Shown: positions 1 through 64,000 of the stretch, one piece after another
Layout of the letters: the number at the start of each line of letters is the position of its first letter
Numbering within the stretch: position 1 is the first letter of the stretch
Assembly: GCF_036971445.1 (NCBI RefSeq)
Contig: NC_091478.1
Coordinates: 28,954,001 to 29,018,000 of the forward strand
Length of the DNA stretch: 64,000 bases
Direction: 5' to 3'
Source: Narcine bancroftii
Lineage: Eukaryota
The notes under the pieces: generated by a model
Databases searched by the model: none
What the model saw: only the letters and a program-made list of their open reading frames with translations
Told to the model about the DNA's origin: nothing
Made by a program: the position numbers and the translations under genes

Positions 1-253
1 AAGGAAGGGTGAAGGGGAGGGGGAAGAAAAGAGGGGGATGAGGGGTGGGGAAGGGAGAGGGTGGGATAGGGGGAATGTTCCCTTTCTGTTAGTGGGGGGG
101 TTATGGTTGGAGAGGGGGGGAAGAGGAGGGGGAGGGAAGAAGGGGAGGCTGAAGCGGGAGGGTGTGTGAGGAGACAGGGTGCTCCCTCCCTTCTGTGGGG
201 GACCGTGGTGGGGGCATGGGTAACCGCGAGTCCTGCCCATGGCTGTAACTCAC

Positions 254-383
254 GTGCAAAGGGACTGGAGTCGCCGGTGTTGAGGGTGAAGGACTGGTGT
301 AACAGGCCTGGGGCAGGGCGATACCTCCCCACATCGTAGCCCATGGCCGGACAGCCTTCAGGTGGACATGTGAAACATTGCTC
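254..383 (-). CDS. Pancreatic lipase-family gene, coding exon 9 (EQCFTCPPEGCPAMGYDVGRY...LNTGDSSPFAR); gene continues beyond the left edge, so the PLAT-domain exons are not in the window
   Basis: ttccag acceptor and gtgagt donor; 130 nt; CFxCPxxGCPxMG and LNTG motifs of the PNLIP family; phase matches the preceding exon. Confidence 0.92.
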
Positions 384-1023
384 CTGGAACAGACACAGTC
401 ACAACCGCACCACCGTCTCCTATAATTTTCTCATGCATAGAATGATTCCACCAGCCAATAAGAGGCTGGGACAAGAGTGACACAGCAGAAGTCACTCCTG
501 AGTTATGTATGCTGCCAATAATTTAGCATTGCTCCACCAGCTTGCCTCTCAGCCTCCAAGGTTTCAGCATCACCCATCTCTCGCCATAAATACAGCAAGA
601 AATTATGGTGTTGACCCTGGTGTGGACCCAGGGGAGCCATGAACGGAGACCAACAGGGCTTTGCAAGGTCTTACTGCCTGGTTGTGGTGCTGACAGCTCT
701 TTGCAACGTTTAAATGGCCTGTTAAAGGAGCTACACTGTCTTTTATAACCACAGAGTCTGAGCCCAGGGTGGTGTTACCTGTGTGTGGCAGCAGCTATGA
801 TGTGTTGCAGACTCCAGGGAGGAGCTGCCTGTGTGTACCAGCAGCCAAGAGGAGCTGCAGACTCCAGGGGAAGAGCAGAGCAGCGCAGAAATGGGGAGAA
901 CACCTGTCATTAAGAAGAATTCTGGGAGAAGACCCTACAGGGAAGGTGTCCATAGCTGAAAACCAGCGAGGGGCCTAGTGGCTGAAGGATTCACACAGGC
1001 TGTGGGCTGCTGGTGACATGACC

Positions 1024-2440
1024 ATAAGACATCAGCAGAAATAGGCTATTTAGCCCATCAAGTCTGCCCCACCATTTAATCATGAGCTGATCCATTTTCC
1101 CACTCAGACCCTCTGCCCAGGCTTCTCCCCACAACTTTTGATGCCCTGCTAATCAAAAAACCTATCAATCTCTGCCTTAAATATGCCCAATGACCGGGCC
1201 TCCACAATCACCTGTGGCAGCAAATTCCACAGATTCACCACCCTCTGGATGAAGAAATTCCTCCACATCTCTGTTCTAAGTGGACACCCTTCAATCTTAA
1301 ATTTATGTCCTCTTGTCCTAGACTCTCCCACCATGGGGAACAACCTTTCTACTCTGCCAATACCTTTTAACATTAAAAATGTTTCAATGAAATGCCCCTC
1401 ATTCTTTTAAATTCCAAGAGTTGTCAAACACTCCTCATATGATAGACCTTTCATTCCTGGAATCATCCTTTTGAATCTTCTCTGAACTCCCTCCAATGTC
1501 AGCACATCCTTTCTTAAATGTGGAGCCCAAAACTGGTCTCAATACTCCAAGTGGGGTCTCACCAGTCCCTTATAAAGCCTCAACATCACATCCCTGCTCT
1601 AATATTCAATTCCTCTTGAAATGAATGCCAGCATTTGCCTTCTTCACCACTGACTCAACCTGGAAGTTTACCTTCAGGCGATCCTGCATGAGAACTCCTA
1701 GGTCCCTTTGCATCTGGGTATTTTCAATTTTCTCCCCATTTAGAAAATAGTCTGCCTGTTTATTTTGTATACATGACTGTACACTTTCCGACATTATATT
1801 TCATTTGACAATTCTCTGCCATTTTAATCTGTCAGTCCTCCATGTTTCTTCCACACTACCTGTTTCTCTATCTACCTTCGTATCTGCAAATTTGGCCACA
1901 AAGCTATTCATTCCAGCCCCTGTGGAACACCACTAGCACAGGCAGCAAACTAGAATATGATCCTTATATTCCAACTCTCTGCTTCCTGCCAATCACCCAA
2001 TGGTCTACTCATGCTAATATGTTTTCTGGTGTAGCACAGGCTTTTACCTTGTTAAGGAGTCTCATTTACGGCACCTTGTCAAAGGCCTTCTGAAAATCCA
2101 AATGCACAATATCTACTGCATCTCCTTTATCCAGCCTGCTGGTCACTTCCTCAAAGAATTCTAATAGGTTTGCCAAGCAAGATTTTCCCTTTAGGAAACC
2201 TTGTTGGCTTTGACCAATCCTGTCATGTGTCTCCAAGTATTCTGCCACCTCATCCTTTACCATCGACTCCAACATCTTCTCAACCACTGATGTCAGGCTA
2301 ACCAGTCTATAATTTCCTTTCTGCTGCCTCCCTCCCTCCTTGAATACTGGGGTCACACTTGTGCTAATCCAGTACTATTAATTCATGAAAGATCAGTACC
2401 TATACCTCCACAAGTCTCTACTGCTATTTCTTTAAGAACC
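1024..2440 (-). mobile_element. CR1-type LINE 3' fragment (degenerate RT to 3' tail)
   Basis: ORF fragments GNYRLVSLTSVV...LDFQKAFDKVP and ESRTRGHKFKI...FFIQRVVNLWN. Confidence 0.85.
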
Positions 2441-2649
2441 CGAGGGGGCAATCCATCTGGTCCAGGAGGCTTGGGGTTGAGGGACCCTGCACAAGCTGCA
2501 GGCTGCTGGAGACTGGCTCATGGGATCCAGGTACTGGAGCCAGGATTTGAGAGGTTGCTGAGGGTAAAAAGGGCTCCTGAAGGGCACTGAAAGCTTCCTG
2601 ATCGTGACGGAGGTTTTGATCTGGAGCTTGGGTTGCCAATGGATTGGAC

Positions 2650-2850
2650 ATACAGCATGGTCACCTTCCCAATTACACCCAATTACCCTACAAACCCTGT
2701 ATGTTTTGAACAGTGGGAGGAAACCGGAGCCCCCGAGGAAAACCCACACAGACACAGGGAAAATGCACAAACTCCTTACAGACAGCACGTGATTCAAACC
2801 CTGGTCCCAATTGCTGGCTCTGAAACAGCATTAAACTAACCGCTGCATTA
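2650..2850 (-). mobile_element. V-SINE/HE1-like SINE. Other copies at about 11880-12080, 21090-21315, 24745-24960 (+), 27690-27850, 39740-39930, 58995-59190
   Basis: Recurrent core gagtttgt..gttctccctgtgtctgcgtgggttttcc..gggtgctccggtttcctcccac seen in many places in the window. Confidence 0.75.
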
Positions 2851-3650
2851 ATTATGTGCCCCATTTTTATGTATTATTATGTGACAATAAAAGGAACTTT
2901 GAAAATCTCCATTTCAGGTGAATCTCCTGAATCTCCAGCACAAACACATTCTATGTTTTGTAAAGTTCTAACGCAACTTCCCAACATTTATATTTCATGT
3001 CCCAACATGAAGCCAAGGGTAAAATAGTCACCACCCTATGCACCTGGGTTACTACCTTCAGGGAACTCATAATTTGAACCCTTAGATTGCTATGTTACCA
3101 GCATGCCTGTGTCCCCTGCCATTTACTGGATTTGTTCTGCCCCTGTTTACTTTCCTCACCCTTGTTGGGATTAAATTCCATGGGCCAGTGCTCTGCCCAA
3201 TTTCCCATCTGGTCCATCTCCTGCTGCACCTTGGACAATCTTCCTCACTCTCCACAACTCCAATATATCACGCAACCTGCAGAAGTAATAGTCATACCTC
3301 CAACCTTCACCTCCAAGGTGTTTACCCCTGGATTCTCAACGTATCCCTGCTTACATAACGGACAGCTCTGTAAACCTGGACCAGAGTTGGACATACACCT
3401 CTCAAATGTATCGCTCTACAGCCAGTATCCCCTGCCTGCGAGTGAATATCTCAGACACCTCCTTGAGTCTCAGCTGAAGAATGATGTTGGTGAAGGAAAG
3501 TGAGGAGAGAGGACAGACTTGGTGTGAGCAGAAATCGGAGGGACGTATTGAAGAACCAGACAGCTCACTGGCACCACCCTGTGGCATCGTGGAAGATCGC
3601 TGCCTGAAACATGCAGAATGTATATTTATTGTACGTACAGTACAGTATAT

Positions 3651-4646
3651 TTTTGCAGACGATGCCGCTTTAGTTGCCCATTCAGAGCCAGCTCTTCAGC
3701 GCTTGACGTCCTGCTTTGCGGAAACTGCCAAAATGTTTGGCCTGGAAGTCAGCCTGAAGAAAACTGAGGTCCTCCATCAGCCAGCTCCCCACCATGATTA
3801 CCAGCCCCCCAACATCTCCATCGGGCACACAAAACTCAAAACGGTCAACCAGTTTACCTATCTCGGCTGCACCACTTCATCAGATGCAAGGATCGACAAT
3901 GAGATAGACAACAGACTCGCCAAGGCAAATAGCGCCTTTGGAAGACTACACAAAAGAGTCTGGAAAAACAACCAACTGAAAAACCTCACAAAGATTAGCG
4001 TATACAGAGCCGTTGTCATACCCACACTCCTGTTCGGCTCCGAATCATGGGTCCTCTACCGGCACCACCTACGGCTCCTAGAACGCTTCCACCAGCGTTG
4101 TCTCCGCTCCATCCTCAACATCCATTGGAGCGCTTACATCCCTAACGTCGAAGTACTCGAGATGGCAGAGGTCGACAGCATCGAGTCCACGCTGCTGAAG
4201 ATCCAGCTGCGCTGGATGGGTCACGTCTCCAGAATGGAGGACCATCGCCTTCCCAAGATCGTGTTATATGGCGAGCTCTCCACTGGCCACCGTGACAGAG
4301 GTGCACCAAAGAAAAGGTACAAGGACTGCCTAAAGAAATCTCTTGGTGCCTGCCACATTGACCACCGCCAGTGGGCTGATAACGCCTCAAACCGTGCATC
4401 TTGGCGCCTCACAGTTTGGCGGGCAGCAACCTCCTTTGAAGAAGACCGCAGAGCCCACCTCACTGACAAAAGGCAAAGGAGGAAAAACCCAACACCCAAC
4501 CCCAACCAACCAATTTTCCCCTGCAACCGCTGCAATCGTGTCTGCCTGTCCCGCATCGGACTTGTCAGCCACAAACGAGCCTGCAGCTGACGTGGACTTT
4601 TTTACCCCCTCCATAAATCTTCGTCCGCGAAGCCAAGCCAAAGAAG
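3651..4646 (+). mobile_element. RTE-clade LINE, 5'-truncated young copy with 12-bp TSD
   Basis: Open ORF FADDAAL...CNRCNRVCLSRIGLVSHKRACS; TSD AGTACAGTATAT at 3639-3650 and 4647-4658; short AAG-rich tail. Confidence 0.95.
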
Positions 4647-4713
4647 AGTACAGTATATATTTTAAGTTAAACAAGGAGGGGAAGCTTTAAATTCTTTAAA
4701 ATTGCTTAACCTT

Positions 4714-4715
<2 letters not shown>

Positions 4716-4797
<82 letters not shown>

Positions 4798-4969
4798 CAT
4801 ATGTGCACATAAGTGTGTATGTGCATGTGAGTGAATGTGTGCACGTGTGTAAGTGTGTGTATGCACATGTGTGTGTGTGTATTGTGCTCATGCGTGAGTT
4901 GTTTGTGTGTGCTTGTGCACAAGGGTGTGCATATGTGCACAACTGCATGTGTGTGTATGCGTGCAAATG

Positions 4970-5013
<44 letters not shown>

Positions 5014-5017
5014 TGTA
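4716..5017. repeat. (GT)n microsatellite with degenerate GT/GC/AT-rich extension
   Basis: Pure GT run about 4716-4792, followed by interrupted GT repeats. Confidence 0.97.
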
Positions 5018-5636
5018 CTAGAGAGAGGGTGCTGTCAGCTGTGCCCTTTGATTAACCCATGCAGTCACTGCCCTCAAAGTCTTTGATTACCACATAAAGT
5101 GCCTTCACACCCACCCTCTTTGTCATTTAATACACACCACACCCAAATTCTAATAATTCTAAAGGTTAATCCTGAATCCAAACTGTTGGCCACAAGTATA
5201 ATGGTAAGCAGTGATTAGCCATGGGCTGTCAACATGGCTACTGACATGGATCCATGTATGAGTGGAAGAATTTCCCTTTGGAAACATTTGTCTGCTCCAC
5301 TGCCAAGCCTCTTCGAGGGATGCCCACCCTGAAGATGTTCTCCTCTCTTTGAAGGCAGTTCTATGAGAGTTACTCTCACTCATCGCCCTCTGTTAAACCC
5401 ACAGCTCCCAAGCTGCAGGACAGTGTGATCTCCCAGACTCTCCCCTCCTACTGATATGCACCTATACCCTGTCAGCCTGTTCTCCTCCTCTTCCCTCCAC
5501 CGTTCCTTTTTATGTCTGGCTGGTTTTCGACACCTCGATGAAAAGCCAGGCCTGAAACAAGGGTTGTGCTTCATTTGCTTCTTGACCTGCTGAGTTTCTC
5601 TAGCACTGTTGAATGCTGCCTTTCTTCTGTACTTAC

Positions 5637-5755
5637 TGCCTGAAATTCCTCCTCACTGGCACAACGAAAGGCCACAAAACCATCCGGTGACCCAATGCTC
5701 TCCGTGAAATACTTAATGGCACGCAAATGGTTGCAGGACAGAAAATTCTTTGTGC
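5637..5755 (-). CDS. Pancreatic lipase-family gene, coding exon 8 (TKNFLSCNHLRAIKYFTESIGSPDGFVAFRCASEEEFQA), carrying the catalytic His
   Basis: catag acceptor and gtaagt donor; 119 nt; CNHLR motif. Confidence 0.93.
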
Positions 5756-5857
5756 CTATGGGAAGAAAGAACAATTCTGATTCATAAGCATTAGACCATA
5801 AGACATAGGAGCAGAAATAGGCCATTAAGCCCATCAAGTCTTCTCCAACATTCAATC

Positions 5858-8800
5858 AGATTTCAGATTTATGATCAGAGAGCATAAATGACATCACATA
5901 CAACCCTGAGATTCTTTTTTTTTGCGGGCAAGGAAGAATTTCCACCTATTGGTAAACAGATAACAGATAAACTGTAAACAGATAACAAATGTAGACAAAT
6001 TGACTGTGAAATAAGAGAGAACAAAACAAATCGATAAAGTGCACAAGTAAAAGTCCTTAAATGAGTCCTTGATAGAGGTCGTTGTTTTTTTGTTTTGTTT
6101 TTTTTAAATTTTTTATTTTTCACACCATAAATCACATTAACCATGATACACACTTTTTCCTTTTCACACATATACAGTGCCATTTTTTCCCCCACCCCCC
6201 TCCCTCCTCCCATCCCACCCTCCCTACCTCCCCCCTCCCGTCCATTTAAGGTACAAAATCTAGGATAAATTAAACCAGTCAGACAATGTTGTCATTCAAT
6301 AAAAATACACCAGAAATTCCACTGAGTCCATTCTTTTCATTTCCTTTTCCTTCCGTTAACTTAGGTAGTGACTGTCCCCGGTAGGTTTTCGCTATTGTGT
6401 TTCATGTAAGGCTCCCATATTTGTTCGAATATTTCAATATTATTTCTTAAACTATATGTTATAACCGAGGATAGCACTAGATAAATTAACAGAATGGTAT
6501 AAACAAGGAGGCTTACAACTGCCAAATTTTAAAAATTATTATAGAGCTGCACAATTAAGATACCTATCAGATTTTTATCGAACAAGGGAAAAACCAGATT
6601 GGACGAGATTAGAATTAGATAAAATAGGGGAAAAGATACCTGAACACATATTATATAAATGGGATGAAAAATTGGTACAACATAGAACTTCTCCAGTATT
6701 ACATCATCTCCTCAATATTTGGAAGAAGATTCATGTAGAAAGAAATAAAACAAATTATCAATTACCAAAACTAATATTGACGCAAAACAAGTTACTCCCT
6801 TTTACAATAGATAACCTTTCCTTTAGAGAATGGGAAAAAAAGGGATTAAAAGAATAGAAAATTGTTTTTCAGGAAATAGATTCTTATCCTTTGAACAAAT
6901 GAAAGATAAGTACAATATAACTCAAGATACAGCGCTGGCATATTACCAATTGAGATCCTACTTGAAGGATAAATTAGGAAGCAGCTTGAGTTTGCCAGAG
7001 GGAAGTAACCTTGAATATGTGATTACAGATACAATGTTAATCAAAAGATTTATAACAAATATGTATATTAAACTGCAAGAAAAGGAGAATGAGGAAACAA
7101 ATGGTAAAACTAAACAAAAATGGGAACAAGATTTAAATATAAAGATAAAAAAGGAAACATGGGAGAAGTTATGCTCTGGAACGATGAGAAATACAATAAA
7201 TACGAGGTTACGTATGATACAATATAACTGGATACACAGGCTATACATTACACCTCAAAAGTTAAATAAATAGGACCCAACAGTATCTGATAGATGTTTT
7301 CGATGTAAAAAAGAAATGGGAACAACAATTCATGCAATCTGGACATGTGAGAAAGTAGAAATATTTTGGGAAGATCTCAATCAGATATTAAATAAAATAA
7401 CAGAAAACAATATACCAAAGAATCCAGAGATCTTCCTCCTAAGTAACATAAAAAACAAAGAATTTGGAATTGATTTGGAGGATGCACAAAAAAGATTTGT
7501 TAAGATAGCTCTAGCCGTAGCAAAAAAATGTATTATGTCAACCTGGAAATTGGAAGATAATTTGAAAATACAACAATGGTATATAGAAATGAATAAATGT
7601 ATTCCATTGGAAAAAATAACATATAGTTTAAGAAATAATATTGAAATATTTGAACAAATTTGGGAGCCTTACATTAAATACAATAGCGAAAACCTACCGA
7701 TGACAGTCATTACCCAAGTTAACGGAAGGAAAAGGAAATGAAAAGAATGGACTCAGTAGAATTTCTGGTGTATTTTTATTGAATGACAACATTGTCTGAC
7801 TGGTTTAATGTATCCTAGAATGTATACCTTAAATGGACGGGAGGGGGGAGGTAGGGAGGGTGGGATGGGAGGAGGGAGGGTGGGAGAAAATGGCACTGTA
7901 TATGTGTGAAAAGTAAAAAGTGTGTACCATGGTTAATGTGATTTATGGTGTGAAAAATAAAAATTTTTTAAAAATAAATAAATAAATGAATGGTGATTCC
8001 TTCTTAAATTTTGAGAAATCCGCATTATTCATAGGCATTGCTTCACTTTTATTTACGTTGATCTTGTAACCCGACACTTCTCCATATTCCTTCAATTTCT
8101 TATATAATTCTTTTATTGATAGTTCTGGTTCTGTTAAGTATACTATAACATCATCCGCAAATAAACTGATTTTATATTCCTTGTCTTTTATTTTTATCCC
8201 TTTTATATTATTTTCTGTTCTTATCAATTCTGCTAGTGGTTCTATAGCTAACGCAAACAATAAAGGTGATAGTGGGCATCCCTGCCGTGTTGACCTGCTT
8301 AAGTTAAATTGCTTTGATACATGTCCATTTACTGTCACTTTCGCTAATGGTCCCTTATATAATGCTTTAATCCAATTAATATACTTCTCCAGTAAACTGA
8401 ATTTTTGCAATACTTTGAACAAATAATTCCATTCTACTCTGTCAAAGGCCTTCTCTGCGTCTAAAGCAACTGCTACTGTTGGTGCTTTATTCCCTTCTAC
8501 TGCATGAATTAAGTTAATAAATTTACAAATATTGTCTGTTGTGCATCTTTTTTTGATAAATCCAGTTTGGTCTAGATTTACCATTTTCGGATTGAGGTCG
8601 TTATTGAGGAGTCTAATGGTGGAGGGATATTAGCTGTTCCTGAATCTGCTGGTGTGAGTCTTGTGGCACCTACACCTCTCCTGATGGCAGCAGTGAGAAC
8701 AGAGCATGTGCTCAGTGGTTTAGACCTTTGATGATCGCAGTGTTCCCTGTAGATGTTCTTGATGGTGGGGAGGGTTTTGCCTGTGATGTCCTGAGCTGTA

Positions 8801-9630
8801 TCCACTGCCTTTAGGAGGGCTTTACACTCAGGGGTATCGGTGTCCCCATACGAGACTCTGATGCAACCAATAAGCACACATTCCACTACACATCTGTAAA
8901 GATTTGCCAGGATTTCTGATGTCATACCAAACATCTGCAAACTCCTGAGGAGTAGAGGCATTGATGTGCTTTCTTCATGATGCCATTAGTGTGTTTGGTC
9001 CAGGAAAGATTCTCTGAGATAGTGAAGAACTTAAATTTTGCTCACCCTCTTCACCTCTGGTCCCCCAAAGATCACTGGACTTTGATCTCTGGCTTTCCTT
9101 TCCTGAAGTCATTGCCTAGTTTTGGTGACATTGAGTGCAGGGTTGTTGTTGGTGCACGTTTTCAATCTCCATCCTGTACGCTGACTCATCCCCTTCCTTT
9201 ATACAACCCACTATCGTGGTATCATCGGCAGATTTGTAGATGGTGTAATTGTTGTATTGAGCTACACAGTTGTAGGCGTAAAGTGAGTAAAGCAGGGGGC
9301 TAGGAACACAGCCCTGTGGTGCTCCAGTACTGATGGAGATTGTAGAGGAGATGTTCTTAGCAATCTTCACTGATTGTGGTCTGGAGTTGAGGAAATCCAG
9401 AATCCAATTACATAGTGGGGTGTTGAGTCCCAGGTCTTGGAGTTTGCTGATCAATTTTGAGGGGATGATGGTGTTAATGTAATAAAAAGCATCCTGATGT
9501 ATGCATCTTTACTGCCCAAGTGTTCAAGAGCTTTGTGTAGAGCCAGTGAGATGGCATCCACCATAAACCTGTGAAACGCATCCACGTCACTGCTCAGTCA
9601 GGAGCTGAAATGCTTCATCACCAGCCTCTC
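5858..9630 (-). mobile_element. Rex-Babar-type LINE fragment (5858-6084 plus 8590-9630) interrupted by an L1 composite
   Basis: [16 protein letters not shown]...[17 protein letters not shown]; (AATCTG)-like tail at about 5858; the host sequence resumes across the L1 insertion. Confidence 0.8.
6085..8588. mobile_element. L1-type LINE composite: minus-strand 3' end (6085-6462), plus-strand ORF2 C-terminus with 3'UTR and A-rich tail (6463-7987), minus-strand RT fragment (7988-8585)
   Basis: RT motifs LDAEKAFDRV, RQGCPLSPLLF, LFADDV; C-terminal CFRC..HAIWTC knuckle; approximate TSD gatagaggtcgttgtt / gattgaggtcgttatt. Confidence 0.88.
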
Positions 9631-9716
9631 AAAACACTTCAAGGAAAGGCTGTGCAACAGTGCTGGGTCCCACCGCAGCGTGTGTCTGAGTTACACCAAC
9701 ACCTTCTGTCACTAAC

Positions 9717-9836
9717 CTTCCCAGATCCCGTCCACATCCAGGATGGTTGAAATGAGGTTCTTTGAGCAGCCTGGCATGTTCTCTCCGCCATTTGGGTAGA
9801 AGTCCACATGGCCACAAGGATAGGTTATTCCAAACC
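9717..9836 (-). CDS. Pancreatic lipase-family gene, coding exon 7 ([40 protein letters not shown]), lid region
   Basis: catag acceptor and gttagt donor; 120 nt; [14 protein letters not shown] signature. Confidence 0.94.
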
Positions 9837-10594
9837 CTATGACAGAGACAGACCATCAGATTGGCCCCCACTCTCCCAGATACCCCACCGAGAGAGGGTT
9901 TTGGACTCTTAGTCTCTGCATATTCTCCTTCTCTCTCTTTCTGTCTCTCCCCCTCTCTTTCTCTCCACCGCACATCTCTCCACTTTCTCTCCCTCACTGT
10001 CCCCACATTCTCTCCCCACTCTCTCCATCACACTCTCAACTGCCCTCTCATGATGACGGGCCATGGGAACCAGGTGTGGGGACTGCGATCTGTGAGGGTG
10101 CCAATAGCCTGAAGGGCCTCAGTTGTCAGTAACTTCCTGATAGTTTCAGAGGTTCAGAACCAGGAGTTCAGGGTCACCACTAGACTGAACAGGAAGCCCT
10201 GCGGCTGCAGAGGTTGCAGGCATGCAGGAGGTGAATCCACAGCCACTTGGTGACTCTGAAGGGACTCTCCTTCAACTCTTATTGGTGGGGGAACCAGGCA
10301 AGTGGCACCTCTTCATGTGCCTCCATGGCAGGGGTGTACTACCTCCCAGTACATGAATCGTGTCTCTCTCTCTCTTGTTCTTTCACCATTTCACTTTATG
10401 ACATGTCTTGCTCTTCTTTTCCCTCTCTCACAATTCACCCCCCCCCCACCCCCACCCTGGCTCACTGTCTTGCCTCATTATTTCCTAGACCACTTCGACC
10501 TAGGGACAGGTCCTTTGGCCCAACTCTTCCATCCTGACCAATTTGGCATTCTTATAAACCCTGGTCAATTTTATGCATTCCACCAAAAATAATA

Positions 10595-11565
10595 CCATAA
10601 GACATAGGAGGAGAAATAGGCCTTTCATCTCATTGAGTCCTCCCTACCATTTAATCATGAGCTGATCCATTTCCCCACTCAGCCCCACTGCCTAGACTTC
10701 TCCCCATAACCTTTGACGCCCTGGCTAATCAAGAACCTATCAATTGCCCCTTTTCCACTGGCATCCCGGCTAATAGGCCATGCAGTGTCCTGGGATAGGA
10801 AGCCACTTGTGCTGTTTCCACTGGGCCATCCTTAACTGGGACAGTGACTACTTTTCCACTGAACACAATTCATACCTGAGATCAGAATGTTCTACCTTCA
10901 ACTGGAAATGGTGATTTTCTGCTGTCCTTTTTCCATTGGTTTAATCAGCATATGAGTAGGGGTAGAGGCTGTAAATCCCGCCTTGAAATGACGTCATTTG
11001 ATGCCAGTGTGCTGAATGTTTTCTTTTTCCATTGGACCCTGTCCCAGTTAATTCCCTGTTAATTCCTGGGACAATGTGCCAGTGGAAAAGGGGCTATTCT
11101 CTGCCTTTAAAGCACCCAATATCCTGGCCTCCTCAACCACCTGTGGAAACAAATTCCACATATTTACCACCCTCTGGCTGACGAAATTCCTCCAATCTCT
11201 GTTCTAAGCAGACACCCTTCAATCCTGAAGTTGTGCCCTCTTGTTCTAGACTCTCCCACTGTGGGAAACAACCTTTCTACATCCTCTCTGTCCACAACTT
11301 TCAACATTCAAAATGTTTCAATGAGATTCCCCGTCTTTCTCTTATATTCCAACGAGTACAAGCCAAAAGGTGTCAAACATTCCTCTATGATAGCCCTTTC
11401 ATTCCCAGAATCATCCCTATGAACCTCTCTGAACCCTCTCCAACATCAGCACATCCTTTCTTAAATGAGGAGCCTAAAACTGCTCACAATACTCCAAGTG
11501 AGGTCTCACCAGTGACTTATAAAGCCTCAACATCACATCCCTGCTTTTACATTCTATTCCTTTTG
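10595..11565 (-). mobile_element. CR1-type LINE 3' fragment with a nested MITE
   Basis: Same sequence family as 1024-1620; continuity across the insert at 10745-11095. Confidence 0.8.
10746..11094. mobile_element. Non-autonomous DNA transposon (MITE), PIF/Harbinger-like
   Basis: Perfect 18-bp TIR GCCCCTTTTCCACTGGCA / TGCCAGTGGAAAAGGGGC; about 3-bp AT-rich TSD (aat/att) inside the CR1 host. Confidence 0.8.
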
Positions 11566-11689
11566 AAACAAGTGCCAGAGGTGCCTGTTTCGATCCTGTG
11601 ATTCACCTCCTTCCCAGTGAGGACCTGTGCCAGTGCTCCCCACCTTTCTGCTGTCCCCAGATGCGGGAAATATCCCCAATGATACCGAC

Positions 11690-11809
11690 CTTTGTCAGGG
11701 GACTGCAAGGAGCCATCCGTGTGAATCACATCAACGAAATGGGCGTCGGTGGGGTCCAGGCGCACTTCAGGAGGAGTGTTCTGGAAATACGGGGCAACAG
11801 GATCAAGGC
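11690..11809 (-). CDS. Pancreatic lipase-family gene, coding exon 6 (GLDPVAPYFQNTPPEVRLDPTDAHFVDVIHTDGSLQSPDKG), carrying the catalytic Asp
   Basis: ctgcag acceptor and gtcggt donor; 120 nt; GLDP and RLDPxDAxFVDVIHTD motifs. Confidence 0.94.
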
Positions 11810-12548
11810 CTGCAGAAACAAAATCATGGATCAGTCTAGAGTCTCTCACATCTCTGCTGTGCCTAATTTATTTAGTTATTTATAATAGAGTAGAAGCTGA
11901 TTCTGGCCATTTAAACCCATGGCACCCAATTACATTCAATTGACCTACAACTCGGCATATTTTTTTGTACAGTGAGTGGAAACCGGAGCACCTGAAGGAA
12001 GCCCACGCAGACACAGGGAGAACATACAAACTCCTGACAGATAGCGCTGAATTCAAGCCCAGGTCACTGGCGCTGTAATGCATGGGATGCATGCAATCTG
12101 CTGCAATGCACAGAATCTCAATCCCTAAATCTCCACATTCAGAAAGGGGACCATTCAACCTATGAGCAATGCCATTCCCCTTCCTCACCCAATTTTCCTG
12201 TAAACTATTCCCCCCACCCCACATTCCCATCAACTCCCCCACCTTACCCACACAAGGGGGACAATCTATTAATTTAGTGGCCTTCAGGATGTGGGAGGAA
12301 TCTGGAGCACCCACATGATCATAGAGAGATTACGCCAACTCCACAGTGACAGCACAGGAAACTCTGGTGTCTGGAGCTGAGTAAGAGCCTCTAACTGCTG
12401 TCCATAAAGATGCCATAAAGCCTTTCTCCATTCACTGTACGTCCCATCCTTATTCCAGTACAGAGTCACTTCCAGCTACGAACTCTTCTCCCTGTCTCCC
12501 ACATAAACACCAGCCATTCCAAATCCAGGCTGTGACCGAGAGAATTAC

Positions 12549-12657
12549 CTGTAATGCGAGCAATGCCTGGCTTCCGCCGACCTGCTTCCCCAGCAGAGTG
12601 AGCACCCAGTCCATGCCCCACCAGGTAGATGTCAGGCAAGGTATAGTTGTAGTTACT
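12549..12657 (-). CDS. Pancreatic lipase-family gene, coding exon 5 ([37 protein letters not shown]); nucleophile Ser replaced by Gly
   Basis: gtccag acceptor and gtaatt donor; 109 nt; GHxLGAH..GEAGRR..RITG motif with a GGA codon at 12612-12610. Confidence 0.93.
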
Positions 12658-14091
12658 CTGGACCACACAGAGAAGAGAAGGGAGGTGAGCAGGCAAAGTC
12701 AGACACAGCTTCCGAATCTCTTCACAGACTTGTTGCTTCAGGTGGTAGAGTAATACAGCAAATCTCTGTTTCTGTCTGGGAGTGTCACAGAGTCAGGGTG
12801 AAGGGTTGATAGGGAATGGACTGACTTCGTGGGATAATACGGTATGACGTAGGAGTAGAACACCACCATTTAACCCATCGATCTGCTGACCCACTCAAAT
12901 CATAGCTGATGCATTATTCCTCTCTACACATTCTCCTGCACCCTCCCCATAATTTTTCACATCTTCATTAATCAATAATCTTTTAACCTCCGCTTTAAAT
13001 GTTTACAAAATTATGACGGGGATAGACAGAGTAAATATAGATAGGCTTTTTCCACTGAGTTTGGGTGAGATACATACCAGAGGACATGGGTTAAGAGTGA
13101 AAGGGAAAAAGTTTAGGGGGAACATTAGGGGAATTTCTGCACACAGAGAGTGGTGGGAGTATGGAATGAGCTGCCAGCTGAAGTGGTGAATGTGGAGTCA
13201 ATTTTAACATTTAAGAAGAATTTGGACAGGTACATGGATGGGAAGGGTATGGAGGGCTAGGTACTGAGTCCCGGTCAGTGGGACAAGGCAGAATAGTTTG
13301 GCACAGACTAGAAGGGTTGAAGGGCCTGTTTTCTGTGCTGTAATGTTCTGTGGTTCTATAGTTCTACCCAGTGACATCCTCCACAGACGTCAGTGACAAC
13401 TTCCCCAATGTGGCTCAGATAAAGAGCACTGTTTATCCTGTTCACCCCTGGCTGCAATGTCAGTGAGACACTGAGAGACACAGGGGACCACAAGTGGTGG
13501 CAATCTGGAGCAGGGTCTCAACCCACAACATCATCCATCCCTTTGCCTCCACTGTTACTGCCTGATCCCTGAATTCCTCGTGCAAATTGTTAATTGTTCC
13601 AGGGAGGTCACTCCTGTTCTGTTACAGGCCAACTTGTTTTACAGGCAAATTGCTTGTGTTGTTTCTACAACCTACACCCAATTCCACAAGCAGATGCTAC
13701 CTGAAGTGTTACAGTCCACATTCTGTCCATGTTCGATTGCAATCAACACCCTGTTTTATGAGAAAAATATTCCTGTTGGGTTAAGGTTCATATTCTGCTT
13801 TACAAACAGACTGTGCTTGTTGTGCTACAGCCCACACCTGTTCCATGTGGAGATTTTTCCTGTGATGTTACAATCCATGTCTGTTCCACTGACCTGCACC
13901 CAGTTCAGAGACCTCCATATCCCTCCCATCCTTGTACCTGTCCAAATTTTTCTTAAATGTTAAAATTGAGCCCACATTCACCACTTCATCTGGCAGCTCG
14001 TTCCATACTCCTGTTCCTGTTCTGTTACAGTCTACACCCTGCTTTCTGGGGCATTTATTATAAAAGATGATCGGTATTTACTGTCACTTAC

Positions 14092-14226
14092 CTGCAGAGC
14101 GTCAAGGAAGTATACGATCTCAGCTCCCACGACACGGAGGTTCTGAGAAGCCTGGCTGAACGGGCACTGTGAGCCCCCTCTCCACTCCACACAGATACAG
14201 TTGACATCGTCTGCTTGTAGAATTGT
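14092..14226 (-). CDS. Pancreatic lipase-family gene, coding exon 4 (TILQADDVNCICVEWRGGSQCPFSQASQNLRVVGAEIVYFLDALQ)
   Basis: 135 nt; VNCICVxW.GGS and QASQNxRVVGAE motifs; gtaagt donor; the acceptor is an unusual tttgag. Confidence 0.9.
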
Positions 14227-14279
14227 CTCAAAGAAAAATATACAGAGCCTGAATTCAGTTGGAACCTGACCAGTCAGCA

Positions 14280-14810
14280 GAAGTAAAGCATGAAAGCCTG
14301 CAGACATCATGGTTGAAGTAAAACCTTTGCTCTGACTGCGCCAGGGACAGGGACCTCCCAGTGGCCAACCATTTCAGTTTTGCATCACATTCCCACACTT
14401 GCATGTGTGACCATGGCCTCATGTATATCCCACCAAGACCACCCGCAAATTGGAGGAACAACTCCTGATTTTCCCTCTGGGCACTCTCCAGCCAGATGGC
14501 ATTAACATCGACTTTTCTGGTTTCTGCTAACCTGCTCTCCTCTTCCCCCTCCATTCCCTTCCCCATCCACTCTCCTCTTCCTTCCATCTCCCTTCACCCA
14601 GCCATCCATCCTCCCCTTGATCGCTGCCGTGTCCTCCCTCCCTTCTCCACCTATTACCTCCTGCCTTTGCCACCCTTACCCTTTTATTCAGATGCCTGCC
14701 AACATTTTTCCATACTTTGATGAAGGGCTCAAGCCTGAAATGTCGTTTATGTATTTTTATCTTTGCTGTATAGAGACTGCTTGACCTTCTGAGTTTCTCC
14801 AGCATTGTGT
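14280..14810 (+). mobile_element. Penelope-like element fragment with terminal repeat
   Basis: Degenerate C-terminal GIY-YIG region (LPVANHF..., KLEEQ.LIF.LG.LQP.G.NIDF) followed by the ttgatgaagggctcaagcctgaaa terminal module. Confidence 0.65.
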
Positions 14811-15582
14811 GCCATAGAGTTCAACTGATCTAACGGGACCAAATGGGCTATTTGGCCCTCCTTTCCAATACTGACAATCTCATTCCAAACCCTTCCCCAT
14901 AAATCCTCATTCCAACTTCTCTGTGGAGTGCCAATGTTGGTGGACAAACTCACAGAGGTTTATCTGATGACATGCCATGCCCCTGATACCAGGATTTTTC
15001 ATGTTTTCAAAATAACTTCGTATTTAAAAGAAAACAATCCAATTCCTTATTGGTAATACTCTAGCCCTGGTGACTGTCCTCTCCCCGTCCTTCCTATGCT
15101 GTACACAACATTCCAAATGTACCCTAACCAAGTCCCCAGCAGTGGAAGACAAATGTACCGTACGCCTTCTTTCCCCCCATCCACTTGTTTCCACTTTCAG
15201 CATCTGTGGATGCACCCCAAGATTTCTCTGAATATCAGTGCTCCAAAGGGCCCTTTCACTCACTTTTGTCTTGCATTTGACCTGCCAAAATGCAACACCT
15301 CAACCTTATCCAGATTAAACTTCACCTGCTATTCTCTGCCCAAATTTCCCATTGATCTCTATTCTGATGTGTCCTTTGACAACCTTCCTCACTGGCAACA
15401 ATTCTGCCATTTTCATGTCATCTGCAAAGTGCAAACTTACTCATCAGCCCATCTACATTTTCAACAAAATAATTCACATTAATCACAAGCAACTGTGGAA
15501 AACAAACAAAAAAGCATTTTCTGCATTCACAGAGCCATTTCTCTCGCTTGCCGGTGTGCCCTCCCTCCCTTATACACCTGTT

Positions 15583-15681
15583 ACCTCCTGCCTGTGGGAC
15601 CATGCTCCTCCTCTTTACCTCCTGCCTGTGGGACCATGCTCCTCCTCTTTACCTCCTGCCTGTGGGACCATGCTCCTCCTC
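15583..15681. repeat. 34-bp tandem repeat, about 3 copies
   Basis: Unit acctcctgcctgtgggaccatgctcctcctcttt. Confidence 0.9.
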
Positions 15682-16516
15682 TGCCCCCCACCATTTTGTT
15701 CAGGTCCCTGTCGACATTTTTTTCATACCTTGATGACGGGCTCGAGCCGGAAACGTTGGTTATGTATCTTTATCTTTGCCACACAAAGTTCACTGTTTGA
15801 CTTCAACCATTACCCTCTGAATTCTATGACCAAGCCAATTTTGGATCCTCTTATCCACTCACTATAGATCTCGTGTCTGAATCTTCTGGATTAGCCGACC
15901 AGGAGGGACCACTCAGACAACTTCTACTGCCCTATCCTCATCAATCATCTCCATCACCTGCTCAAAAACCTCAATCAAATTTGTAAGACATGACGTCCCC
16001 TGCTAATTGTCCTTAATGTCTGTGCTTTTCTACCAAATGGGAGGTAGGGGAAGGAGAAAGGTCCCACAGGGAGGAGGTAATAGGTGGATAAGGGAGGGAG
16101 GGCACAGCAGCATATGGGGGGAGAAGAGTGTGAATGCAGAAAATTATTTTTTGATGTTTGTGTTCATTAATCCTGCCTCTAAAAATCATCAATTATTTCC
16201 CCATGACTGGTGCAATGGTGGGATGGCCCAGAAACCCTTCCTTTCACTTTGCAGCCCTTCATCCTTCCCATCACCCATACCCCCCTCCGCAGGATCGCCG
16301 CATCCTGCTCCAGACACACCACAGGGCAGTTGGAGCACCAAATATCCGTCATATCACATCTCATGTTCTCACCATCCACTGTTCAACAATTCACACCTTG
16401 CACAGATGCATAGTTAACACCTTGCACCAAACTGCAGTTCACACCCTGCACCGATCCATAGATCACATTTCTCTTTAATCTACAGCTCACCCCTTGCACA
16501 GATACACAGTTCAAAC

Positions 16517-16642
16517 CTTGCACAGATCAATGGTCCATGTGGAATCTCCGTGTTCCAGGTACCCATGAATCACCAGGACAGATCTGCGATCAGTGTTGAA
16601 GTTGGAGGCAGCAACAGTCTGTGGGCTGATCCCACTGATTTC
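16517..16642 (-). CDS. Pancreatic lipase-family gene, coding exon 3 (EISGISPQTVAASNFNTDRRSVLVIHGYLEHGDSTWTIDLCK)
   Basis: ttctgcag acceptor and gtttga donor; 126 nt; SNF...IHG(F/Y)...W....CK pattern. Confidence 0.92.
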
Positions 16643-17325
16643 CTGCAGAAATAGCCCAAATCAATCGTCTGCTGTTGCCGACCTGGAGTGTGCAGGCGAG
16701 CTATGGGAAGGAGAAGCCACTGCCCGGATAACTGCAGGTGAGGCGCAACTCCTGCTGAACGCTGAGCTTTGGGTAACAGAACCCCCAAGTCTGGGTGAGA
16801 AAAGCCCAGGTTCAAACCTCAGCTGACACAGTGGGTGGTTTAGCGGCAGAACTCTAACAGAAAGAGGGTTTGTGATGATACTGGCTCTATGGGAAGCTCA
16901 GCATTTCCTCTCATCTCCCGTGTTCAGGCACTCCTAGATTACAGGGGAATCTCTGAGAGATAGTGTCTCTGACAGGCACTGAGGGATCTGCCGGGTGCTG
17001 GTGTGCTGCCTTCAATACCACATTTATTTATTCATTTGCAGGATTCAGGCCAGCATTTATTGCCCATCCTGAACTGCCCTTGATCTCCTTGAACCACTGC
17101 AGTCCTAGTGAAGGGGCTCCCATGGTGCTGGTGGGTGGGAGATCCAGGGTATGGCCTGGTGGTGGTGCAGGTTCTTGCGAAGGGGCTCCCATGGTGCTGG
17201 TGGGTGCACAGTGCAGGTTTTAGACCTAGTGACGGTGCAGAATCATGAGTGTTTATTATGCCTGTTGTAGCTCTAAACACAGCTGAGTTTCCTGGGGAGA
17301 CTGGCCTGGGAGAAGGTTGTGTTAC

Positions 17326-17486
17326 CTGGAAATTGTTGGGGTTCAGCCTGGTGTACAGGAAGAAATGGGTGTCAATCTTTTCAGGGCTCCATGGAGCTCT
17401 GTTGACAGGTCTCTCCTTTATCCCATTCCATGGGTATCCAAGCGGGAAGCAGCCCAGTCTGTCAAAGCAGATCGATTCTCCTTCAC
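17326..17486 (-). CDS. Pancreatic lipase-family gene, coding exon 2 (GEGESICFDRLGCFPLGYPWNGIKERPVNRAPWSPEKIDTHFFLYTRLNPNNFQ)
   Basis: CFDRLGCF, PW.G..ERP, PWSP and FFLYT..NPNNFQ motifs; tag acceptor and gtaaca donor; 161 nt. Confidence 0.92.
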
Positions 17487-17489
17487 CTA

Positions 17490-17734
17490 TCAGATTCAGA
17501 TTTACTGTCAGAGTACATACATGACATCACATACAACCCTGAGATTCTTTTTCCTGTGGGTGAGGCAGAATTACAATTTGTTGGCAGTATGTAAAAAAAA
17601 ACTGTATACAATGTATAGATGTAAACAAACTGACTGTGCAATACAGAGAAAAAAAATCTATAAAGTGCCAAAGTAAGAGTCCTTAAATAAGTCCCTGATT
17701 GAGTTTGTTGTTGAGGAGTCTGATGGTGGAGGGG
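17490..17734 (-). mobile_element. Short Rex-Babar 3'-end fragment inserted at the lipase splice acceptor
   Basis: Matches the 3' ends at 5858-6084 and 20130-20390; tcagattcagattt tail abuts the acceptor. Confidence 0.8.
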
Positions 17735-18871
17735 TAAGATCCAATGGGGAAAAGGGGGTGTGTTATGCAAAATCACACTGCAAATGGTGCTCTTGGAATG
17801 CATCTCTTTTGTCATGTGGGGGCACACAGGATTTGAGAAGGTGTCAATGGCGAGCAGGGCCAGTGGCAGGTTAACCATTAGACCCCTAGGGGCCTGGAAG
17901 GTCAGGGAGCCCATCACAACCACTGGTACACCAATGTATCCACTTGCCAGTATGGATACATTGACACAGGCAGGTCCACCTATCAATTAAAGCTTGCAGA
18001 AGTACCGCATTCACCTGTCAATCAGCAGTGGGGTCTCAGTCCCATGTATCAATTTGGGCTCTGCCAGTCCCAATGCTACCTGTCAACCAATGCTTGCATT
18101 TGTACATCCGCGCAAGTCTGACGTCTACTTCCTGCAGCAGAGCTCGGCTCATGCAGCGTCACTCACAGGAGATTTACTTTTTTTTAAAAAGATTCTCCCT
18201 TCTCCTGTGTTATTTTGTATTGAGACTGACATTTTAGAACTGATTTAATTTACCCTTTTGTAACTAACAGACTTTTCAAATTATTCAACGTTAAGCAGTC
18301 GACTTCTGTAAGGTGTTGTTTAATTTCATGAAGTTTTTCCTCCCCTCCAATCAAACACCAACTGGTGTATTCCCAGAACATACCCGGCAGATAAATTTAG
18401 AATATGTGAGGGCAACATGCCCAAATGCTAATAAATGGAACAATTTCACTTTATTCTATTCAATGAAGGGTGGGGGCCATGGGGGAGGAGGGACAAGGTC
18501 AGGGGGAGGGCCTTACTAAAGCTCAGCCTAATGCCAGGGTGGTAGTTAATCCACCACTGAGCAGGGCTCTCAAAGGATCTCAGGCGCTGACAGCTCCCTC
18601 ATCACATTGGGGATTGGGAACCAGGAGCTGAGGAGGGAGGCTTGGACACCTGGAGCTCAGGGTCACCGCTGGTCCAGACAGTAGGCCACATGGCTACAGA
18701 GATCACGGGGGCGCAGGAGGCAGTAGCATTGGAGGGGGTAGCGGGATCCACAGAAACTCGGTGTCTCTGAGGTGGCTCTCTTCTGCTTCTCTTTCTCATC
18801 TTGACAGAGCAAAAAAGAATCTCAGGGTTGTGTGTGATGTCATGTATGTTCAGATTTATTGCCAGAGTACA

Positions 18872-19408
18872 TTAGAACATAAGGAATAGAAGCAGGAGTT
18901 GGCCATCGAACCATCAATGTGATCTGGCTGATTTGGCAATAGGCTCATCTCCATCTTCCTGCCTTTTCTCCTTATCCCTTAATTCCCTCATTATGTAAAA
19001 ATCTATCCAATTTTGCCTTAAATATATTTACTGAGGTTGCCTCCACTGCTTCAATGGACAGTGAATTCCACAGATTCACCACTCTCTGAGAAAAGCAGTT
19101 CCTTCTCACCACTGTCCTAAATCTACTACTTTGAATATTGAACTGTCCCCTACTTCTGGTCTCCCCATCAATGGAAACAACTTACCTACCTTTATCTTAT
19201 CTAGACCTTTCATAATTTTAAACATTTCTATAACACATTCATTCTTCTAAACTCCAGCTAGTACAGTCCCAGACGACTCATAGGCTAACCCCTTCATCCC
19301 TGGAATCAACCTGGCGAACCTCCGCTGCACCGCCTCCGAAGCCAGTACATCCTTCCTCTCGTTAGGAGACCAGAACTGCACACAGTACTCCAGATGTGGC
19401 CTCACCAT
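18872..19408 (-). mobile_element. CR1-type LINE 3' fragment nested in a Rex-Babar 3' end
   Basis: Typical tail (agaacataag...) and gaattccacagattcaccactctctg core; the host resumes at about 19409. Confidence 0.7.
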
Positions 19409-19642
19409 TACATACATAACATCACATACAACCCTGAGATTCTTTTTCCTGCAAGCGAGGCAGAATTTCTACTTAACAGTAGTGCAAAAAAAATGTACTC
19501 AAGAAAAAATACGTATACAAAAAAGATAAATGCAAACGAGAAGGCAGTGCAAACAAACTTTTTAATACAGAATCTTGAGTCTGTATCTTCATTTTAAACA
19601 CAAAAGGAAGGAATATTTAAGAAAAATTTCCTGGTCCCTTAC

Positions 19643-19691
19643 CATTGATTCTGGTAAGAATCAAAGTGACAAGAATCCACAGACTCAGCAT
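19643..19691 (-). CDS. Pancreatic lipase-family gene, coding exon 1: signal peptide MLSLWILVTLILTRIN(G)
   Basis: ctctttcag|ATG acceptor and gtaagg donor; 49 nt, phase 1, joins the next exon in frame; hydrophobic signal peptide. Confidence 0.85.
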
Positions 19692-20129
19692 CTGAAAGAG
19701 AAATTGAGGCATTTCAATCATTCAGTTTAAGTTGCTTCTGATGGCTGCATTTGAGACCAGGCACTGTGCTCTCCAGTATTTAGAAGCATAAGAGGAGACT
19801 TATTGGGGAGAGGTTGGTGAAACTTGGGTTGTTTTCTTTGGAGCATCAGGAGCTGAGGGTTAAGGAGACCTGATGGAGGTTTATAAAATTATGAGAGGCG
19901 TTGATAGGGTGGAGAGTCAGAACCTTATCCCCATGATAAAAGCATCACACATTAGAGAAAATGTTTAAGGTGAGGTGAGGGAGATGTTGAGAGGCAAATG
20001 TTACACACGGAGAGCAGTGCGTGACTGGAACAGGCTGCCGGGAGTGGTGGAGGAAGCAGATATGATTAAGAGGCTTCTAGATACACATAGATATGAAGGG
20101 GATATCTGCAGGCCAGCAGTTTTGCTTCA

Positions 20130-20955
20130 TATTTCAGATTTATTATCAAAGTACACACATGACATCACATACAACTCTGAGATTCCCTTTTCCTGCGGGC
20201 GCAGCAGAATTACCACTTATTGGTAGTACAAAAAAGAAACTCTACATAGCGTAAAATATGTAAACAAATAAAGAAGTGTAAACAAACTGACAGAGAGAAC
20301 AAAAAGAAAATCAATAAAGTGCACAAGTAAGAGTCCTTAAATGAGTCCCTGATTGAGTTTGTTGTTGAGGAGTCTGATGGTGGAGGGGCAGCAGCTGTTC
20401 CTGAACCTGGTGGTGTGAGACTTGTGACACCTAGACCTCTTTTCTGATGGCAGCAGTGAGAACAGACCGTGTGCTAGATGGTGAGGGTCTTTGATGATTG
20501 TTGGTGCTCTTTGAAGGCAGCGTTCCCTGTAGATGTGCTCAACAATGGGGAGGGTTTTGCCTGTGATGTCCTGGGCTGTGTCCACTACCTTTTGGAGGGC
20601 TTTATGCTCAGGGGTAATGGTGTTACCCCTGATGTGGGTGTGTTGATGTGCTTTCTTCAGATTTAGTGTGTTGGGTCCAGGAAAGATCCTCCGAGATAGA
20701 GACTCCCAAGAACTTAAATTTGCTCACCCAGTCCACCTCTGATCCCCCAATGGTCACTGGATTGTATACCTTTGGCTTTCCTTTCCTGAAATCAATAATC
20801 AGCTCCTTAGTTTTGGTGACATTGAGTGCAAGGTTGTTGTTGGTGCACGATTCAGCTACGTTTTCAATCTCCATCCTGTATATAGACTAATCCCCTTCTT
20901 TTAAACAACCCACTGCCATGGAATTATTGGCAAATTTGTAGATGGTGTTATTGTC
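20130..20955 (-). mobile_element. Rex-Babar-type LINE fragment
   Basis: ORFs NNLALNVTKTKELIIDFRK...FKFLGV.IS.DLSW and IIKDPHHLAHGLFSLLPS. Confidence 0.8.
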
Positions 20956-23505
20956 TGCGGTGTTATACTTTAACTTGGGCATCATGATCAGCACAGACAC
21001 ATAGGCTGAGGGGCCTTGCTGTGGTGTAGAGTACTGTCTTCTATCAAACTTAGTTGAAACTTACAAACATCTTGAGAGTAAGTCAAGTTTAATTTAGACA
21101 TACAGCAAGGTAACAGGCCCTATCGGCCCACAACCCCATACTGCCCAATCACACCCAATTGACATATATTTTGAAGGGTGGGAGGAAACAACAGCACCCA
21201 GAGAAAACCCATGCAGACACAAGGAGAACATACAAACTCCTTAAAGAGAGCATGGGATTGGAACCCTGGACCAGATTGCTGATCCTTGCGTTAACTGCTA
21301 TGCTAACCATGTCACCCTTAAGACAAGTCAAGTTTATTGACATCTGATTGTACAATTACATCCCAATGAAACAGTGTTCTCCGGTTCTCAGTACAAAACA
21401 TGCAGTCACACAACCAGTCATTACACACATACAGAAAAACAATACATATGCAGGACAAATCTTCAGATATACAAATAAATAAATAAATATTGATTAATGA
21501 ATATGAGAGTCTCGGATGGTTAGTTTGGAAAACACGATGCTGTAGAAACACGATGCTGTAGAAACTCAGCAGGTCAAACAGTCTACTTTATATAGCAAAG
21601 ATAAAGATACATCACCAATATTTCAGGCTTGAACTGTTCATCAAGATATGAAAAAAATGTTGACAGGCATCTGAACCAGGCATCTGCTGACATTTGCAAT
21701 ACCTTGATGAGGTATTTGTTTGACCTGTTGAGTTTCTCCAGCATTGAGTTTTTATTTCAACCATGGTGTCTGCAGACTTTCATGTTTTACTTCAAACTTC
21801 TTGAGAGGCTTGTCAATCTGGATGGGGATGGAAGTGGGGGGGGGGGTTCTCCCCTGACTGAGATCCAGAACAGCAGGGTACAATTGAAGAATACTAGAGA
21901 CACAAGATACCACAGATGCTGAAATCTAGAATGAAAAATAATCTGCTGAAGGAAATGAAAGTGTCAAGCAGCACCTGTGGGGGTGGGGGTGAGGTTGAAT
22001 TGTCGATGTATCAGGTTGAAACCCTTCATCAGGTTTGAGAGCAGGTCGGATGTTCAGGACTGAGCTGAAGAGAAATGTCTTCACTCAGAATGTGGTGAAT
22101 CTTTGGCATTCTCTACCCTGGGAATACTGTCATGGCTCAGACACTGAATACATTCTTGTGGGAAAATGGATGGATTTTTTTACATTAACAGAATGAAAAG
22201 ATCTATGGCCAGAGAGAGAAATGGCAGCAAGACAGATCAGCTCAGAGCCAGAGAGTTCCCTCGCTCCTCTTGACTCTTCTAACGTTCTCCCTGCTGTATC
22301 TGTGGATGGGATGGTTTTACGTATATCAACTATTGTACCTGCTCCTATGCCCTTTCAGAGAAACCATGCCAGATCATAGCTCTCTGCATTAAATACTTCT
22401 CTCCCCATGGCCTCAGATGAGCCTGACCAGAGGGAGGATGTGGCAGCTGTGGGGAGGGTGACCAGATGTGACCTGAATTGCTGCTGAATTACATTTGTCA
22501 AGAGCGTCTGACCAGAATGAGGTTCTTTTCTTTGGAATGAAGGAGGCTGAAGGCCCCGGGGTCTTTTGTCAGGATGTGAAAATAAACAGGAAGAGATGAA
22601 GCATGTAGGATGGGCCCTTTGTGCCCATTACAGCCAGAAACAGATTTAAAATCCCTCCCACTTCTTTGCAGACCTTAGTTCCTCTGGGTTCGTCCATGTA
22701 CTATTTAATAATGAGCAGGGTTTCTACCCCCACACCCCCTTCAAGCAGCAACTCCACCACCCTCTGAGTGAAATAGTTCCCTCTAAACCCTCCCAGATCT
22801 CTCATCTCCCAGCCCCAGTCACTGATTCCCTGCCCTGGGAACAGATCTATCCTCTTCACCCTGTCAGGAGCTTGTAGTACCTTCTACTCTTGTGTGGTGC
22901 TCCAAAGACCCTGGCGGAATAGTCTCTCCTTACATCTAATCCCCCAGCACAGCCACATCCATGTGGATCCTCAATGTATCACTTTGTGGGCAATATTTCA
23001 CTTGTGGCTGATCTGGCATTTTCAGCATGATACCCCCTGCCCTCATATTCTGTACCTCATCCAGAGGAAGCAACGATCCTTCTGCCTCCTCACCAACCTC
23101 ATCCACTGGTCCATGTCCTTCCGGGGCCTGTGGATGTGCTCCCTGAGATCCTGCAGTTCTGTCACTGTCCAGCAGTTGCCAGTGGTGCTGAGCCGACAGG
23201 GAACTTGGGTCCTCAACAAGTGCCAGTGAGACTGTCACAGCGGTGAAGCTAGCAGCAAAGGAATGAAAGAGTGGAGACAGAAACTCACCATTTGCAATTT
23301 TCAGTTGGGCATGGGGTCTGCTGACTGATCTCTCTATATACTCCCCCACAATGCCCAGACTTTCAAGTGTGCGAAAGGCACAGCTGTACCATGAGAATGC
23401 CAAGCATAAAACCCAAATGCTGCACTCTATCCCTTCTGATAAGGTCAGAAGATCAGAGGATACTGGGAAAAACACAAGTCTTCCTGAATTAAAACTCCAA
23501 TGATG

Positions 23506-23672
23506 NNNNNNNNNNNNNNNNNNNNNNNNNNNNNNNNNNNNNNNNNNNNNNNNNNNNNNNNNNNNNNNNNNNNNNNNNNNNNNNNNNNNNNNNNNNNNNN
23601 NNNNNNNNNNNNNNNNNNNNNNNNNNNNNNNNNNNNNNNNNNNNNNNNNNNNNNNNNNNNNNNNNNNNNNNN
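23506..23672. other. Assembly gap
   Basis: Run of N. Confidence 1.
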
Positions 23673-25296
23673 TGCACATCATCACACAGCTCTCAACCTG
23701 GCCAGCTGATGGGACCTGATGAAAGGGGGAGGAGAAGCAGCAGATGATGGGGGTGGTTATTGTGCAAAAGAGTTTGTGGGTGAACATGTAGAGGATTTAA
23801 ATGCCAGAACAATAATGTTCACTGGAAGCATTTGCAAATGTACAGATCTGTGAGCACAGGGGTCATTACTGAGCACAATCTGGTGAGTGGGTTTTTCATA
23901 TTTCCTGATGGTCATAAATGCTATTCAGCCCATCGATCAAATGTTGGTTCACAGAGCATTTTCACACTCCCGATAATTTTCTATTAAATTATTCCCAATC
24001 CCATCAACCTTCCACCGATTTTACCCCTCACCCTAGAGGCAACTGACAGGAGCCAATTAACTCACTCGCCTGCATGCCTTTAGGATGTGGGTGTGTAAAG
24101 GTGATTATTGTGTGCAGTGTATTGTGAGTGCACCCATGGACCAGAGAAATGCTGTTTTGTCTAGTTTTGCAGACAGAATAATAAACAAAAATGAAACTTA
24201 AGCACCCAGGGGGAAACTTATGCAGTCACCAAGAGAACATGCAAACTCCACACAGAAAGCACCAGAGGTCAAGATCAAATCTAGGTTACTGGAGCTGAGG
24301 CCATGGCTCTATCTCCACTGTGAGCTCAGGTTTATGCCAATGTAAAGGAACTGAGATGTGCTCCTGCCACAGTCACATTGCTGCTTTAACCCGTTGCATG
24401 GATTGTGGTGCCCACTTTCTCACTGGTAAGAGGCACCAGTTTACTTTCGCTTCTCAGCTGGAAGCCAGAACAAGGAAGGGGTAAAGGTATGGGTGAGGCA
24501 TCCAGCACCAGATGAGCTGAGGGAGTACTGGAACTGTAATGTTACAGAAGAGTAAGTCATGGTGAAACAGGCACTCTTTCCTAGATTCATGAACAAGAGA
24601 AACTTAAGGACACGATAAGAGCTGGTCACCAAGGTGGGAGAAAGGTTTTCTAATAGAGGGTAGTGAAGTTCTGAAGTTCTCTTCTCCTGAGGGTGATGGG
24701 GTGCTGGCTCACTGGATATAATTCAGGTCAGAAAATCTGAATTAGTGTAATGCTATTCCAGTGCTAGCGACCTGGATTCAAATCCAGTGCTGTCTGTAAG
24801 GAGTTTGTGCATTCTCCCTGTATCTGTGCGGGTTTTCCCCAGGCTCTACACTTTCCTTTTACCCTTCAAAATGTGCAGGGATTGTAAGTTAATTGGGGAA
24901 TTTGAGTGGCATGGGCTCATGGACCAGAAAGGCCTGTTACTGTGCTGTATATTTAAATAAAAAATTTAAAAGATCAAGGAATTGAGGGATCTGGAAGCTC
25001 ATACTGGTAAAATGAACTTCACTCCAGTAAAATAACATTGCCTTGCTCTGTTCAAATGGATCCCTCACTACAACCATGCTATTGTACTTGTGTTTTGGTT
25101 GACTTGCTGGATAGCATACAAAACAAACCTTTTCACCACATCCGACAGTAAGCGTAAACGTGAACTCTAGGGAAGAGGGAGTCGAAGCCAGTGTAGGTCA
25201 AATTGAATAGTGGAATAGGCTTGAGGGGCCAATTGGCCTCCTCATGCCCCTATTATTTTGTGTTTGTGTTGGTGTTATTCTCATGCTAATTATTAA

Positions 25297-25476
25297 CCCT
25301 TTGGACCCAGTGTCCCTGTTTTCAGGAACTAACGACATGCGCATTTACTCTGTGTTTCCATTTTCCGGGACTGGTTTTATACCTAACCACCACCTGGTTC
25401 GTATTGGTGTTCGTACTGTAGTTTACCCATGGATCCAGTCTGGAGTATACATTATACATGTGCAGAATCCAAAGGG
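25297..25476. mobile_element. piggyBac-like MITE (180 bp)
   Basis: TTAA on both sides (25293-25296 and 25477-25480); TIR CCCTTTGGA / TCCAAAGGG. Confidence 0.7.
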
Positions 25477-26261
25477 TTAAAACCAGTTGCTTACGCTTAG
25501 CATCATTTCACCCCTTATCGCTAATGTATTGATTTTCTGTCCCTCCAGAAGCTTTGAGTTGTTATCCAAGCAAAACCCCACCATGAACCTTGGACTAGAA
25601 ATAAATATTTGCCTCTTTGTAAATTAAGTTGCATTTTATCGGAACCAGAACTCTTCATGACACCTGGGCAACCCGCATAATTCTGTGGAGTGAGGATCTC
25701 ACCATCCACGGAGAGGTTGCTGGGATAATTGTTGGATTCCTGCTGCCATAGCACAATGAGGTGAGATATCGAGCTGTCTTGGGGTTATCGAGATTTCCTG
25801 TCCCTGTGCGATGCATCACAGTTCCCTCTCCCCAACGATACACTGGTGTGTCCTGTCCATATGTGCTGAGGTACCCTTTGTGGAAGCTTATTGAGGAACA
25901 GCATCTCACCTCTCAGTAGATTCATTGCAGCCTTTAGGACCTGGCCTTACAATTTGTATTAGAAGGGTTCTCAGCTTGAAGCATTAACTCTGCTTCTCCT
26001 TTCTCTAATGTTGCCTGACCTATTGAGAATTTTCTTCATTCTCTTTTTATTTTGTATCAGAGAAACCTGTTCTTTCGATGGAATAAATCCTAATAGCAGG
26101 GCAAGGGGCCTGAGAGGATTGATATTCACTCATGAGGACTCTGCAAAGCCAGCACTTTTTGCCATCCACTTTTTTGTGCTTGTTTTTTATTAATAGCAGT
26201 GCACAAGGCTGTAGTGGCCACTTTGGCTCTGTATAACAGTAAAATCCCCTACCATACATGT

Positions 26262-26860
26262 TTTGTCAGGAAGGCATAACACCGACTCCATTTCCTGAAA
26301 AGACTGAAGCGGGCAAGTCTACCGGTCACCATCATGTCAACTTTCCATAGGAGCTCTATCGAGAGCTTCCTGGCCGGCTGCACCACAGTGTGGTACGGTG
26401 GCTGCAGAGAAATGGGCGGAGGTCAATCCACAGGACCATAAGAGTGGCAAAGAGGATCACTGGAGTCTCCCTCCTCCCTGCATCGACATGATCTACCACG
26501 ATCGTTGTCTGAAGAGGACGTGCAAAATCATTGAGGACCCCTTCCATCCCACCCACAGAATCTTTCAACTGCTCCCATCAGGAAAGAGATACAGAAGTAT
26601 CAGAGCCAGTGCCACTAGGCTGAGGAACAGCTTCTTCCCACAGGCAGTGAGAACCCTGAATGACTGAATTAACTGTTCATACAAACCCTTTGAGAATCTA
26701 CTATTTATTGAACAATATTCATTTATTTTTATATATGTACTGCCTATAAATTGCTTGTAAATATGTGTGCTATGTCTATATATGTGTGCGCATGTTTTTA
26801 CACTGAGCACCGAAGATCGCCTTTTGCTCAGTTGTACCTCTGCAATTGATTGAACTTCAG
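26262..26860 (+). mobile_element. Rex-Babar-type LINE 3' fragment
   Basis: ORF KIIEDPFHPTHRIFQLLPSGKRYRSI...RLRNSFFPQAVR; similar to 28555-29531 and 56560-57065. Confidence 0.8.
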
Positions 26861-28554
26861 GAGTTCTTGGGTGGGGTGAAAGCCATCATGTATGTAATCA
26901 ATTTGCACTTTCTTGACAACTGTTATTATAATATTTGTAGTTACTGCCTGTATAATAATATATTTTTTAAAACTTGAACGTTCCCCAGAAAGAACAGACC
27001 TTCCCAGGGATGTCCTTTTAATAATTAAGAATACTGTGCATCTCCTGTCTTAACATCTAATATCAGTTTCAGATAGGCATAAAATATAGAATTAACGCCT
27101 TTTGGACTAGATTATCTTGCCCTACATCAGGAATTCTCAACAGGGAACCCTATGCACCCACCTGGGGGCATAAAAGTCTTGTGTTCTTTTCACCTCACAT
27201 ACATAATTTAAAAAAATGTTTTTTATGCTGTTGGTAGGAAAGAAGTACAGAAAAATCAAGAGTTGACTTCTTCACAGGGAAGGGGCCCCATAAGCCCTGA
27301 AGAGAACAAAGGTTGAGAATGGCTGTCCAAGAGCGCACCCTCTTACCCTGCTGCCTGGATTAGTGTCATCTCTAAGAAGAAGTAAGACAAACCAGTATTG
27401 CTTTCTCTGGAGCATTGGAGGTTGATAGAGGTTTATAGAATTATGAGAGGCATGGATAGGGTAGATGGTCAAAGTCTTTCTCCTAGGGTGGAAATGTCAA
27501 AGAGAGCAAAGGTATAGGGTGAGAGGGTGCAAGTTTAAAGGAGATCCACAAGGCAGGAGTGATAAATGCCTGTAACACACTGCCAAGGGAAGTAATGGAA
27601 GGAGATACGCAATGTTTGAGAGGGATTTACACAGACACAGACACAGAGCAAGGATTGCTGCGATTTAGGCCACATGGGGATTATTTTATTTTTAATTTTT
27701 AATTCAGACATACAGAATGGTAACCAGCTCTTCCGGCCCAATTACACTCAATTAACCTACATTTCGAATGGTGGGAGGAAATGAGAGCACCCGGAGGAAA
27801 CACACGCAGACACAGAGAGAAAGTTCAAATTCCTTACAGGCAGAACTGGTGCTGCACATTTGGCATTCTGGTCATCATGGGCTGAATGGCCTGACTTGAG
27901 TTGCATGGTCTACCATGTCCCCAGCCCGGTGCAATATATTGGGAACCCGATCTGCATGTGATAAGGTGGGCTACCCAACAGTTGTGACATGTACTGGCAG
28001 CAAGGTCGGACAGCAGATAGGCCTGCTGCCTCACATTTCTAGGGACCAGGGCTTGATGCTGATGCCAGGTGCTACCTGTGTGGATTTTGCACATCCTCAT
28101 GATGAAGGTGTGGGCTTACCTCCCACCCTGTTCATTCATCCCCAATCCTCCCCATCATCCCTCACATTCTCCACACTCCCGATCAGCCTTCATACCTCCC
28201 TCTCCACCCACCACATCCTCCAGGTCCCACCCTCCCCATCATTCCCCACACCTTCCTCCCCACCAACCACACCCTCCCGTTCCCAACCCTCCCCACCTAC
28301 CATTCCCCATGCCAACACATCCCTAGCCCACACCCTCTCACCACTCATTACTCCCCATTCTGACACCCATCCTCCCCACTGTCCTCCCCACCCATCATTT
28401 CCCCAGCCCCACCCTTCCCATCATCCCCACACCCTCTTCCTCACCCACTATAACCTCCAGCACCCAACCTCCCCATTATTCTCTCCATCACCATTCCTCA
28501 TCTTGCCACACACACAGTCCCCACCCTCCTGACTGTCCTCCCCACCCTCCACCC

Positions 28555-29531
28555 CTAAAGGAAAGTCAACAGTCTGTCCGGGTCGGTAGCAGAACATCGA
28601 GCCCCGTCACACTGAACACTGGTGCACCTCAGGGCTTTGTGCTCAGCCCACTCCTGTTCATGCTACTGACCCATGACTGCATCACCAGATCCAGCTGGTG
28701 TCATCAAGTTGTAGATGACACAACAATAATGGTCTCATCAGCAATAATGATGAGTCGTAGTACAGAGAAAAGGTGGAAAATCTCATGGTGTGAGTGTTAA
28801 CATGGACAGCTTGAAGGAGATGATCGTGGACTTCAGGAATGACCACCCTCCACTACACATCAACAACTCTGTAGTAGAAAGTGTGAAGTGTACCAACTTC
28901 CTTGGAGTTCACTTAACTAGTGACCGATCATGGACACACAACATCTCCACCCTTGTCAGGAAGGTACAACAGCAACTGTACTTCCTGAGAAAACTGAAGA
29001 GGGCAAGGCTACTGACCAACATTATGTCAATCTTCTACAGGAGATCTATCAAGAACATCCTTGACAGCTGTATCAAGGTATGGTACGGTGGCTGCAGAGA
29101 AATGGATCGGAGGTCAATCCACAGGACCATAAGAGTGGCAGAGAGGATCAATGGAGTCTCCCTCCCCCCCACCCCCCCATCTATGTCATCTACCCAGATT
29201 GTTGACTGAAAATGGCATGCAAATCATTCTGCATAAACATCTTTCAGCTGCTCTCGTCAGGGATGAAATCCAGGAGGATCAGAGCCAGCACCACCAAGCT
29301 GAGGAACAGCTTTTTCCCACGGACAGTGAGAATGCTGAACAACCAAAGGAACTGCTCACACTAACCGTAGGAGACTCTCATATTCGTAAATAAATATTTA
29401 TTTGCATATATGAATATTTGTCCTGCATATGTATTGTTTGTCTGTTATGTCTGGTTGTGTGTCTGTGTGATTTACACCGAGAACATACTTTTGAACTTGG
29501 ATAATTAAATGACAGTGAACTTGAACTTGAC
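28555..29531 (+). mobile_element. Rex-Babar-type LINE fragment ending just upstream of TAF5
   Basis: TGAPQG..LSPLLF remnant, KEMIVDFR..FLGVHL ORF; gaacttgaacttga tail. Confidence 0.8.
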
Positions 29532-29670
29532 AATGCCTCCGAGGTGGCCATGCCCTAACTGTCGCAAAGATAGGCGGGGCATTCTGCCAGCACTGTCGTA
29601 GAGTGAGCGCTGGCTTTATAAGTGCAAGCAGGTGCCGTAAAGAGCGGCAAATGGTGGTGAAGATGGCGGC
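29532..29670 (+). promoter_or_regulatory. TAF5 proximal promoter / CpG island start
   Basis: GGCGGGGC GC box at about 29573; AAGATGGCGGC YY1-type motif overlapping the ATG; CpG-rich exon 1 follows. Confidence 0.55.
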
Positions 29671-30471
29671 GGTGCCGGAGGCGGCGAGCGACGGGACAAC
29701 CCCGATCCCCNNNNNNNNNNNNNNNNNNNNNNNNNNNNNNNNNNNNNNNNNNNNNNNNNNNNNNNNNNNNNNNNNNNNNNNNNNNNNNNNNNNNNNNNNN
29801 NNNNNNNNNNNNNNNNNNNNNNNNNNNNNNNNNNNNNNNNNNNNNNNNNNNNNNNNNNNNNNNNNNNNNNNNNNNNNNNNNNNNNNNNNNNNNNNNNNNN
29901 NGGCCCAGGCCCCCAGCCCGGCCCCGGTCCCGGTCCCCAGCCCGGCCCCAGTCCCCGCCGCCACCGCGTCCCCTGCTCCCTCGCCGTCCCCCAGCCCGTC
30001 GTCGGCGGTGAAGGCGGAGGAAAGCCCGGGGGAAGGCGGTAGGCCTGGCGGGGGCCCTGGGGCTGGAGCCGGGGCCGCTGCCGGGCCGGGGCCCGAGCTG
30101 AACGAGCGCCAGACGCTGCTCGCCGTGCTGCAGTTCCTGAAGAAGAACCGGTTCCGCGAGGCCGAGGAGACGCTGCGCCGGGAGGCCAGCGTGCAGGAGG
30201 CGCTGGACGAGGCGCTGCTACGGACGGCCGGGCCCCGTGGACCCGACTCGGTGCACCAGCCCGATGTCAGCTCGGTGCTGTCGGCCTACAGCAACCAAGG
30301 CGATCCCAGCCTGTACGAGGAGTACTACAGCGGCCTGAAAGCCTTCATCGAGGCGGCGCTGGACGCTCTGAAGGCCGAGCTGGCCAGCCTGCTGTATCCG
30401 GTGTTTGTGCACCTGTACCTGGAGCTGGTGTATAACGAACACGAACGGGAGGCCCGGCACTTCTTTAACAG
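29663..30471 (+). CDS. TAF5: TAF5 exon 1 (Pro/Ala-rich N-terminus, LisH-like RQTLLAVLQFL, start of NTD2); spans an assembly gap
   Basis: aagATGG start (an in-frame ATG also lies at 29651); QPDVSSVLSAY..QGDP..YEEYYSGLK..YPVFVHLYLELVYN; AG|gtcagc donor. Confidence 0.9.
29711..29901. other. Assembly gap inside TAF5 exon 1
   Basis: Run of N. Confidence 1.
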
Positions 30472-30594
30472 GTCAGCAGCGGTGCACAGCACAATACAGT
30501 GTGGATGCAATACAGTGTAAACCCTTTTAACAACAGCCTGACAATACCACAGGTCATTGGCGGTCCACAGCCCAATACAGTGCGAACACACTTG

Positions 30595-31635
30595 AAACAC
30601 AAAAGTCTGCAGACGCTATGATTGTAGTAAAAACACATCGAAATGCTGGAGGAACTCAGCCGGTCTTTTCAGTGTCTAGAGGAGACAAAGAGAAATTCCC
30701 GACGCTTTGGGCTTGAACCCTTTTTCAAGGAATAAGCCAGAAGCAGGAAATCTCAAAGTCTCAGAATTCAGACAATAGGGGAGGAATCCAGACCATCAAA
30801 AGGTGTTAATTGGATATAAGGGACGAGGTAAGAATTTATCATGTTTGTGCAAAAAGGAGACAGGAAAGGGAGAGACAATGGGGGGGGGGGGTTAAACAAA
30901 AGTCAGAGAAGTTGATGTTAATGCCATCCAGTTGGAGGGTGCCCACCCAGTCAGAAAATGAGGTGGTGCTCCTCCAATTTGCAGGTGGTCTCAGTCTGGC
31001 AGTGTATAGATATGTCAGCAAAGGAATGGGATGGAGAATTGAAATGGGTGGCCACTGGGAGATCTGCGCTATTGGGGTGGACAGCTAAGATGCTCAACAA
31101 ATTGATCTTCCAGTCTGCGTCCTGACTCTCCAACGTAGAGGAGACCACAATGGGAGCACCAGGTGTGGTAGATAACCCCTGCAGATTCATTTGGAAGGAC
31201 TGTTTGAGGCCCCAAATGGTGGTGAGAAAGGAGGTGTGGCTGCAGGAGGAGCATCCCCTGGGGTCACTAGAGTAGGTGCCAATGGGATGATTAGTGGGGA
31301 GGGAGGAGTGGACATTAGGGTTAGGGTCCTGGAGGGAGTGATCACTGTGGAAGGTGGAGAGGGGAAGGGAATATGTGTCTAGTGGTGGGATCACATATTA
31401 AGTGGCAGAAATGGCGGAGGAGGATGTGGAGGGTGGTAGGTGAGGAAAGGAGAATCTTATCCTTGTTGCACGTGGATTCCTCCCCCCATTGTTTGAATTC
31501 TGAGATTTCCTGCTTGTGGCTTATTCTGCTCCTTCTTTGAAGAAGGGGTCAGCCCAAAATATCAGCATTGTTTGTCTCCATTAGATGCTGAGAAGATCAG
31601 CTGAGTTACTCCATGTTTCGGTGTATTTTTACACA
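30595..31635 (-). mobile_element. Penelope-like element remnant (GIY-YIG endonuclease) flanked by inverted terminal repeats
   Basis: ORF VIYHTWCSHCGLLYVGESGRRLEDQFVEHL and LPVATHFNSPSHS; ends 30595-30800 and 31475-31635 are inverted copies. Confidence 0.75.
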
Positions 31636-32047
31636 ATATCAGTGTATAAATCTCTATCAAGGAGGCTGGAACAATAGGAGTATTTCAAGACACTTGAGTA
31701 TGTAGATGAACAAAAAATAGAGGGTAATGAGGGAGAGAAGGTTTGGTTTTTTTGGTAGGTATACTGTATATAGGTCAGCAGAACATCATAGACCAAAGGG
31801 GCTGTATTATGCTGTTGTGTTTGATGTTCACTGTAAATAGCACAGTTAATAACAGGGTCTTAAACCACCTGTTCTATCCTAACCTGAACTGTAAAATGGT
31901 CAGGGGCTACCAAAAATCTGTCTGCATTATTAAAACATCCACTTTTGCACAAGCAGAAACTGTGAATATTTATCTTGTTTTATTTATTTACATGGCATCC
32001 AGTGGTAATTTAATGTGTTCTGTTTGTGGTTGGTGTACCTTGCCTAC

Positions 32048-32279
32048 CGGTGTGGCTGCAGCAATCTCGGTGTGGCTGCAGCAATCTCGGTGTGGCTGCA
32101 GCAATCTCGGTTTGGCTGCAGCAATCTCGGTGTGGCTGCAGCAATCTCGGTGTGGCTGCAGCAATCTCGGTGTGGCTGCAGCAATCTCGGTGTGGCTGCA
32201 GCAATCTCGGTGTGGCTGCAGCAATCTCGGTGTGGCTGCAGCAATCTCGGTGTGGCTGCAGCAATCTCGGTGTGGCTGT
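32048..32279. repeat. 20-bp minisatellite, about 11.5 copies
   Basis: Unit ggtgtggctgcagcaatctc. Confidence 0.97.
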
Positions 32280-32352
32280 ACATGTGTACTAGTGTATATG
32301 ACACTAAGCTTTCATCTCGGGCTTTAGCAGCACTTTACCTGGTTTATTGCAG

Positions 32353-32668
32353 ATATCATGGAGATCAGGAAGCTTATTACCAGGATGACCTGCGAGTGTT
32401 GGTGGGGCTGTCGAAAAAGGAGCACATGCAGGGCAACGAGACAGTGCTGGATTTCCGTACCAGCAAGTTTGTGCTGCGCATCTCGCGGGACTCCTACCAG
32501 TGCCTGAAGCGTCACCTGCAGGAGAGGCATAATAACCAGATCTGGAACATCGTGCAGGAGCACCTGTTTATTGATGTCTTTGACGGTATGCCCAGGAGCA
32601 AGCAGCAGATTGAGTTAACGTCTGGAGGAATGGCAGGCGAAGCCAAGAGGGAGGCGAATAAAACCAAG
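32353..32668 (+). CDS. TAF5: TAF5 exon 2 (YHGDQEAYYQDDLRVL...EAKREANKTK)
   Basis: ttgcag acceptor and gtgcgg donor; 316 nt; NTD2 domain. Confidence 0.95.
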
Positions 32669-33204
32669 GTGCGGAGGAGGGAATATTTAATTTTGGCTGG
32701 ACAATGGGATCCTGAACCCTACCCACTCACTGGGGAATCGTGGACCTGAGTCCTCATTCTCCGTAGGTTCAGTAGGGATGCAAATGGATCAGTAAGTTTG
32801 AAGATTAAGTTAAACACAGTCTGCTGGAGAAACTCAGCACATTGAGCTCCATTAGAGGGAGAAAAACAATGGTCGACATTTCAAGCCTAGACCTTGAGAC
32901 TCTGTTTCGGCTCGAGACTTCAACCATTCTTTTTCACCCACTGATGCAGCTCGACTAGATGAGTTCCTCCAGCAGACTGTGTTTATCTTCAGATTCCAGC
33001 TTCTGCAGTCTCCTGTATGTCTTCAGTTTGAGGATATGAAAGTTGGTGGTGCTGCGGATGGCAATAAAGGGTAACTAACAGTGGGAATGGATAAGCTGGA
33101 AACTTGGGGAGCATGTTGGCAGGTGGAATGTACTCCCAACAAATGGGAGGTGATGAATTTTGGGGTCAAATAGGGATATAACAATGGTAGGTTGCTTCAA
33201 AATA

Positions 33205-36200
33205 TCACTGCTAACTGAAGGATCGCACAACCAGATGGGTTGAATTCAGTGAGCAAAAACTGATTTATTGCTGGCTGCCTGGCTGCCCGGACCTGGCTGA
33301 GAACCGCGCTGGGGGCCCCCGACGTCACCGGGGTGTCACATGGGTCCCCAAGCGCAGGCTTCCGAGCCTGGTGCCGAGGTCGGGAAGAAACCCCCAACGG
33401 TGCCATTTTGGCCGACTGCCCCGCCGCGTGCGTGACAAGCGGGGCCAGTTCGCCTGCCTAATGGCGTACCGCTGCACAGCACCCCCTCCACCCAGAACCG
33501 GCGCCAATGTCCTTTTTTGCCGGGCGGCCTCGCTTCTTGGGTTGAGCCACAACTACTGGTTCGGTGGGGTCGAGGTGGGCTGGCTTTAACCTGTCCACCG
33601 TAAACAGTTCCCTCTTATCACCAATGTCCAGTGTGAAAGTAGATCCTGAATTCTGGACGACTTTGTACGGCCCTTCATGTGGTCTTTGTAGAGGTGCTGT
33701 AGAAGGGCTCCGCCTGACAAAAATGTACTCTGCTGAGTACAGCTCACTGGGGATGTAAGAGGTCCATGTGTCTGGGCGGCGGTGGGGGTGTGAAGGAGTC
33801 CAACTGGGCCCGGAAGCGGGGAAGTAGACCATGCGGTGACTGCTGGGGGTTGTGAGGTGTGTTGACGAGCTCACCGGGTAGGGCTATCGGTGCACCGTAG
33901 ACCAGCTTAGCTGATGACGCCTGTAGGTCTTCTTTGGGTGTCGAGCGGATGCCCAGGAGCACCCAAGGCAGCTCATCCACCCAGTTGGGGCCGATGAGGC
34001 GGGCCATAAGTGCCGACTTAAGGTGGCGGTGCAATCACTCGACTAGCCCACTGGCCTGTGGGTGATAGGCCGTGGTGTGATGTAGCTCGTTCCCCAGCCT
34101 GTTGGCGAGCTATGCCCAGAGCGCAGAGGTGAACTGGTCGCCCCGATCAGGTTGTTTGGGATGATAAGGTTGTTTGGGACGCTGAACCAGGTAACCCAAC
34201 CGTTAAAAGCGCTTGAGAGCAGGAGTTTGTGGAGGCATCTGCCATCGGGATCGCCTCAGGCCAACGAGTGGTGCGGTCTACCACTGTGAAAAGGTAACGG
34301 TTTCCTCGGGAAACGGGCGAGGGTCCGACGATGTCCACATGTATGTAGCTGAACCATTCCCGGACGTGTTCGAAATCTTGTATGGGCGCTCTGGTGTGCC
34401 TATGTACCTTGGAAAGCTGGTAATGGATGCAGGTTCTGGCCCAGTACACAATCTGCTTCTGAAGCCCGTGCCAGATGAAATGTTCTGCCACCATACGAAC
34501 CGTGGACCTGATGGAAGGGTGGGAAAGGTCATGGATATGGTGGAAGACTTGCCTGCGCAACTGCTGGGGAACCATTGGTCACGGGGTGCCCATGGAGACA
34601 TTGCACAGGACGGTGCCCTCACCGTGAGGAGTCAGGAGGTCTTGGAACTGTAGGCTCGTGATGGCAGTCCTGAAGGCCTGCGTCTCCTCATTGGAATTCT
34701 GGTCCTGGACGAGCTGGTCGAAGTCGAGGCCGGGTGTCAGCACGTAAATGGCTGGTTGTGATACCCGCACACCAAGTCGACCTTGGAGAATACCCTTGTG
34801 CCATGCAGGTTGGCTGTAAAGTCCTGGATGTGAGGGATCGGGTAATGGTCAGGTACCATCGCGTCGTTAAGCCGTCTATAATCTCTGCAGGGGCGCCAGC
34901 CGCTGGAGGCTTTCGGGACCAGGTGGTGTGGTGAGGGCCAAGGACTGTCGGAGCATTGAATGATCTCTAGCTCCTGTAGTTGCTATCTGGAGCATGTCTG
35001 ACGTGTGGACTGGTGGGCCTTGGGTGGGGATGTAATGAAACGCCCCGTAGCGTGGTGAGGCGGCGGAGAACTGCGGCTTGAAGAGGGATGGGAACTCGTC
35101 CAGGATACGCTGAAACTTGTCCTTGGGCGTGCTGACAGTGGCCATCTGCGGCCGCTCTGTGCCGGAGGCGTTGAGGCGAACGGATTGAAAGATACGGGCA
35201 TCTACCAGTCACCTACCTCAAATGTTGACCAGGAGTCCGTGGGAGAGGAGGAAATTGACACCCAGGATGGCGGTTGGAAGGGACGAAATGGTGAACCTTC
35301 TCGAGAACTTCTGCTGGCCGATCTGGAAGTGGATGGTCTTGTCTCCATACGTCCGGATCTCCGTTGAATTGGCTGCATGGATGGGGGGGTCCTCGATGCT
35401 GGTTCTGGAACTCGATGGCTGTGGCTGGGATGATGTGATCTGGGCCCCGGTGTCGACGAGGAAGTGTCGGCCACTGACTGAATCCCGCAGGTAGAGGAGG
35501 TTGTGTTCTTGGCCAGCCACCGCAGCCATTAACAGCGGCCGGCCTGCTCGTTTCCCTGGAATGCGCAGGGCTGATGACACTTCTGAGCCCTGGCTCCCCA
35601 GCACTGGTGGAAGAAGCAGAGGCCTGAAATGGATGACTTTCTTCTGGCTATGCTCTTTGAGGCCCCTGCAGGGGCCGGGTGTTCCACCGCAGCACTAGAG
35701 GAAGGCTTGGCTTGGTCATTCCTGTGACTCGTAACCTGCTGGACTGCTGAGCCCTCCGGGAATTGTTCGAGCCATAGCTCCTGGGCCTTTTGAGCGACCT
35801 TCCTAGGGTCGACAAAGCTTTCCTGGGACAGTAACGGCCAGATGTTTTCAGGCAGATGGTCGAGGAAGATGCGCTCAAAGCGTGGGCAGTTGGTGTGAGC
35901 ATCTCGTCCATCAACTCGATTGGAGTTCTGTCCCCTAAGGCGTCGAGGCGCAGCATCCAAGCGGCACGCTGGCGCCTGGAGAGGCCGAGGGAGCCAGTGA
36001 GCACCTGCTTGATGGTCCTGTACTTCTGCGGGTGGGTGTTGAATGAGGTGCAGCACTCGTTTGGCGATGGCCTGGTCCAGGGTGGTGACCACATGGTAAA
36101 ACTTGCTCGAATCCGATGAAATCTGGCGGAGGTAAAACACGCTCTGCATGGCTGAACCAGGTCTCTGGCTCCTGAACCCAGAAGTCAGGAAGTTTGATGG

Positions 36201-36556
36201 CTATAGCGTTGATCGAAGGGTCATTCATGTTGAGTTCAAAGACATTTGAACCTGTCGGGGTCACCAATTGTAGTAGCAGCTACACAGCTCACTGAAGGAT
36301 CGCACAACCAGACGGATTGAGTTCAGTGAGCAAAAACTGATTTATTGCTGGCTGCCTGGCTGGTCTTATACTCCCAGCCCGGACCTGGCTGAGAACCCCA
36401 CTGGGGGGCCCCAATGTCACCGGGATGTCACATGGGTCCCCAAGTGCAGGCTTCCGAGGTCGGGAGGAAATCCCTAACGGTGTCATTTTGACCGGCTGTC
36501 CCGCCGTGTGCGTGACAAGTGGGGCCGGTTCGCCTGCCTAATGGCGTACCGCCACA
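33205..36556 (-). mobile_element. Internally deleted, degenerate Ty3/Gypsy LTR retrotransposon (CsRn1-like) in TAF5 intron 2
   Basis: LTRs 36269-36556 (TG...CA) and about 33205-33478; PBS TGGTGACCCCGAC at 36266-36254; PPT at about 33479-33492; gag KLPDFW..PETWF with CHCC motif; protease LVDTGA; integrase IHVDIVGP and GPY. Confidence 0.92.
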
Positions 36557-37249
36557 AGGGAAGCATTAGAGTTTGAGTCTATAGATTTCCTAAATTAGCA
36601 ACACCGGTAGATGGAGTGGTGAAGAAGGCACTTGGCTTTCACAGGTCAGGGCATAGAATTTAAGTATTAGGGTATTGTGGCTTTACAAATCATTGGTTTA
36701 CTGCAAGGACTATTGTATGGGATTCAGGTCAGCACTCTGGAAAGGATGTTACATTGGACAGATGCAGAGGAGTTGTCTGTAATAGAGAACTTCAGTTATT
36801 GGGGGAAATGGGATAGCTTGGGTTTGTTTTTTTTCTGGAGCAAAGGAGGATGCCAGGTGATCGTAGTATATAAGATTATGAGGGGCATAGTTGTGGTTGA
36901 TGGGTCGTGTTTCTCCTGGTAGAGATGTCAAAATGAGAGGATGCAGGTTTGTGAGAGGATATTTAAAGGAAAAGTAACATTTTTTACCTAAATGTGGTTA
37001 TATCTGTAATGTACTGTTCTAGATGTGGTGGAAGAGTTAAAACCAGTGTATTTAAAATACATTCAGACACTTAAGTAAGCAAGGCAAATGGGATCAGTAT
37101 AGATGGGCAAATGGGCCAGCGTGGACATGTTGGATTAAAGGACCTGTTTCTGGATCCCAGTTCTGATTCTTTACTGGGAGATCTGGACTTTGGTTCCCAT
37201 CTTGAGGTGAGAGGAGCAACTGAAGAAAGAGGAAAGGGAGAATTGGGGC

Positions 37250-38473
37250 CACTTTTTCACTTTGTACGTTAATGATTTGGATTGCGGAAAAGATGGCTTT
37301 GTGGCTAAATTTGCAGATGATACAAAGATAGGTGGAGAGCAGGTAGAGGAAACAGAGAGGCTGCAGAGAGACTTAAGGGATTGGGCAAAGAAGTGGCAAA
37401 TGAAATAAAATGTTGGTAAGTGTATGGTCATGCACTTTGGTAGAAGGAATAAAAGGGCAGACTATTATTTGGATGGGGAGAAGATTCAAAATTTGGAGGT
37501 GCAAAGGGATTTGGGAGTCCTCGTCCAGGATACCCTGAAGGTTTAACTTCCAGGTTGAGTCAGCGGTGAAGGCAGTAAATACAATGTTGGCATTCCTATC
37601 TAAAGGGATAGGACGCAAGAGCAGGGATGTAATATTGAGGCTGTATAAGGCACTGGTGAGGCCTTATTTGGAATATGGCTTTCCGTTTTGAGCTCCTTAT
37701 TTAAGAAAGGACATGCTGGCATTGGAGAGGGTTCAGAGAAGAATCACAAGGATGATTCCTGGAATGAAGGGATTAGCACAATGGTTTTCAAACTTTTTCT
37801 TTCCACTCATGTATCACTTTTAAGTAATCCCTATACCATAGGTGCTCTGTGATTAGTAAGGGATTGCTTAAAGTGGTATGAGTGAGGAAAAAAAAATTGA
37901 GAACCACTGCTCTAGACCCAATTGTTAATGAAATATTGAGAAAAATTGTCATTGGCCCCATTTCCTTTGGAGTTATGAAACTGTCCATGTAACAAGTCAA
38001 TTAGGCATGATTAAAACAACTTTTTCTTTCCATTCACATACCACCCTAAGTAATCCCTTGCTAATCACAGAGCATCTATGGCAAGAGGATTACTTAAAGT
38101 GGTATGTGAGTGGAAAGAAAAAGTTTGAAAAACCACTGGATTAGCATGAGGAAATATTTGATGGCTCTTGAACTGAACTCCTTGGAGTTCAGAAGAATGA
38201 AGGGGAACCGCATAGAAGCATTTTGAATGTTGAAAATCCTGGACAGAGTAGATGTGGCAAAGTTGTTTCCCCACTGTAGGGGAGTCCAGGACAGGAGGGC
38301 ACAACTTTAGGATTGAAGGGGGCCTATTTAAAACGTACATGCAGAGGAATTTCTTTAGCCAGAGAGTGATGAACCTCTTAAATTTGCTGTCACGGGCAGC
38401 TGTAGAGGCCAGTTCATTGGCTATATTTAAGCAGATTGATACGTATTTGAATAGTCAGGGTATCAAAGGTTAT
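37250..38473 (+). mobile_element. CR1-type LINE 3' portion with a nested hAT MITE; its 3' end is expanded into the 27-bp array
   Basis: KFADDTKIGG remnant; ESRTGGHNFRIEG...FFSQRVMNL ORF. Confidence 0.85.
37779..38138. mobile_element. hAT (Charlie-like) composite MITE
   Basis: TIR caatggttttcaaac / gtttgaaaaaccactg; perfect 8-bp TSD GATTAGCA. Confidence 0.85.
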
Positions 38474-39561
38474 GGGGAGAAGGCAGGGGAGTGGGCTGAG
38501 GGGGAGAAGGCAGGGGAGTGGGCTGAGGGGGAGAAGGCAGGGGAGTGGGCTGAGGGGGAGAAGGCAGGGGAGTGGGCTGAGGGGGAGAAGGCAGGGGAGT
38601 GGGCTGAGGGGGAGAAGGCAGGGGAGTGGGCTGAGGGGGAGAAGGCAGGGGAGTGGGCTGAGGGGGAGAAGGCAGGGGAGTGGGCTGAGGGGGAGAAGGC
38701 AGGGGAGTGGGCTGAGGGGGAGAAGGCAGGGGAGTGGGCTGAGGGGGAGAAGGCAGGGGAGTGGGCTGAGGGGGAGAAGGCAGGGGAGTGGGCTGAGGGG
38801 GAGAAGGCAGGGGAGTGGGCTGAGGGGGAGAAGGCAGGGGAGTGGGCTGAGGGGGGGAAGGCAGGGGAGTGGGCTGAGGGGGAGAAGGCAGGGGAGTGGG
38901 CTGAGGGGGAGAAGGCAGGGGAGTGGGCTGAGGGGGAGAAGGCAGGGGAGTGGGCTGAGGGGGAGAAGGCAGGGGAGTGGGCTGAGGGGGAGAAGGCAGG
39001 GGAGTGGGCTGAGGGGGAGAAGGCAGGGGAGTGGGCTGAGGGGGAGAAGGCAGGGGAGTGGGCTGAGGGGGAGAAGGCAGGGGAGTGGGCTGAGGGGGAG
39101 AAGGCAGGGGAGTGGGCTGAGGGGGAGAAGGCAGGGGAGTGGGCTGAGGGGGAGAAGGCAGGGGAGTGGGCTGAGGGGGAGAAGGCAGGGGAGTGGGCTG
39201 AGGGGGAGAAGGCAGGGGAGTGGGCTGAGGGGGAGAAGGCAGGGGAGTGGGCTGAGGGGGAGAAGGCAGGGGAGTGGGCTGAGGGGGAGAAGGCAGGGGA
39301 GTGGGCTGAGGGGGAGAAGGCAGGGGAGTGGGCTGAGGGGGAGAAGGCAGGGGAGTGGGCTGAGGGGGAGAAGGCAGGGGAGTGGGCTGAGGGGGAGAAG
39401 GCAGGGGAGTGGGCTGAGGGGGAGAAGGCAGGGGAGTGGGCTGAGGGGGAGAAGGCAGGGGAGTGGGCTGAGGGGGAGAAGGCAGGGGAGTGGGCTGAGG
39501 GGGAGAAGGCAGGGGAGTGGGCTGAGGGGGAGAAGGCAGGGGAGTGGGCTGAGGGGGAGAA
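38474..39561. repeat. 27-bp G-rich tandem array, about 40 copies
   Basis: Unit gggggagaaggcaggggagtgggctga, nearly invariant. Confidence 0.98.
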
Positions 39562-40251
39562 TGGATCAGTTCATGATGGAATTGTGGGGTGGACTTGACA
39601 GACCAGATGGCCTACTTCTCATTATCTTATGGAAGTGGGCAACACTCCCTGATACCAGCCTCATGTTTCCAACCCATTAATTTGAATAGCATGTTGCAGT
39701 TTACATTTTTAAATTTTTGTGAAAATTTTTAATTACAAAAAATTTGACATACAGCACGGTTACAGGCCCTTTCGCCCCACGAGCCCATGTGGCCCAATTA
39801 CACCCAATTAACCTACAACCCTGATACATTTTTGAATGGTGGGAGGGAACCTGAGCCCCCGGCGAAACCCACATTAAACTCCTTGCAGATAGTGCTGTTA
39901 TAGCACCACTGGTGCTATGTTAACCGTACAGCCCTTTGTGCTGAACTTTGCTGTTAAATTGCCATTTCTCTGCTGTGATGATCTCTCACCTGCTGATTTT
40001 TTCCAAAAGTTTGTGTTTTTAATTTGCTGTGAAGAGTCGTATATTTTGATGGCATCATGTAGAGAAGGATTTGAATCAGATGTACAGCAAGTAAGATATT
40101 CACTGCATCTGTAAAAATTACCTAAGTAATTTACCTCATTTATTAATTAATTCATTCTTCTGTTGAATTGCTCGTGTGAAGACTCACAGGCTAAGGGCTG
40201 TCATGGGTTGGGAACAGGGTCTGGACTCTGCTAATGTCTCAATCTTGACAG

Positions 40252-40415
40252 GTATACTTTGGGCTGCTGAAGGAACCTGAGATTGAGCTGCCTCTTGATG
40301 ATGAAGATGAGGAAGGAGAAAACGAGGAAGGGAAACCAAAGAAGAAAAAGCCAAAAAAGGACAGTTTGGGTGCAAAGAGCAAGAAGCAGGACCCCAACGC
40401 CCCTCCACAGAACAG
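40252..40415 (+). CDS. TAF5: TAF5 exon 3 (VYFGLLKEPEIELPLDDEDEEG...QDPNAPPQNR)
   Basis: gacag acceptor and gtcaga donor; 164 nt. Confidence 0.95.
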
Positions 40416-42474
40416 GTCAGATGGTTACAATCCTGTTGCACCTCGGGATAAGGTCTGAGATGGGGCTGTTAAAATAATTTAGTGACTTTTTAAAGTGATT
40501 AGTCAGAGAAGGTATTTTAAACATCAATGGTGATCATTGAGAAAGGATGGTCTTTAATTCCTGAGGCTCTACTCGCAATAAAACTTCTCCTACACTGCCT
40601 CATCACTCACTCCAGGGACAGACAATACTGGTTGGGTACATTCTACTCTTGAGTCATCTCTCACTCCAGGGGAGAGGTTGTACTGGCTGGGTACACTCTA
40701 CATTGCCTCATCACTCACTCTAGGGGACAGACAGTACACTCTACACTCTCCCATCAAATACAGTTGGTGCTGGCTAATAGTGTGTCATTTTCATATTTAA
40801 GCATCACATTTCTATGTCTAAAACCAGTACCTATTCTATGCAGTTACCCAATGAGAGGAGCAGTTTTATATGACAAATTGGGCCCAATGAAAACCAGTAG
40901 TTACAGAACAATGAGATATGGCCTTTAATCTAGTGTCATTAATGTCAATAGTGGCCAGTACACTCACTTGACATAAATATGATTGTCTAGTTTCACCTCT
41001 GTGCGGTTACCCAGCCCCACCTCAGCTCATTTCATCTGCTGAACCCATGGTGAATGACTGTTACCTCAGGGCTCAATGATTCCAGTGTACTTTGGAGCAG
41101 CCTGCTTTGTTCTACTCCTTGACCATCCAAAAACTCCCCTGTCCATGTTCTGACATACTGCCCTGATTATGAACAATCCTTATGGACACTGACTCCCCTT
41201 TGTGAGCACAGATATCTGCATCTACTCTCCCTGCCTCCTATTCCTTTTTTCTAGTTATTTTGTCTTCCGACCTGCTTCCCCTGAAATGTCCTCCTCCTTC
41301 CTGAAACATGGCTGTCTCTCTGCCATGGTGGATGGGACTCCCATCAGCATTTCCTCTGTTTCTTGCATGTCTGCTGTCACCTGGGGGACAGAGCAATGCC
41401 AGAGTTGCCTTGGCATTCACCTTCCACTCCATCAGATTATCATGTGCCATTTCCGGCAACTCCAACATGATCCCACCTCCTGTCACCTCCTCTTCTAAAT
41501 TTCAAGGGGATCAATCACTTAGTGACTCCCTGATCCACCCTCCTACCCCCATTCACCCATCACCGACCCAAGGCACCCTCCACCACACAAAAATGTAACA
41601 CCTGCCCACTCACTTTATCCCTCCCCACCATCCAGGGTCCAAACCATCAATCACTTGCACCTCTCCCTTCAAGTGTCCTGCATTCAGTGTTTGCAATGTG
41701 GTCTTCTGTCCATTTGAAGAGCTTCCATCTGTGCTCATATTCTTTATCAGATTAATCTATCCCCATCGTCTTTTGCCTGACATCTCACTCCTCCCTCAGG
41801 TCAGTTTCGACAACTGTAAACCCCCACCTCCAGTTCTGAGCAAGAGTTACCAACTGGTTTCTCTTCCCACAGATGCTGTTTGAATGGCTGAGTTCTTCAT
41901 TTTGGTTTTTGGTGGTAATTTTACTGGCTGCATTCATTCCTTTTTCAGCTCCATTCACGACTGATCTCCTCTGTCTGTAACCTTCAGCCCCAAAGCCCTC
42001 TGATAGTTTTATCCCATTCTACTATCATGTTCATCCTCAATTCATTTGCTTCACTGGTGGCAGCTTTGACTTCATGTGCTAAGCCCTCATCACTGGAATT
42101 CTGCATCTAAATCTCACAACCTCTCCCTTATGTAATGTTGGCCAAGCTTTGGGATATTTCCACCTGCCCCCCTTGTCAATATTTTTGTGCAATAGCATTC
42201 CTGTAATGTGCCTTGAAAAGCCTCTGTCGTCGCACTGATGCTATACAAAGGCAAATTATTGTTGCTGCCACTAAGTTCTCTCAAAATTAATTTATTTTTC
42301 AGTCAAGATGTTTAAAATAATGGCCTGATTTTTAATATGGTTTATAACTTATTGTTGCAACTGCCTTATATATTTCCTGCATTACTTTTCAAAACTATAA
42401 CAAGCAGCTGTTACACATCTCAAGAAGTCCTGAGGTATGTAATATAAAATTTTCTACTTTCTTTCCCAATCAAG

Positions 42475-42610
42475 AATTCCTCTTCCAGAGCTGAAAGATT
42501 CTGACAAGCTGGACAAGATCATGATAATGAAGGAAGCGACAAAGCGGGTAAAGCTTGGTCCAGACTGTTTGCCTTCCATCTGCTTTTACACCTTCCTCAA
42601 TGCCTATCAG
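42475..42610 (+). CDS. TAF5: TAF5 exon 4 (IPLPELKDSDKLDKI...LPSICFYTFLNAYQ)
   Basis: tcaag acceptor and gttagt donor; 136 nt. Confidence 0.95.
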
Positions 42611-43742
42611 GTTAGTAAATTACCTCACCTCTGGTCACTCCTACCCCTGTCTTTGGAAACTCGCTGATGTGTCACAATGTATTGGAAAGTGTGTCATGTA
42701 AAATCCTGTTGGTTAGATATGCAAGGGAATAATCTCCTGGGAAAGGGATTTTGTGTCTGTGGTGGAATGAGAGCTGTGTGTAGGTTAGCATTGGCAAGAA
42801 CTTTCTGCACTCACTACCTGTGGTTTATGGCATTTCTGTTTCTTAAATAAAACCTGATCATTGGTAAATGACAATGTTATGAGAAAGCATCTACTCTTTG
42901 TACATGTGCTTTAGTAAAAGTAAAATGAAACGAGAGGTAAACAAATAATGGGAACACAAAAGTGCAGGGGGAACCCAGCAGGTCACACAGCATCCATAGG
43001 AGGCAAAGATATATAACCAATGTTTTAGGCCTGAAATGTTTCTTGTCAAAGTATGAGTAAAAAAGCAGGGAGGCACCTGAATAAAAAGGTGGGGAGAGCA
43101 GTGAAAAAGGGGCAGGAGCACAGACCAACAACCAAGAGGTCATAGGTGGACAAGGATCGGAGGGCAGGAGATGACAGCTAAGGGGGGAGAGGGGAAATTC
43201 TATGAATGCAGAGCTGGCGGAAAGGAGACAGAGGGATAGGGAAGGGGAGAGGGAGAGAGACAAGGGGTGGGGAGGTGGAGGAAAGGAGAGAGAGATAGGG
43301 AAGGGGAGAAGGAGAGAGACAAGGGGTGGGGCGGTGGAGGAAAGGAGAGAGGGATAGGGAAGGGGAGAGAGAAAGAGACAAGGGTGGGGAGGTGGAGGAA
43401 AGGAGACATAGGAGAGTTGATTAGTGTGAATGGGTGGTTGATGGGCCAATGGACCTCTTGCTGCGTGATTCCATGACACAGTATTGAATTTAAATTCAGC
43501 CACTGAATCTGTACAAGGCCTTGGTTTCAATAAGTATTCTATTTTGATTCATTCTCCCAAATACCTGGCTGGTGTATGAACTTGGAACAAACCTTCAGAG
43601 GACAGGCATTTTGGCAGAGGATGTTTGCGTTGAATAGTATACCAGATTAAACTAAAATGTCTCCATGTGATAGGGGTCCCTCACGTGATTACCTAATAAC
43701 CTCTGGAATGTTACTGACTGCTGCAGTTCTGTTCTGGTCCAG

Positions 43743-43863
43743 GGTCTCACTGCAGTCGATTTCACAGATGATTCCAGTCTGATAGCAGGCGGGTTTGCTG
43801 ATTCCACCGTGAGAGTGTGGAGCGTCACTCCGAAGAAGCTGCGGAGTGTCAAAGGGGCCACGG
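43743..43863 (+). CDS. TAF5: TAF5 exon 5 (GLTAVDFTDDSSLIAGGFADSTVRVWS...), WD40
   Basis: gtccag acceptor and gtaaac donor; 121 nt. Confidence 0.95.
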
Positions 43864-44789
43864 GTAAACCATCCAATTCTAGAGTCTAGTCTTTGGCAAC
43901 ATGGAATGGCAAAAGGAATGTCCCATTTTGGGCTGAGGCTACAGCGGTGGCAGATCTGACAGGGAGAACTGCAAAATTGTGGGATCTGGGGTGGGGATGG
44001 CAAGTGGGGGATTTGACAGGGGGGCTGCAGGGGTGGCTGCTGAGGTGGGGGAAACTGACGGGGAGGGGCTGCATGTGGGGGATCTGATTGGGGGGGGGGT
44101 TGCAATTGTGGAGGATTTTACAGAGCCTGCACCAGCTCAGATCCCCCACCCCTGTCAGATCCTGCAGCACTCCCTATCAGGATCTCTTCATAAGTGTTTT
44201 TATGGTTCAGAGGAAACCTCCCACTGTTCTTTGAGTATAAGTATCTGTGTCTGACCAGATATGACAACCGACTGTGAAATAATAGTACCTACTGATCTGA
44301 GGTTCTGTGTCTGTTTCCTGAGCCACAAACTAATGTTCATTACAACTCCCTTGCACCAATTCACAGGTGTTCTGTTCCCCACGTCCCTCAAATCCATTCA
44401 TTCTCTGATCCCTGCCCTGCCACTTCCAACTCTCAAGTTCACTGCAAGATTGTCAGTATAGTCTAGTGATGTCATTTTGCAAAAGTCACCTCTTTTTCTT
44501 GAGTTTGACCAAGAATTATTATTCTAAGTGAGATTCTGCATGTAGATTCTTGAGTAAAACCTCCTTTGCTACATCAATAGCTTCATGGAACTTTGTTTTC
44601 TCAGTGCAGAGTTTGAAATTGGAGGTTTAAATGCAGTGGTGGACATTCCATGTCTGGGAGTTACTGAGCTTGTCAATTTTGAAGGGCGTGTGTGGAATGA
44701 GTGAAGGTCAGGGGAGGAGGAAATGTGTTGGCTCTTAGTCTCTGCCTGAGTGCAGGCAGCAGTCTCACTGCACACTCCCTCTCTTGCAG

Positions 44790-44919
44790 ACCTCAGTTTA
44801 ATTGACAAAGAATCAGAAGATGTGCTGGAGAGAATAATGGATGAGAAGTCTGCCTGTGAGTTTAAGATGTTACTGGGGCATGGTGGCCCTGTGTATGGAA
44901 CCAGCTTCAGCCCCGACAG
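44790..44919 (+). CDS. TAF5: TAF5 exon 6 (DLSLIDKESEDVLERIMDEK...GPVYGTSFSPDR)
   Basis: ttgcag acceptor and gtaggg donor; 130 nt. Confidence 0.95.
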
Positions 44920-45714
44920 GTAGGGAGATGGCGGAAATTATCACATGGAACCTTGAATTTTTGTGCTGTATAAATATAGTCCAGACATGCGATAGAATTG
45001 CATACTGTATACCGAAACTCATCCAACTACTTTGCTCTCTCCCCACAGCCCTGTATCAGTCCCAACTAATCGCGCTGCCCCTTGCTCTCCCTACAGCCCC
45101 ATGTCAGTCCCAACATTGATCCCACTGCCCTGCTCTCTCCCCACAGCTCTGTTGGTCCCCATACTGATCCATCCCACTGCCCCACTCGTTCCCCACTGCC
45201 CTGTGTTGGTGCCCACACTTCTTACAAATAAAAGATTTACAGGTACACTACAGTAACCTATTAGCTTTGCTAAATATATAATATGGTGTTTGCACAATGT
45301 CCACCTTGTGCAACACCCAATTTCACAGAACTTATCATGGACATTAAGCGGTGCATACCTGTATATGGTGGGGAAGGGATGCTAAGAAAGTTTAAAGAAG
45401 ATGTGAGGAGCAAATATTTTATGCAGAGTGGTGGGTGCCTGGAACGGGTTTCCAGTAGTGGGGGAAACAGATATATTAATAATGTTTGAGGTTTCTAGAT
45501 AGGCACATGAATATGTATATGGTAGATGAATAGAAGGATATGGATCATGTGCAGGCAGCAGAGTTTTAGTTTAATTTGGACATCATGTTCAGCGCAGACA
45601 TGGGTGTTGCACTTCTGTGAGAATGAGGTTGGGTTGATTTATGAATGAGGCAGAAGCTGTCAGCAGGTTGGTGACACAGTTGGCATGTGTTTGATGTTTA
45701 CCCTCTCTCTTCAG

Positions 45715-45879
45715 GAATTATCTCCTGTCCAGTTCAGAAGATGGGACGGTGAGGCTGTGGAGTCTGCAAACCTTCACCTGCCTTGTGGGTTACAAAGGAC
45801 ACAACTATCCAGTGTGGGATACACAGTTCTCTCCATATGGCTATTACTTCATTTCAGGGGGCCACGATCGTGTGGCACG
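45715..45879 (+). CDS. TAF5: TAF5 exon 7 (NYLLSSSEDGTVRLWSLQ...GGHDRVAR), WD40
   Basis: cttcag acceptor and gtgagt donor; 165 nt. Confidence 0.96.
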
Positions 45880-46815
45880 GTGAGTGTGTTGGAATCACAG
45901 CTACCTGGCACGCTCGTCATAGAGCTAAAGCATGAAGCAGGCCATTTGGCACATCAAATCCCTGCCAACCAATGCATACCCATCTGTATTAGTCCCATCT
46001 TCCAGGATGGCCCATAGCCCTCCATGTCCAGATGATTTAAGCGCTCTTCTAAACGGGTGTCAGTGAGCCACCTCCCCCTCTCTCAGGCAGTGTGTTCCAG
46101 CATCTACAGTTCTTGTGCTTCCCAGTTTACTCCATTGCGAATTCTGGTCAAGGAATGCCTACTCTGAAGAACCTTTCCTCCTTCCTCCAATGGGAGTTCT
46201 GTGAGGATCCCTGCCTCTCCCCTCTCCCACCTTCATTTGTATAGTGTTCTATCTCCTTATGGTTCCTCCACACCCTTCTCCCCCTTCGTGGTTCTTCCAC
46301 ACCCACCTTGTTTTTTGTTTCCTATCTCTCCTCCTTAATTCAGTCTTAATAAATTGTCCCAACTCAAAACATTGAGCATTTCTCTCCTTGGAAGCTGCCT
46401 GACCTGCTGATCCCTCCACCAGCTCACTGTTTGTGCAGTGTATTCCAGGTACTCTGTGTGGAAACAATCCCCACTAAATCTCTTGTGCCTCTCTCTGAAT
46501 CTGTGGTCTCTAGTTTTATTGACCCTTGATATGGGAGAGATTTCCTGTAGGCGATCCTATCAACAGGACACACAATTACCTCGTGAGCCCTTGTAACCTT
46601 CACACCACGGAAAGCAGGTCCAGCTTCTCCTCATAGCTAAATTGATCATGGTGACCTGAGTAGTGCATTCATGTGTGTTATCATGGTGGTCTGGTACAGT
46701 GAATGTGTAATCACGGTGACCTATACAGTGAATGTGAGGGTTCTGGTAAAAGAATTCACGTGATGTAGGGTAGGGGTACCAGGATCCAACCCAGTTATGA
46801 GAAGGTTAGGTGATA

Positions 46816-47014
46816 CAGGTATATCCTGCTTTACGAAGTTCTGAGAATCTGTTTGTAAACCAAAAATTTGTAAAGCAAAGACCCATTAACTACTGTTGAA
46901 GGCAATTTTCATAAGAGCGAAAACCCATTATAATTTGTATGTAAAAGCGAACACTGCTTTCTTCGTAAAAGTGAATTTTCATAATTTTAGTATTTGTAAA
47001 GCAGTGTATACCTG
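46816..47014. mobile_element. Tc1/mariner (Tigger-like) MITE
   Basis: TA TSD; TIR CAGGTATATCCTGCTTTAC / GTAAAGCAGTGTATACCTG. Confidence 0.75.
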
Positions 47015-48626
47015 TATTTGCAAGTGGTTCCCCTCACCAGTTCTCGTGGATAGAAGTACCATTGAAATATCAACACTTTTTATCCAACAGCTATCAGGCT
47101 CTTGAACCTCCCTATACTATTCTAACCTTGACCATAAACTACTGCACCTGTGCTACTGATAAGTCACCTTTTTTGCCCTACCTTCAACTATCTATCATTT
47201 TATATTTATGTTCTATTTTTCAGTCTTGACTTATTGTGGCCATTTCATTTATGTTAAACTGCAAGTGCTGGATGAATGGGAACTGTTGGAAACATATCTG
47301 TGGAGAGATAGACAGTTAATGTTTCAGGTCACGTTCAAGTTCAGTGCTTCAGCTGACAAAGAATCTTTGATGTGAATGTTGGTTTTATTTCTCTCACAGA
47401 TGCTGACCATTTCTAACAAGATTCTTTTTCCCCTGATGTGTTCTGTGACCTGAATACTGGGATTTGATCTCGTTTCTGGATCAATGTGCCCAGATAAGCA
47501 CCAATCCAGTAACAAATCATGTTCTACACAACCCTGTAACCTACCAATGCTGGAAACATGAAGCACATTTGAGGACAAAGAAACAGAGTTAATGTTTCAG
47601 AATGAAGGCACTTTATCAGAACCAGGAGGAACCTGGCAGGTCGAGCTGCATCAGTGAGAGAAAAGGAACGATTGATGGTTTGGCTGGTACTCATCATCAT
47701 CAGACCCAAAATGCTAGCCAATCTTTTTCTCCTTTGGATGCTGCTCGACCCATTGAGTTCCTCCATCAGTGTTGCTCCAGATTCCAGCGTCTGCTGTCTC
47801 CTGGGTGTCTAGATAGAAAACAAGTTAGTTCTGAGTTGAGGGTAAGGAAGCATGGATGACACAAAGGTTATCTATGATAGGCTGAGATCGTTAGTTTGTC
47901 TCGTATATTGATGATGTGAACGTTTTCCCACGCTCACCTCACGGGGAATGTCGTCCAGGTCTCACAGCATACAGGAGTGGAGTGCTATGCTTTTTGCAGA
48001 CTTGTCAATGGAGCTATATCTCTGCCTGGTCACTGGTTCTTTTGCTGTTAGCCCCGCAATGAATGCTAACTGTAATTTTGCTCTCACTTTCAGCTGGCAA
48101 AAGCCTGTGCTCTGGAGTCTGCTCTGACTTGAGACCATGTAACACCCATCCCTATGACCAAGCTTTTGATCATCAGCCCTGATATTTCCTTGTAGATCCA
48201 TGCCCAAATGTATTTGTAATATTCTTGTAAAGCACCTGGCAAACATGTAACATGCAGTTGGATAGCCCAAATTGTCACATTCCCTCTAATCTTGCCTTTC
48301 CATGGACCTTTTGAAATGTCTTTTAAATGTTCCAATTGCCCCCATCTTTGCCATTGCCACTTCCTCTGGCAGCTTGTCCCATATACCCACCACCCTCTGA
48401 GTGAAGGATCCCCTCATGTCCCTTTAAATCCTTCTCTTCTCACCTTAAAACCAATGCCCTCTAGTTTTACACCCCTACCCTTGGAAAAGGTTGTGACCAA
48501 TCAATGTTTTTGGGATTTCATAAACTTCCATATGAAGGGTTCAACATAAATGCAAATTGCTGGCACCTGTCAATCACGATACATGTACTGAACCTGATTA
48601 ACCCGTTTGGGATGTTCAATCTCCAG

Positions 48627-48804
48627 ACTCTGGGTGACAGATCACTATCAGCCTTTGCGGATATTCTCTGGTCATCTCTCTGATGTTACCTGCACGAGGT
48701 TTCACCCCAACTCCAATTATGTGGTCACTGGATCAGCAGACAGGACCATCCGGCTATGGGATGTTCTGAATGGTAACTGCGTCCGAATCCTGACTGGACA
48801 CAAG
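48627..48804 (+). CDS. TAF5: TAF5 exon 8 (LWVTDHYQPLRIFSGHLSDV...ILTGHK), WD40
   Basis: ctccag acceptor and gtaggc donor; 178 nt. Confidence 0.96.
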
Positions 48805-48884
48805 GTAGGCAGCACAGTGTGGGTGGTTGGTGGGGCTCCTGGCTGTGACTAGCATCATTAATGACCTCTCGTCCTTCCTCCTAG

Positions 48885-49062
48885 GGGCCCATCCATTCGC
48901 TGGTGTTTTCTCCAAATGGCAGATACCTGGCATCGGGTGCCACAGATGGACGGGTGCTGCTGTGGGACATCGGGCATGGGCTGTTGGTGGGCGAGCTGAA
49001 GGGTCACACTGACACCATCTATGCACTGCGGTTCAGCCGAGACGGCGAGATTTTGGCCTCAG
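48885..49062 (+). CDS. TAF5: TAF5 exon 9 (GPIHSLVFSPNGRYLASGATDG...DGEILASG), WD40
   Basis: cctag acceptor after an 80-nt intron and gttaga donor; 178 nt. Confidence 0.96.
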
Positions 49063-49818
49063 GTTAGATTCTCCATTTTATTGCCATTTCTACTGGCCCA
49101 CTTTTCTTTATTGTCGCAAGATGGGTGGTACTGGGCATCTTCTTGATGCCATCTTCACCGTGACCCAGTAACAGGCAGATTCAGTGCCTTTTCTATTTGA
49201 GCTTGTTCAAATTCAATTTCTGGAGCTGCTGAGTGAGTTTTGAACTACCCTTTAAGTGGTTTCTCAGTGAATTAGTCCCAGTGTGTTAAAGGATCTGGGG
49301 GTCCCAGCCCTGGTCTGCGAGAGGGATTGGGGATCCCCTTGGCCCCAGTGTGCGAGTTGGGGTGGGGGGGGAGGAGGGTGGTCCCCTCAGTACAGTATGC
49401 AAGGATGTGAGGGAATTAGCACCATGACAGAGGGCCAAGTATTGGAATTTCCTAACAATTGGACAGTGGATTACCAAAACTTCATGGTGTGGTTGTCATG
49501 TTGCTGTTTGTTGGTTAGAATGTGGGCAAATTGTCTCCCATGTTTCTGAAAACAGCTAAAAATATTTTGTTGCATGAGAAAGCTTTGCAAAATCTGTGGA
49601 AGATGCTGCATTAATCCAGTAAAGTTACAAGGGAGTGCAATGAATGTGAAATCTCCAAAAAGTAACACAACCCTTTTAGCATTATTCTCCCCAGCTGATG
49701 TTGTTGGGAGACATTGGGACACTATAGTATCCCTGGACTTACCCCAGTGTCTGCTGGTGAAATTTGGGCTTCCAGGTGGTGGCAAATGTATCTTCTGACT
49801 TACCCCTGGTTGTTTCAG

Positions 49819-50036
49819 GGTCCATGGATCACACAGTGAAGATGTGGGATACAGTGAAGGCCTTTGAGGACCTTGAGACGGATGATTTCAGCACTGCTAC
49901 TGGGCACATAAACTTGTCTGACAACTCACAGGAGCTGCTTCTGGGCTCCTACATGAGCAAGTCCACGCCAGTAATCGGCCTCCACTTCACCCGCCGTAAC
50001 CTACTGCTGGCTGCAGGGGCATACAACCCACAGTGA
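49819..50036 (+). CDS. TAF5: TAF5 exon 10, last coding exon (SMDHTVKMWD...RRNLLLAAGAYNPQ*)
   Basis: tttcag acceptor; TGA at 50034-50036; 218 nt. Confidence 0.96.
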
Positions 50037-50301
50037 TGGACCCTCCCTCCTTCCTCCATCAAGGGTGGAGGATTAACATTCCCAATCCTCGCGTCACTCT
50101 GGAGTGAACAAAGGATGCAGATATTTTCACGGTATCCGTGGCATTCTCCAATTTAGCCCACCTCCTACCCCTGTCAGCTAGACTGAGGTGGTGCAGCCTC
50201 TGCAATGTTTGCGACATATTGCCGCACCAGGCCATTTGCTGTAATGTGAATCAACAGGTTTGTTCTTCATGGTGCATTTTTTAAGTTTTAATGACATTTA
50301 C

Positions 50302-50307
50302 AATAAA
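50302..50307 (+). terminator. Putative TAF5 polyadenylation signal
   Basis: First AATAAA after the stop, about 265 nt downstream. Confidence 0.65.
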
Positions 50308-51018
50308 ACACGTCAGTTGAGGTGTCCTGAGCATGTTTCTGCTGACTGGGGAGTAGTTTTTCCATTCTCTGTTATGGACAGACTCCTTTTCTGTGCAAAT
50401 ATTCCTTCATCAGGACACTTCTATGGTATAAAAACAGCCATATCCCATTTCCTGAAACAAGGCAGCACCCAATGGGACCAATCCCAATTGTGGTCTGGGT
50501 GTGTAGCAGAAGCGTTCAACGGGAGGCCGCCCCACCTTCTGTGAGACTAATTCACGCAACCCAAGTGAGTGAGAAAGTGTGACTTAAACCCTCAGTGGCT
50601 GGAGCTGAATACACTGCTGGAGGAACTCAGCCGGTCTGGTTGCAGTGGGAGGAAAAATGGTCAATGTTTCAATGCAAAACCCTTTATGGAGATAAGACCA
50701 TAGGCTATTCAGCCCATCAAATGCCTTGCTATTCTATCCATTTTCCTAATCAGCCCCACTCCCCAGTCTTCTCCCTAGAACATTTGATGCCCTGGTTAAT
50801 CAAGAACCTACCTTAAACACACCCAATGATCTAGCCTCTATAACCTCCTGTGGCAACAAATTCCAGATTTGCCACCATCTGCCTAAAGCAATTTTTCTGC
50901 ATCTGTTTTAAGTGGATGCCCTTCAATCCTGCAGTGTGTCCTCCTGTCCAAGACTCTCCCACTACAGGAACCAACATTTCTTGGTTATATGCAAGAAAGA
51001 CCTGGATAATCCATGTCG

Positions 51019-51200
51019 CTTTCACACTGGGCTAATCGGCACACAGGTGTCAGAAGACCCGGGGGGGGTGGGGAAAGAAAAAAAACCCTAGGTAGGGTGT
51101 ATCAGACACCTGCGTGTTAATTTGTGAGGGTTCTCACTTGCCCTTTAATCAGTATATTGGCTGTTAATTACTAGGTTAAGGTGCCAGTGTGAAAGGGGCT
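51019..51200. mobile_element. Degenerate Harbinger-like MITE related to 10746-11094
   Basis: ctttcacactgg ... ccagtgtgaaaggggc inverted ends. Confidence 0.5.
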
Positions 51201-52852
51201 AATGTCTGCAGAAGTTGTGATTGTAGTAAAAACAAATGCTGGAGGAGCTCAACCAGTCTCACAGCATCCATACAAGGTAAAAGGCAGTCAATGTGGGCCT
51301 GATGCACAGGGCCAAAACATCAACTGCCTTTTACCTCTTATGGACACAGATCTGCTGTTCCTCCAGCATTTGTTTTTAATACAATCACAGCATCTGCAGT
51401 CTAATGTTTCACTGATTATAAAGATAAACCAGCTAGAACTGAAGTGGGGGGGCGGGGGGGAAAGAGAGAGAAAAAGAAGAATCCAATGAGGACATGGGGA
51501 TGGAGAAAATGAGAAGAGCAGAAAGGACAAGAGGAGGGACTGGCTACCTGAAATTATAACATTTTGTTCCCACTGGGTGTAGAATGCCCAGCTGGAACAC
51601 ATGTTCCACAAGTTTACATTGGACCTCTGGCAGTGGAGAAGGCCCAGCACAGGATGGCACTGAGTATGTTGTCTTCCTTAACCATGGAAGAGAGTTCAAG
51701 AGCAGTGAGGTAATGTTGCAATTATATAAGACCTACTTGGAATATTGTTTTCAGTTTTGGACACTTCACTACAGGAAGGATTGTAGAAAATTTACAAGAA
51801 TGCTCCTTGGATTTGAGAGCATGCCTTTGGAGGCCAGGTTGAGTGAACTTGGTCTTTTCAGGACAGAGGATGAGGGGTTACCTGATAAAGGTGTATATAA
51901 TGGTGAAGCATTGGTCTTGTGGTTGGCCAGAGGCTTCTTCCATTGAAGCTGAAATAGCTAACACGAGAGATCTAGAGAGCAAATATGGCAGGGGTGGGTA
52001 AAAATGTTAAGCAGCAAGTTCTTCACTCATTGGTGGGTGCATGGAATCAAGGTGGAATGCAAGTCTGGGGGCAGTTTGAAACCCACTACTCTAAATCCAT
52101 CCAACTGTTCTTAAATATTTCATAGTACCTGGCTCAATCTCCTCTGCCAGCCCATTCCACACACCCTCCACAATCTGTTCCTGTTAAATCTCTCCCCTCC
52201 TTCACCTTAAACTGAGGTCTTTTGGTTACCAATTCTTGCTACTCTGGGCAAGACTATTCACCTGATCTATTCCTCTCATGATTTTGTTCACTTCTATGAG
52301 ATCACCCCCTCATCCTCCTGCACTCCAAGGAATAAAGCCCCAGCCTGCTCAACCTCTCCCAGTAGCTCAGGCCCCACGTACCTTGACAAAGGACTCTGGC
52401 CAAAACATTGGTTATACATCTTCTGAAATCTCTATATCCACTCGAGCTTGACGTTGTTCCTGTAGCATGATGACCAAAACTGAATACATTACTCCAAATA
52501 GGACCTCACCAGGGTCGTATACATGTCCCCTCTCATCTTCTCTATTCTGATTGATGAAGGCCAATGTGCCAAAAGCCCTTTTGATCACCCTCTTTACATT
52601 CAAGGTACTATGTACTTGTACTTCTCAATCCCTCTGCTCCACAATACTTTCCAGATCCCTATCATTCAATGTGTAGGTCCTACCCATATTAGGCTTCCCA
52701 AAATGCAACACTCTACATTTCTCTATTTAATTCCATTGACCATTTCTCTGCCCAACCAATCAAGATCCTGCTGCATTTTTGGCAACAATCTACAATACCA
52801 TACACTTTGGTGTCTTCCACAAACTTATTACATATGTATCATGGATCTAGAT

Positions 52853-53215
52853 CAGTGGTTCTCAACCTTTTTCTTTTCACTCACATACCACTTTAAGTAA
52901 TCCCTATGCCATCAGTGCTCTGTGATTAGTAAAGGATTGCTTAAGGTGGTGTATGAGTGGGAAGGTTGAGAATCACTGCTCTGGACTCGATAGTTACTGA
53001 AATATGTTATTGAGAAAAATTGTCATTGGCTCATTTCCTTCGGAATTCTGAAACTGTGCACATAACGAGTCAATTAGGTTCGATTAAAACAGTGTTTTCA
53101 ACCTTTCTTTCCACCCACGTACCACCTTGTAATCCCTTACTAATCACAGAGCACCGATGGCATAGGAAATACTTAGTGGTTATGTGAGTGGAAAGAAAAA
53201 GGTTAAGAACCACTG
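52853..53215. mobile_element. hAT (Charlie-like) composite MITE, second copy
   Basis: TIR cagtggttctcaacc / ggttaagaaccactg; 8-bp TSD atctagat / atctaaat. Confidence 0.85.
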
Positions 53216-53849
53216 ATCTAAATGATAAACAGCAATGGGCCCAGCACAGAACTCTGGCACTCCAATAGACAGAGGCCTCCTGTCCAAAAAACAACCTTCC
53301 ACCATCACCCTCTGCTTTCTACCATGAAGCCAATTTTCTACCACTATCAGCCCTTATCCATCGAAGTGCATATATACTTTTCCCTTCAAAATGCTCTAGT
53401 AACTTACCAACCACAAATTTTAGTCTCATTGCAGGCTTTTCCCTTCTTGAATAGAGGCACATTTCCCACCCTCCACTATTCTGGCACCTCACTTGTACTT
53501 GAAATTAATCTCAACCAGGGCACCTACATTTTCCCCATAGTACTTGGATATACCTGGTCAGCCCTGGAGATTTGTCTACCTTGTACATAACAGGACCTTT
53601 CACATTTCCTGAACTGTCACCATGACAGTTTTCAAGACATTACCATTGACCAAGTTCTTGTGTTTTTCTCCACAGTGAGCACAGAGGAGAAGTACTCATT
53701 AACGACCTTGCCCATCTCCTGTCGCTCCAGAGTTAACACATTGATTCCTTAAGGGTCCCTTTTTTCTCTCATTACCCTTTTTCCCCTCAAGTACACAAAT
53801 TCTTTTGGAATTCCACTCACAAACACCAATGAAGAAGATTTCCAGGAGT

Positions 53850-53985
53850 TTTACTGACTAAGGCAGATAATTTATATTACACCACAAAAGTGACACGATT
53901 GCAGAGGTTCAAAATATTTCCATGTTTGACAAAATCGCCACAAGCTGGTTCTTAATTTCATACTTGCATCATCACTGTGGAGAAC
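53850..53985 (-). other. ATP5MK: Putative non-coding last exon (3'UTR) of ATP5MK
   Basis: atatttcag acceptor ending at 53986 in non-repetitive sequence; the upstream exon has a gtgagg donor 6 nt after the stop; 3' end uncertain. Confidence 0.45.
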
Positions 53986-54800
53986 CTGAAATATAGAATT
54001 TTTAAAAAGTTAAAACATTTACTCCCAGAATAAAAAATATCATATGCTGAAGGACATGCTCTTAAGGAGGGGGGGTTGTTTAAAGAAGATGTGATTTTTT
54101 AAAAATAGAGAGGTGGGTGCTTGGAACAGGCTGCCAGTCGTGGTAGAAGCAGATACAATAGTGTTTAGGAGGCTTATAGATAGACACGTGAATGTGCAGG
54201 GAATGGAAGGATACGGATCACAGGCAAGCAACAGACTTTTTGCCAAATTGGATACCATGCTCAGCACATGTGGGCAGAAGGGCCTATTCTGTACTGTTCT
54301 GTGATTTATGTTCTCAGAACTTCATAATACAAGGACAGCACTCAGTCAGATTTTAAAAGCCCAAACTTTCCCCAAGTAACAGCAATGTCCTATCAACAAG
54401 AACTGCATACACACACTTTCTAGTATCCAGAGCAGGGCTGCATGCACAGTAAAGCTCCAGTCACACACTTAGCATAGGCTAGAACAGCCATTCTCAACCC
54501 TTTTTTAGGACTCTGCTCAAAGTTTATGGGCCTCATTCACTGTGAAACAGTCAAGTTTAGTTGGATTCTTCCATACTTCTCTCCTACCAACTATAGGAAA
54601 AAAAGCATTTTATGATTTCAGTCTGTGGCTCCCCCCTCCCTGTAATGGACCCCATAGAGAATGGCTGGATTAGATTATACACAGCTTGCTCACATACTTT
54701 TAGGGCAGAGATAGCATGAACATATTTCAAGTTAGGTACACAGAAAACTACATTGCCCACAAGGTTAGAATTAACTGTAGATAAGATTCCTCACCATACA

Positions 54801-54899
54801 TCATTTCTGCTCTGTGATTGCCAGTGGTGCCTTCTTCTTTGATCTCAGTTTGAAGAATAATATAAGTGATGCGATCCCTGCATATGTAGCCAGCACATA
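54801..54899 (-). CDS. ATP5MK: ATP synthase membrane subunit k (DAPIT/USMG5), coding exon 2: YVLATYAGIASLILFFKLRSKKKAPLAITEQK*
   Basis: ttcacag acceptor; VLATY..I...FKLRSKK signature; TGA at 54803-54801. Confidence 0.93.
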   Translation of the reverse strand, partial: YVLATYAGIASLILFFKLRSKKKAPLAITEQK

Positions 54900-57484
54900 C
54901 TGTGAAGGGAAAATTAGACAGGGACGGGTTAGCGAGCGTCTATTAAATGAGAACAGCAATCTGTTCCTTAGTGACATGTCTCAGAACTCAGCTGAAGAAG
55001 GGTGGAGAGGGCCCTGGCCTTCTCCACCATTCACTAAGAATGCGAATCCTGAGCTTTGTCTATTTTCCTGCTCATTCGCCTTATCCAGATTCCCCGTCTA
55101 AAGTCCAATAAACCTTGCTTTGAATATACTCAGTGCTGAAGTGCCAATGACAATCTGTCCCAAGTAAAGTCCTCAGAACTAAAAGATTCCACTTTTCCAG
55201 GACTATGCTTACTAACTATAGCCATTTCCTCCAGCATTGTCTGATTTTATGTTCTAATTAATCTTCAAAACTGTCACAGAACCTGTGGCCCTCTAGGTGA
55301 CTAAACCTTAGGCATGTAGCTAAAACAGTGTCTGTTACCCCAGCTGCAATCTCATTTATTTTACCCTATGAAGACCAATATTTATTGAAAATTGCAACAT
55401 TTCAATAAATGTCTGCTTTTCCTTTGAAGATTATGCACTCTTCCCACACGAGGCTCTGCAGACTTAAATGTCTATGCCACCTATGGCAGGCGCTCTGCAC
55501 TGTGAATATCATTTTCAATTGACCAGGTTTCAAAAGGACTCCATTGTAATGTTTTGAAACTATGAACGGATTATGGAAGTGGTGATTTTACTTTCTTCAA
55601 GTGAGATCAAATTAGAGTCAAAGCCTGCTGTTACTGGGGTTGACTGCAATACACAAAAGTGCTGGAGAAAGTCAGCAGGTCACCCAGCATTCAAGGGAAG
55701 TAAAAGGCACCTGATGCTTTCGTCGGGAATGTTGGGGGTGGGGGACTGGTAGATACCTGAATATAAACACTGGCCACCTCTTACTTTCTATGGATGCTCA
55801 GTAAGCTACTGAGTTTCTCCAACACTCTTGTGCACTGCATAGGTAAAAATAAATCTGCAGGTGTTGGAAAACTGGAGCAACAGAATCAGAGGCTGATTGT
55901 GGTTCCAACAATCAGTTCCAGTTGTGGAAGACATGGTTTACACAGATCCTCTAGTCTACCGATGTGCTGGGTCAAAGCATTATCAGCAGTTTGAAATTAA
56001 ATATTGTCTTCCACTATTGCGCTCTCCCTTTTATTCCAATGGCTCGGTCCTCAGAATGTCCCAATATTTCCCAGTTTTCTTGTGGGAAACCAACAATCCA
56101 GGGATTGTTGTGCAGACTGATGTACTCACTGAGCAACAGCATCAAGCCAACTATTCAACAAGACACCAATTGCCAGGAGTGTGACCATCAACCTCACCTT
56201 GTGCAGCTCCATGCTTGTCATTCAAATATCATTCATTTTCTTCCAAATTTCAGATGTGATGATGCAAATAAACCATTAAGGTGAGAGGAGTAGGATTTAA
56301 AGGGGCTTGAGAGGTATCGTTTTCCACACAGCTGGTGTTGGGTATATGGAACAAGCTGTCAGAGGAAATGGTAGGGACAGGGACAATTATGGCATTTCAG
56401 ACAGGAAAGGTTTAGAGGTATATGGGCCAAATGCACCTTTGAACAGGTTGGGCCATGGGGCCTGTTTCCATGCTGTTCAACTCAGGAACAGATAGTATTC
56501 ATTCACAACTCAATCACAGAATCTTTAGTTCAGGCTGGCTCATTAACATCTCCTCACTAGTCACAAAAGCGGTGCACTTCTGAGATGACTGAAGCAGGCA
56601 AGGCTACCGGCCACCATTATGTCAGCCTTCCTTAGGAGCTCTATGGTGATGTGGTGGCTGCAGAGAAATGGACCAGAGATCATTCCACAGGATGATAAGA
56701 CTGGCAGAGATGATCACCCAAGTCTCCCTCCCGCCATTGACAGGATCATTGTCTGAAGAGGGCACGCAAAATCGCTGAGGACCTCTTCCACCCCACGTAC
56801 ATAATCTTTCAGCTGCTCCCGTCGAGGAAGAGATAGGGGAGCCAGCACCACGAGACAGAGGAATAGCTTCTTCCCTTGGGCAGTGAGAATACTGAACGAC
56901 CAAAGGAACTGTTCACACTAATCATCCAAGACTCACAATATTTATAAATAGTTTCATGAATATGAATGTATTGTTTATCTGTATGTGTGTTATGCACCAA
57001 GGACTGGAGAACACAGTTTCATCAGGTTGTACTTGTACAATTAGCTGACAATAAACTGGACTTATAAATCAATCTAGTCAACCAGAATCCCAGCTGCATT
57101 CTTTATTCCACACTGTTCCCTCATATCTATCCAATTTTCTTTAGAAGATTTAATATCAATCAGTAAAGAACGTACTGATCAAGACTACTCATATTTTGCC
57201 CTTACTATACTTTGAACCATCAGCTATAGTAAATGGTCTCTTTCCACCTTCCCGTTCAGAATCGACAGGGTTTGGTGCACCTCCCTGTCAGCTTTCACGC
57301 ATTCATGCAGATTTTCACATCCAGTGAACAACAGGTATCCGTGCAGTTCCACAAGCCCCAAGAACATGGCCAATCCACATTACCTAAGTCTGCAGATCCC
57401 TCATCTCTAGTGAACAAGATTCTTCAATATTAACAATTCATTCAGCACCTCCTGCTTGCCATGGATCCCTCTCCCTGTACTTAC

Positions 57485-57571
57485 ATTCCTCCTGCCCGTC
57501 AAGGTGTAGGCATTGAAATACTTGTGGAATCCAGAGAACTGGTGCTGGCTGGGAGCATCATGACCTGCCAT
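57485..57571 (-). CDS. ATP5MK: ATP5MK coding exon 1: MAGHDAPSQHQFSGFHKYFNAYTLTGRRN
   Basis: ttgcag acceptor (exon starts at 57582); agaATGG start; gtaagt donor; QF.G..KYFN.YTLTGR.N signature. Confidence 0.94.
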
Positions 57572-59526
57572 TCTCACACGGGCTGCAAGGATACAAAAGT
57601 GTGAGTTACAAGTAGCTCAACAAACACCTCATCATTACCCAGCGCAGTTCTGGTTGGCCAGGTATAGCAAGAACATCAATAAATTGGAAAGGGGTGTAGA
57701 GGAGATTCACCAGGATGTTTCCAGGACTGGAGGGATTGAGTTATAGAGAGAGACAAGTTAGGCTGGGACTTTATCCCCAGGTGTGTGAGGAGGCTGAGGG
57801 GAGAGAGGTTTACCAGTATATAAAAATAATGATGCTCCCAGAGCTGCTCTAACAACAGCGCTGCTGCAGACCCGGTGAAAGCAGGGAGCACACATACTGC
57901 ACTCCTCTGCGGGGTTCTGCTATCCAGTTTTACTACCAACAGCTCCATTCAGGCTTTAAACGGCCTGTTAAAGGAGCCGTAAAAACACTCCCAAAAGCTG
58001 GAGGAACTTAGCAGGCCTTTTCAGCATCTATAGGAGACAAAGATATATTGCTGACGTTTTGGGCCTGAGCCCTTCAAGGAATAAACCAGAAGCAGGAAGT
58101 TTCAGAATTCAAACAATGGGGGAGGAATCCAGACCAACAAATGGTGTCAATAGAATACTTGATGAGGTAAGATTTTTTTCATGTCTATGCAAGAGGAAAC
58201 AAGGAATGGAGATAATAGGAAAATGATGTGGGGTGGGGGGGGGGGGTGTTTAAATGAAAGCCAGAGGTCAACATTCGTGCCATCCGGTTGGCAGATGCCC
58301 TGTCAGAGGTGTGGTCCTGTAATTTATGAGTGGTCTCAGTCTGGGAGTGCATGAGACCAAGGACAGACACGTCAGCAAGGGAATGGGATGGGGAATTAAA
58401 ATGGGTGGCCACTACTTTTTACTATAATCACAATGTCTGCAGACTTTCATATTTCACTCTGTTAAAAGAACCGACTGTTTTATTCAAAAATGCTGTGACT
58501 GTAGGGTCTGGGCTCAAGATGGTGGCACCTGTGCTGGAAGCAGCCTCCAGACAAGCAGAGAACTGGAGCAAGGCACCAGAAAATGCAGAGACAACCACAC
58601 ACCCCGTCCCCACCACCTGCATTTGAGAAGGAGAAGCAGAGATGACCCTACAAGATGGTGATCACAGCGGCAGTCCAGCGAGTGGCTCTGCAGCTGAAAA
58701 AGCACACAGGCAGCAGATTGTTATCGACTCAAGGCGAGGAACCAAGGCAGGCTTCGGCTGCTGGTGACTTGCAGTTAAAGGACTCACATCAGGCTGCTGG
58801 AGACTGGTTGAAGGGGTACCAGGTATCGAACTGGGATGTGAGAGGGTGCCGAGGGGCTCCCAAGAAGCTTTGGGCACTAAAAGTTTCCTGATCATGTCAG
58901 AGGTTCAGATCTGGAGCTCAGGTTGCTGATTGTTTGGGCTAAAGTCCGTATGGATGTAGAGGCTGCGGGAATGCTGTGTACTATTAAGAGTCCGTGCCCC
59001 TCAATTTACACCCAATTAATCTACACCTCCAGCACGTTTTGAAAGACGGGAGGAAACCAGAGACCCCGGGGAAAACCCACACAGACACAGGGAGAACATA
59101 CCAACTCCTTACACAAGGGCTGATTCAAACTCCAGTCCTGATTGCTACCGCTGTAAAGGCATTGCACTAACTGCTATGCTGCTAACCATGCCTTTTATTA
59201 CATGACAATAAAAGAATCTTAAATCTTATAAAATCATGAAAGATGTGGGTGAAATATATGCTAACAATCAGTCTGCCAGGTAGGTGATTCTAGAACAAGA
59301 GGCAGAGATTTAAGGTGAGAGAAGATAGCTGTAAGAGGGACTCAGAGGGGAACGAGGTGACAGAGGAAACTATACAAGGCAGACATATCTTTGATATTCA
59401 AAAGACATTTTGGGCAAATGTATGGATAGGATGGGCTGAGGAGAACATGCACCAAATGCAGGGAGATGGAATTAGCTCCAAATGCAAACTTGGTCAGCAT
59501 TGACAAGTTGGGGCATAAGCCTGTTA

Positions 59527-60570
59527 GACCAGAAGACATTGGAGCAAAAATAGGCTATTCAGCCCATTGAGTCCACCCTGCCATTCAATTATGAGCTGAT
59601 CCATTCTCCCACATAGCCCCACTGCCCAGCCTTCTCCCCATTACCTTTGATGTCCTGGCTAATCAAGAACCTATCAATCTCAGTCTTAAATACATCCAAT
59701 GACTTGACCTCCACAACTGCCTGTGGTGACAAATTCCACAGATTCACAACCCTCTGGCTGAAGAAATTCTTCCACATCTCTGTTCTAATTGGTGCCCTTC
59801 AATCCTGAAGTTGTGCCCTCTTGTCCTAGATTCTCCCACCATGGGAAACAACCTTTCGACATCATCTCTGCCATTCCTTTCAACATTCAAAATGTTTCAA
59901 TTCTTCTAAATTCTTCCACATCTCTGTTCTAATTGGTGCCCTTCAATCATGAAGTTGTGCCCTCTTGTCCTAGATTCTCCCACCATGGGAAACAACCTTT
60001 CAACATCATCTCTGCCATTCCTTTCAACATTCAAAATGTTTCAATTCTTCTAAATTCCAATGAGTACATGACAAGAGCTGTCAAACATTCCCCTTTCATT
60101 CCCAGAATCATCCTTGTGAACATCCTCTGAAACCTCTCCAATGTCAGCACATCCTTTCTTAAATGAGGCCAAAATTGCTCACAGAACTTCAAGTGAGGTC
60201 TCACCTGTCCTTATAAAGCCTCGACATCACATCCCTGCTCTTATATTCTATTCCTTTTGAAATGAATACCAGCATTTTATTTGCCTTCTTCCCCACCGTC
60301 TCAACCTGCAAGTTTACCTTCAGGCTGTCCTGAAGGAGGACTCCCAGGTCCCTTTGCACCTGGTTATTTTCAATTTTCTCTGCACTTAGAAAATAGTCTT
60401 TCTGCTTATGCCTTCTACAAAAATACACAATCATACACTTTCTGACATTATATTTCATTTGCCACTTCTCTGCCAATTCTCCTGTACAAATCCTTCTGCA
60501 GTCTCCATTACCTCAATACTACCTGCTCTTTTGCCAATCTTCGTCTCTGCAAATTTAGCCACAAAATTAG
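59527..60570 (-). mobile_element. CR1-type LINE 3' fragment with an internal tandem duplication of about 145 bp
   Basis: ORFs AEKWQMKYNV.KC and FFSQRVVNLWN; 59765-59910 is repeated at 59910-60055. Confidence 0.85.
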
Positions 60571-61004
60571 TCCTTCTCAACAAGGGCAATACAGCCTCCT
60601 CCACCAGGGGCCTCAGACTGAAATCTTTTATAAGGGCCCCGCATCCCCAAGGTGCATAGATGGTAGGAGAGAACTACATCAACAAAACTTGATTGCTTCA
60701 CAGGGAAGGGGCCTCACAACCTTTAAGCAAAGTTCTAAGGGGGCCCGCGCCAAAAAAAGTTATAAATGGCTGCTCCATCTCATTAATGTACAACATAAAA
60801 GAAGCTGCCCCAACCCCTGCGGAAGACCACTAACTGTAAAGGCAGCTAACCAGAATATGATTCAGCTTTTAATTCAAGCATCTTCCTACTTTTTACACCT
60901 TGACGAAGGGCTCAGGCCGAAACATCAGCGATACATTCATACCTCGTATAGACGCTGCAAAACCTCTCCAGCGTTTGTGTGTTTAGTACAATTAACACAG
61001 CATC

Positions 61005-62166
61005 AGCATCAGCATCATGATGCTGAACCAAGCCATGAAAGACCCCAACAATGAAGACGCTGTTTACATCCGGTACCGCACGGATGGCAGTCTCTTCAAT
61101 CTGAGGCGCCTGCAAGCTCACACCAAGACACAAGAGAAACTTGTCCGTGAACTACTCTTTGCAGATGATGCCGCTTTAGTTGCCCATTCAGAGCCAGCTC
61201 TTCAGCGCTTGACGTCCTGCTTTGCGGAAACTGCCAAAATGTTTGGCCTGGAAGTCAGCCTGAAGAAAACTGAGGTCCTCCATCAGCCAGCTCCCCACCA
61301 TGACTACCAGCCCCCCCACATCTCCATCGGGCACACAAAACTCAAAACGGTCAACCAGTTTACCTATCTCGGCTGCACCATTTCATCAGATGCAAGGATC
61401 GACAATGAGATAGACAACAGACTCGCCAAGGCAAATAGCGCCTTTGGAAGACTACACAAAAGAGTCTGGAAAAACAACCAACTGAAAAACCTCACAAAGA
61501 TAAGCGTATACAGAGCCGTTGTCATACCCACACTCCTGTTCGGCTCCGAATCATGGGTCCTCTACCGGCACCACCTACGGCTCCTAGAACGCTTCCACCA
61601 GCGTTGTCTCCGCTCCATCCTCAACATCCATTGGAGCGCTCACACCCCTAACGTCGAGGTACTCGAGATGGCAGAGGTCGACAGCATCGAGTCCACGCTG
61701 CTGAAGATCCAGCTGCGCTGGATGGGTCACGTCTCCAGAATGGAGGACCATCGCCTTCCCAAGATCGTGTTATATGGCGAGCTCTCCACTGGCCACCGTG
61801 ACAGAGGTGCACCAAAGAAAAGGTACAAGGACTGCCTAAAGAAATCTCTTGGTGCCTGCCACATTGACCACCGCCAGTGGGCTGATAACGCCTCAAACCG
61901 TGCATCTTGGCGCCTAACAGTTTGGCGGGCAGCAGCCTCCTTTGAAGAAGACCGCAGAGCCCACCTCACTGACAAAAGGCAAAGGAGGAAAAACCCAACA
62001 CCCAACCCCAACCAACCAATTTTCCCTTGCAACTGCTGCAATCGTGTCTGCCTGTCCCGCATCGGACTTGTCAGCCACAAACGAGCCTGCAGCTGACGTG
62101 GACTTTTTACCCCCTCCATAAATCTTCGTCCGCGAAGCCAAGCCAAAGAAAAGAGAAGAAGAAAGA
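61005..62166 (+). mobile_element. RTE-clade LINE, 5'-truncated young copy with 17-bp TSD, in ATP5MK intron 1
   Basis: Open 359-aa ORF; TSD ACAATTAACACAGCATC at 60988-61004 and 62167-62183; AAG-rich tail. Confidence 0.95.
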
Positions 62167-62545
62167 ACAATTAACACAGCATCTGCAGAGTTAGCGCTGC
62201 TCTCCAACCAGAGTATGACCCCTGCATTCTCTGCTCTACCCAGCCAGCGTTTCCTTCGGCACCCAGAGCAGCCCTGGACCCCACAGTTCGGGCAGGGTGG
62301 CACCAGGTGAGGAACACTGGGGCTAACAGGGCAGTGATGGGGGGGCTGGGGGAGCGGGTTATGAATCGCGGGGGCGCTTTACCGGTAGGCCGGCCCCGTC
62401 CACCACGTCCCCGCCTGGCAGAAGGCGTCCACCTCGGCGGAGGTGGGATGGGGGGAAGGCCTCCTGAGGGAGCGGCTCCCGATGGTGGAACCCGAACCCC
62501 GTCACCACGACTGTGCAGCCGGAATGAAACCCCAGGCTCTCTCAC

Positions 62546-62600
62546 CTTCACTCCGCCGCTGCTAATGTCCTTCACAGGCCCGAGCTCCGCGCCGGATGTC
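62546..62600 (-). other. ATP5MK: Putative non-coding exon 1 of ATP5MK
   Basis: GAAG|gtgaga donor on the minus strand in a CpG island, next to ETS-like CCGGATGT and a GC box; 5' end approximate. Confidence 0.6.
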
Positions 62601-62850
62601 CCGCCCCCCCCAACGACTATTGGAACAGACTCACATGACCACCCTGCCCTTTTCTGGATAGCCTCAGCAACAATTGGCTGACTAATGTCAGAGGATTACA
62701 CTACCTGTTCAATGATTGGTAGAACAGTGAGACTGATTGGTGGTTCCTGCTTCCCATTAGATAAGAGCGACGTCACTCACAAGAACTGTCTCGCTGATTG
62801 GCTGTATGGGCTGAACGCCTCGTCGCCCTCGGAAGCATTGGCGAGGTGAG
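62590..62850. promoter_or_regulatory. CpG-island, probably bidirectional promoter (ATP5MK on minus; divergent gene, PDCD11 expected by synteny, on plus)
   Basis: Five ATTGG boxes (62619, 62673, 62715, 62736, 62797); GACGTCA CRE-like site at about 62769; plus-strand GAG|gtgaga donor at 62845/62846. Confidence 0.6.
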
Positions 62851-62989
62851 AAGGAATCCTTCCGGAGCCGGGAGATGGCCATGTGAACGGTGGAGCGGGT
62901 GAGTATGGGGGACCATGGGGGTACGGTTTTCCGGGGTCGAGGGAGGGTTGGAGAAAGGCGAGGTGAAGGAGGGCACCCAGCACTGTGAC

Positions 62990-63570
62990 AGACGCAGGAA
63001 CAGAAATAGACCATTCAGCCCATAAAGTCTGCCCCGCCATCCAATCATGGATCCATTCTCCCACTGTCCGGCCTTCTCCCCATAACCTTTGATACCCTGG
63101 CTGATCAAGAACCTATCAATTTCTGCCTTTTAAAAAAAACACATGGTCTCCACAACTGCTCGGCAACAAATTCCACAGATTCACCACCCTCTGGCTGAAG
63201 AAATTCCTCTGCATCTGTTCTAACTAGACAAAATTCAATCCTGAAGATATGCTTTCTTGTCCTCGACTCTCCCACCTTTGCATCTACTCTGCCTACTCCG
63301 TTCAACATTCAAAATGTTTCAATGAGATCTCCCCCTCATTCTCCTAAATTCCAAAAAGTACAGGCCAAGAGCTGCCAAATAGTCCTAATATGATAACTCT
63401 TTCATTCCCAAAATCATCGTTGTGAACCTCCTCTGAACCCTCTCCAAAGTCAGCACATCCTTTCTTAAATGAGGAGCCCAAAACTGCTCACAATGCTCCA
63501 AGTGAGGTTTTATTGGTACCTTTACAAAGCCTCATAAAATCCCTGCTATTGTATGCTATTCCTCTAGAAA
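62990..63570 (-). mobile_element. CR1-type LINE 3' fragment
   Basis: Same family as 1024-1620 and 59527-60260. Confidence 0.8.
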
Positions 63571-64000
63571 TACTCTTTCCGACCATAACTTCCAGGGTGT
63601 GGGACATCATGAGGACAGGCTGTTCATCCCACTACCAGTGCTTCTTGGCACGGTTTTCTTTGTGTTACCCATGTACCCTTGAATTCACTTGCATGTGTTT
63701 TGGTGTTGAGTAAACTTAGTGAACCTCAGGCATTTGCCACTGTCTGGCTGGGTGGAGAGGTCTTGGTTTTGAATGGACAACTCTTTGGATTCTGAATCCT
63801 GGTTCTAGATGTAAATTTAGACATACAGGCCACTTCGCTGTAAAGGCATTGCGCTAACCGCTCTGCCAACTGTGCTCTTCTGTTTCTGAAAGCCCCAGAA
63901 AGATACAATGCCTATATATCCATACTGCCTTGTCCCCCAGTGCCACAGATGTATCAATTTTGGACATGACCAAGATCAATAAACCTTCAGACACCAATGG

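Follow-up and report, generated by a model that had tools for sequence, protein, structure and literature searches.

The genome of the ray Narcine bancroftii contains an intact, selectively retained gene of the pancreatic lipase family (hereafter paralog B), in which glycine replaces the catalytic serine, Ser152 in pancreatic lipase numbering. It is neither a sequencing error nor a decaying pseudogene; its product is almost certainly inactive as an enzyme, judging from the comparisons below, and might well, with something just short of an even chance, be a convergent PNLIPRP1-like competitor for colipase and a brake on fat digestion. A literature search found no description of a Gly152 pancreatic-lipase paralog of rays.

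Gene Structure and Protein Architecture

Paralog B has 12 coding exons, all with GT-AG boundaries; nine are located inside the window (the whole stretch of 64,000 nucleotides analyzed) and three just past its edge (Table 1). The complete coding sequence of 1419 nt (472 amino acids and a stop codon) contains no internal stop or frameshift. The nine exons that the first-pass annotation had spliced into one open frame were all found at the sizes given there, with AG/GT boundaries and a total length of 1069 nt. The downstream PLAT exons, which it had singled out as a possible site of frameshifts or stops, contain neither, and the three of them complete the domain. The elbow (VGHGLGAH in the protein) carries the GGA codon as originally read, and the catalytic Asp and His, as well as the C-x23-C lid (Cys255-Cys279, 23 residues in between, disulfide Cys conserved), are confirmed.

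Exons 2-9, all eight that were scanned, match Pfam Lipase (PF00151) in order, and the lipase alpha/beta-hydrolase domain followed by the PLAT domain is the architecture of the pancreatic lipase gene family (PF00151 + PLAT). The putative signal peptide of exon 1 was called by eye and by position relative to homologs. The database model P0001 (XP_069755490, 470 aa) represents the same gene with the exon-2 acceptor 6 nt further down; the longer exon 2 of the first-pass annotation is favored, as the Pristis ortholog has GEGE. The gene adjoins a TAF5-type gene and lies 12 Mb from the active paralog A of the same genome. The predicted structure (pLDDT 85, TM 0.89 to human PLRP1 2ppl), in which the lid is a low-confidence region, was built from 120 sequences and replaced a poor first fold made from 21 sequences (pLDDT 62.6).

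Table 1. Coding exons and key codons of paralog B
Feature	Position	Strand	Remarks
Coding exon 1	19643..19691	-	hydrophobic, signal-peptide-like N-terminus
Coding exon 2	17326..17486	-	161 nt; starts at 17480 in the database model
Coding exon 3	16517..16642	-	beta5 loop, oxyanion-hole position 77 (Tyr96, 16561-16559)
Coding exon 4	14092..14226	-	holds Cys131
Coding exon 5	12549..12657	-	nucleophile elbow GHGLG
Gly171 codon GGA	12610..12612	-	replaces catalytic Ser152 (pancreatic lipase numbering)
Coding exon 6	11690..11809	-	catalytic Asp176 (11804-11802), Val178 (11798-11796)
Lys codon, position 213	11693-11691	-	beta9 loop, in exon 6
Coding exon 7	9717..9836	-	B-specific Cys239, lid start Cys255, colipase-contact lid positions 240/243/247
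Coding exon 8	5637..5755	-	lid end Cys279, catalytic His263 (5729-5727)
Coding exon 9	254..383	-	end of catalytic domain
Exons 10-12	G000:C22:28953391-28953280, 28952743-28952576, 28950783-28950714		PLAT domain, outside window

Distribution of the Gly152 Form

The comparison set comprised 20 paralog B orthologs (8 batoid species and 12 sharks); it leaves out the S. canicula model, which is without the site, as well as three models that were additional isoforms or duplicates, a fragment, and two short, unrelated members of the cluster. The Ser nucleophile of GxSxG is absent from nine of the 20 proteins: position 152 is Gly in all eight batoid species, which span four orders, and in one shark, Heptranchias, while Ser152 is retained in 11 of the 12 shark orthologs and in all 55 non-B rows. 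As to whether other sharks and rays share the replacement, a check proposed in the first-pass annotation, the batoids and Heptranchias do and the 11 other sharks do not. Among the best 120 matches listed, no paralog B was found for Callorhinchus and Rhinoraja. The Mobula and Hypanus models have odd ends that look like missed last exons, because Hemitrygon and M. hypostoma end normally. Several Gly forms are named simply 'pancreatic triacylglycerol lipase-like' in databases.

The Gly forms come from separate assemblies of nine species, supplemented by contigs of a second species, which span the GGA codon without a difference. As for the raw-read check proposed for this codon, a contig possibly from the same source, hence not independent, is identical over it. 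The first-pass annotation had also pointed out that GGA is at least two steps from any Ser codon; this excludes a base-call slip, but on the evolutionary scale AGY to GGY is a single step.

Signature Residues of Paralog B

Asp176 and His263 are invariant in all nine Gly forms. Position 178 is Val or Ile in 20/20 B proteins, Ala in 22/22 A proteins, and Val in 5/5 placental PNLIPRP1 rows. The inactivating signature of PLRP1 consists of Val178 and Ala180; paralog B has half of it, Pro180 being retained in 19 of the 20 proteins and Ala180 occurring in one (Heterodontus). Two extra cysteines, Cys131 and Cys239, are invariant in the whole set, and position 213 in the beta9 loop is Lys in batoid B. 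The colipase-contact positions (from Table 2 of PMC7094207) 240, 243, 247, 368, and 399 are likewise invariant in 20/20 B proteins, and position 365 is Ile in three. Position 403 (human Tyr404), which is Asn, Asp, or Ser in B, was rejected as an argument, since Asn also occurs in alpaca PNLIP and in 7/8 PNLIPRP1 rows.

Paralog A of N. bancroftii (P0142) is of the active type, and identity between B and the classical or A lipases is about 52%. Paralog B resembles PNLIP and the elasmobranch digestive lipase, paralog A (smooth-hound SmDL, P0142), in exon structure, Asp176, His263, the lid, and the disulfide Cys, but differs from them in the absence of the nucleophile, the two extra Cys, and the batoid Lys213, as well as in the changes of Asp79 to Glu/Lys, Arg256 to Lys/Met, Ala178 to Val, and Tyr267 to Val/Ile.

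Phylogeny

The sister group of paralog B is the sturgeon/paddlefish lipase P0023/P0249 (support 100/99). This lipase, possibly active, has several B-type residues in common with paralog B but carries Ser152, Ala178, and Pro180; the grouping with a Ser-keeping lipase of these fishes therefore points to an old lineage. A single clade of B with mammalian PNLIPRP1, as orthology would imply, was rejected (p-AU 2.3e-5; 35 rows, LG+G4), and so was a duplication restricted to cartilaginous fishes (p-AU 6e-5). Heptranchias B is not joined to the rays in the gene tree; forcing them together was not rejected (p-AU 0.23; second test 0.093). On what we take to be the species tree, two origins of Gly require 2 steps vs. 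3, which argues for two origins.

Constraint and Divergence

Across the four batoid orders, B proteins are 77-80% identical, and the B/A protein divergence ratio is 1.31 (95% bootstrap 1.05-1.63), with 260 of 422 columns invariant in B vs. 292 in A. In the PLAT domain, batoid B diverges 1.33 times as fast as A and shows no extra constraint. Relaxation of batoid B relative to the Ser-keeping sharks is not significant (ratio of ratios 0.92-1.52). A dN/dS below 1 had been anticipated; in the codon-level test, which covers exon 5, the second species differs by 6 changes, of which 4 are synonymous and 2 non-synonymous, and pN/pS is 0.2, in the expected direction at p=0.058. Paralog B shows none of the marks of a pseudogene (stops, frameshifts, lost splice sites, or neutral divergence).

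The somewhat faster divergence of batoid B is what a sequencing error or a decaying pseudogene has in its favor, but this reading retains scarcely any likelihood and is largely refuted by the occurrence of Gly across separate assemblies and in the second species, the 12-exon open frame, the identity between batoid orders, and the non-significant relaxation. The earlier view that this is a conserved paralog without catalytic function, and not a pseudogene in decay, is supported by the intact PLAT exons, Gly in nine of 20 orthologous species, and a protein divergence near that of the active paralog.

Proposed Function and Alternatives

It is highly improbable that paralog B is still an enzyme, acting on an unusual substrate through another nucleophile or a water-activating Asp-His dyad. 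Unchanged Asp176 and His263 would suit such activity, but the Asp and His of the triad also have structural roles. The sole nearby Ser (residue 176, position 157), which in the structural model sits in the helix after the elbow, is private to N. bancroftii and is replaced by Ala or Thr in other Gly forms. Moreover, the identical substitution engineered in human PNLIP, S152G, is null and serves as an inactive mutant or control (PMC12208342); inactivity is therefore strongly predicted for paralog B, in which the substitution is natural and fixed across four batoid orders.

In the mechanism that we favor, paralog B would be secreted by the pancreas and, being dead, would bind colipase in competition with paralog A, resulting in less fat digestion by the latter. 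Mammalian PLRP1 competes for colipase (PMC6386725), and in the stingray colipase rescues the pancreatic lipase from its inhibition by bile salt (PMC3098174). Such a brake has in its favor that B keeps its fold, lid, PLAT domain, and contact residues for colipase, and that the same genome contains both paralog A and a colipase gene (the latter at C11:241.39 Mb). However, contact residues are equally retained in paralog A, and their retention is no proof of binding, as they are also present in SmDL, the smooth-hound A enzyme, which colipase does not activate (PMC7094207); a colipase decoy would thus have little to regulate in smooth-hound. A second classical lipase is suspected in PMC7094207; shark B would be that enzyme if the Ser-keeping shark forms proved active and colipase-dependent. 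Like mammalian PNLIPRP1, paralog B combines the fold, full lid, PLAT domain, and Val178 with an active paralog and colipase alongside, and it is predicted to be inactive; the two differ in that PLRP1 has Ser152 and Ala180, and B has Gly152 and Pro180, and they are not orthologous. Cys131 and Cys239 are left unexplained by colipase competition.

Alternatively, the dead lipase could be a lipid- or bile-salt-binding carrier, either in the gut or secreted elsewhere (uterine fluid, egg, mucus), which we consider unlikely. The sequence evidence for a conserved pseudoenzyme fits a carrier equally, lid and PLAT domain are retained, and the two extra invariant Cys could suit a new partner or oligomer. 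There is a precedent in the non-catalytic neutral lipases that form the yolk proteins of higher Diptera; these and the wasp venom and ovary neutral lipases have a broken triad and non-enzymatic roles, but most non-catalytic insect lipases have short lids (PMC7240578), unlike paralog B with its 23-residue lid and PLAT domain. Mammalian PNLIPRP1 is a closer analog than the insect yolk proteins named in the first-pass annotation. In addition, Val178 and Lys213 would narrow and polarize the acyl groove instead of favoring cargo, and the likely shark ortholog is reported from pancreas: two lipase-related transcripts, named Pnliprp1 and Pnliprp2, and colipase are described from catshark pancreas (PMC4362833). 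Going by database names, these transcripts would be B and A; two supplementary text files contain no lipase entries. An even less probable role is that of a positive cofactor, which binds bile-salt-covered droplets or shuttles colipase and thereby aids the active lipase or carboxyl ester lipase. The interface-binding parts of B are conserved, and help might be of greater use than a brake to carnivorous rays, but the literature search yielded no precedent, and PLRP1, the one characterized inactive pancreatic lipase, inhibits.

Implications for the Lipase Family

As a tentative overall scenario, paralog B would descend from a lipase lineage predating the split of sharks and bony fishes and would have become a colipase brake as its active site decayed step by step. 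The ancestor of sharks and rays would first have acquired Val178, the residue also found in mammalian PNLIPRP1; Gly152 would have followed independently in rays and sevengill sharks, and Lys213 last, in rays. A dead regulator would thus have arisen at least twice in jawed vertebrates. Living intermediates trace the path from enzyme to pseudoenzyme: Ser with Ala178 in sturgeon, Ser with Val178 in most sharks, Gly with Val178 in Heptranchias, and Gly with both Val178 and Lys213 in rays, every step being open to assay. The current database names of several Gly forms mislead research on digestion in sharks and rays. It has long been asked why mammals retain an inactive PNLIPRP1, and the main answer has been a single competition model; a second, independent vertebrate dead lipase would be a direct test of that model.

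Gene Structure and Nucleophile Codon

The nine exons proposed in the first-pass annotation are present in the window, which spans C22:28954001-29018000 of the genome, with the claimed sizes and AG/GT ends, and the eight that were scanned (exons 2-9) match successive segments of Pfam Lipase. Three exons just outside the window complete the C-terminal PLAT domain; these downstream exons were inspected for frameshifts and stops, and the frame is unbroken. The full gene, hereafter paralog B, has 12 exons and 1419 nt encoding 472 residues plus the stop, with no break. The database protein P0001 (XP_069755490, labelled Narcine bancroftii) is the same gene, two residues shorter via another exon-2 acceptor. 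The glycine reported in the nucleophile elbow is also borne out: alignment of exon 5 to solved pancreatic lipases, whose numbering is used below, sets GHGLG against GHSLG, with GGA at 12612-12610. When the codon was checked in contigs of sequencing runs, those of a second species covered GGA without difference (two runs of one sample; another run ends before the codon), and a contig of a possible source run did not differ from the codon region of B. B is a member of the pancreatic lipase gene family that does not qualify as active PNLIP or as PNLIPRP1.

Two small contigs of the 3.33-Gb genome (C435 and C502, loci L053 and L054), probably the other haplotype, match the lipase locus over its 3' portion at 99.5% identity; the first 10 kb of each span exons 8-9 or exons 8-12, with a single mismatch (exon 9), and stop short of exon 5. 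A TAF5-type gene, presumably TAF5 rather than TAF5L, is the head-to-head neighbour of the lipase gene, begins some 10 kb away from the lipase start codon, and can serve as a synteny marker for locating paralog B in other genomes.

Coordinates of related genes (contigs C11 and C22, loci L) and of other features in the window
Feature	Location	Strand	Remarks
Paralog A (P0142)	C22:16.596-16.613 Mb (L014-L016)	+	GHSLG, LDPAK; ~52% identical to B, 12.3 Mb away
Colipase gene	C11:241389.0-241391.5 kb (L050, L051)		three exons
TAF5-type gene, first exons	window 29531-32746 and onward	+	Pfam TFIID_NTD2
LTR-retrotransposon remnant, broken	window 33461-36200	-	aspartyl protease and integrase matches; after second TAF5-type exon seen
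Two near-identical LINE reverse-transcriptase fragments	window 3478-4587 and 60996-62093	+	
Additional LINE-like insertion	window 6465-8629		inside intron 7
Long 24-nt tandem repeat	window 38400-39680		both strands open in several frames

Distribution and Constraint

Sequence searches and cluster look-ups placed paralog B in one orthologous group (69-80% identity), in which the nucleophile site could be read for 20 species. Gly152 occurs in all eight batoids (Narcine, Pristis, Amblyraja, Leucoraja, Hypanus, Hemitrygon and two Mobula; four orders) and in the shark Heptranchias; the remaining 11 sharks have Ser152, as do 55 of 55 rows outside B. Basking shark B (Cetorhinus, P0135) reads GYSLG in place of GHSLG. 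Database names of the Gly forms vary between 'inactive pancreatic lipase-related protein 1-like' and 'pancreatic triacylglycerol lipase-like'. Paralog A, which keeps Ser, is present in all 20 species. PMC7094207 describes an active digestive lipase from the smooth-hound, and the sequence printed there is of type A.

Across one species from each of the four batoid orders, 19.8% of sites differ in B and 15.1% in A (B/A ratio 1.31, bootstrap 1.05-1.63); in four galeomorph sharks, where Ser is kept, the ratio is 1.11, and the two ratios do not differ significantly (0.92-1.52). Invariant columns among the eight batoids number 260/422 in B and 292/422 in A. Against the second species, exon 5 carries four synonymous and two non-synonymous substitutions (pN/pS 0.2, p=0.058), which is consistent with constraint, albeit weakly and for one exon. 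The batoid orders separated roughly 200 million years ago; as the frame of B is open and identity across them is 77-80%, neutral decay cannot apply. That the glycine reflects a sequencing error or a pseudogene is thus hardly credible, and the earlier proposal of a conserved non-catalytic paralog is supported: Gly is common to orthologues, the frame is open and the gene is constrained.

Phylogeny

B and A each form a single group with full support, Callorhinchus joining A. Two alternative topologies were rejected, one uniting B with mammalian PNLIPRP1 (p-AU 2.3e-5) and one uniting all cartilaginous-fish rows (p-AU 6e-5). In the unrooted tree B groups as sister to a lipase of sturgeon and paddlefish that has Ser152 and Ala178 (support 100/99), a grouping that calls for some caution because both stems are long. 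Given this sister and the rejected cartilaginous-fish clade, the B lineage likely predates the shark/bony-fish split. With the PNLIPRP1 clade rejected, the name 'related protein 1-like' says nothing on orthology. These B-type lipases of sturgeon and paddlefish (P0023, P0247-P0250) keep Ser152 and are changed at positions 256, 264 and 267; that a full-length copy fits on a Logan contig of 1.6 kb points to a spliced transcript. On the species tree of rays and sharks, two origins of Gly (ray stem and Heptranchias) take two steps, and one origin with reversals three; the gene tree alone does not reject joining the Gly forms (p-AU 0.23 and 0.093).

Protein Anatomy

A structure model of B built from 120 sequences (pLDDT 85.4, pTM 0.85; lid and beta9 loop low) matched human PLRP1 best (TM 0.89), with PLRP2 and horse lipase next and almost equal in score. 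B retains Asp176 and His263; Asp79 and Arg256 are both replaced throughout B. Ser176, by the Narcine protein's own count, was rejected as a substitute nucleophile, since it is private to the species and sits in the helix after the elbow. Cys131 and Cys239 are invariant in B; position 239 is not Cys in A, nor is Cys among the common outgroup residues. Position 178 is Val or Ile in 20/20 B and Ala in 22/22 A; in PNLIPRP1 it is Val in five of five placental rows and not Val in three marsupial/monotreme rows. Crenon and Roussel reportedly traced PLRP1 inactivity in 1998 to Val178 with Ala180. At position 178 B resembles placental PNLIPRP1, but it mostly lacks Ala180 (Pro180 is kept in 19/20) and is not orthologous to mammalian PNLIPRP1. 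The horn shark protein (Heterodontus, P0013) has Val178 and Ala180 together, the full PLRP1 signature. Position 213, in the beta9 loop implicated in acyl-chain binding (PMC8287333), is Lys in 8/8 batoid B; every shark B and every A has a hydrophobic residue there.

Proposed Function

The Gly form of paralog B is an intact, constrained gene that has lost its nucleophile and kept the lid and PLAT domain; its active site appears to have lost function stepwise. Full-text searches, mostly outside subscription journals, turned up no account of a shark or ray pancreatic lipase that lacks the Ser; PMC9031518 and PMC13651202 contributed nothing further. Because S152G serves as an inactive control of human PNLIP (PMC12208342), this form is strongly predicted to have no lipase activity. 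An unconventional enzyme is very improbable. A lipid carrier in some secretion has an insect precedent (PMC7240578) and is a minority possibility; a positive cofactor seems less plausible still.

The favoured explanation, at somewhat less than even odds, is that B acts as a PNLIPRP1-like brake through colipase. In mammals PLRP1 both binds colipase and depresses the activity of lipase (PMC6386725), stingray lipase needs colipase when bile salt is present (PMC3098174), and five colipase-contact positions are invariant in 20/20 B. Colipase and two lipase-related transcripts are expressed in catshark pancreas (PMC4362833); we infer that the latter are B and A. The colipase isoform P0200 has an N-terminus unlike the signal-peptide exon seen at the locus, and Asp at the place of porcine colipase Arg65. 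Against a brake, smooth-hound A with the same contact residues was not activated by colipase (PMC7094207), and no additional constraint was seen in the PLAT domain of B. The smooth-hound study raises the suspicion that the pancreas also contains a second lipase of the classical type (PMC7094207); Ser-keeping shark B could be that lipase. In the rays, the Gly152 form of B may well work like PNLIPRP1.
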